64,000 nucleotides of DNA. Source: Podarcis gaigeae (Eukaryota). Under the pieces are notes generated by a model that saw nothing but the letters and a program-made list of their open reading frames with translations, was not told where the DNA came from and made no database searches. Position 1 is the first letter of the stretch, and the number at the start of each line of letters is the position of its first letter. A program made the translations under genes and the position numbers. Positions 1 to 64,000 of the stretch are shown one piece after another. The DNA lies in assembly GCA_964106915.2 (NCBI GenBank), contig OZ066919.1; one strand, given 5' to 3'.

Positions 1-347
1 GCGCTGCATTTGTGTCCCCGTTCAATTCATCACTGCAAGGGCCTGAGATAATGCCTGTCACACAAAACTTCCCAAAATAGAGCTCTTTGCTGCAGAGAAG
101 GTTGCGGGGAGGGAAGGTACAGTATATGAGTTTCAGGAGGCAGAGTCCTTTAGATCTATTAAAAAAGCTGTAAGAATTATTGCTGAGTAGAACACTTGAT
201 TATGCAACATGAAGCCTTCTCTCTGGCTTGTCATATACTGAGTGACCGAGAATATGGTCCTGGTTTAACACTTTTGAGGGCAGTTCTGCCTTCCCCATCC
301 CTTTGACGGCTGACTGTGTGTATTAGGATGACACACAACACATTGCA

Positions 348-470
348 GGGGAAGGGCCCTAGCTCAGAGGCAGAGCTTTTGCACTGCATGCAGAAGGTCC
401 CAGGGTCACTCTGGAGAGCTACTGGCAGTCAGTGTTGACAGTACTGAGTTTGATGGACCACTTGTCTGAT
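348..470 (+). mobile_element. Degraded tRNA-derived SINE (squamate type); related copies near 4030-4290 (+) and 6560-6740 (-)
   Basis: tRNA-like head GGGCCCTAGCTCAGAGGCAGAGC...GCAGAAGGTCCCAGG followed by a GCCAGTCAGTGT..ACTGAG..GATGGACC-type body that recurs in the window. Confidence 0.55.
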
Positions 471-1260
471 TTGCCAGCCTGGGCTGGGGGAGAGAACTGT
501 TGCTGGTGGGGTGGGGAGAGGCTTTGCTGTGGTGGAGGACCCAACTTAATAGTGGTGGGTAGGAGAGGCTGTTGAAAGCATGTACTGTACACTATTTTAT
601 GACATTTTTGTTGGCGTAATAAAGATATTGCCCTGGTATGGGCTTTTTCTTATGGACCAACATAGTTACTTTTAATATCCTTGTGTTTATCCTTTCCAGA
701 GTTTCTTATAATATGGAATCTTGGGCATTAATATTATGTACTATTATGTGCTTATTCTTACATTCTAGTAACGGGAGTTTCTTCCAGCCTTTTGCCAACT
801 AATCTTTCAGCAGAAGTTAACTTATTCCCTACGGATTGTTTGTGTTTAGATAGTATCCCACCCATCCAATCTACCAAGTGAAATAACTTTGGGATTGGTT
901 TATATCTATTCTCTTTAAAATTTTATATTACATTAATAACTTTAACCCAAAAAAATCTTATTTATTTTCAGTCCCATCAAAGATGCTTGGAACCTGCAGT
1001 GTAGGGCCAAATGATGGGATTACCAGCCTCATATAAGCAACATGATTAAGTTTAATTAACACATGAAGAGGTTAATACCATAGAGTAAGCAGTCCTGCCA
1101 GGCTTAGCTATGTCCACTTCCCCTCACCTTGGGAGGCAACCAAGCCTTTGTTCTCCCCCAGTCTACCTGAGAGCCTCATAGTGTGAAGAGGTTTGAGCTG
1201 GTTGCTCCAGCGCAGCCACATGGCTTTCACCAGCCATTCCTGAGTTCCTATATGCCAATA

Positions 1261-1463
1261 CAGTGGTACCTCAGGTTAAGTACTTAATTCGTTCCGGAGG
1301 TCCATTCTTAATCTGAAACTGTTCTTAACCTGAAGCACCACTTTAGCTAATGGGGCCTCCTGCTGCCACCGTGCCTCTGGAGCACGATTTCTGTTCTCAT
1401 CCTGAAGCAAAGTTCTTAAGCCAAGTCTGTAACCTGAAGTTTCTGTAACCTGAGGTACCACTG
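1261..1463. mobile_element. Non-autonomous Tc1/mariner (Tigger/pogo-like) MITE, copy 1
   Basis: TIRs CAGTGGTACCTCAGGTT / AACCTGAGGTACCACTG flanked by TA on both sides; similar copies at 14189 and 56106. Confidence 0.85.
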
Positions 1464-1769
1464 TACTTTAGGAACTTTCACTACTTCATAACTAAGCCAA
1501 GTTCTAACTGCCTCTGTGCAACTTTCTGAAGCAATCGAACCTGGAGAGTTTGTTAGTGAACCATTTTTAAACTTACCGAAGACATGTGGTCTTTTAGTAT
1601 GGTAGGGAAAGAGGGAAACTTTGGAAAGAAACTTTTCCAGGGGCATTTTGGAACTCCCATCACCCCAGACCAATGTCTGTGCTGTCTGGGGCTGACAGGA
1701 GTAGGAGCCGAGCATCTCCTTATCCTTCTGGCAGCTGCCCTTTTTCCTTTCCTCTTCATGTCTGATTTA

Positions 1770-2280
1770 TGCGAGGCACTCGCCAGAAACAGGCGTTATC
1801 ACCACCGCCATCCGCCTGACTGGCAGAAAACACGTCCAGGTGTACTTCGGGGGAAGTTCTCTCTTTGTCCTCCGGAGGGCGCTGCTGCTAAACCCAAGTT
1901 CCCCGCGGGAGCTGCGTTTGCAAGGCGGCATTCTTTCGCCAGCCGAGCTGCTGCGCGCGCGGCGCTTTCTTTCTGCCCCTCGGGATAGTCGCCTTTTTGC
2001 ACGGCTGCGCTGCCTGCCTTTGAAGTGCACGGGGAAAACCCGCGAAGCTGCCGCCGAGCGAAGTAAGTATGGCAGGGCCGAGGCTGCAAGGGGACAAAGC
2101 GCGACGAGGAGTTGCACGCGTACTTCGCAAGCTCGATCTCTTGCTGAAGCACGCTTGGATTGCGCGGGGCGTTGCAGGCGATGCTACGCTGTCTTGCTAC
2201 GTTGCACCAGCCGCTTCGGTAGTTGCGCCTTGCCCTTTGCTCGAATCGTTTAAAAGTTAGCCGTCGTTGACGCTGCAACC
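1770..2280 (+). promoter_or_regulatory. CpG island; probable TMEM61 promoter and non-coding first exon ending at 2062
   Basis: High CpG density against a CpG-depleted background; consensus donor GAA|GTAAGT at 2062/2063; the next strong acceptor tied to a gene is TMEM61 at 11238. Confidence 0.55.
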
Positions 2281-3011
2281 AGTAAGGGATTCAGAATGGT
2301 CTGCAAGACTCCCAGATCAGTGGCAACTCTGGCAATTTATTTTATTTTATTTTTGCAAGCACGATTATTTTGCTCGAAGCCTCATTCGTTTGTGTGTGTG
2401 TTTTTTGTTTTGCATGTTTGCTTCCAGCCGGCACTCGCGGAGATGATAATAGCATTAACAGAGCTTTTTCATCCTGTATCTTAAAAGCCCAGTGCATTTT
2501 CTTTGTAAGAGTTGAGTACAGCTGGGGCGGGTGAGAAGGGGGGGGGGATACAGAACCCATTTCCATCTAGGCTTGATGGGTGCTTTCGCATCGCGCTTCT
2601 TCGCCTCCCTGCTGTATTTCTGCGGTTGCTAATAGCGTTGGATGGACGCAGAAAGCAGAAAGATTGGCGGGGGAAGATGCCATCATCACACTTGCGTTTT
2701 CTGAGTGGGACGGAGGAGCCAAGAATCTCGCGTCCTTAGATTTTGTTTAGTAAAGAGTGCGATCCTCGAGCCTGGTGAAGCCAGTTTAGACCCATATTTG
2801 TATAAACCCAGTTTAATCTGTTTGCTGATGAATCATAAAGCTTAGCGGAGCCTCTCGACCACATTCTGCACAACTTGTTCTGTGCACTTACCCTGCAACA
2901 ACTATTAAGCTTGTTGGATTGATCAGATATCTTCTTCCTTCCCTGCCATGCACACAGTGACTTTAGATCTATTCCTGCAAGACATTTCCCATTAAGAATA
3001 GCCCACACTTG

Positions 3012-3158
3012 CAGTGGCGTAGCGTGGGGGGTGCAGGGGGGGCCAGCCGCACCGGGCGCAACATCTGGGGGTTAGGGTTAGGGGGTGCAAATCCACGGCT
3101 TAGGGGGTGCAAATTACTTGCCTTGCCCCAGGTGCTGACAACCCACGCTACGCCACTG
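3012..3158. mobile_element. hAT-type MITE with internal TTAGGG units
   Basis: Perfect 17-bp TIR CAGTGGCGTAGCGTGGG; perfect 8-bp TSD CACACTTG (3004-3011, 3159-3166). Confidence 0.9.
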
Positions 3159-4130
3159 CACACTTGTAACAGAAAGCATCTCAGAGCTGTAATTAGTAAA
3201 ATATAGAGCTAGGGTTCCCAAACGTGTAGCACACAGGTGCTTGCATGGTGTACTTGAATATATCCAATATTCTGAACTTGCATAAATGGTGTATCCTCAG
3301 TAGTGGAGAAAGGAGGGTTCATCACAGCTCAGTGCTTATACCTACACAGGTAAGCCACCTGAAGCTTAGTTTGTTTCAGGTACCTAATGGGTGGTGGAGG
3401 AGCATGCAGATTGAGTTCAGTTTGATTCTGATGTATCCAGGTGTGTTGGATTCATTATCTGTAATTGGCTTTCTGTGATCTGCTCTGTGACGGTTTTATG
3501 GCAAAAGGTGGGATTGGAACACCCAGTTTTCAAAACTCCCATTGTTCTAGGCACATTTTGTGACAGGGAATTTCATCAGTGTGAGCAGGTTCTGAGCTCT
3601 GGGAGGAGTGCTGCGCCTAAGATTTCAGACTAAAACTGCAGAGTGGCAGGAAAGGAGGACTTTTTTCTGCCTCCGCACTTCCAGCTACTCTCTGAAGGCT
3701 GGAGAAGAGACCCTCCTAAGAATATTAGGGGCGGGCAGGGGAAGGACGAAACCACATGAAAAATTTTAGCTGCAGTTCATTCATTTTCAGCTTTGTATTC
3801 TTGTTATAAAAAAGTGTGCCTAGCCATTCCATTGTTGCACCCATAACCTAGGTTTAAGGTGCCATTTAGCTCCTAGCTTTAATATCTCAAGTTTCTAACA
3901 CTGGCGAGACCTCAAATAAAGAATTGTGCATGCTAATGTTTTGTTTCCCCTGCTGGGATGGTGTTATCTGGGAGGATAACCCTACATATTAAGGATCCTG
4001 TAGCTGTTTATAGAAGCCATACACTAGAAGAGGGCAGTATCTCAGTGGGAGGGCCTTGCTTTACAGGCAGAAGTTCCCAGGTTCAGTTTTTGGTTTGGGG
4101 AAACCCAGCCAGATGGGCAGGGTATAAATG

Positions 4131-4173
4131 ATTTCTTCTTCTTCTTCTTCTTCTTCTTCATCATCATCATCAT
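4131..4173. repeat. Compound (TTC)n(ATC)n microsatellite inside a SINE remnant
   Basis: Read directly. Confidence 0.9.
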
Positions 4174-4518
4174 CTCCAAGTAGGTATGGGGAAAACTCCT
4201 GAGTGAAATTCTGGGAGGTGGTGCCAGTCCGTGTCAGTAACATTGAGCTAAATGGAACTCATAGCCTGATTCTTTATAAGGTAGCTCCTATATTTTACAC
4301 AATATGTTAGCCCCAGCATGCCCTCTGCCTCCACTTTCCACCTCTCCCAAAGCAAAGGTTTTTCTTCTTCCTTGAGATCAAGAAAAGAATGTGGCAGTGT
4401 GTTGCTTCTGACGGGGCAATACGTAGAACAGGCAGATGACAAAAACCATCCAAAAATGCCTCCACAGGAGTGGCATTTCAAGTAATTGTCAGCTGATGAA
4501 AAGTGATAACTAATAATG

Positions 4519-4654
4519 CAGGCATAGGCAAACTCATCCCTCCAGATGGTTTGGGACTACAACTCCCATGATCCCTAGTTAACAGGACCAGTGATTAGGG
4601 ATGATGGCAATTGTAGTCCCAAAACATCTGGAGGGCCGAGTTTGCCTGTGCCTG
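4519..4654. mobile_element. hAT-type palindromic MITE (GGACTACAACTCCCAT family)
   Basis: TIRs CAGGCATAGGCAAACTC / GAGTTTGCCTGTGCCTG; TSD TAATAATG / TAATAACG (7/8). Confidence 0.85.
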
Positions 4655-4847
4655 TAATAACGATTATGGAAGCCTGAGTGCAACCCATCTTTAGACACTC
4701 CCAATATGTTCTCCTGGGACCCCCTGCCCTTGAAAACTTTTTAAAGTTTACTTCCATCCAGAATTTGCAGCAGGAGGGGAGTCTTAGTAGGTGTAAAAAG
4801 TACTGCCTGGTGGCAGAAAAGTTTTCTTTCCTCAAAGGCATCAGCCT

Positions 4848-5149
4848 CAGGGTCATAGCTAGCTGCTCCAGCCCCCAGAGCAACGGGGGTGGGGCAAGGA
4901 ACTCAACAGGGGCGCTGCAGCAATCCGCCTAGGGAGTCTGCTGGGCAGACACAAGCCCCACGCTGCCATTTTGGGCAGCGCGGGGCCCTGAGCCACTGCG
5001 TCACTCCCAGGAGATATGTGTGGCTCAGGCGCACTGCAGGCCAGGCCCCGCAGTAAGTGCCGCCCCCCTTGGTGTGCCATTTTGTCACTCCCTCAGGGAT
5101 GACACCTAGGGCGGACTGCGCCCCCTGTACCCCCCTTTCTATGCCCCTG
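4848..5149. mobile_element. GC-rich hAT-type non-autonomous element
   Basis: Ends CAGGGTCATAG / CTATGCCCCTG; TSD ATCAGCCT / ATCAGCCC (7/8). Confidence 0.7.
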
Positions 5150-8100
5150 ATCAGCCCAAACCGTTATGTATCTGAATGCTGATTTAGAAGCCGCCAGCGT
5201 TCCCCTCTCAACAACCTTGGCCTTGGTGGGCCCATGCCAGTACTGGGTGGGGAACAAGGCAATAATGCGCAGAGGCTAGTTTCTCTTACACACACACACA
5301 TCCTACTTAGCCAAGGTCCAGTCCCAGTTCAGGGACACATTCCTGCCAGTCCAGGAGACTCAAGGGTGGTGTAAAGGCCTGGGCAGAAAGGATGTGGCTG
5401 GGGAGGGTGCATGGTTTGGGAGAGTCCCAAGAATCAGATAGAGAAGCTTAGAGGGCTGTCTCCCACCCACCCCTGAGCTTGAGCCCCCCACCCACCCTGC
5501 AACTTAAGTCTTGCCCGTGAGTGTTAAGACTAGTATCCGCAACAGCACAATTTCATGCATGTTAACTATGCTCTGTGTTCTTTAGTAAGTGTGTTTGGAA
5601 TAGAAGCCTGGCAGCAGCAGCCTTATTCAGAAGTAAGACCCATTGAGTTCAATGGCAGTTACTCCCAGGTTAAGTGGGTTTAGGATTGCAGCCTTACTAG
5701 CTAGTCTATTGACATATAAGTGAAGACCTGTGGACCCCTGCACTTAATTCCTGCCATTAAGCAGCCCCTTTCAAGGATGCTCTTACCACCCCCCCCCCCA
5801 GTTTTTCAGTATTCTCCCTTTCCATATCTTTTCAAAGCTTTGAACTTTCTCAGCCTTTGTATTTATGTATTTTAGTAAATGTATACCCTTCCTGTTCATC
5901 TGGTGCTGCCTAAGACAGCTAACAAAACACATGGATATGAGTATGTGTGTGGATAGCTCTCTCTGTGTGTGTGTGTGAAACCAAGATGAAATACAAATAA
6001 ATAAAAAAATGCAGATCTCTTATGAGGGTAAGGAATAGCTGAAACAAGACTGTAAAGGTGCAGTTCTAAATACATGTAACTTAGCAACTAAGCCCTGGAT
6101 TGAGTAGAACTGACTTGTGAAGTAAGTGTAAGATCGCGCTGATAAGTTTTTGGGATTTGATCTCGCTGCCATTGGTGTGAGGAGGGATCCACTACAATTC
6201 CCCTCCTCCTTTTCTGGAAGCGTGGGCAGAGGATGCTGAAAATGTCACTGCTGCAGCTTTTATGCAAGGGGGAAGAGAGGACTTTTTCCCGTATGAAACT
6301 GTCAATCTCCCTTATTATTTTGTAAGCGATAAAAATTGCGTTAAGCTGTTAGCCTCCCCCACAAAAATCATCCTAGAAGGCTGAACTGGAAAGTGTTCGC
6401 TGTGTTGCCTCAGATGCAAAACAAATGGCAAGCTGGTCTTCAGCTGACTCGTAGAAAAACTCTCCAATTCTAACTTCTCATACCTGACTGAGTCACCATC
6501 CTTCCTGTCCACAAAGATGGATTCCTCTCATGACTCTTTGTGGTTTCTTAATCAATATTTTCACCCTCCTTATACCAGTTCAGACTGTCCACCAAGCCTA
6601 CTGTCCACTGTAACTGGCAAAAGCTCTCTGGGATCTTGGGCAGAGATCTTTCCCCATTACTACCACCTGATTTTGTTGTTTTTGGAGGGTTGAACTTGGG
6701 ACCTGCTGGCATGCAAAGTGTTAGCAGTAACCAACAGGCTGTGTCCACAACACTATACCTTTAAAACACAGTCAAAGAACATCATTCTTTACCTCAAAGA
6801 ATTATGGGCACTGTAGTTTACCCCTCAAAGAGTTACGATTCCCAGGAATTCTTTACAAACTACAGGGACCTGTATTCTTTGAGAGAAAGAATGGGCATTT
6901 ATTATAATTATCATCACAATTCCTCCACATTTATATAGTGTTTAAAGGCTTGGGTTCTATGGCTTTTCCTCCAGTTAGTAAATGATATAATATATTTCTG
7001 CGTGCCGCCCCAATCTCCAAGCGGTGCGAGATTTGAGGGGTTCCAGGCACTCGCCCAGGGTTTGTGTTTCCTTTTGGGAATGAGGCACTGTGGAGACGGT
7101 AGTGTCTTGATGATATATGGTTTGTTCACACATATATGCAACCTGAGCCTGCGATGGAGGGGCTCACAGCATCAATGTCCCCAAAGGGTCTTGTTCTCCC
7201 ATAGCCACAGCCGTGGATTCTAGCAAAAATCAGCCATGGCGCGCTCTCTCTGCTTTTCCAGCCTGCCACTTTTTCTTCTAGGCCACATCACAGCAAACTC
7301 TTCCCTCAAACCCCAGCTTTGTCCTTCTAACTATCCGAGAGCTGGAGAAGAAGCCCCCCCCCCAATTTTACATCTGGCACAGAGCCCTTTCCTTTGCTCT
7401 CTTAATGGCCAGTTACCTCATCAGGAAGGTAGCCTCCCTTGATTAGCTGGCTAGGATTACAAGTGTCTGGCACCCACAAACTCATAACAATGTGATCTGT
7501 TTTTGCCCTCTTTGTTTGGTGGAGAGGGGCCTGAAGGGGGGAAGCATTGACTGAAGCATCTTAGTTAATAAAATGGTTGAGTCGCATCTCTTGGCTTTGC
7601 TCCTGGTGGCCACAGAGGCATCCCACGAAATGTGTGGTATGCAAGGAGCCTTATCCTGTAATCCAATTTATTGTGAGCAGACTGTCTCTGTGAGGTTAAT
7701 TACTTGGTGTTGTTAAGACAGGCAGCGTACCACGGCTTAAGCCCTGTATAATCCTTCAAGTGGATTTAAGAAGGGATTGACTCACCCACATTTTGTAGAC
7801 CCAGCAGGTAGGTAGATATTCCTTTGAAACCGTTGTTGGCGATGAAGCTAGATCTTGGATCGAGCAACAAAGGTAGCTCACATTTTAGCATCTCTTTTAT
7901 ATTTGCAGCATATCTGAATATTATTAATTCAGTTACTTACCAAAAGGGACCAGGGTGGGTTGCAGCAATCTAAAAATATTGGGATGAATTCAGCATTGTG
8001 CTTTGTTGAACATTCTGTCAGTGCAAACTTTTCAACTTGCCAGACAGAACAACCCCCCCTCTCCTCTTTGCTGTGCTGTTTTCAGGGTTCTCCTGACCCT

Positions 8101-9818
8101 TCCCCAAGCTGTTTCTGGGGGAGCAGGGGGGAAGCCCAGTTGCACAAGTAGAATACCTTCTACAGTTGGGACTTGTTGATCACAGGACTATTCCATTCTA
8201 GGGGTTGGATTCGAATCTATTGCCCGTCTTCCAAAGAACCTTTGAATATCAGACAATCTTACCACCTTATTATTATTTCTGCTATACCCCTTTTTGGCTG
8301 TTCAGGTTTTTGAAAAGCAGGAGCACACAAGGCAACGTCTTCTGGGACTGCTTGTCTTCTGTGGTCTCATACCACCATTGCCCACAGGGGCACATACTAA
8401 TATAATTGTTGGTGCTGCGGGAGATCCTTTCTTAGACTTGGAAGGTGTATTTCCAGGACCTTAGAGAGTGCAACAGACAATGCATCAGTTCTGCTGACCT
8501 TGCAAGGTACAAACCTGACAGTCCCTGACAGTAATTCCCATCTCCCCTCTCAATTTCTTTCTGACATATAGTACGGAAACCTTACTGCAGGGATAGGCAA
8601 TCTGTGGCTCTCCAGAATTCAGACATTGTTGGACTCCAAATCCCATTGGCCCCAGCCAGCATGACCAAATGGTCAGGGATGGTAGGAATTGTAACCCATC
8701 AACACTTGGACTCCCTGGCCCACACCAAGGATCCAAAATTTAGAGCGTCTTTAGAACATCTTAGTAAAAGGGAGTCTGGAGGTAACGTCTGCAGCAGCCC
8801 AGATACCAGTCCCCAGATCCAGCTTTTTAGGTACCAGCGATGGCTAGGCATTTTTGTTTTTGCACTCCTGACAAAGACCATTGACTTGGCCATGTCATAT
8901 GGGACAGAATCAGCTCCAGAGTAGTCCCATGTTTATGTGATTCAACAATCGTTGAGCTGTGCCAGGGATGCATTCCCCAAAGCTGAAAGAGGCACTAGAT
9001 TAATACACTTCAGATTCATCCAATCTGTCTGCAGCTTTAATAAATCTGATTTCATCACATCTCTTCATTAAATATGGATAAGATCATCCAGGATTTCTTT
9101 CACTGCCTCGTAATTCAGTTTCCCAATTAGCTTGCCCAGCTCATGTGAAAAGTGCAGTTTCCACTCGTCCTGAAGATGACAAATTAATCCCAGTTTCTAG
9201 GTTTCTTCCTCTGCATCAGATCTGAGATTGCATATTTCAGAACAAACACAGGGCTATTCACTCCTAGAGATTTATCGAAACAATTCCCTCCCCTTTCTCT
9301 CTTTATAGGTTGCTGTTAACCTTCAGACTGGGCCACGCTTTGAAATACTGTAATCGTTTGTGCATTGTCTAATTGTTGCAGGTGTTTGAAAATTATAATG
9401 AAAAAAATTAATATCCAAACAAATCTTTAAGGCTCCCCGCAGCAATACAACTTGTAAGCCTTTTAAGATAATTGCTAAATCACTTAGTCCTCGGAATACG
9501 TTTTTCTCCCATTTCATCTTGCGCTTTCCCTTCACTCGAAACCTTGCATATTATGATTAACACCTGATTCATACAAAGCATATTCATTTTTGCATGGTTA
9601 TCGACTCAACTGTGCAATTACAGTGATTATTACACCGTAGATCTAGGGGTACATCCTGTGCAGCCTCCTCTCCAAAATCTAGATAGCATGAGTGGCATCA
9701 ATAATTATGGAATTATGAAGACCTGGGAGCTATGGCTCTCGTATCATAAATAGACGACAAGTAGCCAGTTGCCATTATGTGTGAATCTGCTGGTAACGGC
9801 AGTGGCCTTCAGCTCATG

Positions 9819-10240
9819 CATAAGAAGAACCTGCTGAATCAGGCCAATGGTCCATCTAATGCAGTGTTTCCCAACCTTGGGCCTCCAGCTGTTTTTGGAC
9901 TACAACTCCCATCACCCCTCGCTAGCAAGACCAGTGGTCAAGGATGATGGGAATTGTAGTCCAAAAACAGCTGGAGGCCCAAGGTTGGGGAACACTGATC
10001 TAATGATCCATCGAAGTCCAGGATCATGTTCTCACAGTTGCCAATCAGATACCTGTGGGAAGCCCACAAACAAGACAGGAGCACATCTGCCTCCTTGCAA
10101 TTCCCAGCAACTGGCATGCAGAGGCAACCTGCCTGGGACGGTGCAGGTAAAACACAGCCAGCATGACTAGTAGCCATTGATAGCCTTGTCCTCCAATCCT
10201 TTTGTAAAGGCATCCAAGATGGCGCCTGTCACTGCCTCCC
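9819..10240 (-). mobile_element. CR1 LINE 3' fragment interrupted by a hAT MITE
   Basis: Reverse complement of the CR1 3' end at 12448-12716 (...GATCCAGCA..CTCTTCTTATG tail, ORF2 C-terminal remnant). Confidence 0.65.
9862..9997. mobile_element. hAT-type palindromic MITE
   Basis: Long TIRs starting CAGTGTTTCCCAACCTTGGGCCTCCAGCTGTTTTTGGACTACAA; perfect 8-bp TSD ATCTAATG. Confidence 0.9.
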
Positions 10241-11311
10241 ATGGGAGCCAGTAGATTAGGGTTATTTTCATACTCATCCAGTCTGTTCCACACAATGAAT
10301 CTTAGTAGTGGACTGCAAAACTCTTTTATTTATTAATAGGATTTCTAACACACTCTTTATCAAGTAAAAAATAAAATAAAATCCCAGGGCCAGGGACATA
10401 CAAACTAATAAAATATATTCACAGATGAAAATTCAGCAGGGCAGCTAAAACAGTGAGTCAGGACTATAGGCACCTGCAATTTAAGCACCACTCTTAAGTA
10501 ATAAATGCCTGGGCAAGCTCAGTGGTAATCTAGGATTGGAACCTGGTTGGGGTCGCTTCCAGATGACCTGTTTACTGAGCATTCCTCCTTACTTGTTTGC
10601 ACTAAGTTTCCAGGGAGGTTAGATGGCATTGAACATTTGTTCTGATTTGTTTGTGGGGAGGTTATACCATGTGGCATCAAACAGTTGTTATCCCACACTT
10701 TCCAGTGCATTTTCCTGTCACTTTCCTTATCACGAAAAGTCCAATATTGGGGGCAGTGGGTTTCTTGAACTAGATGGCCAAATCAGCTTTCATTGGGCCA
10801 CCCGAATTTGCCAGTATGTGATTGAAAACAGTGCTAGTCTGGAAATGCCCAAAGTCAGATATTGGTTGATGTTCACACAGAAGGATCAGTCATTGTTATT
10901 ATTTATTATTTATTACATTTCTATAGAACCCTTCATTTGAGCATTGCGGGGCAGTTTACAATATAAAAACGCAAGAATACACAACATAGTAACAAGCAAA
11001 ATGGTTTGCTTTAATAGTGGTCTGTTTGACAGAAGGGATGGCAGCAGCACGTTTAATGAAAAGTTGTGACAAAAACTGCTACCTGCAATAATTAACTGGC
11101 CGTTACGTTGCTCCTGGTGTGTTGGGAGGACAGCATTCCTCTCGTCCTCAGTTCATGCTTTGTATTTTTTATTTCCCCCCTATTCTTTTCCCACTGTGAT
11201 GGTTTCTCTTCTCCCCTTCCCTTTTTTTTCACCCCCAGCATGAATCAGGACATCAGACCTATTTCCTGGTGAAACTTTAGATGACCTGTATCTGCAGCCT
11301 CTGTTTTTAAA

Positions 11312-11664
11312 ATGGCAAGTGCTACTTTGCGCCATGGAATGACCATCACTGGAGCTATCCTGCTGGTGACGGGGACTCTCTGTTTTGCTTGGTGGAGTGA
11401 TGGTGAGATGGGAGCCGCCCCATCTAGCAGTGAGCCAAAGATCATGCCTGATGGAGAGGTCGGACCAGTGGCAAGCTCTTCTTCCTCATCTAATGCACTG
11501 CTCAGGTCCATAAGCTTCTTCTGCTGTGGAATTGGCGGTCTCCTCCTCCTTTTTGGCCTTCTGTGGTCAGCCAATGCAGGGATAATTTCTCGCCGCTATC
11601 AGTACCATTTTTCAAGGGACCTTCATTACTCCACCGTGGAGCCTCTTGAGAAACAGACCTGCAG
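11312..11664 (+). CDS. TMEM61: TMEM61 first coding exon (both TM helices)
   Basis: AAAATGG Kozak context; donor AG|GTCAGC, phase 2. Confidence 0.9.
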
Positions 11665-13374
11665 GTCAGCACAATCTTTGCGCCCAAACCTGATGGGGGT
11701 AGATTGATGCTCAGCTAAAACTAGGATACAGCGCCTGTGATATACAATGATAAAATATTGCTTTTTGGTATCATTTTTTTCCATTTGCTGCTTTTGATCT
11801 ACAGCGTAGCATCTTCCCTGGCTAGCACTGTTTCAAGGTGAACTCTGCGATCTCAGTATATTGTTGCTTCCCACACATAAACCCTTTACCCATTGGAAAA
11901 GAAAAGGGAAGTCAAATGATCAAAGGTTATGTGAAAGTTTCACCTGTATACAAGCCATGTTTGCTTAGCAAAGCACAATGGAAAAAGTAATCGCTGCGGC
12001 CTGGTGATGATCAGTGGCCCATGAAATGCACATTAACCAGTGGGAATGTGGTCAAGTTTGACACTTGATATTATAAATATTGCGAAAGGGCACAAGTCTC
12101 CGTAATTTACGGGTACTGCTAAAGTGCTGGAAGCATCTGATGCAGGGACAAATTCTTCACTTAAATTGATGTTGTATACATTTATTAGTATTTCTTGCAC
12201 TTCCTGTCTGTGTAATTCTAATATATCCACAGAAGGTACATTCAACTAAAGAAAATTCTCTTGTGCTTTCTCTATACCCAGTGCTTTTTCCGTAAAAAAA
12301 AAAAAAAAAAAGTTTAGGGGTACTTTCATTTTCCAACTCTCATTTTCCTACTCAATGAGGCCAAAGTTAGATTCACAAAATGTCTAGGGATATGCATTCC
12401 CCCAGAAAAAAGCACTGTCTATACCTATTCATGTGGGTTTTCCCACAAGAGGCAGCGATGGCCAACAACTTGGATGCCTTCAAAAGAGGGTTAGGCAAAT
12501 TTGTGGTGGATGCAGCTGTCTGCCACCGCTAACCCTGATGCCTGTGTCCCATCTCCACTGTCAGAGGCAATAGGCTTCTGAACACCAGTAGCTGGGAACT
12601 GCAGGAAGGCAGACTGCTCTGGTGTTCAGGCCCTGCTTCTGGGTTTCCCACCAAGCATCTGCTGAGAACTGGATGGGCCATTGGCCTGATCCAGCACGCT
12701 CTTCTTATGTTCTTATATAGTGCACAAGAGACCCACAGTGCAATCCTGTATATACCCACTAAGAAATAAGGTCAATAAGACGCATATCCCAGGTAAGTGT
12801 GCAGCTGCATTTACACGCCACGTGTGACATTGTCCTTGAGGAACACATGAAAAGAGGGTGGTGGGTTTTTTTCCTTTTTCTCTCTTCTCTGACTTTTTCT
12901 CTCTACATTTGACATTGAGACTTCAAGAGTAGTAGCTACAGCTGTGGAGTGGAAAGATTGCTAATTGTACTAAAATTATTAATCTTGCTTGCATATGCCC
13001 TTGCAAACCTTATTTTGCATCAAGATACCTCTTTTAAAAAATAATGATTAATTGGTTTTTATTTTGCCTTGGTTTGTTTCAGCACCTGGGATCCAAGCAG
13101 TATTCCCTCTTATGAAGAAGCCTTGAATTGTCAGCCTGCTGAAAACGTCCCAAACAGCACACAGCCCAACAGCCTGAAGGAAAGCAGGCCCCCCTTGTAT
13201 CAAGTGGTGGACGAAAATGACACACGCCATGCCGGCCGTAGGCGCAGTTCCTCTGATAGCGTTTTGTTCCGGAATATTCTGCCGAGGCTGGAGTCAGCAT
13301 CGTGGGACGACTCGAGCGTCGCCTGCGACACTCCGCCCCCTAGCTATGAGAGTGTTCGCTCGTGCGACGGATGA
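11312..13374 (+). CDS. TMEM61: Transmembrane protein 61; join(11312..11664,13083..13374), 214 aa
   Basis: GTLCFAWWS, LLRSISFFCCG.GGLLLL.GLLWS, YHFSRDL.Y.TVE, IPSYEEA and PPPSYES match TMEM61 as recalled; in-phase GT-AG intron; lies upstream of BSND as in human. Confidence 0.92.
12279..12417. mobile_element. hAT-type MITE in TMEM61 intron
   Basis: TIR CAGTGCTTTTT / AAAAAGCACTG; perfect 8-bp TSD TCTATACC. Confidence 0.85.
12448..12716 (+). mobile_element. CR1 LINE 3' end fragment
   Basis: Degenerate ORF2 end (A.NLDAFKRGL.KF) and CTTATGTTCTTAT tail. Confidence 0.7.
13083..13374 (+). CDS. TMEM61: TMEM61 last coding exon (cytoplasmic tail with PY motifs)
   Basis: Acceptor TTTGTTTCAG|C; AG+C=Ser keeps frame; TGA at 13372-13374. 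Confidence 0.9.
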
Positions 13375-13775
13375 TCTTGGGATCGGGTTCACCTTTCTTG
13401 GGAATCTCTAGATTACTTTTGAGCTGACACCTGCCTTTTTCTTAAATTAGTTATTTGTGGCAAGCTGGAGTGGAAAAGCTAAATAGCTATTAAAAATACG
13501 AACAACTGTTTTGTCTTTTCGTAGGGGTCCCTGCCAAATTGTCGGAGGTCAGTCTCGACATTGCTTTTTTTTAGTGTGCGACTAATGTGAATACAATGCT
13601 TCATGTGCCGAGAATGATGCTTCAGAAGCACATACTAAGTGCATAGAAAATTCAAACTTCCGCTAAATGAAAGAACTGCTTTCAAAGGTTACAGGCCTTT
13701 AAGGACAGTACACAGCGAATTTGGGTAACCAGGCTGTGGATATATGACATTTTGAAAATGTTCTGAAATGCTCTT

Positions 13776-13781
13776 AATAAA
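13776..13781 (+). terminator. Candidate TMEM61 polyadenylation signal AATAAA
   Basis: First AATAAA seen after the stop, with U/GU-rich sequence downstream; ATTAAA alternative at 13489. Confidence 0.45.
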
Positions 13782-14188
13782 ATTACTATCAATTCTGAAT
13801 TGTTTTATATGCATAGCGGGGATATAGGCAAACATGTTTGAGTTCTGAACACCAAAGGCAAAATCCAGTGCATGCAATGAAACTTCCTCTTCCTCTCCTG
13901 TGGCCTCCAGCTTCTCAAAATCACCTCCAGAGGGTTGGGAACCTTGTGAAGCAGATTTCTTTTGGGGAGGGTTCGGGGGAAGGAGAAAGAAAGGAAATGG
14001 AAGTCCCATGGCATTGGTACAACTCTGCTGGATTACAACCCCATGTATTGTGGCAGAGAAAGGTTTCCTAAGTAGCCCCTAGAAGCCATTCTTTGATTAT
14101 ATTTGGCCAAACGTTACTCTTAATGAGGTCATACTTAATGGGGACAAAATTCAGTTTCAAGCCAGCATCCCAGTCTTGAATATAAATA

Positions 14189-14430
14189 CAGTGGTACCTC
14201 AGGTTACATATGCTTCAGGTTACATACGCTTCAGGTTACACACTCTGCTAACCCAGAAATAGTGCTTCAGGTTAAGAACTTTGCTTCAGGATGAGAACAG
14301 AAATCGTGCTCTGGCGGCACGGCAGCAGCAGGAGACCCCATTAGCTAAAGTGGTGCTTCAGGTTAAGAACAGTTTCAGGTTAAGTACCGACCTCCAGAAC
14401 GAATTAAGTACTTAACCCGAGGTACCACTA
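14189..14430. mobile_element. Tc1/mariner (Tigger-like) MITE, copy 2, inverted relative to copy 1
   Basis: TA-CAGTGGTACCTCAGGTT ... AACCCGAGGTACCACTA-TA. Confidence 0.85.
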
Positions 14431-17400
14431 TACTATCTATCGAGACCACATTATCTTTCATAATTATGATGAGTCAATGGTCATCAGTAGGTCTGGGCTC
14501 TGGAGTGTTTCTGGGGGTGCATTGCAAATGTTGCTGATGAGTTACTGAGAGAGTTTTTGTGAGCTGGGATGGAGAGGGTGGTGGTGTTGGTTTCAGTGGT
14601 TTTTATGGATATAGCTCTCCATGCAGGCAAGCAAGAGGCATTATCGTAGTTCAGAGACACCTCATCCAGGCAAAAGCAGGAGGATGCAGAGCAAGCCCAG
14701 TGAGAGGCATAGCCTGAGAAGAGGGCATGACTGGGGAAAGTCTCAAGGGCTGGCTAGAGAGGCCTTGGAGAGCTGCATTTAGCCCCTAGGCTGAGATTGC
14801 CCATCTATGCCTGAGGACATAGAAGTCTTTAATAGGCCCAGGGAAGGTGTGGGAGGGAAGACAATCCCCAATTCGTATTAGGATGGTTACTCATAAGTTA
14901 CCAAAGATAATATGCTACTTCTGCTGCAGAGGAAGAATCCCATGTCATCTGAAACATGGGGGGAAGGAAGAGGGCAGCAGGACTGCCTTCCCTGGAAGTA
15001 ACACGATTTAGTGGAACCACTGTGTGCATCTATATTTGGATTCTGTGAGGATCTAACAGATGAGAATGAACAGTTTATTTTCCTAGGTTTTTTTATGTTT
15101 AAAAAAGTAATTGTTACGGGGGAGTATTAGGACTGAGTCACATGTTTATTTTGAGGTGATAGAAGTCTTCAAGCAATGACTTTACTGCTTCATTTTCACT
15201 TGGGAAGTTATTTGTCTCAAATATTGCCCACATGAAAATCTCCGGCTAACTACGTAAAAGGAAACCGTTTAGAAATAACATTTTCTCTGATGACACGGTA
15301 ACTGGTGATTCTCACACAGGAGAAATTTCAATTTCATGTGAAGATGAGGTGGTCAAAATCTCAGAAGCAGGGGCTTTATCCTTTCCCAAACCAATTCCTT
15401 GAATCTTGGTAAGGAGAAGTTTTTTCTTCTTCTCTTAGCCTGCCTTATCTCTCTTCAACTCAGTTCCACCTATTACTCTCCTTTTTATTTCCCCCCAAAG
15501 TATTAACAGTAGTCTGTTTACCCTTAAGCTACAAAAGACCTCTGGACGTTTTCCAGTACTCTGTGCAAATACCTATTTCCTATTAATCTCCTTATTTCAT
15601 AAAATGTTTAATGACATTTATTTAGTCAGTGTATGGAGAAAGGATACACCAAGACTTCTGTGTTTTTACCAGTTGCAAAACAGGCAGGAATCCAACAGGT
15701 AAATATTTCTCAATTGCATCTCCATGCTGGCAAAAGAGGTTACTGTTGAATTTTTGCCTTTTCTACAATAGTTCACTCCTGATTCTAAAGTGTGACTGCA
15801 ATGGAAGTTCTGATATGAAGTATTTGGAAGTGGGCAGGCTGCAGTTTTGCTCCCAGTTAGCTGTGAACCCTTGCCCTGTCCTAGCCAAGACAGGAAAAGG
15901 CTAAGAGCCTGTTTGTGTCATAATCCTGGCTTTTGTGTGTTATGTGATCAGATGCAAACAACAAGAATCAATTACTGGTCATATAAATGGAAGCCATGAA
16001 GCTAGGCTACTGTGAGAAATTAAAATGGCAGCTACGCCTGAGTTATTGTTGACACCGCTCCCCACCAGATAAACCCTTGAGGACCCACAGGCGGATGAGG
16101 GAACCAGCCCAACAGAGGTCATGTTGTGAAGAGCCCCCTCCATCCAAGAGTTAACTGGGCAGGTGACAGGCAAGCATTCAATAGGTGAAACATCACTACA
16201 TCTCCACAGTATGAAAATAAAATCACCTGATCTGAATGTTGTTATCACACAGTTATTAAAGTACAGAGACTCTCAGAAACAAAGGTAGCAACCTTGTTCA
16301 GGAATTCAGAGCACAGGATGTCTGCTGCTGCTTTTTTTATTTTGGATAGGACACCATAACAAACTTTACTGATATAAAACCTGGTTTAATATTGTAAAAA
16401 GTAAGCTAGCGTGGGTGGCATAGCGCAATATTTAAGCCACAACACAAACCAATGAAACAGAACATGTGCTGTTGCTCCCACACTATGCCAAAAGGTGGTC
16501 TAAATGTTAAGAGAGAGAGAAGGAGAAAAAGATTCCCTCTGCTATACATAAAAATATAACCAATAGTTGTATGTTGATATAGTGCCTAAGAAGGGACGGA
16601 GTTCTCCATTTGCAGCCCTAAGGTCACTTAGCTCCATGGAAGACAATGCTGGCGTTGAATTGTCCTGAAGCCAAGAGCCACTTTAGAGAACAGAATTGTT
16701 CCTGTGTGTGTCTCAAGGGGGAAGTTGTAACCTTTTCGCATGACACCTTTTTCCCCCAAATGTTTGTTTACTAAATAGTGAAGAAACAAGAGATCGCTGT
16801 GAGGGATATAGACGGCCCAGCTATTCAGGTTTTCTTATGTCATCTGCTTGTAAATGTCAATTTGAGATAGTCCTCTCCCCTTTGCAACACCAACAATTGA
16901 GTGGTTACAGTACACTGCAACCATTGCTCCCCAGCCTGGAGAAGGTGCCTAGGTGATAATACTCCACAATGATTCCTTGTGTAAAGAAATTACGGGTGTC
17001 GTTGTTCAGTGTACTACTCAGCCCACCCCAACATTAGAAGCATAAGTATACCTTAGGTGGGGGTGCAAATCTATGAGGAAAGGTTAAGAAGGACAGCAAA
17101 AAAAAGCAAACTTTCCAACAAAAATTGCTCAGGCAAAAACAATTCCAAGCAAAGAATCCAGACTTTAGCAAATGGGATCAAAATTAAAGGTTTGAAGGCA
17201 AAAGAGGGGAGGGGGAAACCCCCAATGTTAAGAAGGAGTTGATTTGATTTTAAGAATTAGGTCAGTATGTATGATCAAACTGCCATGATGAGAAATGTGG
17301 ATTGAGTGGAGTGTGGCCGAATTCAGTAGGAAGTAAAGCAGCACTGAGTCTGCGGACATCTCATAATATGTGCACTCAGCTCACAAATCAACCCACGTTT

Positions 17401-17568
17401 ATGGCTCAGCCATGTTGGGTGGCTCTGCAGTGGATAGTAAATGTGGGTTGATTTGGGAGCCAAGCGTGAAGTTATCCTAGGATGCATCACTACCACATAA
17501 AAGACAGCTTGGATTACTCAATATTTGTAGCCTGCCAATTTTGCCACATAAAATAGAACCCTTACAAA

Positions 17569-17570
<2 letters not shown>

Positions 17571-17659
<89 letters not shown>
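17571..17659. repeat. (CT)n(CTTT)n microsatellite
   Basis: Read directly. Confidence 0.95.
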
Positions 17660-18134
17660 GCCTCAGCTTGAGGATTGCTTACAATAAATAACTGAAATTA
17701 TAATTCCTTAAGGGGCAAGGTGACACATACTAATGTTCCTTTAAGAAGTGCCTTCAGCAACCAAAGATCTGGCAAACTTCACATCTGGAACCCTCAAATT
17801 AAGTTTCAGGTAATTTGGGGAAAGGCAGCATTGTGTGCAGCGTGGTATTGTCTGTCACATGTTCGATCAATTCTTCCTTCAAACTAAAGAATAGGTTATG
17901 TGGGTGTTAGACAATGGATCTGGCAGCATCGGGAATGCAATTAAGTCTGGTATTTTTAGCAGGGTTGCACCCTTTTATTGGTTAAAGGGAAATATTCTAC
18001 TCGGAAATTAACTGCACACAATATTAGATTATCTTCTTTAATCTTTCCCCATGCTACCTAGTTAAATGTAAAGCACAATCCTATGCAAGTTTACCCAGAA
18101 GTAAAGTCTACTCTGTTTGATATTAGACCTTATA

Positions 18135-18580
18135 AAACCAGTTCTAAAGGATCTTCACTGGCTCACAATATGTTTTTGAGCATAATTCAAAGTGTTGGTG
18201 CTGACCTTTAAAGCCCCCAAAAGCCTTGGCACAGTATACCTGAAGGAGCATCTCCACCTCCATCGTTCAGCCTGAACTCCTCTGAGGGCCTTCTGGCGGT
18301 TCCCTTACTGCAAAAAGCAAAGTTACAGGGAACCAGGCAGAGGGCCTTCTCAGTAGTGGCGCCTGCCCTGTGGAGCACCCTCCCTTCAGATGTCAAAGAG
18401 ATAATTAACCATGCAACTTTTAGAAGACATCTAAAGGCAACCCTGTGTCAGGAAGATATAAAAACATAATAAAACATCAAACATTAAATATGTGTTGGAA
18501 GCCACCTAGAATGGCTGGGACAACCCAGCCAAATGGCCAGGGTATAAAACAACAACAGCAACAGCAGCAACCACAACCAC
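18135..18580 (+). mobile_element. L2 LINE 3' fragment
   Basis: Degenerate L2 ORF2 C-terminus ([25 protein letters not shown]); homologous to the 59177-59630 copy. Confidence 0.8.
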
Positions 18581-19127
18581 CTTATGCATCCATGAATAAA
18601 GGGCTGTCAGTGTTTTAATAGCCCTGCTCCTGTGCCTTTCCCCATTGTTTTGTCTCTCTATGAGGCAAGCATAACTTGTTTAATTTCTTCACTTTGGGCT
18701 GTTGCTCAGCGCTCAGGATCAGGGCCAGGAGAAAAGCTGGCAACCCTGACATGAAAGATGCCAAGCCAGTGAAATCACTTCTCTTCATCTGATTTACCAT
18801 CTCTAATTTCATTGAAAAGTTAATCCTTCTGCAGTAAAATTACATTAGTGCTTCAGAGACAGAATATAATCTCTTTGTAAAAAGCTGAAAAGGGGGAGGG
18901 GGAGGGGGACATCCGCACTTAAAACATGCTGGATTTTGCTAGTGATCATTTCAAATGAAATGGACTTTAAATGCAGCTCTGAAATTTATCAGGGATTCCA
19001 CATAAACCTAGCATGGATACATTTCCTGAGTGTGAATTTCATGCTCTTTATTCAGCTCATAGTAGCAATGAATGAATCTCCCCAAAACGTCTAGCTATAT
19101 ATACATTAATTACACAATGGGCCCTGC

Positions 19128-19329
19128 GTGATTGGCTAATTCCGGGCTGCTCCTGTAGGCCAATCAGTTTGCGGATTCACCTCCTCCAGAAGCCTGATTG
19201 GCTGCTCCTGCAGGCCAATCAGGTCGCTGATTCACTTCCACCTGGAGCTGGATTGGGAAGCTCCTGTGGACCAATCAGACTGCTGCATTCTGGATCCTAT
19301 TGTTCTAGGATTCAGCTCAGTACATAACA
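19128..19329 (-). mobile_element. Probable LTR fragment with three tandem GATTGG...CCAATC units
   Basis: Reverse complement begins TGTTATGTACTGAG (LTR-like TG start); three imperfect ~55-65 bp repeats. Confidence 0.5.
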
Positions 19330-20024
19330 TTTCCCATGATACTTTACTCCTGATTTGTTGCTGTAATTATTGTTGAAAGCTCTCCTAACACTTTAGGATT
19401 GGTAATTCTTCAGTGGCTTGGAGGTGTTATGTCTGACTTAACTATCATGAAGATCAAGAGGATTTGTGAAACACTTTATGAAAACAGCTTTAAAGGGGTG
19501 GTACAAATAGTTCTGGAATCCTAAATAATTATTACTCCTTTCTTCCTTGACTGAAATATCCAGCTAGACCAGCCTCATCAACAATAATTCCCATGCTTCC
19601 TTACTGAAAGGGAATGTGCGACAGCCATTTGCAACATAAACTGTGAGAAGGGAAACCCCAGATCAAGTGGAAAATAATTATAGGAGCGTCTAATCTTGAT
19701 TTTTCAGCTTTCTGTGCAGAGGAGTGACTACTTCACACATTGCAAAGATGCCTCTTGTGGATCATGCACTCAGCCGGCAGCCAACTTTTAGGTTCATCGT
19801 GAGTTTCCTGCATTCCATTGTGCTGGATTACACACAATTTCAAGAAGCAAAAGTTCAAGAGACTTTTTAAGATAAGACTTTGCTTGCTTTTAAAACAGAG
19901 GATTAACCTTGCGGGAAACAAAGGACAATGACTTTAATTCCTTTGCCCTTAAAGTGATTCAGGCAAAATTTGGAAAAGATTTAAGGATGGATTTGCATAA
20001 CCTGTACTATGCCAAAGGGTGGCA

Positions 20025-20717
20025 TGGGGTGCTAGGGGACGGGTAGTACCTCTGGTGGGGGGCACGGCATGCTTCTTTTGTCTTCTTTTGGTCCCCACCC
20101 TGCATTCAGCTCTCACCTGTGGCTCCTGGAAGCAGCCCGCATGCGACAGCAGCCCCAGGAAATGGTTTCAACTGGCCAGCTAACCAGGTGAGGATACCCG
20201 ATTGGCCCCAAACCCTTGGTGAGTTAGGGATTTCCTTTGCATGTGAAGACAGGCTCTGGCAGACTGAGTGAACAAGACCAAGAGCGGTCCAATGGTCAAG
20301 AAGGTGGCATCTTCATGCACTATAGAGGAAAGTGAGGTACAGATGGGGGTTGTCAACCTAGGAAGGTAGCCCATCTAAGAGAAGGAAAACTCTGATCCTA
20401 AACCTCCACTTCCTTGTGGGACATCTTCGGGAGAAGAAAAGGCTAAGGAGTAAACCTTACACAATCAGGAGCAGAGTCCCTAAGATGGTTGGATGGCGCC
20501 TTGTACACATCCTTCAGGCAATTCCTGCAGCCAAGCTGGTGCCAAAGGTATTGCTCTGCTTTCCTTTGTACCACACCAGCAAGCCCAGGACCTATATGCA
20601 CACTGCCCATGTTTGTGTCCTGGGAAGGTCACTTCAGTGCTGCTAACACATTGGTTTGACTTCACCCCTGGAGGCACACTCCATTGTCTCTCGAGACAGG
20701 CAGATGCCAACAACTAC
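20025..20717 (+). mobile_element. Non-autonomous retroposon, RTE-like bipartite type (tentative)
   Basis: GAGAAGGAAAACTCTGA..AAACC motif recalled from RTE 5' regions; ends in GATGCCAACAAC short-repeat tail; no recognisable protein. Confidence 0.45.
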
Positions 20718-23287
20718 ACCAAAGTCTGTATCCCCCACCCTACGTGGCATAGATGTATTGCTTGAGATAGGATACACATATGATATACTGTGCTGAAAAA
20801 TGCTACACATGTACAACTCAAATGCAATCCCCAAATAAAAAAGCTGTAAACGTAGCAAAGCAACCTGAAGCAACTGAAGTGCAACTACTGCTGTTATTGA
20901 CAGTTGCTTACCACCCACTTGAATCTGGTTATAAACTTAGCTGCATCATTGATTGATTTTGCTTGTATGAAATTCCTTTTATGATGTCTCTTTCCTAAGG
21001 TGCATTAGGTGGTTTGTTCACCGCTTGATAACCTGGGACAGAGTGGTATGAAATGTGCAGGCACCTCAAGGGCTGGAGAGAGGCCACAGAATCCATGATT
21101 CTGTGGAATTTCCATTTTTGGACACAAGCACACCACTGCATAACCAGAGGAACACTTGTGGAGAAGGCCTATAGCTTCCATGCCCTGCTTGCAGGCTTTC
21201 TAAAGCAGGGATTGGGAGTTTGTGGCCTTTCAGATGTTGCTGGACTCCTATTTCCATCAGCCCCAGATGTCCCCACTGTGGAAGGTCGTGTGGATCCAGA
21301 ATTGGCCTCCACAGTCACTTACGGACTCATTGTTAAAACCGTGTTTATGGAAGACAGTCTTACTAGGCTACGAGTGATCACCAAAGATAAGAAGATATCC
21401 AAAATCTGGAGGGTCATGGGTTTCTCACCCCTGTCTTAGAGGCGTATGTTTGGTCATGGTGGGATGGAAGATTGAGGAACACTTCACACATCAGCTTATG
21501 TTGGCTCAGTTGCATCCATCTTTTTAAAAGCTGGACTTCCCAGACTGCTCTTCAGGGTCTATTGCGTATCTAATGTGTGCTGTAAAAGCTGTGAGTAATG
21601 TCAACAGCTGATAATGGTGTGTTTCAATGACTACTGGAGCAAGATTCATGCCTCCTCTGGTGTTGACTCTCTCAAGAGCTATTCTTGTTAGAGAAGGATA
21701 TTTCCACTGGGGGCTAGTAACTGAAGCCAAAGCTCCAGAAATATGAACTGAAAATATATGGATGGCCAAATAAAGATAACTTCTTAGGAGCTTGGGGAGT
21801 TATCTTACTGGGGCCTTTCTACATTTACCTCTATGGTGGAACAGTTGCTGTGTGATCAGATTCTTTTAAGAGTGAATTTGTAGCTGATTGTCTGCCCCTT
21901 TGGTCATATGCCACTGCTATTAGAGTGAATGTGGGGGTTTTCTTTCCACACTAATGGAGGGTTTTGCCTGAGTTGAGGGAAGTTCCATGGTTGTCATCGC
22001 AACTCTTACATACCCCTATATTCATCCAGACAGTAAATACTGGAAGTTATGAGCATGAGCAGGGGGAATAGCCCTTTCATGGCTTAAAACAAATTTATGC
22101 CTAGTATTCCAGGATTCTAATCTTGTGGGAGTATGGGACATTAGAAGAGGAACTACATGTCTTTGGTGAACCTGGTTATTGTGATGAAAAGTTGTTTTCT
22201 GCAGCTTACAATTGCTGTCACAAACAGTGCTTGGATTCAGTAGCATCATCTTCATAGGCCATGCCTTTCCTCTAAACTGAGCTCACATACTGACATCTTG
22301 CACTGGTCAGAGGGAGGTGGTGTAAAACAGATGTTTTCCAAGCCATACATACCAACCCCCTCAACCCAGAAACCAGGATGGTGCTTGTTTACATACCGCA
22401 CAAATGAAGATGTTGGGGATTCATGACAGATCTTTCAGAAAAGTCAGGGCTTTTTCGTGGTAGAAAAGAAATGTGTGTTTGTGAGTTCATTGTTCTGGAA
22501 GACTCGGCTGAATACTGCTGACACCATGTGCCAGCATGGCAAAATATCTGGAAACTTCTCCCCCAGCAATTATATCTATAATTGGTAAGTTTAGAAATGC
22601 CCCAAATCAGACAATTTGTCCATCCAGCTCAGTATCATTGAAACTGACTGGCCGTGGCTCTCCAGAGTTTTCCCCACTGTCAATGTAGGTTGCTAATAAA
22701 CTGGAAGGGTATATATGCACTTGAAGAATCAAGAAACAATAAGAAGAAAGGTTTGGGGGGAGGGTTATTTAGGTTTCTGATATGTGAACAACTTCCATTT
22801 TTGAAGGTTCATAATTTAGGCTGGCTTTCTTACATTAGGCTAGTTTTCCACAGCACTTTTGGTGGAGCAGCTGTGTAAAATGCCCACTAGATGGCAACCT
22901 ACTCCCAAAACTTTTTCCTTCTACAAATCTCAAAGGTTTTTAAGGAAGGGGGGGGGGGGACCCAGCAGAATATTATCAGCTGCTTGAGGAGAAAAGGCCA
23001 TAACCTAAGCAATCTCCCTTGCCTCCAAGCCCATTCACCTAACCATAACGTAAAAAAAAAAAAAAATCCTTATTATTTCTGATTTCACTAATATATCCCC
23101 TGGCAGGTGGGAAACAGGATACGAGCAACTGCATTGCAAAGCCGTGTAGAGGCAAGAAAAGGGTGGCGATTTTTCATTCATCCTGGAAGAAAATTGTAAA
23201 AATGGACTGATTACTAAAATCCTTCATATAAACTCAAAACTAGCAAGCGCCAACAAGAACTGTGAGAATGGTCCCCAAGGCAGGCAG

Positions 23288-23289
<2 letters not shown>

Positions 23290-23333
<44 letters not shown>

Positions 23334-23341
23334 TTTTTTTT
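23290..23341. repeat. (CA)n microsatellite plus poly-T
   Basis: Read directly. Confidence 0.95.
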
Positions 23342-24462
23342 GGAAGGATGAATAAAAACTTTCACTCTATCAACATGCATTAGCAGACTATTAAAGCTGG
23401 GCAAATGACTTATAGTGGAATCCTATGCATGTCTACTCAGAAGTAAGTCCCATTGAATTAAACAGGGCTTCCTCCTAGGTAAATTAGTACAGGGAATGCA
23501 GCCTGAAGTTTGTCAATATAATTGTAAATGAATGATTTTGAGAAAGCGCTTTAAAGGGTGGGGCTAAGATTGACATTTGATAGTGAATGGCTCATCTCCA
23601 TGAGGGATTATATTTATCCTGCCCCACATACCTGAGTTATGAGACTCTTGCCTCTGTGAAAGCAATGGGGTGGGGAGGTGGGGGGGGGGGGTGACAGGAG
23701 CAAAATGTAGCCATTGTGATAACTGGTCTGTCTGAAAGAACACACTGGGGGGGGGGGGAATAAGTGATCTTGTGAAGCCTCCTTCCTATTTGTCTTTCAT
23801 AAGCAATAATTTCATTTTCCAGAGCCTGGGGAAACCACCACTGTCATCCGTGCAAGATTGCACACTGCGAAGGCCATGCCATCTGACAACGCACAGAGGC
23901 AGGAAGGTTATTGTCCCACCAGAGAGTCCCCTTATGGTCTAGACAAAGGACCGGACTGTGGAGCAGTCACTTGGCTCTCTGGGTACTGTTTTCCTAATTC
24001 ACCAGTGAGCCTCTGAAACCTGGCAACTGGGATCCGGTTCTAGAAGGGTCCTAAAACCTCCCCTCCTGAGTCCACACCCCTTTGGCAAAGGCATGCTCAG
24101 CTTTTGTGCTGTATATACCTAGGGGGAAGGTTATTGTGAAGTGTCCCTGGGCAATGTTACTCATGTGTGAATGGAAGGATCTTGTTTGCATTCATTACAA
24201 ACCCATTAAAAGCTGGCTGGCTGAGACCTGGGCAGGACTGGTCTGAAGGTTGCAGCTGACACTCGTCCCCTTGCTGGCTCTCTGCACCATCTCCTCACAG
24301 TGCACCAGACTGAGGAGGCCTTGTGTGGGTCAGGGACAGGTGAAGGGCTGCCCAGCCTTTCTGGACTCCCCACCACCACCCACACCTTTCCAGCACAAGT
24401 TCTTTCCATGAACTAGCCTGCCCAGAAATTACCTCAATTTCAATCTCTCTTCCTGGATCCCA

Positions 24463-24639
24463 ATGGCTGAAGAGAAAACTTTCCGCCATGGGCTCATCGT
24501 CTTGGGAGTTTTTCTGGTGATGATCGGAATGTTCATCATGAGTGTGGAGAAGCCCCAGATCTACATCACCTTTTGTACCTTAGGGGCCTTGGTTATTGCT
24601 GCGGGGATCATTTGGAGCATGTGTCAGTGCTACCCAAAG
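24463..24639 (+). CDS. BSND: BSND exon 1 (TM1, TM2, C54/C56)
   Basis: ATG to CCAAAG|GTAGGA, 59 codons. Confidence 0.95.
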
Positions 24640-27600
24640 GTAGGAAAAAAGTCTACTTTTCTTTTTTCTAAAGAATGTGCCTTCAACAGTTGCACTTTGG
24701 GGGGTATCAAACTCAGAATTCCCAATGTTGGATAGAAATTAAGTGGTTTCCAGCTGTAATGCCTTAAGAGAATATGGGAAAAAAAGGTTTAGAATTGGGT
24801 CAATGATTTATTGATAAGGATTTGCTGAATTAACAATTTGAATTGGAATACAAAAAAAGGGAGGTATGAGGAGGTCTGGGAAATAAGTTAATGGAAATAA
24901 GTAATGGAAATTTTGCGTGTTTTTTAATTATTTTCATTTTTGTATTTCTGTTATTTTCTTTTTTCTTTTTTGATTTTTACTGTATTATTATTGAAAACTT
25001 TAATAAATATTCTTTAAAAAAAAAAACAACAAACTCAGACTTCCCAAGAATATATTTGGGCTCTTGGAAACTGCGGGATTATATGTCCCCTACTCTTTTT
25101 TGAGCTTGTTAGCCTTTTAAGAAGTAGAAACTTAAAAATATTTTACTTGCAAAGCAATCAATTTTTTGGTATCTGCTCGATTAAGAAATTACTTTACACA
25201 TTGGTTTCCTTACAGTTGCCACAAAAGTAATGATGCCGTCGCAGGATAGATATTAGAATGGTGCCACAATATAATGCAGTGGGAACTGTAGAAAGAGAAA
25301 TTTAGGTAATGGCAAATCTAAGGCTGTTCCCTGTTGGAGTTGCAGCTTGGATCTTCTTTCTGAAAATCTAGGATTTGATTGAAGACACTGTTCGGAATGT
25401 AAAAATAAAAATAAAATGCCTTTCTTCTAGGGAACCCCTACATCTCCTTGGAGGTAGGTAAGAAAGAATCACTTTGCCCAGGGTGGACTGCCTCCTGAGC
25501 TTTATTTGAGATCCAAATGATACATCACATTTTCTTAATTAAATTCAGTGTTTGTGCATATGTTTGTGTGTAGCTGCTCATTTGATGGGAGGAAATAACC
25601 CCCTTGTTCCAAGGAGTTATCTTCCCTTACTTCCCTGCTTTCCCTCCCCAGATCAGAGTTGTTTCTGTTGATGTGGAGTCTGAGAAGTTTCTTGTAAAGA
25701 ACACTGCTGCTTCATCTGTTCAAAATGAGATTCCCGAGAAGAACAGGTATGTTTGCGGAAACCAAGCCTGTAAGCTTCAACTCAACAGTCTGTAATCTAC
25801 TTTTTAATTAGAATACAGTACTTGCCTGTGCATATTGCAAACTGTGTTCTGTAGAGGGACAAGGTCAACGTCTGGAAACGCTGGCACAGGGCAGTGAATT
25901 GCACAATTTAAGTGTATTTTTATACAGGAGAAAAGCGGTGTCTTTAGGGGAAATATAAAGCTCCTCAGAGGTATGTGTGTTAGTGTGTAAAGCATGGAAC
26001 AGCTTTGGAGACCCATGCATAGGAAAGCAAAAGGCGTTTACAGCACAATCCTATACTTCTCTGCTTAGAAATAGATCTCATTGAGTTCAATGTGGCTTAC
26101 TCTCAGATGTGTGTATAGGATTGCAACCTCCATCTCATTTCAGTGTCTAGCCCTGCTATATATAATCCAATCCAGAAAAAGAATGTGGGCCTCCTTGGGA
26201 TTCATTCTGCACTGGCCATAAGAACAGCAGCTCCTTTGGCCTTGTCTCTCTCGGCTGTGCAGAAGCTATAACTGGTCAATCAAGATAAAATTATGGCAGC
26301 TTAAAAGAGCTTCTTCTCCATCTTCCACCTCACATCCAAGCTTCTTCAGAACAGTGCCTCCCTCACCCTAGAGATGGATAAATCCTGGTGAAATGGTATT
26401 TGTAGGAGGTGGTCTCCTGCAGAGTGCAGTGACAGGTTGGGTATATATGGGGTGGATCTACACACAGGGGAAAACCGCTATAAATAAGTCATAAATTAGA
26501 TCCGTTATAATAAAAGAAAGAAAAAACCCTATGGAAAATCGCATATAAATTTTTTCTGCTCTCTGGCACCATCTGGTGTTGCATGTTTATAGCACATTCA
26601 AAAGTTGTTTCTTTACTAATGTAGCTGAGTCCCAGGGGTGAGATAATCTTTGGTCCCGAGCTGTATAGAGCTTTGTACCAAGTTCATTGGTCATTTCTTC
26701 CCTTTCTCTCAACATTGACTAAGGGTAAGACCACAGCCTGCTGCCAGAAGGCCTATTTTATGTGCTTCATAAGCAATTGTTTTTCTGATTGAAAACTTGG
26801 ACCCGGCACCAGCCTACTGTGCAGTAGCCCAGCCTCAGAGGCGTCCATGGGCCATTCCTTTCCTGGCTATGTCATTTACTTGCTCATATCTCCCTTCCTA
26901 CCACATTCCATCCACCCATCAACTTCCTTTAAACAGGTTTCTTAACAGCGCAAGGTCATTTTCCATAATACTCCAACTGCCAACAACAGAAAGGAAAGTG
27001 AAACTAAAGTAGCTGAAGGCAGCATAGCCCTGGCATACAGACTGATGGGTTTTGTATGTCCCTTTCTCCTAGTCATACAGGAGGGAATGGAGGACAGGTA
27101 AGAAAAGCAGGTCTACTGACAGCTCATATCCAGATAACGAACAACTGCAACACGCTTAAGAGGAAGCAAACTTGTCTAGAGAAATGCTGGTCCTCTGAAG
27201 CTGCTCAAATTTCTGAATCAGCAAATAATCAGATTCCTGTCCCCTGTTAATAACAGATGTAACAAATCTGGTGAAGTAATATTCCACTTTCTCGTGTTGT
27301 TTGCTCAGTTCCCAGACACCTTACACCAGCCAGAAAGAAGCTGAAGTCTATGAGAAAAGCCTGCCGTCTTACGAACAGATCCAGATGAAAGTGGCAGGTG
27401 CAGAATCTGTGGGTGTTCTGTCTGCTCCAGTCCCACCAGTCAGGGCAGAAGGATGTACCCAGCCTGTTGTACAGGCCAAGGCAGAGGTCCACAGGGATTC
27501 AGAAAGCGATGGAGACTCCTGCAAGGACCCAACGTCCCAGAAGGACGCTGCAAGGTTGTACCGGTGAGTAGCTCATGCGGTGCGTTCAGGGGCTGGTTTG

Positions 27601-29083
27601 AATAGCGCACCACCCTGAACCTTATGGTCACCTTATGGTGATTTCTGTTAGGCACTCTGGATAGAGAAAAGTTTGCAAAGGCAGGATGGTTGTCAAATTA
27701 TATAAATATTAGTTGTTGTATGCATTTTCATTGCTTGATTAAACAAAATGAATAAATGAACATCTGCATAAAACAATGTTACTAATGCAGGTGTCAGAAC
27801 CGACACAATCTTTGAAAATATATAATATTCTATGTTGTAAATTATATCCTTTTCTATGTGTGAGATATGGTGCAANNNNNNNNNNNNNNNNNNNNNNNNN
27901 NNNNNNNNNNNNNNNNNNNNNNNNNNNNNNNNNNNNNNNNNNNNNNNNNNNNNNNNNNNNNNNNNNNNNNNNNNNNNNNNNNNNNNNNNNNNNNNNNNNN
28001 NNNNGGGAGCTCCTTTCAAACTGAACAAAACTAAACAGGGGTCGGCCACTGTGACAAGATGATGTTGGACTAAATGGACCACTGGCCTGATCCAGAGCAA
28101 GGCTCTTCTTACGTTTATATGTTCTTTAATTGATTAATCTAACTGATTGGCAACATTAGTTGATTAATCTGTTAGATTAATCAGCTAATGTTACCATCCC
28201 CATAGAAGGTGGAGCTAAATATAAGATGCATGCTAGCTCTGTATCAATGAAAAGCCAACACAGTTTGTACTGCCCGGTGTTGTTCCTTCTAGTTAAAGCA
28301 GGCATCACAAGTGCAATACTCTCCAGGTGGAGTGCAACTCTTGTTAACTCAGACCATTGGGCATGCTGGTCGGGGATGATGGGAGTTGGGTCCAAGAACA
28401 TCTGGAGGGGACCACATTGGTGACTCTTGAGTTCAAGATCAAAACAATGCTGTTGGGCTGGCATGGTCAATAATATTTAATTTACCCTTAGAAACCAAGT
28501 TAATTAAACCAACAACAGCTGGTCATTCCAGAACCAGGGTGAAAAGCACAGCATCTGCCTAGCTTGATTTACTATAAACGTCCTAGTAGAAACACAAAAC
28601 AGCTCAACAATCAGCCTTGGAAGCTATGTCCTTCAATGAACCTTCTCTTTAAATTCTAGTGAGTCAGAAAAGTTTCCTAACCAGGCGCCACTGGCTTCTT
28701 TCCAAGAGGAAGCTGACGCCTCTTCCGTGGAATCTGCAGCCAACAGTCCATTTCTACAGAGGTGGGAAAATGTCTCGAAGCCTATGTCTCCAACAGAAAG
28801 CCAGCTCAGATTCAAGCTTCCTTCCTATGAAGATTTTGCCCTGATCGATTCCCTGACGGCAGAAGGTCAAGGTCAAAACAATGAAAGGATAACGGCGCCT
28901 AACCAAAGCCATTGCCCTATTCCTGCCCCCAGAAGAGATGGGGCATTGGCTACAGTAGGGCCTGAAGGACTGGAACACAGAGCTACGCATAATGTAGAAG
29001 AGGATGACATGTACTATGGAATAAAAGAGGGAGCAGGAGATGTCCCCTCATCGGTCGGTGCTGTCTCTGAACCAAAGGACTAA
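24463..29083 (+). CDS. BSND: Barttin, ClC-K chloride channel accessory subunit; join(24463..24639,25652..25746,27309..27563,28660..29083), 316 aa
   Basis: [13 protein letters not shown]...[13 protein letters not shown]-terminus, APLASFQ and DFALID motifs; 177- and 95-nt first exons as recalled for human; all introns GT-AG and in phase. Confidence 0.96.
24725..25029 (+). mobile_element. 5'-truncated poly(A)-tailed retro-insertion (L1-type 3' end) in BSND intron 1
   Basis: AATAAA at 25002, A-tail, 17-bp TSD CAAACTCAGA(A/C)TTCCCA at 24708-24724 and 25030-25046. Confidence 0.75.
25652..25746 (+). CDS. BSND: BSND exon 2
   Basis: CTCCCCAG|ATC ... AACAG|GTATGT, 95 nt. Confidence 0.9.
27309..27563 (+). 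CDS. BSND: BSND exon 3
   Basis: TTGCTCAG|T ... TACCG|GTGAGT; [14 protein letters not shown]. Confidence 0.9.
27876..28004. other. Assembly gap (129 N) in BSND intron 3
   Basis: Run of n. Confidence 1.
28660..29083 (+). CDS. BSND: BSND exon 4 (coding part)
   Basis: AATTCTAG|T; [17 protein letters not shown]; TAA at 29081-29083. Confidence 0.88.
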
Positions 29084-29342
29084 GCACTAAAAATTAGGAA
29101 TGAGCCTGGGAACATTCTCATGGGAGTCCAAATCCAAAGAGATGAAAGGTTGGGTGGCGGTGGGGAGTGGGTCAGACAATAAAAGGGATGCCCAAGCCAT
29201 CGTAGATTGGTCCTGCTCTTTGGGGATTTGTAGGGAGTGATGGAGAATAAGGGTTAGGACCAAAGCAGAAGAACACAAGTTTGGCTGTCTTTTGAAGTGT
29301 CTTAAGCTGTCCCTCCACTTATGCTCAACCTGTATATTTGTA

Positions 29343-29348
29343 AATAAA
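29343..29348 (+). terminator. Candidate BSND polyadenylation signal AATAAA (another at 29178)
   Basis: Hexamer 260 nt after the stop. Confidence 0.4.
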
Positions 29349-29639
29349 GTGAAATATCACCAAATCTCATAAGCCCCCTGTGATTTTCTTCTAAAGGAAA
29401 TCAAACCTGGGTAGCACTGAACCCCTAAAAGTTCTCACCAGCCAGAGAGATGATTCAGAAAAACACTATGAAGGGGAAACAGACTCTGTATATGAGAATG
29501 GCACCCCTGCTGAGAACATATATATTGTCCCAAGGGGCAGAGTCATGACTTTTCCCTGGGAGTGTGGATGGAGGATCCATGACTTGCTTGAACATCATCT
29601 TTTGGTGCTTCTTTGCCATTTATGAAATGATACTCTATT

Positions 29640-29983
29640 GGGATGCGGGTGGCGCTGTGGTCTAAGCCACTGAGCCTCTTGGGCTTGCTGATCAGAAGGT
29701 CAGCAGTTCAAATCCCTGTTATGGAGTGAGCTCCCATTGCTCAGTCCTAGCTCCTGCCAACCTAGCAGTTTGAAAGCACACCAGTGCAAGTAGATAAATA
29801 GGTACTGCTGCAGCAGGAAGGTAAACGCTGTTTTCGTGTGCTCTGGTTTCCATCACGGTGTTCTGTTGTGCCACATGAAAGCTGTCTGTGGACAAATGCT
29901 GGCCTGAAAGCGAGATGAGCGCCGCAACCCCATAGTCGCTCTTGACTGGACTTAACTGTCCGGGGGTCCTTTACGTTTACCTT
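29640..29983 (+). mobile_element. Sauria SINE, near full length
   Basis: tRNA head GGGTGGCGCTGTGG..GGTTCAAATCC-like boxes, CCTAGCAGTTTGAAAGCAC..GTGCAAGTAGATAAATAGGTAC body, (ACCTTT)-type tail. Confidence 0.9.
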
Positions 29984-30137
29984 CTAAGGCTGCCATTTTC
30001 TAAATGTACAAAACTGGGAGCAAGTCCTACTGAATTTAGTAAGGTGTGCTTTTGAGTGGAAATGCACGGAATTACACCGTAAATGTGTTTCTAGTCTTTT
30101 AGAATCCTTTAGCATTCTTGCCCCATCATCCAAAGAT

Positions 30138-30381
30138 ATAATAATAATAATATAATTTATTATTTATACCCCGCCCATCTGGCTGGGTTTCCCCAGCCAC
30201 TCTGGGTGGCTTCCAACAGAACACTAAAATACAATAACCTATTAAACATTAAAAGCTTCCCTAAACAGGGCTGCCTTCAGATGTCTTCTAAAAGTTTGGT
30301 ACTTATTTTTCTCTTTGACATCTGGTGGGAGGGCGTTCCACAGGGTGGGCGCCACTCCCGAGAAGGCCCTCTGCCTGGTTC
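30138..30381 (-). mobile_element. L2 LINE 3' terminal fragment with (AAT)n tail
   Basis: Closely similar to 59177-59460. Confidence 0.8.
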
Positions 30382-31134
30382 ACAGTAGATACCTTTTATC
30401 TGACTGTATATTGGTGTGATTGTATTTCATGTTCATGGACTGATTTGCTGAGGACACGTTCGATGGTGGTGGTTCCTGGGGATTGGATGATATCCCAAAC
30501 AGCGACACTTTTAACATGAAAAAGAACTGGTCAGAGGTTTAAGAAGTGCTTGTGTGTGGGTGCCAAAGCAGCTCAGGGCTCACGCTTCATTAATTGGCCT
30601 GATCACTATGGAGTGGCTGACGTGCAGGAGCAGCAGCAGCCAGACAGAAGGCGGATTGTGTGCCCTCAGCACCTTTGCTTCTGAGGTCCCGCTTTCTGCT
30701 CCGATTCATGCCTTTTGGCCATTGGAGTTCTGCTTGCTGCAGTGGAAAATCCGGAGTGAATTATGTTGCTTTCGGAAGCCTGCCAACTGCTCAGCTTGTC
30801 AGATTGCTTCTTCCGCATGGGGAGGGAGCCAAGCTCCCAGGCAGCTGTGGGACAGCAGCTCCATGAAACTGACAGCGCGAGGCAACCAAAGGGTTGGCGT
30901 TGGCTACCTCTTAGCTAGGCTATCTGAGTATAAAGCCAGTAGGGCCTGATTTATAAGTTGCGCTCATGCCTGTTCCTTGGGGAGAGAAAGACACCATTTG
31001 GAATATGGCATCGAGTTCAACAGGACTTACTGCCAAACAACTTGTGCTTAGCATCACAGCTTTGGGAACCACATAAAATATTTTATTCTGAATGGATTAA
31101 TGAATCTTAATAATAACCCCTGCACCCTAAGATA

Positions 31135-31172
31135 GCAGCATACCCTCTGGTGAAAATAGGGACGCCCTATTC

Positions 31173-31222
<50 letters not shown>

Positions 31223-31486
31223 CCTACCCATCTGGGAAGCTTCCAACAGATATAAAAACACAATAAAACATTAAACATTAAAAGCCTTCAGATATCTTCT
31301 AAAAATTGTAGAGTTACTTATCTCCTTGGCTTGGGGGTCACATAACTCCATTCCCTCCAACATTTCCCAAGTGAAAATAGGGATTTCCTAAGGAAATGTG
31401 GGACATTCTGAAATCAAATCAGAAGCTGGGATGGCTTCTGCAAATCTGAGACTATCCCTAGAAAAAACGGGCACTTAGAGGGTCTG
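31135..31486. mobile_element. Composite repeat: DNA-transposon-like ends enclosing (AAT)n and an L2 3'-end piece
   Basis: GTGAAAATAGGGA motif duplicated (near 31150 and 31371) around an L2-tail-like segment; ends GAGGGTCTG. Confidence 0.5.
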
Positions 31487-33544
31487 TAGAAGTTTATAGG
31501 ACCATATACACTGCAGGCACTGCAGAGAAACCACAACCATTAGGAAAAGGTATTTTCTTCAGGGACTGAAGGGTGCTGCAAATCTAGGGAGTCTTCATGC
31601 ATGTCTTGGCTTCTCAAATAAGCTTTCAAGTGACCTGGAAGCTGAGTATTTTTTATGTTTCAATCCCGCAATGGAACAAGACGCTACTTGTTTGTAAGTA
31701 GACTGCAGTCAAATGCTCCTGGTTACTAACAGCAGAAGAGTTTCACACAGTTTAAATATCTCATCAGAAGCTGGTTTAAGACGTGACCTGGAAGAGGTTG
31801 GTTGTCTCGAGCCTCAATTTTTACGAAACACTTGACAATGCCAGAAGCAGTCTCGTGTTGCGACCCCCTGGCTCTTTAACTTGCTCCATTTCCCCTTTCT
31901 GCGCCTGATACATCACTTCCCCACCCCTGACAGCTGCAGGAAATAACGTGGACTGAAGACAGATTGTGAAAATGATGGCGTAATGATGTCAGAAGTGACC
32001 TCAATGGCTGTGAGTGGTTTTGTTGCTCGTTCCCTTCTGTCCTGCCAGCTTTAGTACTTTGCTAAAGCATTGTGTACTTGGCATAAGCTGCCCTGACAGT
32101 GGTAATCCTACTCGTGTACTGTGTCAACAGCCATTTTAAATGTGTTGTTTGCACTAAATAGAAAAGCCCAGTTCGTGACCCTGAGGTGTCCTTCGCAGCT
32201 TCACTTGACGTTTGTAGAAGCTGCAGCCCCAGATCCAGTTACTAAGGTACATCCCATATTCATGAATATTCCACACGTCCTTGAGTAGATAATTGGAACC
32301 GTCTTGTTCTGTTCTGCAGGTTCCCCTTCGCTTCTTTTTTCCCCCTATTCCCACAAGCCTTGTGAGCAGTGACCCCACCACCAACATCCCTGCCAACCTC
32401 CTTGACTGGGACAGTTATTTATGACTCTTCCATCTTGGCTCTCCTGGCTATTTTGTGCCCGTGCATTGTGTTAATATGTGTGGTGTGTGCCACATGTTGT
32501 GTGCCTATATGTATCCCATATCAGCTCTGACTACACCCACTTTCATTTTCACCACACCCACTATTCCATTTCCTTGTTCTTCTGGCATGTGGCCCCCCAG
32601 AAGGCTGGATTTGAAGGAAGGTGGCACCTGGCCTGAAAAAATGTTCCCCACTCCTGGCTTAGCCCATCAAAATAGCTTTTGAGGGGTGTCAAACGGAACC
32701 ATCCTCTTCTGGAGCACTGTCAGGCTGGATGGAACAAAACAGAAAACACCCTCTTGCAATTTCCAGCAAGAACTCTTGATCTGTGTGCTTTCCTACCCTT
32801 GCTGGGTGGGAGAAAGAAGTCTGCAGTAGGCATGAATTTTTTAAGGGGGCTTTGCAAGGTGCAATGCCACCTTCTCATCAGCTTGCCAAAATAGATAGTC
32901 TGGTGGTCCAGTTTCATAGTGCTGCCCTTTTCCGTCTTCCTTGTGCCCTGGTTCCCTCTTATATTCCACTGCATGCATCTCTTTCAAAGCTAGACTATAA
33001 ATTTAGCAGGTATCTTTGTACTTTGCTCATTGTCTACCACAAGAAAGCACGCTGCCTTCCCTGCAAATGTTTGGCCCTCTGATCACGTACACAGAAATAA
33101 GCAGCCAAAGGTGAAAACAATGTCAGGGAGTTGAGGAGGATTGTTTATACAATTATAAGAAACACTTGTTGGGTGTCACAGCAAGAAAACAAAAGAAAAG
33201 AAGAAAAGCATATGTTTCCTAAACATTGTTTTCAGAAGTGAGAGCAGCACACAAAAGAAAAATGGACCCCCCTCCTTGTTTAGACCTGACTCATGTCCCT
33301 GCTCCCAGCTCCCTGACTCCCCAAGGCAGGCCTTCCAAGTCCTGAGAGGTTTGCTTGCTCTCACCTGACTCTAGGATGTGATGTGCTGGCCAAGCTAGAT
33401 GGAGTTTGCTGCTGTTGGGTAGCTGAATTATGCTAAACAAACAGCAAAGGCAGGACTGTGGGATTGGGATCACAGCACGGTTGTAGGGTTTAAAAAACTG
33501 CCTGCCCCTGTCGCTGTTCAATTTGGTATAACCTGCCCCCCTTC

Positions 33545-33972
33545 ACACACATGGAGAAATTTGCTCCAGTTCACTGTTAAAGGTGATCTTGAAAGCTTTG
33601 CATTTTCCAAAACAATATGCAAACTGAAACACTGCTCTCCTTTGAAATGTGAGCTTCTCTGCAGTTTGCAATTTAATGCTCCAGGCAATTAATGTGTACA
33701 AAAATGCATATACTATGGTAAGGCGTGCATATAATGTGTATATTATGGAAAGTAACATAGGAATGTGCATTATTTTAGGGGAAATTGCTTTGCAAAAATG
33801 CATACATTAGGCAACATTGCACATAAAAACATGCAGAGCAGGAGAAATTTCCAGAGAACTGCTGACAATTTAAAAATAAATACATCACAAGATGACGTAG
33901 CAATGTGGAGAACTGAATTTAAGATTGGAAAAATGAGAAACAGAGAGAAACTGAAAAGGGCAAATTCACTCC
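33545..33972. repeat. Old interspersed repeat; diverged second copy at 41040-41460
   Basis: Shared GGAGAAA..TTAAAGGTGA start and GCAATGTGGAGAA..GGAAAAATGAGA..GAGAGAAA..ATTCACTC end. Confidence 0.6.
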
Positions 33973-35171
33973 TGCAGAAGGGTGACTGAGCACTTTTATT
34001 CACGTTAACGACCTAAGCCTAATTCTTCTGGTATGTGCCTGGATCCCTCCTACAAAATACTGACAGTTTGGAGGCCCCCTAAGATGCCAACAGCCACTAT
34101 TTTCATCACAAAGACATAAAACCACCAGTGTTATTGCAGTACATTCACCCCAACAGCCACAGTGGTGTTGCAGCCATTGTTTACATCAACCTGTAAAAAA
34201 CATATTTTCATTGGTTTCCTCGTCTTAACAATTAGGGTACAACTATTCTGTGCTAAGTGAACATGGACTCTAGCTTAATAATGCAGGAAGTGCCCTGCCA
34301 AGTCAGTTGTGTCTCCATCTAGTCCTTAATTCTTTGCAAAATCACAGTGTCAAGCCAGTGTGAGAAGGTCCACTAGAGATTGGCCAGCAGTCCTCTCCTG
34401 GACCTGATGTAGGCCACTTGTGAGATGAGATCAGTGTGGCGGTTTTATTGTCACTGAAAAGCAGGATTCAGCCTCCTGGACCATTGGGACAGCACTGTCC
34501 TGTTATATAGAGTGATAATTCCTGTTAAGTCTTCTGTGTCCTGCTGCTTTTGGCTGCATAGCTCAAACCTGGAATTATCACTTTTGGCAGGGGTTAAATA
34601 TGGCAGGGAAGGAGACATTCCTGCATGAAATTAAAACATGCAAACAGAAATCCCTGAGCTTTTGGCTGCCTAATTGTGGAAAAGGCTGAGGCAACACCCA
34701 GAGCCCTAGTAAATAACCTTGACATAGGGCAAGGGAGGCAGCGTTACCAGACATAACTCACCTGTGAGGAAATTAAAACCAGGTGCTGAGCTTTTCAGGC
34801 ACTGCAGGGTATTCCCTGTGGAATAGGCATGAGGCACTTGGCTGGGGTTGTATATAACCTACTAAGAAGCTCCATTTTTGCTCTGGTGATCCTGTCTTCC
34901 CAAGAACATAAGCGGTGCAGTGAAAACGGAGGACTTGTGGGAAATATGCGCCTAATATCTGGAGGTAATGTAAGGTAATCTATTCCAATCCTTTGCATTG
35001 AGGTTGAATCCATTTGCAAAGAGGACCTTAATAGTTTGTTTTTGATTTATTTACTTAAAATATTTTCTATGTTGCCTCACATTAAAATGATACCAAGGCT
35101 GTGTACAACCCCTGCCACCCAATTCAGTGTACAATAAAAACAATCCAGAAAACAAACACAAACCAAAAGTT

Positions 35172-35390
35172 CTAGATTCAGGTAGGTAGCCGTGTTGGTC
35201 TGACGCAGTAGAAATATATAAAAATAAAAATAAACAAATTGTCCAGTAGCACCTTAGAGACCAACTAAGTTTGTTTTTGGTATGAGCTTTTGTGTGCATG
35301 CACACTTCTTCAGATACACTGAAACAGAAGTCACCAGACCTATATAGGTATATAGTGAGAGGGTGGGGAGGGGTATTACTCAGAAGGGAA
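35172..35390 (-). mobile_element. Penelope-like element terminal-repeat fragment
   Basis: GTAGCCGTGTTGGTCTG...GCACCTTAGAGACCAAC motif recalled from reptile PLE repeats, adjacent to a hammerhead motif. Confidence 0.7.
35280..35317 (-). ncRNA. Minimal type I hammerhead ribozyme motif (G12A, probably inactive)
   Basis: Minus strand reads GUAU-CUGAAGA-A-GUGUGCAUGCACAC-AAAA-GC-UC-AUAC: stem I, core, stem II, palindromic AGCU stem III. Confidence 0.7.
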
Positions 35391-35868
35391 CTTGCATCTT
35401 TGCTGTGCTATTCTACTCCTTGTTTTGGTCCCATTTAACTGCTTATATTAAGCAGAGAGACTGTGTGAAATGGAGGTTAAGATGCTGGACTTGTATGAGG
35501 GAGAGTGGGGTTGTAAATTCCTGCAGAACCTTGAAGCTGGCTGGGTAACTGCCGCCCAGTCACAGACTCTCAGCCTAACCTACTATTAAATGGAGCAGCC
35601 CCTGGGCTTATGGAGGGCGGGCTGTAAGTATGAGAAATAAATACGAAGAGTACAAAAGCTCCTCTCATTAGTGGGTTGTTCTTGCCTGTACCCAGCGATA
35701 GATGCAGACACATCTGAGAGTATATGGTTATTTACACAAATAATTTGTGTTCCATCTTTCTCAGTGGGATCCAACACACAGAACGCCAAAACTGGGAATC
35801 TTGTAGCAGCCTGCCCTCTGCTGACTACATTTGTACACACACCACTCTGGATACTTTATAATGCAATA

Positions 35869-36098
35869 CAATTGTGCCTTGGTTCCCGAACAAATCAGCT
35901 CCCAAACGCCGCAAACCAGGAAGTAAGTGTTCTGGTTTGAGAACGTTTTTTTTTTAAAAAAGCCAAACGTCTGTTTCAGCTGTCGGCATTGTTTCCATTG
36001 CCAATCAGCCAATCAGAAGCTGTGCCTTGGTTTGCGAACATTTTGGAAGTCGAACGGACTTCCAGAAGGGATTGAGTTTGGGAAGCAAGGTACCACTG
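35869..36098. mobile_element. Tc1/mariner (Tigger-like) MITE, second subfamily; relative at 63498-63727
   Basis: Ends ..CAAGGTACCACTG; shared TTTTGGAAGT(C/T)GAACGGACTTCC core. Confidence 0.7.
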
Positions 36099-39000
36099 TG
36101 CTACGCAGTTGTAGGGTTGCCATATGTCTGGGGGTTTTGCCATCAAAAACTGTGTCTGGGCAGAAATCACTTAAAATGTTTGGGGAAATCCAGACGTATA
36201 GTGTAGATTTTGGCGAACATCCTTAAAAATAGCTCAGAAATTACCCCCCGATATTTCACAAAAAACTCAACATTTTGGGCAAAACTAAAAAACACACACA
36301 CAAAACTCAACAACTTTGGTTTACTGTTTAATTGCTTTGTGCCTGCAAGTTTTGGGGTGGATGTACTGCTTTGTTTCTGATCAGTGCATGTCCTGTTCTT
36401 CCTGCTGAAATTTCTTCTCTCTCTCTCTGGTTTTTCTTGTGCTGTGGGGCAATTGCCCCTCCAGATGGCAATAGTGCGGTGACATTGTGGAAGCATCGCA
36501 GAACTAAAAAAGCAGAATGCTGTGTGAATGGTAATAGTCCCATATAATTGCACACACCCTGTCAATGGCAAGTGGCAGAAGACAACCACAAACACACCAG
36601 TCTGCAGTGGCCCTCAGATGAAGGAGAAACTCTATTTTCTGGTCCTTCAAAAAATAACAATATTTATTGGAGCCTGAAGTCACTTTTTGGAGAACACACT
36701 TCTCCATTGCCTCAGTTGCAGCTTTTACAGAACCCCCTCCCCCTTGTTGTTGTTTTTCTGGAAGCTCATCACACATATTTATTATCTCATTGTTTGTTGT
36801 CATTTCCTGCCAGTGAGGAAGGGGCTGTTCCTGTTCAGTTCATCTTTTCTGTGTGCCCATTTTATAAAGGCCCTAGTGGAGAAATCCTGGATCTGGGATT
36901 GAGAGCAGGATGCAACAATTCTCTTCCAGAGACTGTCAGAAGGCACTGTAAGAGGGCACAAGGGGCTAATGCCCCCCAGTTGCCCCCCCAAAAAAGTTCA
37001 GAATTTGTAGATGATCCTGTGGGAGCAATATGGACCTGGTCCCAAATATCAGTGTTCTGTATATGTGTATTTTGGATGATAGGCTGAGGCAGAGATTGGT
37101 GTATTGATATTATGGCACTTGCTTTTCTGATTTTCCGATTTTATCAGTTTGTGCATATGTATAGATGTCTGTTTGTATACATACATACATACATACAGTT
37201 ATATAGCTGGTTAGCTAGAACTGATACTCATTTTTGGGTAACCATTACAGTGCTTCCAGATTGGCTGTTTATTTGCACAAAATGTGATTGTTACCCTGCA
37301 CTTTCTAGTGCAATTTTCCATCCCTTTTTTAACTGCAAAAGAAATCTGATAAGAAAAGTTATGGAAAACTACATTGCAAAGTGTGAGATAGCAACCACTA
37401 GGTTCCACATGAGGGATGCTTGAGAAGCAGAAGACATCAAATAAACTCCATGCAAGTTGTGGATGTTAGCGGCAGGAATGCTCAGTAATCAGCCCGCCTG
37501 GGAACTCCCTCTCTCACTGATAAGAGTCTTGCCCTGCTTTCTATATTTTTGGTGAGCTGTCTGCCTGCCTTTTCGTCTTTCTGTCAAAGCTTTGCTTGGG
37601 TGCCAAAGCAATCAGGAGCTTCTTTTTGAAAGCAAGCACAGCCAAGTTTTTAAACACTGCAAAATCACTCTTGAGGAGAGAGCATTTGTGATGTCATGAG
37701 ACAGCTGCCAATCAATACTGGAGAGGATTAGGTACACATGACAATGATGTGAGTGCGTTTCCAGAACACAGCGATGACTCCTTCTGTGTCTGTGCATCCC
37801 AACTCTACTACTAAAGTCTCTCCTATACAACTATTGAGTCCTGTTTCTTTCCCTATGCTTCGATTCTCAAACGAATTGGCTTATGTACTGAATACATGCT
37901 TTGCACATCAGCTCTCTGGATCCTTCCTTACATTCCGATAAGCAACTAAGCTTTGGACCAAGAAAAGTCCTACCACAAGAAATGGTTTGGTGCCGCAAGG
38001 TTCTTTGGGCTCAGCTTCATTAGTAAAGAAAAAGTGTTCTATATGTGTTATAACTCTGTGACACCAGATGGCACTGTGGAGTCCCATCATTCTCCAACGT
38101 GATTTCCCATAATAAAGCTTACAACGCATTTTCCTGAAACGCTTTTTTGATGTGTCCAGCCCCAGTTGCTTTTGACCATCCCAACTGGAATTTGTCCCTC
38201 TGGAAGACATTAATTTAGCCTTCTGATATAGAATACTCATGCATCTGGAAAAGGAGACGCTTGCTGCTGCAAGATGTATTAACTAGATTATTCCACAGGG
38301 CTCCTATTTTGCTTTTCCCCAATATAGTCTTAACATTGACTACCGTTTTGGAACAGGCCCATTTTGTCTGTTCTGCCCTGGATCTCAGCCCACCAGGTTA
38401 CAAACATGCTGACCACTTTGACTCCATGTATCCTGTGAAGTAAATTTATGCTTCTGGTCGAAGCTGATTAAATCAATTTCTATTAGAATCCAGGAATATT
38501 CTAATATGAGCAGGAGCAATTGGCATTTGTCTTTTGGATAAACGAAAGCAGGTCACTGAATCCATCTCTTTCCAGATCTGTTGGCTTTCCTTTTATTTTG
38601 GCACGAGGAGCCTTTGCTGTTTGGTGCCCAGCAGAAGATTTCTTCCTACTCATGAACAAAGATGAAAAGATCTAGCCTATTAACTCTTCTCGCTCCACCA
38701 AGAAGTTCCTGCTTTGAAGCCTCATATACAGTCTAAGCAGGCCCCCTTTGTGCAGAGTTTCCCAGCCACTCGTGCTCCCAAGATCCCATTTTCTGCTGTC
38801 TGAGAGGCCTTATGGCCAGCTCTCCACAGTGAAAAACTGGAACAACTCATATGTGTTTCAGGATCCAGCCAACTGCCGGCTTTCTTGGCTTGCCAGTTTG
38901 CCTCTAGTCCATAGAGAAGGAGCCAATCTTTCAGGGAGGCATCAAGCCAAGAGCAGCGACTGTGTGAAATTGACCGCGAGTGGCACAGAGATTCTCTCTT

Positions 39001-39832
39001 CCTCCTCCTTTCATTATGTAACACAATTTCAAATGTAACGTGGGATGGGTTCAACTTTCCATTTTGTGTGTGTGTGCATTTTAAGCTAATCAGAGAAATT
39101 TAAATCGCCCTGTTCAGAATTCTGTAGAGCAGGAATGCATGCTATTTACTGGTATTCATTCACTGAAAAGGAGCCCTTTGTTGTTGCTGTCCAAAAGAGG
39201 CAACATAAACATCTTCACTAGCTATCCAAAGCATTCTTGTAAAGAGCCCAGACATTACTTAGAATCTCAAGGTCAAAGGTGAAAGACCTTCCCAGGTGGT
39301 CATAAGTGAGGTACAGCCATTGCAGGGGACGCACACCTTTCCTTATAATAGTGCACTGTCTGAAGAAATATTCCTTCCCCAGAAACAAATTAAGGTGTCT
39401 TATTTCTGCCCCTTCCATTCCACAGGTGTGAGAGCCAGATGGACTTTGATTGTAGGCAGTCCAGGAGAGGCACTTGCCTGAGTCCCTGGAAGCTCAGGTG
39501 CCTAAGAAGCTGCCAAGGATTGAACCCTAGTTCATTCAGTCTAGAGGATTATGGGTTCACAGAACTGCAAGATTCTGATTGGATAGTACCATGTAGCATG
39601 ACTTGTGACAAGAGGCGCATTTGTGCGCCTCTGAGCCCATGCCAGTTCGCACAATTCACAAACACTTTATTGTACTTCTAAAAAAAACAAAAGTTAAAGA
39701 ACTTAATAAAATTATTCATCTCTCCCAGGCATGGGGAACCTCAGGACTGAGGTCTGAATGTGACCCTCAGGCCTTTCCCAAGGCAAAAATGCGCCCCCCC
39801 CCCCAGCAACAACACTGCCCCTCTTTTCTACC

Positions 39833-40223
39833 CAGGATTTAGGTTTGATGAGGCCCTAAGCTACTGAAGGTAATGGGACCCTTTATATGTCCAGCTGTCC
39901 TTTGTCAACAACAAATTGTCACTGTTTTTTGTGTTGAATATATGCTATACAGTTTGGTCATTTATGGACCTAATGGGTATCTAAAGCCATTTGCACATAA
40001 CAAAATATGTATTTTATCAAAGCAGGCGGAGCCCATTACTTACATCATAGGAGCCTGCACAACACAAAACACTGTTGCTGTATGTAGGTTTTATTTTCTT
40101 TGTTTTTTATCTTATATTTTGGAAATGTACATCCAGTTCTTTTTCTTTATTTTTTTGGGGGCCCCCCAAGTGAGTGGGGCCCTAAGCTATAGCTTGTTTA
40201 GCTTATACGTAAATCCAGCACTG
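39833..40223. mobile_element. hAT-type non-autonomous element
   Basis: Ends CAGGATTTA / TAAATCCAGCACTG; TSD TTTCTACC / CTTCTACC; internal GGCCCTAAGCTA repeats. Confidence 0.7.
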
Positions 40224-41039
40224 CTTCTACCCCATCTCTTTGCTGTCCTTGAGTGCTTTTGTCTGACAGGAATTGTGCCATTGAACTATGATAATCCCTC
40301 TTGTTGGCCTGGATGGAGAGAGAGGGTTGTGTAGAAACCTCCGACTTGTGCGAGGCCTGTGGTACAAAGCAGTACAAAGGCAAGAATTACATCTGTTGCT
40401 CTTCCCACTTTTGCCTCTAGCTCTGTCTTCTCCTCAAGAAGGTTGTCCCTGAGGCGATGGGGTCCTTGGACTGAGAAAGGTTTGTCAAAATTTTAGGCCT
40501 TCCCTTCTCTCCGGAGTAGTCCCATTGGGAGCAAATCGTATGGGTTAAGTCTGAAGAGGCAGCCAACCTGCAGAGTCACAGCGGTAACCCACAAAACATA
40601 CAGACTGTCAAATCAAAGGCACCACAGCATGTTGTGGTTTCTGTTGGAAATGGGCTGAACTGGATTAAGCCCCAAACATCTGAAGGAGGAGCCACAATAC
40701 AGGCTTTCCAACCAAGGCCATCCGCTGAGCTCTTCCTGGTGGTTTCTCTTGCCAGTTCCACCTCCCCCTCCTCCAGCGCACAGAAATGATTGCCCAGAGT
40801 TTCACGATAACACTGTTTTGAAAATGTCCTGGCCAGAACATAAAAAAGAGGGAAACACTGCTGTTTTCTTTTCAGTTATTCTTCCAAAAATATGACTTAG
40901 TTGAGTTTTGATCATTCCACAGCACTCTTATTTGCTTGAGAGCACATTGTGTAGCTCCTTCGGGCATGGCCTGTTACGGCCTCGCAATTTATGTGACAGA
41001 GCAATTTGCTGCAGAACAGCAGAACCACGGAGTCAGAGG

Positions 41040-41460
41040 TAGGGTTGGGGGGAGAAACTTGATTCAGTTTGCATTTAAAGGTGAATCTACCTAATTTGTA
41101 TTTTCTGGAACAACAGGAGAACTGAAGCATGTCTTTTGAAAGATGTGTTTCTCCTAATTTTGCAACGCAGTTCTCCTTCCAGTTAAAGTGGACGAAAATC
41201 CATACACCGAGGTGCATAGAAATGAATATATATATGTAAATGAAAATGGTAACACAAAGTGCATTATATAAGGAGACATTGCATACAAACTTGTGCATAT
41301 TAGGAGAAATAGACACTAACAGGCTGATTAATTTTCCTGAGGACCTTTAAAAAAAAAAAAGCAAAAAGCCACAAACTGCTGCAGCAATGTGGAGAATTAA
41401 ACTTAAGGAAAAATGAGACACTGAGAGAAAATGAAATTGACACATTCACTCATCCTTAGT
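41040..41460. repeat. Old interspersed repeat, copy of 33545-33972
   Basis: Same motifs; TAGGGTTGG ... CATCCTTA imperfect inverted ends. Confidence 0.6.
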
Positions 41461-41934
41461 TGAAAGGGGTCTTATAAGTCATCTAGTCCAATCCCAATCA
41501 GTTCAAGAAAGTCGGAGATCTCAAGCATCCCTAACAGGTGGCCGTCTGGCCTCTGCACAAAGACATCCAGTGAGAGAGATTCACCCCATCCAGACTAGGT
41601 TTCATTGTCAAATTGCTCTTACTACAAAGACATTTCTTCTAACAGTTGACCCAAATCTACATTCTTTGCATTGATAAAGTAATTTGATTGTGTGGCTGCT
41701 TCATTTGCTGCTTCTAGTTCTTTTGCTCTCTCTACTTCTGTGTTCAGGTGACGATTGCACAGTAACTCTAAGCTGGAATGACCTTCTAAGGCTGACCATG
41801 GATTCCTGTCCCGTTTGTAGCAGAGAAAAGCTGAAGCTGTACTTTTCTGCCAAAGGCCCTGGATGCAGCACTGCCTCTGCACAAGAGATCCAGGAGCACT
41901 GAAAGGGTCCTGGCATAGGGTGTGTGAACATCAG

Positions 41935-42092
41935 GGTGACCTCTCTGATGGTAAGAGCTGTTCGACAGTGAAGGAGACCCCTTGGGAAGGTGGTGGGCTC
42001 TCCTTCCTTGGGGATTTTAAAGCAGAGGTTGGGTGGCCATCTGTCATGGATGCTTTAGTCGAGATTCTTGCATTGCAGGAGGGTGGACAATG
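41935..42092 (+). mobile_element. CR1 3' fragment
   Basis: GTGGTGGGCTCTCCTTCCTTGG..TTTTAAAGCAGAGGTTGG..GGCCATCTGTC. Confidence 0.6.
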
Positions 42093-42919
42093 CGATGCTT
42101 CTCTGGTTATGCTTTTGGCACAATGCCCTTCCAGAAAGAAAGGCTAGGACTCGTGTTCAGTGTTAGACCTACTCAGCAGCAGACCCAATGACATTAATGG
42201 GCGGGACTAACTTAGGTTTGTTCATTTCAATGGGTCTAGAACATAGTTGGCTATAATCAAAGGCTGCAGCCTTAATTAATGTATGCGCTGCATGCTAGGT
42301 GACTCAAAGTGATGCCACTGAGTGTGAAAGGTGACGTAAGGCAATATGGAAGCTCTGTCTGTGGCAGTAGCAGCTGGTGGTGTGGGGCGGAGTCACCCTC
42401 CCAGTACTGGTGGCCCAGCAGTTTACAGAAATGGGGCTGGGGAAGCGGCAAAGTGGGGCTGCATACCAGATTGGCTCTGCCGGTGCATCTGTCCAGTGCC
42501 TTTGCCCTCACCCTGACCTGCCCCATCCAAGCAAGGTGTAGAAATGTCTGTAGCGGGAAGGCTGCTCCCCGTGGCTCTCTGCTGCTCCACCCCCATGTTT
42601 CGTCCTTTCTTATATTTTTAATTGTTATCTAATCTGCTTTTATAAATGTCTGCCATGTGAGTTCATGTCAATAATGGAAAGCTGCAACTAATATGAAAAG
42701 CAGAATAAGAATGTGAAAGAAAGAACAGAGATATTTGCAGGCATAATTTTACTTATTTTTATTTTAACATTATATTGCAATCTGCCTCGAACATATGCAG
42801 ATGGAAAGGTGGGGGTTAAATGATGATGATGATAATAATTCATAATATTTGAACTGGGCTTCATAAGGTATTCATTCTGTCTCTGTAGGCTCACCTGTAT
42901 TTGACAGTGTCAAAGGCAG

Positions 42920-43063
42920 GATCCATAGCTCTGTGGTTAGACCACGTGCTTGGCCTGCACAAGACTCTTAATCTTAAAATCAGTCTTGGGTTTGAACCTC
43001 ATTGCAGGGGGTTGGACTGGATGACCTTTGGGATCCCTTCCAACTCTATGAGTCTATGATTCT
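42920..43063 (+). mobile_element. tRNA-head / CR1-tail SINE remnant; relatives at 49668-49773 (+) and 51565-51675 (-)
   Basis: CATTGCAGGGGGTTGGACT.GATGACC..CCCTTCCAACTCTA..CTATGATTCTA tail. Confidence 0.65.
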
Positions 43064-43848
43064 AAGATTACTAGGTTCAATCTGCAGGCCGTTCAGCAAA
43101 GAGGAAATCTGTTAGCAGGAGTGGGCTACATATGTGCTTTGTATTGAGTTACTGCAGGCCAGTGGTGGGTGGAGCTAGAGTCAGAAGTGGGCGGAGCCAA
43201 AGGTAGGTGGCTCAGTGGATGCCACTCTGACCCTTGTATAGTAGGCTGCATTCAGGCATGCAAAAGTCTGGGAACCCTACAGCCCGCCTCTCCATCCAGG
43301 CAACTGAGGCAAGCAAGAAACATTCTGGCAGTTCAAGGTCACATTCCAGCCCAGCAAAGGCACTCTGTCAGGGAGAGGGGCTGTGCCCTAGTGAGGCCCC
43401 TGAGGTGGGGGATAGAGAAGTCTCTCAGCCTTTCTTTGTGTGCTATGTTCGTTCTAATTCTCTTGGGAAATTAAAGCTGTACTTCCTTGGGATGGAAGTA
43501 CTATCGTACCCTGAAGAAACAAGTGTCTGGGGAGTACTGTGGGCGTTTTTTTCCCCAGGTTTCCTTCAAAAAAGCTTTCCAAAGACCCATGCCACAACAT
43601 GCCTATTGCTTCTCGAATTCCTTACATACACAACTGCTCCCCCTTATCCCCTTGAGACGCTGTCCTCCAATCGTGTTCATGCATAGAATATATACAGTAC
43701 ATTTTTCCTTCTGGAAGCTATGCAATGGAATGCGTTTGAGAAAGAAAGAAAGAAGAAAAAAAACCCACGCGAAAGTAATCCTGTAATTTGACGCCAGGAA
43801 AAGCAAAACGGGGCAGCAACTTGATCTCCAGGGATGAGAGAAACTCCA

Positions 43849-43861
43849 ATTAATGTTTAAC
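43849..43861 (+). promoter_or_regulatory. HNF1 site, PCSK9 promoter
   Basis: ATTAATGTTTAAC; human site recalled as GTTAATGTTTAAT. Confidence 0.85.
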
Positions 43862-43871
43862 GAGATAGGAT

Positions 43872-43877
43872 GGTCCG
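43872..43877 (+). promoter_or_regulatory. HINFP-like element GGTCCG between the HNF1 site and the SRE
   Basis: Within spacer AGATAGGATGGTCCGATGGG; same position as the HINFP site described in human. Confidence 0.6.
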
Positions 43878-43888
43878 ATGGGATAATA

Positions 43889-43898
43889 GTGGCGTGAT
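43889..43898 (+). promoter_or_regulatory. Sterol regulatory element (SRE-1), PCSK9 promoter
   Basis: GTGGCGTGAT (ATCACGCCAC), same as the recalled human PCSK9 SRE; 366 nt upstream of the ATG. Confidence 0.9.
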
Positions 43899-44254
43899 CC
43901 GGCACATCCACGCCCCAAAAAGATTTAGAGGAGCACATGGAAAGGCAAAGGGGAGGAGGGAAAGTCGAAGCGGCGAGAGAGAAGCGGGCGAAGGGGGTGT
44001 GCGCGCGCGCTGTGTGTGCAAGCGAGCTGTGGGATGCGATTTCCATTTGCTGTTCTTTCGCCCGCTGCAACTGCCGCCGCGCCAAGGGCAGCTCGCTCCA
44101 GTAGCCCGCTGAGTGCAGGGCCCCGCCGGGTTCTAGGCTCCGCCCGCGCCGGGTTCTAGGCGTCGCGCTGCGCTCCAGAGCCGAGCCTTTCCGCGTGCGG
44201 CGGCTTCTTCTGGGTCTCTGCCGACTCCCGCGTTCTTCCCAAGCGGGGGACACG

Positions 44255-44452
44255 ATGGGCGGCCGCTGCTTGCGCGCTCCGCTGCTGCTGCTGCTGTTCC
44301 TGCTGGGCGCGCTCTCTCCGGCTGCCGCCAACCTCGACGATCCGGACGAGGACGACGACGACCTGGTGGCGTCCTTCGCCTTCGAGGAGGAGAGCCAGGC
44401 CGACTTGGGGAAATACCGGAGCGGGTCCGCCGCTTTCCATCGGAGCAATAAG
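44255..44452 (+). CDS. PCSK9: PCSK9 exon 1
   Basis: [15 protein letters not shown]...AFHRSNK|GTGACC. Confidence 0.9.
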
Positions 44453-47400
44453 GTGACCGTGGCGGAGAGGAGGACCAGAGGGACTGGGAAGGCTCCGGCT
44501 CCGGCTGGTGCCCTTGCTGCTTCTCTCCCACTCGCCTTGCGGTGGCCTGGAGGTGCACCTCCCTCCTCCGAGATCTAGTTTGAGGACTCTGGTCGTTCCA
44601 GACAGGCGGGGTTTGGGGGGCAGCGAGAGCCCCTGGCTCCCGTGCAAAAGTAGCTTTACGCGCTGCAATGGAGCTTATTGATTATTTCATAAAATGTATA
44701 TATGCCTCTTGACTTCCGAAAAAGTCGAAGAGATTTTTTTTTTTAAAAAAAAGACCTTAGGCTGCAGTTGCCCGGGAGTATAAACTCCAGCGAATTCAGT
44801 GGGACTACTGAAGGGATTGGCAATTGTAAGGATTGCCCCATAGAGGCCCCGGGTTCGCATTGCACAGATGCTCGTTCCTTTGCTTGCGAGCAGGCAGCCC
44901 CTAAACCAGAGAGGATCTTGCCTGGCGCTGCCTTGCTCCCTGCCCTCTGGAACCCCCCCCCCCCCGCGCCCCACCTGAAGCCGAGTGTGCATTATTGGGA
45001 AGCTTTGCGTGCCTGCCTCCAACCCCAGCATCTCCAGGCAGGACCGGGAATGGTTCCCTGCGTGAAAACCCTGGAGGGCCGCTGCCAGTCCGTGCCGGCA
45101 ACACTACGCTAGAAGGGTCTGACTCAGTTTGAGGCGGCTTCCTAAATGGGCTGTGCTTTCTTGGGCGGGAAAGAAAATAATCTCTCTGCACATTGTCTCT
45201 TTGCACATGCCCCAGGCTGCTCTCATCATTATAGTCAGCTTCACTTGTTTCTGGGCTGGGCTCTGGCATTCAGAAACATTTCCATGGGAGGATCCTAGGT
45301 TGACTTGAAGCCCTGTTTCTGTGGCACTGCTTCCCCAACCCCTTCCCCTGTCTGGAAACTTGATTTCCCCATTTGGAAGGATACTAGTGGATGCCAAATT
45401 CAGACACCCGCGGTAGGTCAGGGCCTGGGATGGGCTTATTATTAGCATCATCATTCATGAAGCAAAGGCTCTTGTGGGAACAGGGACCCAATATCCCCCT
45501 CCCCCGTTATTTTGGATCTGTTCTGTTTCCTTATGAAGTCACCCCTCTATCCTCTACGGAACTGTAATGCTCTCTTTTTTGGGGAGGGGGGTGTTGTCTC
45601 TTGAAGAAGGGACATTTGAAATCTTATGTTCAGGCAGCAGGAGGAAGAGGCTTTGTGAAGCATCCATTTTAGGAAACTTGGCCAGGCACCAGTCATATAC
45701 TGTTGTAACATTGGGCATGCTTTAAAGGCATCCAGGATATTTTGCAACGAATGCACACCTGTTGCATTTTGCCTTCATTCAGAACCTCCTCGTCTACTGA
45801 AAGGTAGAGCTGCCTATTAAGATCTTGTGATCTCTGGTGACATTGGAACTATTCATTTTTTAAAATGCCTGCTCTGTCTTGCATGCAAATTGAAAGATCT
45901 GGCATCCAGGGAGCGTTTGGGGAATGCAGGGGTTGTTCTCCTGGCACTCTGCGTTGTATTGTCTTTCTTTTGTCTTTGGGGCACTTCTGAGCCTTGCCTC
46001 TTTTGAGTGGATGCCTTCGTGCAGTCCACCTGCGTTGCAAGGTCCAGCCATGATAGAGAATATCTGCTGCCTTGGCTTGTGCTGTGCAGGGTGCAAGGCT
46101 GACCTACCTCCTCTCACTGCTAGGGAGTGTCAGGAAGAGCCAAGGTGTTCTTGCAAATTCACTTCCCTGGCTTTTAGAGGTGAAGTCTGCCCAGCGATGA
46201 ACCAGGTGGTATGGTCAATACTGGAAGCAGTGAGCAGTCAGCATCTGGATTTCCTAGATGTGCATGCAGGTCTCTCCCCCCCCCCCCGGCTAAAAATAAA
46301 TAAATGGGTCACTGGATTTTGTTTTTGGCTTCTTTTAAAAAAAATCAGAACAGTGTAGGGGTGCGTGAAAAATGAAAAGAGAAAGGAACACAAATGGAGA
46401 TTGCTAAAAGATGGGGGGCATCTGTATGTGATCAGCGCAGGAGATCTGTAATTGGATCTCTCAGCATCTTAAGAAGCACTTATAGGTGGGGTGGGGAAAT
46501 GATTTGGATCAGGATTTAGTGCTGAAAGACAGGTTTTTAAACATTTCCCCCAGTTTAAATTTCCTCTACCCAACGCTGCCACAGAGACGAGAGAAAGCAC
46601 ATCCAGTAATGGTTTATGTCTTCCCCCCTCCACGCTCCACAGCTAATAGCAGCTTCTGGGAGGTGGGGATTTTAAATCATAGAAACAGTGCAGAGAAGAA
46701 GCTCCCCGGCCCCAGTTCACTCAGCATCCAACCCTGATCCAAATCGGAGGATGTGACTGCTTTTGAGCAAAGATGTTGGGAGGTCTGATTCTGGATCTCC
46801 CATGTCCCATTCATCTCAGCCCTGTGCGATTGACTAGAAGATGGGAGAATAATTTGTGCTGGATTCAGCAAGATTTGCTTCACAGAATTCCTGGTCCTCC
46901 CCTCTTTCTCATAGTTGCCTCTGATATACGGTACAGAATCAGCTTCCTTCTAAGGGGCAGATTATAGATGACATGGTGATGTGTGCAACAAACTCCCAAT
47001 TTATTTTTTAAAAAATAAAAAGCAGATTTTTAGTAGAGGTGTGTGAGCTTGTGTTTACGCAATCCTTTCTCTGCTGATCAGTTTCCTCACTCAAAATCTC
47101 TCCCTCTCCTGCTATTTCTTACACAAAGTTCCATACGCTTGTATCCATATCTGTGGGTGGAATTGCTAGGAGGGAGAGATTTTGAACTGGAAAAACGACC
47201 AGCACATCTTTCCTTCACTTTCAAAACCACATCAATTCTTAGTTGTCGTTCACTACGCAAATAAAGATTGTGCCTCATCTCTTTTGAGGCTATAAAGCAA
47301 AAATGATTTTTGGATAAATGCAGGGAACCCTTTCCAAGTTTTGCTCAATTTGCAGCCTGATGGAGAATTCTGGTGGACCTCACTATTTTGATTAGCCATA

Positions 47401-50400
47401 ATAGAGGGTGGTTGGTTATCTGGTCATTTCCTCTTTTAGAAAAGCTTTATTTGGTTGGCACGCAGAGGAGGCCTCCCTCAGGGCGATGTCGCTGTCATTC
47501 CTGCTATGAAATCGGTGGCACTTTGCTCCTTCTCTGCCACACCACTGGCTCATTTCATATGCATGTCAAAAGAATGCAGAAGAGGCAATGCCCAGTATGT
47601 GGGACTGGGAGCAGAATCTCATACTTTCTTAAGGGCACCAGAGCCCCACCCTGTGCTTGTGCCACCCTCCTAGGGGGGCACATGCTTCTGCAAATCATCT
47701 ACCGACTCTCTACTTCTGTTTTGTCTAAACGCAGGACTTGTGGCGCCTGCCAGGGCAATACATTGTGGTGCTTAAGGAGGAAACCCACAAATCTCAGACG
47801 TCAAGGACCGCCAAGCGCCTGCAGGCCAGAGCAGCCAGGCATGGCTACTTGACGAAAATCCTGCATATCTTTGAGGACCTGTTCCAGGGCTTTCTCGTGA
47901 AGATGAGCAGCGACGTGCTGCACATGGTAAGTCCCTCTTTCTGCATCGGGGCTGGGGAACTCACAATCTCTCCAGACGTCAGCCCCAGCCAGCATGGCCT
48001 ATGGGCAGGGACGGGGAGAGTTATAGTCCCATCACAGTGCTATCAGAAATGTCCAGTGTGTGGAAGAAACTCTTTATTGTCAAAAGTATACTTACAAGTT
48101 GGGAAAAGGCAGGCCCACCAGTCCTGTTGTCTCCCCTCAGTTCCAAGTCAGTCTCCTATCTCCATCTCGTGGTCCCTGACATAGCGCAGCAGTATTTACA
48201 AGCACAATAGGTACTTATTTACGTTCAGATCTTGGCATGTCTCTCATCCAAGCCTCCCCTGGCTCTACAGTTTTATCAAATGCAGCATAAAATATACCTT
48301 GTGGGGTTCCACCAGTGGAATGGGCGTTGTTGGCTCCCCACAGCTCCAGATATCTGCTCCAGAGGGTTGGAGAGATTTGGAGAGGTCGGGTTCGCCAGAA
48401 GTGCCTTAGTCCTACTGGCCACATGACCCGGAAGCTGTATGCCAGCTCCCTCAGCCAATAAAGCAAGATGAGCACTGCAGCCTCAGAGTCAGCCACGACT
48501 GGACCTAATGGTCAGGGGTCCCTTTACCTTTACCTTTAGGGGAGCCATACTGGGGGAAGGGGAGGACCCACACTGCAAGTGAAAGTCTCCACCCGCGCCA
48601 TGCCAAATGCCACCCAAACCCTGGGAGGGAGGGTCTTGTAGGCCACCTAGTCGAAACCCCTCTGCTAAGAATGGAGCAAAACTATCTTGTAAAAGATGGC
48701 TGTCTAGGCTGTGTTTGAATATATTTTGTGCAATGCCATATCAGTGAGCAGAAAGAAAAATTCCCAAAACACTTTGGGGGTCTAATACTTGTGCATCTGT
48801 CTGTTTTTTGTTTCTGGTTTTTGTCATCCTTACAGTTATCTTTTTAAAAATCATTTCTGTTGTATGAACTTTCACTAAGTCCCTATTCCCCATTGCGTGG
48901 GGCAATGATGTGGGCCTTCTGGCAATGTGCGACTGGCCGAAATTGACCAGGATCTACTGAGTGGTGTTTGAGTTGTTTTTAGTACACAAAACTGAACAAG
49001 TGAATTCTACTTGTATAAATATCTCAAATTGTTTTTCCCATAACCAGTAGTGGGAAGGCTGTGTGGTTGTGTTGCTCTCTTGTCTTCCTGGTGCTGCTCA
49101 TGGCCGCCGCTCATAGGCAGGGAGGGGGAACAAGGCCGTAGGAGCTCAACATGGCGCAGGGGCAGAAGGAACAGCTTGGCTTCGCTCTGCTCCCACACCA
49201 TACTGAACGCCTCCTTCTCTCAGTGAGTGGCAGCGAAGCACAGAGTTGTGAAAAGTGGGGGTCAATGTAGGCCGCCATCCCTGTGTAGCCTTAGCAACCG
49301 GCACTGCCAGTAGGCCAACTGTAGTTGAACTAAAATATATATGATTGGGGTAAGAATAAATAAATCAGGGAAGTGCACTTTTAAGAGCTTTGCTTGAAAA
49401 ATATGCTTTAGTTGGAATGCTTGAAAGTAAGTTAAGACATCACGACTCGGCAGCATGCTCTTCCTTTATATTGTTTAAATCTTAAAGAGAACAAAAATGA
49501 AAGATACTGGAAGCTGGACCAGTTAACATTCTAATATTAGTACATTAAGTGTCCAACGTAAATTTGTGGGCATTCAGCTTTATGTGTGTGGTAAAAAAAT
49601 AAAGAAAAATTTAAAGGGAGGTGGTTCTGGAGATGTATGACCTTGGCAACCCTCCCCCCCCATTGAATGGGATAGCTCAGGCGGTAGAGCATGACTCTTA
49701 ATCTCAAGCTCATGCGTTTGAGCCTCACAGTGAGTGAAAGATTCCCTTCCAACTCTACAAGTCTGTGATTCTGTTTTCACTATATGTGACTGGCTTTTGG
49801 CGGTCTCCCTGGAAATAACCCTAACATAAGTTGTGGGCTTACTGTATGGCCAAGGACCTGTGCAGAAACACACACACATTCCCCCTTTGAAACCGAACAA
49901 TTTGACTGGTGTTGTTGTACTCATTCCTTATGTTACTAATTTATATTATGAAACAATGCATTTTTTAAAACAGATTTTTTTCCCCTGCAGAAAAATACTT
50001 AACTTGTTCACCGAATTTATTTCCTCCCCAAGGAGCCCCAGGGCTTCAGATAGACATACAATTTGAAAGCAAAGCAAAAACATTCTAAAGCAGTTTAAAT
50101 ATTCTAAAAAACAGTAACAAAAAACATCTAAAAGTTTTGGTTAGAAACGTTTGGTTAAAAAGCATTTACAGTTAGAACATTCTAAAAGCAATTGCTTTAC
50201 AGTTAAAAGCGTTCTTCCATCCAGTGATCACAGCGTTGCCGGGAACGATATTCTTTTGCCACCAAACGATGCTTCCCAATTTCCCCAACAGCCTTTGAAT
50301 GACTAGTGTGGTGTTTTTTCTCAGTGTGCTGAGTTTGTTATGGTGATGGGAAAACCAGGTTCAGGTCTCTGCTCAGCCACAACGTTCTCTTGTTGGGCAG

Positions 50401-53400
50401 GAGTGCATGCTATGTTGACTTTGTGAGATTGCCGCACGGCTAATGTTCTGACCTCCTTGGCAAGAAACAAATAAGAAGCAACTTTCCTCTTTGTCCCCGT
50501 GGGAGGTGTTTGGGAGCTGTTTTGTGATGGCTTTCCCCCTTTCGTTCTGAGAAGGGCATATTTGCATGGACTCCTGTGGCTTTTTACAGGACAACTGATA
50601 ACCCAGTGGTCCTTTCCAAACATTTCATAATCTTACGATAAGGGAGGTGCCATTTGAGAAATCCAAAGTGATGCAAGACTCAGTGGAGGCAAATAGGTTT
50701 GCTTAATCACTTCCTAGCTGCTTACGATGCCAGATACGCTTCAGGCTGGTAGCTGTGTGAAAGTCTGCGAATCAGAGAACTTGAGAGCGTTGCAACGCTG
50801 AAGATGATGCCAGGTGTGCCGCTGCTTAGGGGAAATCATCCGATGCAGAATGCAAACACTCCTGGTTTGGGTTTTCTAAAACAACTCATTGACACAGCTC
50901 TCTCTGCAGGGTTTTAGACACCCATGTGCAAGTTGTGACAGGTGCAGGGAAGAGCATCTCATGCCCTCTGTTTGGCTGTGCTTGCGGTCACCAAGGCTTG
51001 TCTGCACACGCATAAGGGAAGTGGAAGGGAAAATATTCAGGAGTGCTCACAGATGGATGTGTGCGCATGCATGCACATACCCAAAGAGAGAATGGGCGAG
51101 AGGATTAGAATTTGTGTGGGAGCATGAGAGGGATCGAGATTGTGTATGCGTGTTTGGTGTATGTTTGTGGGGGGCAGCGACCACAGAGGTAGCCTGCAGC
51201 AAGGAGATTCTCCCACAGTCTGTCAGTGGTGTGCTTCCTGCATGCAATAGATATTTACCAACAAAGGCCTCAAGCGCTGAGCGCACACAGGAGAATTTGT
51301 GACTTGCCGCTACAACAGTTTGAGCTGCTTTGAGAAAAAGAGGCTGGAAAGGCTCCCTAAATGGTGGCAAAGAGGGAATTAGCAAATATGAGCTAGAAGT
51401 CAGACGGTGGAAGGAATTTTGTCAGACATTGGAATCGCTATTAGAATTATCCAGAACTGGAGGAGTATGTCTTTTTCCATTTGTTAAGTACCTGCCGTAA
51501 TGCTGAGTTCGATAATAGCTGCATAACTTGTAATGGTAATGACAAGAAAATTAAAAACAAAGCTATCAGAGATTATGAAATCAGAGAATTGTAGAGCTGG
51601 GACCCCCCAAGGTCATCTAGTTCAGCCCCCTGCAATGCAGGAATCTTTTTGCCCAATGAAGGGAATGGACTCACAGAAACAGTTACGGGAGCAAGTGATC
51701 TTGCTGGATGTCAGGCGTAGTTGAATGCATTTATGAAACAGAAGCCTGCACAATTTTGTAAGAAGGACATGTTGTGCGTAGAGAAGAAGAGAAGTCTTTG
51801 GTCTCTGTCCTGCCATCTTTCTGGGTCTGAAGGGATTGGAGTCCAGCAGCGTCTGGAGGGCCAAAGGTTCCCCAGTCCTGCTCTCAGCCCCTCCACCTTG
51901 CCTGCTGCACTCCTATCCTTACCACCACCAACCTTTTCATTTTCCTCTCTCGTCCCTACCCTTGCCCTAAATCTCCAGCACCTTCCCACCCTGCTAGACG
52001 TCCTCATTCCAGCATGTCTCTTTAGCTTCCTCAGTACCAGCCAGACTGGCTTCTGATACCTGCAGGGAAGGAAGGCTCTGCTTGTGCTTCCGAATGAATA
52101 TGGAACAAGGTTGGATGGGCAGGTCACCACACAAGGCAGGGCCTTCTCAGTGGTGACACCCCAGTTCTGTTGAGATCAATTTGAGCCGCACTCACGGCTC
52201 CTCCAGTTCACCTAAGCATTCATCCTGATTTGCTTGCACAAGGTTTACACAGAGGTTAGATTGTATCCAGTCTTTATTGAGCGTTCGTCCTGATCTGTTT
52301 GAGCCACCATCTGCATGTTAATCCTCTGTTGACCTACTTTTCGGTGCATTTCCCTGTCACTTTCGAAACCAGTTTCTTTTTTAAAGTGGATTTGTTGCTC
52401 CAGGGCACTAATTGTATAAATCTGAATTTCCAGATGCTCTCTCATTGGTGGGGAGGAGCCGCAGGGAGAAGAGGAAATTACACAAATGGCCTCTCTCCAC
52501 ATTCCGTTTGATTTTGGACTCCACCTCCCATTAGCCCCAGCCAACATGGCCACTGCTCAGGGTGATGGGAGTTGCAGTCCAACAACATCTGAAGGCCCAC
52601 AGATCCCCCATTCCTGTTATATGCTCTGTATACTTTTAGGAGAAGAGTAGGATGGTGGCGATGATATTTCTTGCGTGACTTGCACAGTTCTTCCCGTGTC
52701 ATCTTTTGTACAGGCTTTGAGACTACCGCATGTGGATTATATAGAAGAGGACTCCTATGTGTTTGCTCAGAGCATTCCCTGGAACCTTGGCCGGATTGTC
52801 CCTGTGCAAGACGGATCTACTGAGTATAATCCTCCCAGTAGGTGATATTCCCATTCAACCATGTGTGCATGAGATCTATGGAGTCAACAACAAAATCCTA
52901 TGCGGAGGGATGGTGCTACCTATCACTGATTGCTTGGTCTGCCACTATGTGGTTCACATGGTACTGCATTCCATGGGTGTGGGGCCACCACCAATAAGGC
53001 CCTGTTTCACATGCTTGCTGCCCTTACAGCCCTATTTGGGCCTGAGACCGTCACATGACAATAGCGAGACCAGCTCCGGATCCAGTGGATCTCAGGCTGG
53101 CTTAGTCCTGCCCCTCTTTTCCCCAGGAGCACTCCATCTGGGGGCTTTCTGCTGGTGAATAACTTGCCAGCATACCTCTCATCCCCATGCTTGGCAGCTG
53201 ATGCAGAGCTGGGCTGAGCCAGTGGAGATGAGCAGAGGAACAGCCTTGCTGAACCCACCCACTCAATCCAGCTTGGTGTGAGGGTTGCTTTGAATTGCTC
53301 TGCATGTATATACACACACACACATGTCGTCTTTTTGCAACATAGTTTTTAATTCGTTTGCTTCTCTAAACTGTTCAACATGATTGCATTGGGATGCATC

Positions 53401-56400
53401 TTTGTTTACTTTAGAGCATATGACATGCAACAATTACATGAAATTTAAAATGGAAATAAAACAACCATAAGTACTCAGATAAACGTTTCTGAATCTGTTA
53501 ACAAAGTTGTGTCAAAATGGAGACCTTCGGGTGACAAACAACTAGTAAGTTTAATAAATGAATGAAATGAGTGTTTGTGCCAAAACGATTACCGTTGTTG
53601 CAGATATGAAATTTTATATATAGTAAAGTGCATTGATTGCTTCGATGGGTGACCAAAAGTATTTTGTATCAATAACAACTAGAATTTATAGGAAGGGAGG
53701 AGGAAGCGGGAAGGGGGAGAAATTGAAACATGTACTTCATTATACATATGTTTCTGATTAAAACAAAATTTAACAATAAGCAGAGTGGATTTTCTGAATA
53801 TCTCTTTTTGTTTTCTGTTAAAACCACTAGATGGTTAAATGCTGAGACCTCAAATAATTACTGGATAGGCTACTTCACTTTTTAAATAGCGAAGTAGACT
53901 GACTCACCCTCATTCCAATTTCCGCTTTCCGAAGATTGCAAATCTGGCCTTAACGACACAGAAACAGAGCAGCCAACTCACTTGTATTGCCTTTGATCAC
54001 CAGAATAGAAGGGATAATCGTGTTAAGTCCAATCTTCCATTTCCTTCCCTGCCTGCTCCGTACAAGGCAAAATTGGAGCGGCTCCCTTTATAAATTGCTT
54101 GCGCAAGATAAACCTCATTGTATATTGGCATGCTGGGATGCTGCGTTGAGAGCAATGCCTTCACTGCCTCTTGGCGTCACTGACTGGCTGTCTCCTCTTT
54201 TTAGACAGAGGCGACCTGGTTGAAGTTTATCTGCTGGACACTGGGGTCCAGAGCAACCACCGAGAGATCGAGGGCAGAGTGTTCATGACTGAATTTGAGA
54301 ACATCCCAGAAGAAGATGGCACTCGCTTCCACCGACAGGTACGCCAGCTCTGCTTCACGAGCAATGACGACTTTCTTGCCACCTTCCCCTTTTACCAGTG
54401 ACGTTGCTAGAACCCAGCGTTTATTATGATGGCTCAACCCTGAAACCTTTAGTCCTTGGAGGAGATTTGTGGGATTAAGGACCAGTTACGGTGTTTCTGT
54501 GGGAGCAGCATGTGTAATTCAATCTGTCAGTTTCTTCAGGCCCCCTTCTTCCTTAAGTTGTAAAGGGATGCTCACAACTGTACCGCTGGGAAGTGGGTGC
54601 GTTCTTAACAGACACTCGCCAGTGTGGGTGCTGATTGTGCTTCTGCGCATCCCAGTGAGATGTCATTTGTGGACAGACCTGACTGCAGCTGGATTCCCTC
54701 TGGAGTCCTAGTCTTCCCATTGGCTCTCTTCCTCTCCTCCAGGGCGGAATGGCCTCTTAAGGTGGTTTCAAATATGTACATTGCATGGAGATTTCCAGAT
54801 TGAATGGCACAATTGCGGTGGAAATCTATGCATATGCTCAGTGCCACCTTAAGAGGCCTAAAGCCAGTGAGATAAGGTCCAGGGCAGCATTTTTCAAATA
54901 AAATTGAACCAAAAATTTCATACCATCTAATTTTTGCGCTGCAGTTTGACACCTGTGGCTGGGCTTTCGTCCTGCCTCTGTGGGTTGAATTGAAGGGAAA
55001 GCCCACAGAAGGAGTCTGGTGGAAAATGACTTTTCAACCCTGATGGCCTCCACCCCAGAAAAGCCACTCCTTTGGGTTGGAGTAGCTTGTTGAATGGGGT
55101 GGGATGTGATGCAGTGGGCTCAGGAGGAAGGGGCTAGTCCCTGCAGATTGAGTAGAAACACCTTATAGGAGCTACCTCCACCTGACTTCTGAGGATCCTC
55201 TCTTAGCCCTTTACACCAGAGCCTACTCCATTCAGCAGGGTTCCCTTTCTCTAGGGAGAGGTTTTTGGGGAGGGGGAGGGGCTGTCAAAAGGTGGGCAGA
55301 GTGTGAAAGCCAGCTTCAGCCAGCCCCTTTCTGCAGGCTTCCCCCTTGAGCCAACCCCATGGATTCTTCAGTCACAGTGAGGTTTTTGTTCAAGCAATAT
55401 CAATCAACGTTTTTGTGCTTCGCTGAGTTATTGTCGCATCTGAAAGGCTCCATGTGCTCTTTTCATGCTTTCTCCGTATGTGTATGGCAGAGGAGGCCCC
55501 GTAACATTCATGACTTGCTTTTTAACGTGAGCTGTCATGCCGACAACTTGTCCCCTTATTCCGTTGCTGAATTCCTCATAAAAACGTGTTACTGCGTTTG
55601 GTGGCACCACTGCGATGGTGTTTTCTTGAAGCGGGAAGTGTCAGTTGAGCAAGTAGGCCGGAGGCAGTTGAGTTGCTTTTTATCTGTAATGACAATCATT
55701 CCTTATGTGAAGGATCAAGGGGCTTCCAGCCTCTCATATTTGTGGAACAACCTGGGTCTGCTTAAAGCCCCTAATCTTTTTCTTGACCTCTGCAGCCCCC
55801 CCCCCTCGATTTAGCATGTTACTAATGGGGAGGGAGAGCAGTCAGCTCTTCACAGGATGAGGGAAAAGGGTTTGGTTGTTTTTGCCTAGCGAAGGGGTGA
55901 ATAATGGGGCCGTTGGACAGCATAGAATTTCAAGATAGCTTTGAAAGGATGAAATTATGGCTCCAGTCATGCCTACCCTTTTACATTGGGAGCATTTATT
56001 CTTCTCTCCCTGCGCCTTCCAATAATGGTAGCATTTAATCAACTACTGTCCTGAATTATGTCTTCACGTCACCCCGACATTCTACTGTTGCTCTTTTTCC
56101 AAATACAGTGGTACCTTGGGTTAAATACGCTTCAGGTTACAGACGCTTCAAGTTAAATACGCTTCAGGATGAGAACAGAAATCGTGCGGTGGCAGCGGGA
56201 GGCCCCATTAGCTAAAGTGGTACCTCAGGTTAAGAACAGTTTCAGATTAAGAACGGACCTCCAGAACGAATTAAGTTCTTACCCCGAGGTACCACTGTAG
56301 TTTTCAGTAAAAATTAATTTAGAATTCTCTAATATAATTCAGCACTTCACATTCTTTGGGTTCCCCTTTTTCCTCATGTTTGTCAAAGGCAATGTAGCCA

Positions 56401-59174
56401 CACTGAGACTGCAGGGTGGTTTTGAACCCGACGACGTGAAGGATTGCCATTCATGGTGTGCATGAGGGGGCAGAAGCAGGTGATAAATGGCGAACTTTAT
56501 GCTTTGTGGCAGGCCAGCAAGTGTGACAGCCACGGGACCCACATGGCTGGTGTTGTGAGTGGGAGGGATGCCGGCATCGCCAAAGGAGCCAGCGTGAGCA
56601 GCCTCCGAGTGCTCAACTGCCAGGGGAAGGGCACTGTGAGTGGCACTCTGATGGGTGAGTAAGCAGCAGCTGTTTGCCAAGGGGGAGCGGAACTCTGGAG
56701 TCCAATCTGTCCAATCCCAGCCAGACTTTGGATGTTGCTGATCCACCACCGCCTGGGGGAGGAGCCTGTTAGGTTGAATGTACTTATTCAGTCCAGTTCT
56801 TACGAACTCAGCTCTTGCTTTGTTTGGCACCCGGTCAGGTTTAAAAACAAAAGGGGGAGAGAGAGAGAGGATGCGGTCAAAATCTATTTTATATTGAGAG
56901 ACGGAGCTTATTTTGTGGTTTCATATTTGAGGACCCCAAAGGAGAAATACTTAAGAATTTATTGGAAGTATATTGACCTCCACAGCCCACTTCAATGGGT
57001 GCATGGACCTGTCAGCTGGACTCTAGCTCAAGAAAGTTTCTGCCATAACAAATGTTTGTCTTTCAAGTCCCACAAAAGTCTTCTTGGGTTTTTTTGTTTT
57101 GTACTATCACGGGCTGACCCTTTTGTCCATTGCACTTGCATGGTTCCTCTTTAAAACAAACAAGACGTTTCCTTCTCCTTCCTTTTCTGCATAGTAGGAC
57201 AGATATGTGTACAAAAAGCTCCTTTCCCTCTTTCACATGTGCTCTATTGGTTTGTCTCCCCAGCTCAGAAACAGGGCAAAGCACACACTGTGAAAAGACG
57301 TGCCTCGTGCCCTCTCGTTTGAGCAAGACAGCTCAGCTGCCCGTTTCCTTTTATTCACATGACAGGATTGGAGTTCATTAAGAAGACCCTGGATGTCCAG
57401 CCCTACAACCCTCTGGTTGTCTTGCTTCCCTTGGCTGGTGGTTATAGCCACATCCTGAACACGGCCTGTCGCCTGATGGTTCGGATGGGGGTGGTGATAA
57501 TCGCTGCAGCGGGCAACTACAAGGAAGATGCTTGCTTGTATTCACCGGCATCAGAACCAGAGGTACGTGAGAGGGTTAGCTTGCTCCCTTGTTCTAGGCC
57601 CGTAGTAAAGTAGCCCAGTAATTATTTGTGCCCCAAGGAAGCTTCCGGATTATCTCATCACGGGTACATCTTTCACATGGTTGTAAACACAGCGCTCTTC
57701 CATTGAGACAGTTTGCCACACGGAACTGCCACTCATCCACTGTGGGGTTGTCAAGTACTGACTGGTGCACACACCTGGGCTAGCCTACCTGCCATTTGAT
57801 GGAATATTAACACTCCAGGGCAAGACTGCTGCCACCTGCATCCTCCAAACCAAGGACCAGGCAGCTTACGGATGGAGAAAGATTCAGTTGCTGCCCTAGA
57901 GCATGTTGTGGATATCTTGGCCAAGCCACACATTCCTTTCTGCAACTACATTGACTCCAGATGTAAAGAGCACTTAGCCTTGTGGGTCGTGATTCTCAGA
58001 GCAGGGTCTATACCACAGCCCACTTACAGAGTTGGCTGAAGAGGAAGCCATTAAAAACACACACGCTAATATTTTCTGGAGTCTGTAGTCACACCCACAC
58101 CATTCTATCTCCCTATAGCACTACTATATCACTTGATGATAACAGTCGTGGAGAATCCTGGAAACTTGTTCGGGTGCTGAGAGTTGTAGCTCTGTGAGGT
58201 CAGTACCCTTCACAAGCCACAGTTTGCAGGATTCTTTGGGGGAAGCCACAAGTGTTGAAGCGGCGTAAGAATGCTCTAAACCAGAGGTTGGCAATCTAAG
58301 ACCAAACCAAGCTGCACACTCAGCAAGTCCCTGTGCGTTGTGCTAAAGCGGAGCAGCGCAGCGTGGGGACTCTTCCACAGCACCGGAAATCACTTCTGTG
58401 CATGCCCAGATGCTGAAAAGTGCTTCTGCACAGACGTGATTTCCGGTGTTGCGCTGCGGCAGCCCAGCCTGGCAACCCCTGCTCTAAATGCCTGGGGTGG
58501 ACAGGACCTCTTCCAGGTATTTCTGGGTGTTTTCCCATCGATGTTGCACAATGTGCTTGTGCTGTTTAAATATACACTAGAGTTTAAACGTAGGTTTGAT
58601 AGTGGAACTAATTACTCAGGCAGGTTGGCAGTGGGATGTCTCTTGCAGAGGCTGGACAGTCCATCTGCTGGATGTTTCCTGCATTGAGTAGAGGATTGGA
58701 TTTGATGGCTTCTGCCATCTAAGACCCTCTGCACCTTTAGGAGTTTGCCTTTCTTCTTTGCTCCACACCACCTATGATTAGGTCTCGTGTCGTCATAGGT
58801 TATCACAGTGGGGGCCACCAATGTTCAGGACCAGCCTGCTTCCATGGGCTCCTTGGGGACCAACTTTGGCCGTTGTGTGGATGTTTTCGCTCCTGGAGAT
58901 GATATCATCGGTGCCTCCAGCGACTGCACGACTTGCTTCACCTCACAGAGCGGGACATCCCAAGCAGCTGCGCATGTGGCAGGTAAAAACCTTATGGCAG
59001 AATTTGTGTGACTGCTGCTTGGCTCCCAGTGGGGTCGAACTCACGGAATCTCTCTGTGTATCTAGTCACACCCACGCCAAACATTTAAAGCACATGGCTT
59101 CCCCCCAAGGAATCGTCTGAACTGTAGTTGCTGAACTGTCAAGGATGCTGGGAATTCTAGCTCTGTGTGAGAGG

Positions 59175-59236
<62 letters not shown>

Positions 59237-62200
59237 TTATTTATACCCCGCCCATCTGGCTGGGCCTCCCCAGCCACTCTGGGCGGCTTCCATAAAAACC
59301 ACAAATACAGTAAAATATCACACGTTAAAAACTTCCCTGAACAGGGCTGCCTTAAGATGTCTTCTGAATGTCAGGTAGTTGTTTATTGCTTAGACATCTG
59401 CTGGAAGGGCGTTCCACAGGGCGGGCGCCACTACCGAGAAGGCCCTCTGCCTGGTTCCCTGTAGCTTTGCTTCTCGCAATGAGGGAACCGCCAGAAGGCC
59501 CTCAGTGCTGGACCTCAGCGTCCGGGCAGAACGATGCGGGTGGAGATGCTCCTTCAGGTATACAGGACCGAGGCCGTTTAGGGCTTTAAAGGTCAGCACC
59601 AACACTTTGAATTGTGCTCGGAAACATACTGGTGAACCGTGGTTCCTATAATTTTTTTGTCTGGTAGTTGTTTTTCTCTTTGGTGGGAGGGTGCCACTGC
59701 CAGGAAGGCCCTCTGCCAGTGCCCTGGATGTAATGTGCCCGCTGGATTCATCTCACATTTGGCAGTAGTGTGAAAGGGACCCCATGTACATAGGGCTTAC
59801 CTTTATCACGACATAGTGGGAGGGCAAGCTTGTTACTCATACTCAGTCTTTCAGCTGCCTTTGAAAAGGTTGGCCATAGTCTCCTAGATAGACCGATTGG
59901 GGTGTGTGTGTGTGTGTTGGAGGCTCTATATTGCGGTGGTTCTGTTCTTCCTGTGTGTTCAAGCCTGGAAAGCAACATCAGGGGAAGTGCTTTTTGGCCT
60001 GGTCCTAATGCTATGGAGCTCAATAGGGCGCCATTTTGTTCCCAATGCTATTTATCATCTATATGAAGCCGTTGGGGGAGTACTCATTAGGGGTTTTGGA
60101 GCATGCTGCCACCAGTATGTTGACAGCTCTGTTTCTTCATAACATCTAAAAACAGGAGGGGCTGTGCAAGCCCTGGACTGGCGCCTCAATGCAATGGTGG
60201 ACTTGATGAGGGCTGATGAACTGAATTTGAACCCTGGGAAGACAGGGTGGATAGGTGGTTCCATGTCTGGAAGATGGGGCCGTTGCCTGTTATGGTTGGG
60301 ATTGCACTCTAAAGGAGCAGGTACACAGCTTGGGGGTTCTCCCAAGTATGTATTTGTCATTTCAAACCTGTTAGAGCACGGGTTCTGAAACTTAGGTCTC
60401 CGGCTGGTTTTGGACTACAGCTCCCATCATCCCTGGCCACTGCTTCTTGCTAGGGTTGATGGGAGTTGTAGTCCAAAAACAGCCGGAGACCCAAGTTTCA
60501 GAAACCCTGCATTAGAGGATACATCTTTGTGTTATTACAGTCTCTGTAACGAGAGAGGAAAACCGGGATATAAATTTCCTAAATAATAAATGAGTGAGTG
60601 ACCTCTGTGGTTATAGGTGTGCCTTTTACCGGCCACTGTAGTTCACGAATTGGTCATCTCGAGACTGCGTTTCTGCAATATGCTGCATGTAGGACTGCCC
60701 TTGGGCCTAGTCCAGAAATTCCTGCTGGTGCAGAATGGAGGCAGATGGCCGACTGCATGTGACACCTCTGCTAAAACATTTGCATTGGCTGCCCACATGC
60801 TTCCAGGCATGTTACAGAGAGGCCTGACTGGACTCAGCTGGAAGCTGAGCATGCCATGTTGCTGGTCCCATCCTGTGGAACACTCCTCAAGCTGGTTAGG
60901 CAAGCGCCATGGCTTTCAAATTTTGAAGACCTGTGCATCTGCTTAATTTTTTGGGTTGTTAGCCATTTTCATGATTATTTTGAAATGGTTTTTAATGGTG
61001 TTTCATATTGCATGGTGGACATTTTGTTGTACATCAGCCTGATATTTTACGAGATGGGTGGCAGCATATACTGTAAATATTTTGATAAATAACAAGTAAG
61101 TAGCTGGGAAGCTGCCCTGTGGCCCATCAGATCCTCAGTGTCTGAAAGCTGTGGCCTTGGCAGGGCACATCCATGTGAAATGACAGCCTGACCTTTACGC
61201 CACAGAATATTTTCCCGGCATGTGCACATGCACATGCTCTCACCCTCCCCTGCTCCTCAGGCTCATTTGGCAGCTTTGTGCGGATGCAGCTGGGAATGCC
61301 AGCGTGTGTGTCATGGTCTGATAGTGACATGCCTCGTGGGCTGTTGCGCCGAAGGCTGAATGCATCGAAGAGTTAACTGCTGCCAACACATTTCCTTACT
61401 AAATGGTTCTGTGCATCCTGGAGGGTGCCTGTGGCGAGTGTAAAAACAGATATTTTTAAGAAATGAAATATGCAGCTTGAAGGGAAGAAAAGGAAAAGGC
61501 ATTTACTTAACGAAGAAATAACTCCTCCGATTAGGCTATACTGGAGGAAAGGAGTTCCAGATGGCTGAATAATTTGTATTCTGAATTATCGGCAGAAGTA
61601 AACGCCCAAGAACAACAAAGCAATTTGCAGATTAGAAGGTGGTTCTTGCTGTTTGCTTTATCCTGACCAAGACCACCTGGGTGTGTGCACCATTCCGTGC
61701 CATGGAGAAACTGGCTGTTCCATCCATTGAAGTGAATGGGGAAGCTCTTTAGAGTAAAGCAGTGCACCCATCAGAGAACCCCTCTGCCCACAGTGAACGC
61801 ATGTGTTGGGCCAAGTATCTTCTGTGGGGCCTTTCTAAAAAAGCAGACATTTGCCTGCGTTTGCCTCTTGTTCTCTCTCTTTGGCAAGAGCATCAGACTC
61901 AGTTAAGTAGCCTGGATGTATAATAGACCACGGGGTACAATCCAGCCAAAGTTAAGCACTTTTATGTCTCATTGAGTTCAATGGGACAGATTCAAGCACG
62001 TGCCCAGGTGAGTGGAAGAGCAACACAACTGGATCCAGCCTCCTCACTTCTTACCAAACATCTGATCAACTGTTAATGATTAAGTGAATTCCATCTAAAC
62101 AGCTGCACAGAGAGCCAAAACACTGAGCTGTTAGTTTCACAGCGCGCGCGCACACACACACAATTGTATAACAGAAAACAGAAAAAGATAATCGCCCGAT

Positions 62201-63178
62201 CAAGTTTTATACACACACACACATACACACACACACACAAGCTGCCAAATAATGCAGAGTAATATGCACGTTTCCATAGGAATTGCAGCCATGCTTCTGA
62301 ACTCCAACCCTGACCTGTCCATCTCCGAGTTGAGGCAGAAGCTGATCCACTTCTCCAGAAAAAACCTCATCAATGAGGCTTGGTTTCCAGAAGACCAGAG
62401 GCTACTAACTCCAAACAGGGTAGCTGGGCTTCCCTCCAAACTGGTAGCAGGTGAGTGATCCTTATTCTCGTTGGCTTCATGCTTTAGTAGAAGAGCTTTG
62501 ACAGGCCATGACAAGGGTCCATTTGACGTTCCCCTCCCCTCCCCCCGCCTTCCAAAATGCCACTTTTCCAGCTCAACTTTCGAGTGGTTCCCAAGCACCT
62601 CCTTGTGATGGGTCTCGTGAATGTGTGTGTGTTCTCCAGTTGGCTGGACCAGGGAAAGAGCTGCACTCTGTGGGGCACTGCTAGGCACCTCTAATGGCCA
62701 CGAGCCACTTCCTTTCAGATGAGCAGCTGTACTGTCGTTCCGTGTGGTCTTCCCTGTCGGGGTCAACCAGCAAGTCGATAGCTGCCGCCCGCTGCAACAG
62801 CAACGAAGAAATGTTCAGCTGCTCAAGCTTATCGAAGAATGGCAAGCGGCGAGGCGAGCGCATGGAGGTGACGTTCTGTGGGGGGCCAGGCTACGTTTTG
62901 GAGTTGCTGTTTTACATGCAGACACAAGCTTTTCAGTGGCTTATGGAAGCTTGCTGGCACTTCCCTGTGTCTCACTGCTGTGCTTTCCAAATTCCAGGAT
63001 TACGGAGGCAAGAAGGAGTGTGTGGCTCATAATCGGTTTGGGGGCCAAGGCGTCTATGCCATTGCCAGGTGCTGCATTTGGCCCAAAGCCGACTGCCAGG
63101 TTCATGCCCACTCGCAGACTGCAGAGGGCACGGCACTGCAGAGTGTCAGCTGCACCAAGGACGGCCATGTATTGACAG
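44255..63178 (+). CDS. PCSK9: Proprotein convertase subtilisin/kexin type 9, exons 1-10 (557 codons; 3' partial): 44255..44452,47735..47926,52714..52837,54205..54338,56513..56654,57366..57562,58799..58982,62280..62450,62719..62867,62998..63178
   Basis: Signal peptide, I9 prodomain, VFAQ|SIP autocleavage site, triad LLDT / DSHGTH / SGTS, oxyanion AAGN, Cys-rich C-terminal module; exon sizes 192/124/134/142/197/184/149 as recalled for human. Confidence 0.98.
47735..47926 (+). CDS. PCSK9: PCSK9 exon 2
   Basis: GCAG|[14 protein letters not shown]...KMSSDVLHM|GTAAGT. Confidence 0.95.
48389..48537 (+). mobile_element. Sauria SINE 3' half
   Basis: GGCCACATGACCCGGAAG...GGGGTCCCTTTACCTTTACCTTT. Confidence 0.85.
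49668..49773 (+). mobile_element. tRNA(Lys)-like-head SINE with internal deletion
   Basis: GGGATAGCTCAGGCGGTAGAGCATGACTCTTAATCTCA joined to the CR1-type CCCTTCCAACTCTA tail. Confidence 0.65.
52714..52837 (+). CDS. PCSK9: PCSK9 exon 3 (autocleavage site); not recovered by the ORF track
   Basis: TACAG|[41 protein letters not shown]+A|GTAGGT. Confidence 0.95.
54205..54338 (+). CDS. PCSK9: PCSK9 exon 4 (catalytic Asp)
   Basis: TTTTAG|..[13 protein letters not shown]...GTRFHRQ|GTACGC. Confidence 0.95.
56106..56297. mobile_element. Tc1/mariner (Tigger-like) MITE, copy 3
   Basis: TA-CAGTGGTACCTTGGGTT ... CCGAGGTACCACTG-TA. Confidence 0.85.
56513..56654 (+). CDS. PCSK9: PCSK9 exon 5 (catalytic His)
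   Basis: GGCAG|[13 protein letters not shown]...SGTLM+G|GTGAGT. Confidence 0.95.
57366..57562 (+). CDS. PCSK9: PCSK9 exon 6 (oxyanion Asn)
   Basis: GACAG|..LEFIKK...[19 protein letters not shown]|GTACGT. Confidence 0.95.
58799..58982 (+). CDS. PCSK9: PCSK9 exon 7 (catalytic Ser)
   Basis: CATAG|VITVGATN...[22 protein letters not shown]+G|GTAAAA. Confidence 0.95.
59177..59630 (-). mobile_element. Relatively young L2 LINE 3' end with long (AAT)n tail
   Basis: Open frame [15 protein letters not shown]...[15 protein letters not shown] typical of the L2 ORF2 C-terminus; CpGs retained. Confidence 0.88.
59800..60950 (+). mobile_element. Old fragmented L2 ORF2 (reverse transcriptase) relic
   Basis: Frame-shifted motifs LSAAFE.V.H, HQYVD (for YADD), LNP.KT, TVVH.LV.SRL..CN.L.VGLP...LLVQN. 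Confidence 0.7.
60377..60509. mobile_element. hAT-type palindromic MITE nested in the L2 relic
   Basis: Long imperfect TIRs; TSD TGTTAGAG / CATTAGAG. Confidence 0.75.
62280..62450 (+). CDS. PCSK9: PCSK9 exon 8
   Basis: CCATAG|..IAAMLL...[22 protein letters not shown]..+G|GTGAGT. Confidence 0.95.
62719..62867 (+). CDS. PCSK9: PCSK9 exon 9
   Basis: TTTCAG|..[10 protein letters not shown]...GKRRGERME|GTGACG. Confidence 0.95.
62998..63178 (+). CDS. PCSK9: PCSK9 exon 10
   Basis: TTCCAG|[26 protein letters not shown]...GHVLT+G|GTATGT. Confidence 0.95.
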
Positions 63179-63497
63179 GTATGTGAAGACAGCTATGATG
63201 GATGCAATCCATATTGTCGTGCCAAAGCATCTTTCCCACGTGGGTTCTGTGTTGCCAAGGAAGGTTCTGTGCAGGGAAGAGGACTCCCTTACTGGACCCA
63301 GACTTATGTGGCCAATAATGTGTTGTGGCACACTTGCAGATCTTATAGTTTGATGCAGTGTGGGTTGGGATGGGCTTTCCCACCTGCCATCTTGGGACCA
63401 CTGTGCGACATTTGCAAGCAACTCTTTGTGAGCTTGCATAGTTTGCACAATTAATAACTACCGGTAATGAAAATTGAACAGTTTATAAGTACAGTTT

Positions 63498-63727
63498 TAT
63501 AAGTACCTTGTATCCTAAATGCCTTGGTACTTGGACATTTTGGCTCCCGAATGCTGCAAACCTGGCCAGTTTGCGAACCTTCTTCGGAACCGGAACGTCC
63601 GACGGGGCTTCTGATTGGCTGCAGGAGTTTCCTGCAGCTAATCAGAAGCACCACTGAGGTTTCCGAACGTTTTGGAAGTTGAACGGACTTCCGGAATGGA
63701 TTCCATTCGACTTCCAAGGTACAACTG
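63498..63727. mobile_element. Tc1/mariner (Tigger-like) MITE remnant
   Basis: Ends CAAGGTACAACTG-TA; shares core with 35869-36098. Confidence 0.65.
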
Positions 63728-64000
63728 TATTTGCACTTGGGGAATTCTTCAAAGCTGGATAGAATTTATTTACCTTTCTCTAAACTCACAAAAGCAGAGT
63801 TTATTATTTTTTTTAAAGCAGCGGGAAAGTCAAGTACTGGTCAAGGATCCTTAAAACAGCATGTAAACCTATTGCATGGTCATGGCAACATCCGCACACA
63901 TTGCTTATGCATGCACAATGCCCATGAGCAGTACAGTGCATGCACACTCAAGTGGGCAAAACAGCTTGTGGAAACAGGCCTTTCAGTAGGTCTGAACAGA

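Follow-up and report, generated by a model that had tools for sequence, protein, structure and literature searches.

The window, meaning the whole stretch of 64,000 nucleotides of lacertid lizard DNA that was analysed, contains two real genes, TMEM61 (2 exons, 11312-13375) and BSND, which encodes barttin (4 exons, 24463-29083). The initial annotation had described them as adjacent and co-oriented, and they are indeed neighbours, both on the + strand with 11 kb between them. An Rfam scan of the window gave no matches. Exon 1 of TMEM61 (11239-11664, +) carries coding sequence from the ATG at 11312 (117 codons plus 2 nt) up to a donor GT at 11665, and encodes the N-terminus, the first transmembrane helix (TM1), a loop of about 35 residues, TM2 and a juxtamembrane segment ending in EPLEKQTC. 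It matched the Pfam TMEM61 family (PF15105) with an E-value of 3.6e-37 and 128.4 bits, which is above the curated cut-off of 30.1 and places the gene in this family, and the window protein is 97% identical to the annotated TMEM61 of Podarcis muralis. The TM1 region (R7-S29; 11330-11398, +) contains R7, H8, G9, G14 and G21, which align with R8, Y/H9, G10, G15 and G22 of barttin, and the TM2 region (I67-S86; 11510-11569, +) contains C72, G75, G82, W85 and S86, which align with C38, G41, G48, W51 and S52. The intron (11665-13082, +; GT..AG) is of phase 2, splits a Ser codon (AG/C) and contains repeat copies at about 12316-12785. The coding part of exon 2 (13083-13375, +; stop TGA at 13373-13375) encodes the cytosolic tail with the motifs IPSYEE (13102-13119, IPSY at 13102-13113), PPLY (13189-13200) and PPPSYE (13333-13350, with PPSY within it), all on the + strand, as well as an RRRSSSDS stretch. 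Spliced RNA contigs from 4 runs agreed exactly with the model at the junction 11664/13083 (GT..AG); the contigs start near 11239 and stop at the exon 1 donor, and the transcript extends to about 13800.

All four BSND exons lie on the + strand. Exon 1 (24463-24639; 59 codons, phase 0) matched Pfam PF15462 (E 2e-11) as well as 36 orthologous fragments, and encodes TM1 (24484-24543), TM2 (24559-24618) and the motif CQCYPK (24622-24639). Exon 2 (25652-25746; 31 codons plus 2 nt) ends in EIPEKN followed by AG, and the same continuation was seen in gecko, Sceloporus and bird barttin fragments. The first T of exon 3 (27309-27563) completes the Ser codon AGT across a phase-2 intron; this exon encodes TPY and LPSYEQ (27361-27378), corresponds to positions 67-106 of the Pfam Barttin profile, has a counterpart in bird barttin and ends in phase 2. 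Exon 4 (28660-29083; profile positions 163-222) opens with the T that completes an Arg codon (CGT) and encodes LPSYED (28817-28834) and then a C-terminal stretch, with the stop TAA at 29081-29083. An assembly gap of N (27876-28004) falls within the non-coding intron 3 (27564-28659), 312 bases from the exon 3 donor and 655 bases from the exon 4 acceptor. The exon 3/4 frame closes across this gapped intron (CG/T, Arg), and the modelled product has 316 residues as compared to 318 in caecilian barttin.

The exon 1 helix segments of TMEM61 (TM1 MASATLRHGMTITGAILLVTG, TM2 ISFFCCGIGGLLLLFGLLWS) had been aligned with barttin by eye, and our ungapped recount gave the same identities, 7 of 18 in TM1 (T, R, H, G, G, L, G) and 7 of 20 in TM2 (I, C, G, L, G, W, S). 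The described placement of both helices at the very N-terminus, ahead of the tail, was likewise found, with two hydrophobic segments in each exon 1, and the tail is long and cytosolic. In barttin numbering, nine positions (R8, Y9, G15, G22, C38, G41, G48, W51 and S52) reach 85% conservation or more in each of the two families, and a hagfish protein described below has every one of them. The window TMEM61 has every residue of the hairpin signature R8, G10, G15, G22, C38, G41, G48, W51 and S52, and eight of these nine (all but G10) are at least 85% conserved across 44 TMEM61s. R8 and G10, which are disease positions in barttin, thus both have their equivalents in the lizard protein, as had been pointed out, but placental TMEM61s have Cys in place of G10. 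A phase-2 intron splits a Ser codon in both genes, 31 residues after WS in TMEM61 (AG/C) and 38 residues after it in BSND (exon 2/3, AG/T). The EK motif before the split codon is present in both, although three residues (QTC) ahead in TMEM61 and one residue (N) ahead in barttin, and IPSYEE and LPSYEQ do occur after the intron, but 6 and 17 residues downstream and not immediately. It should be underlined that the 31- and 38-residue segments between TM2 and this intron do not align, and homology of the introns is therefore unproven. Barttin also has an extra phase-0 intron after CYPK, shortly behind helix 2, which TMEM61 lacks. Between the two tails, alignment was confined to one short motif, PSYE, and was judged non-significant (P 0.026 and 0.12); motifs of this type arise easily.

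Profile comparisons indicate that the direct similarity between TMEM61 and barttin is, by itself, only suggestive. In hhalign, which had been proposed as a check, TM1 paired with TM1 and TM2 with TM2 in the by-eye register at 38-45% probability, rising to 91% (score 36.2, 48 columns) when the TMEM61 loop was removed. The cognate helix pairs scored 21.9 and 26.4 (the latter for TM2-TM2), the non-cognate forward pairs 9.5-14.3, and 150 shuffles preserving glycine positions reached at most 21.8. Against the real pair at 36.2, however, whole-domain controls came to about two thirds, with 27.3 on reversal, 23.9 on block reversal and 25.8 when the helices were swapped, and TMEM61 TM1 against reversed barttin TM2 scored 24.0, equal to a true pair, so that the real score does not stand clearly above the structured controls. 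Since the reversed and swapped controls gave 24-27, column shuffles (8-16 versus 36) were rejected as too lenient a null. The barttin HMM gave a median of 7.5 bits (maximum 14.9) on TMEM61 sequences as compared to 3.7 (maximum 12.0) on reversed ones, and shark TMEM61 did not score significantly. A TMEM61 profile run against 1.84 billion proteins returned no barttin at E<=1e-3. Neither the window TMEM61 exons nor the 44 orthologues matched Pfam Barttin at E<=10; this says little, because that model begins only at helix 2 and lacks helix 1, and because HMMER filters discard weak matches. From the other side, the Pfam matches of barttin exon 1 were to membrane families unrelated to it (E 5e-4 to 0.1), to TMEM51 in only 2 of 19 sequences (E 0.21) and to TMEM61 in none of the 19. 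ESM Atlas look-alikes were absent for barttin exon 1 and amounted to no more than weak leads for TMEM61, whose language-model neighbours were TMEM252, TMEM171 and TMEM139, with barttin not among them. For a TMEM61, the model in the Atlas was poor (pLDDT 0.55), and two-helix hairpins superpose whatever their ancestry. A PDB sequence search found no barttin chain, and a 2026 CLC-K preprint was also without a barttin structure.

TMEM61 is clearly related to a different protein, TMEM51, as judged by sequence profiles. Pfam TMEM51 (PF15345) was matched by 23 of the 44 TMEM61s, and in coelacanth, caecilian and turtle the match was collinear, running from residues 6-163 to profile positions 5-161 with 26.4, 29.1 and 25.9 bits (curated cut-off 25.5). 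The window TMEM61 itself reached this profile weakly (exon 2, E 0.12; the 97%-identical Podarcis protein, E 0.044). When a TMEM61-only profile was run against the same 1.84 billion proteins, the single match outside TMEM61 was a hagfish 'TMEM51-like' protein, P0232 (E 4.4e-4), the first 100 residues of which score above the cut-offs of both TMEM61 (31.8 bits) and TMEM51 (26.2 bits). The hairpin region of this protein, which had been picked without reference to barttin, matched barttin exon 1 in BLASTP (E 8e-8), the barttin HMM at 30.2 bits (E 2.3e-11; 0.6 bits when reversed) and barttin in hhalign (96%, P 3.8e-9). None of 5000 block shuffles reached the real score against the barttin HMM (maximum 14, as compared to 30-33 bits). 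Moreover, helices 1 and 2 match collinearly and in the same register in the TMEM61, TMEM51 and barttin families. The bridge between barttin and TMEM61 depends on this one predicted hagfish protein.

With regard to gene order, the barttin gene of a caecilian lies 1.6 kb downstream of TMEM61 and in the same orientation. The synteny comparison that had been called for thus shows that the tandem arrangement is kept from caecilian to lizard. In the shark Mustelus no other gene was found within 10 kb of TMEM61. TMEM61 was found in sharks and a chimaera, and barttin in a shark and cyprinids.

We consider it likely, and hold with good confidence on these sequence comparisons, that TMEM61 and barttin share common ancestry, because TMEM61 is related to TMEM51 and the hagfish TMEM51-like protein matches the barttin hairpin. 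The initial annotation had called TMEM61 a tandem paralog of barttin; the kinship is borne out as likely by the nine positions, the caecilian tandem and the hagfish bridge, whereas the nearest relative is TMEM51. TMEM61 and BSND, both expressed and next to each other, would then go back to a single vertebrate gene that encoded a small membrane protein. In this ancestral protein, a short cytosolic N-terminus may have led into a hairpin of two helices, the first marked by R-[YH]-[GC]..G......G and the second by FC..G......G..WS, and PY motifs (L/I/PPxY) may have been present in a disordered tail on the cytosolic side. TMEM51 would belong to the same family, closest to TMEM61, and barttin would be its most derived member, its loop having shrunk from about 35 to 5 residues while CQCYPK and an extra intron were gained. 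An old tandem duplication, earlier than the split between cartilaginous and bony vertebrates, would have left the same-strand adjacency as its trace. A full-text literature search found no paper linking TMEM61, TMEM51 and barttin. Alternatively, the resemblance to barttin could be due to chance or convergence, with TMEM61 a relative of TMEM51 only and the adjacency coincidental. Glycine-heptad hairpins and PY motifs recur across many small membrane proteins, and the approach of the structured controls to the real direct score, the 12 bits of reversed TMEM61, the better E-values of unrelated Pfam families, the tails with only a short linear motif in common and the language-model neighbours all fit such an origin. 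It is nevertheless improbable in view of the hagfish scores, the collinear match of both helices in all three families, the conserved tandem order and the phase-2 Ser-codon intron at a similar place in both genes.

The TMEM61 tail carries PPLY and PPSY in addition to IPSY, with P203, P205 and Y207 invariant, and the two canonical PPxY motifs and the one IPxY motif are conserved in tetrapods, coelacanth and sharks. The hairpin has 21 invariant residues over more than 400 million years, which points to a specific intramembrane contact. LPxY and PPxY motifs are ligands of Nedd4 WW domains, and Nedd4-2 targets ClC-Ka/barttin (PMC2824488). Ionocytes have TMEM61 among their markers, together with FOXI1 and CLCNKB (PMC10161739, PMC11558144). 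TMEM61 is better read as a PY-motif membrane adaptor of ionocyte-type cells than as a second ClC-K subunit. Its highly conserved hairpin would dock to a partner protein in the membrane, much as barttin residues 1-72, which suffice for ClC-K function (PMC4188032), do with ClC-K, and the PY motifs would bind WW domains of NEDD4-type ubiquitin ligases. In epithelial cells of the FOXI1-type ionocyte or intercalated-like kind, such binding could determine how much TMEM61 and partner protein is present at the surface. We put the whole of this explanation, one family of TMEM51, TMEM61 and barttin together with the PY-motif adaptor mechanism, at a probability of roughly 0.65.

The role first proposed, a second barttin-type accessory subunit or competitor whose hairpin engages ClC-K or some other CLC protein to change its trafficking or gating, appears unlikely. 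A broader form of it is also a long shot. There, barttin would be the specialised member of an old vertebrate accessory family with two helices and PY motifs, and TMEM61, as a neighbour of BSND expressed in the same FOXI1-type ionocytes, would serve a CLC channel, or some other anion transporter of these cells, as a second accessory subunit or a competing one. The role first proposed would be in line with the hairpin signature common to the two proteins, including R8 and G10 in non-placental TMEM61, with this hairpin being the part of barttin that suffices for the channel, with the co-listing with CLCNKB and FOXI1 and with the position next to BSND in lizard and caecilian. However, TMEM61 lacks the features by which barttin activates ClC-K, and a ClC-K role is therefore not its default. 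The barttin N-terminus MAEEK (invariant M1, E3 and K5 before F7-R8) has no equivalent in the TMEM61 N-termini, which differ and vary in length; the barttin loop has 5 residues, whereas that of TMEM61 is variable and Ser/Pro-rich; and the Cys pair C54-Q-C56-Y-P, invariant in 19 barttins and presumably the site of palmitoylation, is replaced by WS-[AV]K-AN.. with no Cys. The outward-facing helix residues also differ between the families while being invariant within each, e.g. TLCFAWW versus MFIMSV. According to titles cited in PMC6427064, the barttin N-terminus is necessary for ClC-K activation and palmitoylation is required for barttin function (Steinke 2015). Further against a second subunit stand the Cys for G10 in placental mammals and the missing Pfam Barttin match, and our literature search found no TMEM61 interaction data. 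In mouse, Tmem61 carries a lincRNA annotation (PMC6969532), which speaks against its being indispensable, and yet mouse ClC-K/barttin works.

Also improbable is the reading of TMEM61 as an NDFIP-like adaptor or decoy for NEDD4 ligases that stands alone, has no channel partner of its own and uses the hairpin as membrane anchor only. This would agree with the conserved PY motifs, their binding to Nedd4 WW domains and the weak Pfam cross-matches to other small membrane proteins with PY motifs (Mtp/LAPTM in 8 of 44, TMEM171 in 4 of 44), but a hairpin that only anchors would have no need of 21 residues kept invariant for so long.

We know of no function for TMEM61 or TMEM51. If the three proteins are one family, the barttin hairpin, sufficient for channel function, has two uncharacterised cousins, and TMEM61 can be named as a concrete candidate for regulating ion transport in ionocytes and cells of the intercalated type. 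Kidney disease severity has been linked to SNPs at the BSND/TMEM61 locus (PMC6969532), which could then be interpreted in the light of both genes. The probable kinship thereby gives TMEM61 a candidate role that can be tested.

Among known systems, NDFIP1 and NDFIP2 are small polytopic membrane proteins in which several cytosolic L/PPxY motifs recruit WW-domain ligases to membrane cargo. They resemble TMEM61 as small membrane proteins with cytosolic PY motifs, but have three helices and an N-terminal PY region, and none of the searches run gave a sequence relationship. Barttin, the beta-subunit of the ClC-Ka/Kb chloride channels, shares with TMEM61 the N-terminal two-helix hairpin with both ends cytosolic, its nine conserved positions, the PY-motif tail, the phase-2 Ser-codon intron shortly after helix 2, the same-strand neighbourhood and, from the literature, expression in ionocyte-type cells. 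TMEM51, a vertebrate protein, forms a separate orthologous group and is not encoded in the window. The collinear match of TMEM61 orthologues to its model covers helix 1, the long loop and helix 2 as well as the juxtamembrane segment and the PY motif that comes first, and the two proteins have the same architecture and the same C-terminal PPxY-E motif.

In the window, which derives from a lacertid lizard, the TMEM61 gene comprises two coding exons on the + strand (11312-11664 and 13083-13375), recognised from the sequence and by Pfam (TMEM61 match at 3.6e-37), and its exon 1 shares 97% identity with annotated TMEM61 of Podarcis muralis. The intron between them has GT..AG borders and lies in phase 2, splitting a Ser codon as AG|C. 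In RNA contigs from four public runs of two related species, 11664 was joined exactly to 13083, and coverage extended over the exons but left out the unique intron sequence. This demonstrates transcription and splicing of TMEM61 in agreement with the model, the transcript extending from about 11239 to about 13800; a single contig of 1156 bases covered both exons. Within the intron, at 12316-12785, contigs of all four runs piled up very deeply (to about 2900) on short stretches, with numerous loose ends; the stretches are copies of an interspersed repeat whose transcription takes place at other sites in the genome. BSND, which encodes barttin, the β-subunit of ClC-K, lies on the same strand with exon 1 at 24463-24639 (phase 0), exon 2 at 25652-25746, exon 3 at 27309-27563 and exon 4 at 28660-29083. 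Pfam was searched exon by exon rather than with joined proteins, and exons 1, 3 and 4 matched Barttin at 2e-11, 1e-4 and 7.5e-6, respectively. The model has 316 residues, compared to 318 in caecilian barttin. An assembly gap (27876-28004) falls within BSND intron 3, hundreds of bases from both splice sites, and the reading frame closes over this intron (CG|T), so that the gap has no bearing on the finding. Rfam gave no matches in the window. At 17541-17687, 23240-23404 and 59062-59464 lie simple repeats, namely (CT)n, (GT)n and an extended trinucleotide tract that reads as poly-L or poly-N in ORFs.

The initial annotation had proposed TMEM61 as a tandem paralog of barttin partly on the basis of ungapped helix alignments, and these proved exact, with 7 of 18 and 7 of 20 identities. 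We compared 161 TMEM61 sequences (squamates, birds, turtles, crocodilians, amphibians, coelacanth, sharks, a chimaera and mammals) with 36 barttin exon-1 fragments, one shark and cyprinids among them, the mammalian and amphibian barttin hairpins being outside this profile. Profile-profile alignment with hhalign matched the corresponding helices of the two families (1 to 1, 2 to 2) in the proposed register, but the need to bridge the 35-residue TMEM61 loop kept the probability at just 38-45% (P about 3e-4). With the loop columns removed, the score was 36.2 (91% probability, 48 columns). Reversed barttin reached 27.3, block-reversed barttin 23.9 and swapped helices 25.8, while column shuffles gave 8.5-16.3 within blocks and at most 21.8 with glycines fixed. 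Taken singly, the cognate helix pairs scored 21.9 and 26.4 versus 9.5-14.3 for non-cognate forward pairs. It should be underlined that TMEM61 helix 1 (11330-11398) against reversed barttin helix 2 (24559-24618) scored 24.0, equal to a true helix pair, since G......G..CF happens to read alike backwards: barttin helix 2 reversed (G..I.LAGLTCF) resembles TMEM61 helix 1 (GAILLVTGTLCF). This score shows how far chance can reach with glycine-heptad helices. The barttin exon-1 HMM (HMMER) matched TMEM61 proteins in two collinear pieces at a median of 7.5 bits (maximum 14.9), compared to 3.7 (maximum 12.0) for reversed TMEM61s; coelacanth TMEM61 exceeded all of 2000 shuffles, whereas shark TMEM61 did not. 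When 19 barttin exon-1 sequences were scanned against Pfam, TMEM61 was found in none and TMEM51 (PF15345) in only two (E 0.21), and unrelated membrane families matched barttin exon 1 at E 5e-4 to 0.1. With the chance of a collinear double match estimated at a few per cent, the direct evidence alone is suggestive, not decisive.

A connection through TMEM51 provided stronger scores. Pfam TMEM51 was also matched by 23 of 44 TMEM61 orthologues, and coelacanth, caecilian and turtle TMEM61 aligned collinearly above its curated cut-off (residues 6-163 to profile positions 5-161 of 237, from helix 1 to the first PY motif), on which grounds TMEM51 and TMEM61 are plainly related. Weak, repeated Pfam cross-matches of the TMEM61 family were also seen to TMEM171 (best E 2.3e-4), TMEM252 and Mtp/LAPTM, and its language-model neighbours include TMEM252, TMEM171, TMEM139 and TMEM174 (every score <0.9); PY-motif membrane proteins may form a larger group. 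A TMEM61-only profile searched against 1.84 billion proteins gave 45 matches at E<=1e-3, all of them TMEM61 except the last, P0232, a hagfish (Myxine glutinosa) protein annotated as 'TMEM51-like'. P0232 matched the whole TMEM51 model at 2.3e-14, and its first 100 residues passed the cut-offs of both families (TMEM61 31.8 bits, cut-off 30.1; TMEM51 26.2 bits, cut-off 25.5). Its helix 2 reads FC..G.LL.AVGIIWS..Q, in which 13 of 19 residues equal the barttin consensus, and P0232 has all nine residues that barttin and TMEM61 both conserve (R8, Y9, G15, G22, C38, G41, G48, W51 and S52, barttin numbering). BLASTP of P0232 against lizard barttin exon 1 gave 32.7 bits (E 8e-8), with both helices in register over a 32-residue gap, and the Smith-Waterman score of 70 stood above every one of 5000 block shuffles (57 at most) and above reversed controls (29-30). 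The barttin HMM scored 30.2 bits (E 2.3e-11, as a single comparison) versus 0.6 bits on the reversed protein, and 33.2 bits on the first 100 residues versus at most 14.0 in 5000 shuffles; hhalign gave 96% probability (P 3.8e-9, 51 columns). Since P0232 was chosen by its likeness to TMEM61 and not to barttin, the multiple-testing burden is that of the 45 hits only. A chimeric gene model for P0232 is argued against by its long loop together with the double Pfam match. One and the same hairpin region thus joins barttin to P0232 and P0232 to TMEM61 and TMEM51, which supports, with this hagfish protein as the single TMEM51-type sequence in the comparison, that the three constitute one family.

With regard to age, sharks and a chimaera possess TMEM61, and a shark and teleosts possess barttin, so the two genes separated before the jawed-vertebrate radiation. 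The caecilian Rhinatrema has the lizard layout, with TMEM61 (202 aa) and then barttin (318 aa) on one strand, 1.6 kb apart. In the shark Mustelus, no second gene was found within 10 kb of TMEM61. Downstream of BSND lies a PCSK9-like proprotein convertase gene (44195-57613, + strand). Its signal-peptide exon, from 44195, falls in GC-rich sequence (0.555 over 44-46 kb); the propeptide, an Inhibitor_I9 domain, is encoded at 47738-47950, and ORFs resembling the catalytic domain lie near 54171 and 57359. The order TMEM61-BSND-PCSK9 agrees with the mammalian one. In the sloth Choloepus, RefSeq gives the name 'barttin isoform X6' to a protein (P0197) that is TMEM61 in sequence, with TMEM61 as its sole Pfam domain; a single gene name seems to cover both neighbours there, possibly as a result of read-through transcripts. 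TMEM61 and BSND are already annotated; the novelty, judged from the full-text literature, lies in the family link and in the hypothesis that follows from it. In that literature we found no paper relating TMEM61, TMEM51 and barttin/BSND to each other; where they occur together, it is solely as genomic neighbours or as entries of gene lists.

Residues 1-72 of barttin are enough to support ClC-K function, and the channel helices B and J are its supposed binding site (PMC4188032). LPxY and PPxY are ligands of Nedd4 WW domains, and the targets of Nedd4-2 include ClC-Ka/barttin (PMC2824488). TMEM61 appears with FOXI1, ASCL3 and CLCNKB among human airway and thymic ionocyte markers (PMC10161739, PMC11558144), and in mouse the gene carries a lincRNA annotation (PMC6969532). 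We infer that TMEM61 may be a small membrane adaptor or accessory protein in ionocyte-type cells, whose hairpin would dock to a partner in the bilayer and whose PY motifs would link it to NEDD4-type ligases. That it is a ClC-K subunit is quite unlikely, because the ClC-K-activation features of barttin are absent and a rodent seems to manage without the protein. A basic-then-serine stretch in exon 2 (GRRRSSSDSVLF, 13232-13262) looks like a basophilic-kinase phosphorylation site beside the PY motifs; its form R-S-x-S-D-S-A-L-L is kept in sauropsids, amphibians, coelacanth and sharks, the hagfish TMEM51-like counterpart is V-L-S-D-S, and it is degraded in placental TMEM61.

Compared to barttin, TMEM61 lacks the invariant N-terminus (E3, K5), the 5-residue loop and the invariant C54-Q-C56-Y-P, and on the remaining helix faces each family has invariant residues of its own. 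Barttin also has an extra phase-0 intron after CYPK. In the tails, PSYE is the sole aligning part (P 0.026 and 0.12), and this is a short ligase-binding motif that evolves easily; it follows the phase-2 intron in both genes as described, although 6 (TMEM61) and 17 (barttin) residues later, and the EK motif is likewise present, but ends 3 (TMEM61) and 1 (barttin) residues short of the split codon. As the stretch from helix 2 to the intron gave no alignment between the two, identity of the introns is plausible but unproven. R8 and G10 both have equivalents in the window TMEM61, the former 95% conserved across the family and the latter Cys in placentals. The TMEM61 hairpin itself has 21 invariant residues. 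What TMEM61 shares with barttin is the hairpin signature, loosely clustered on one face of each helix, the PY motifs, of which its tail retains two PPxY and one IPxY, and a phase-2 intron splitting a Ser codon shortly past helix 2, 31 residues beyond WS in TMEM61 and 38 in barttin.
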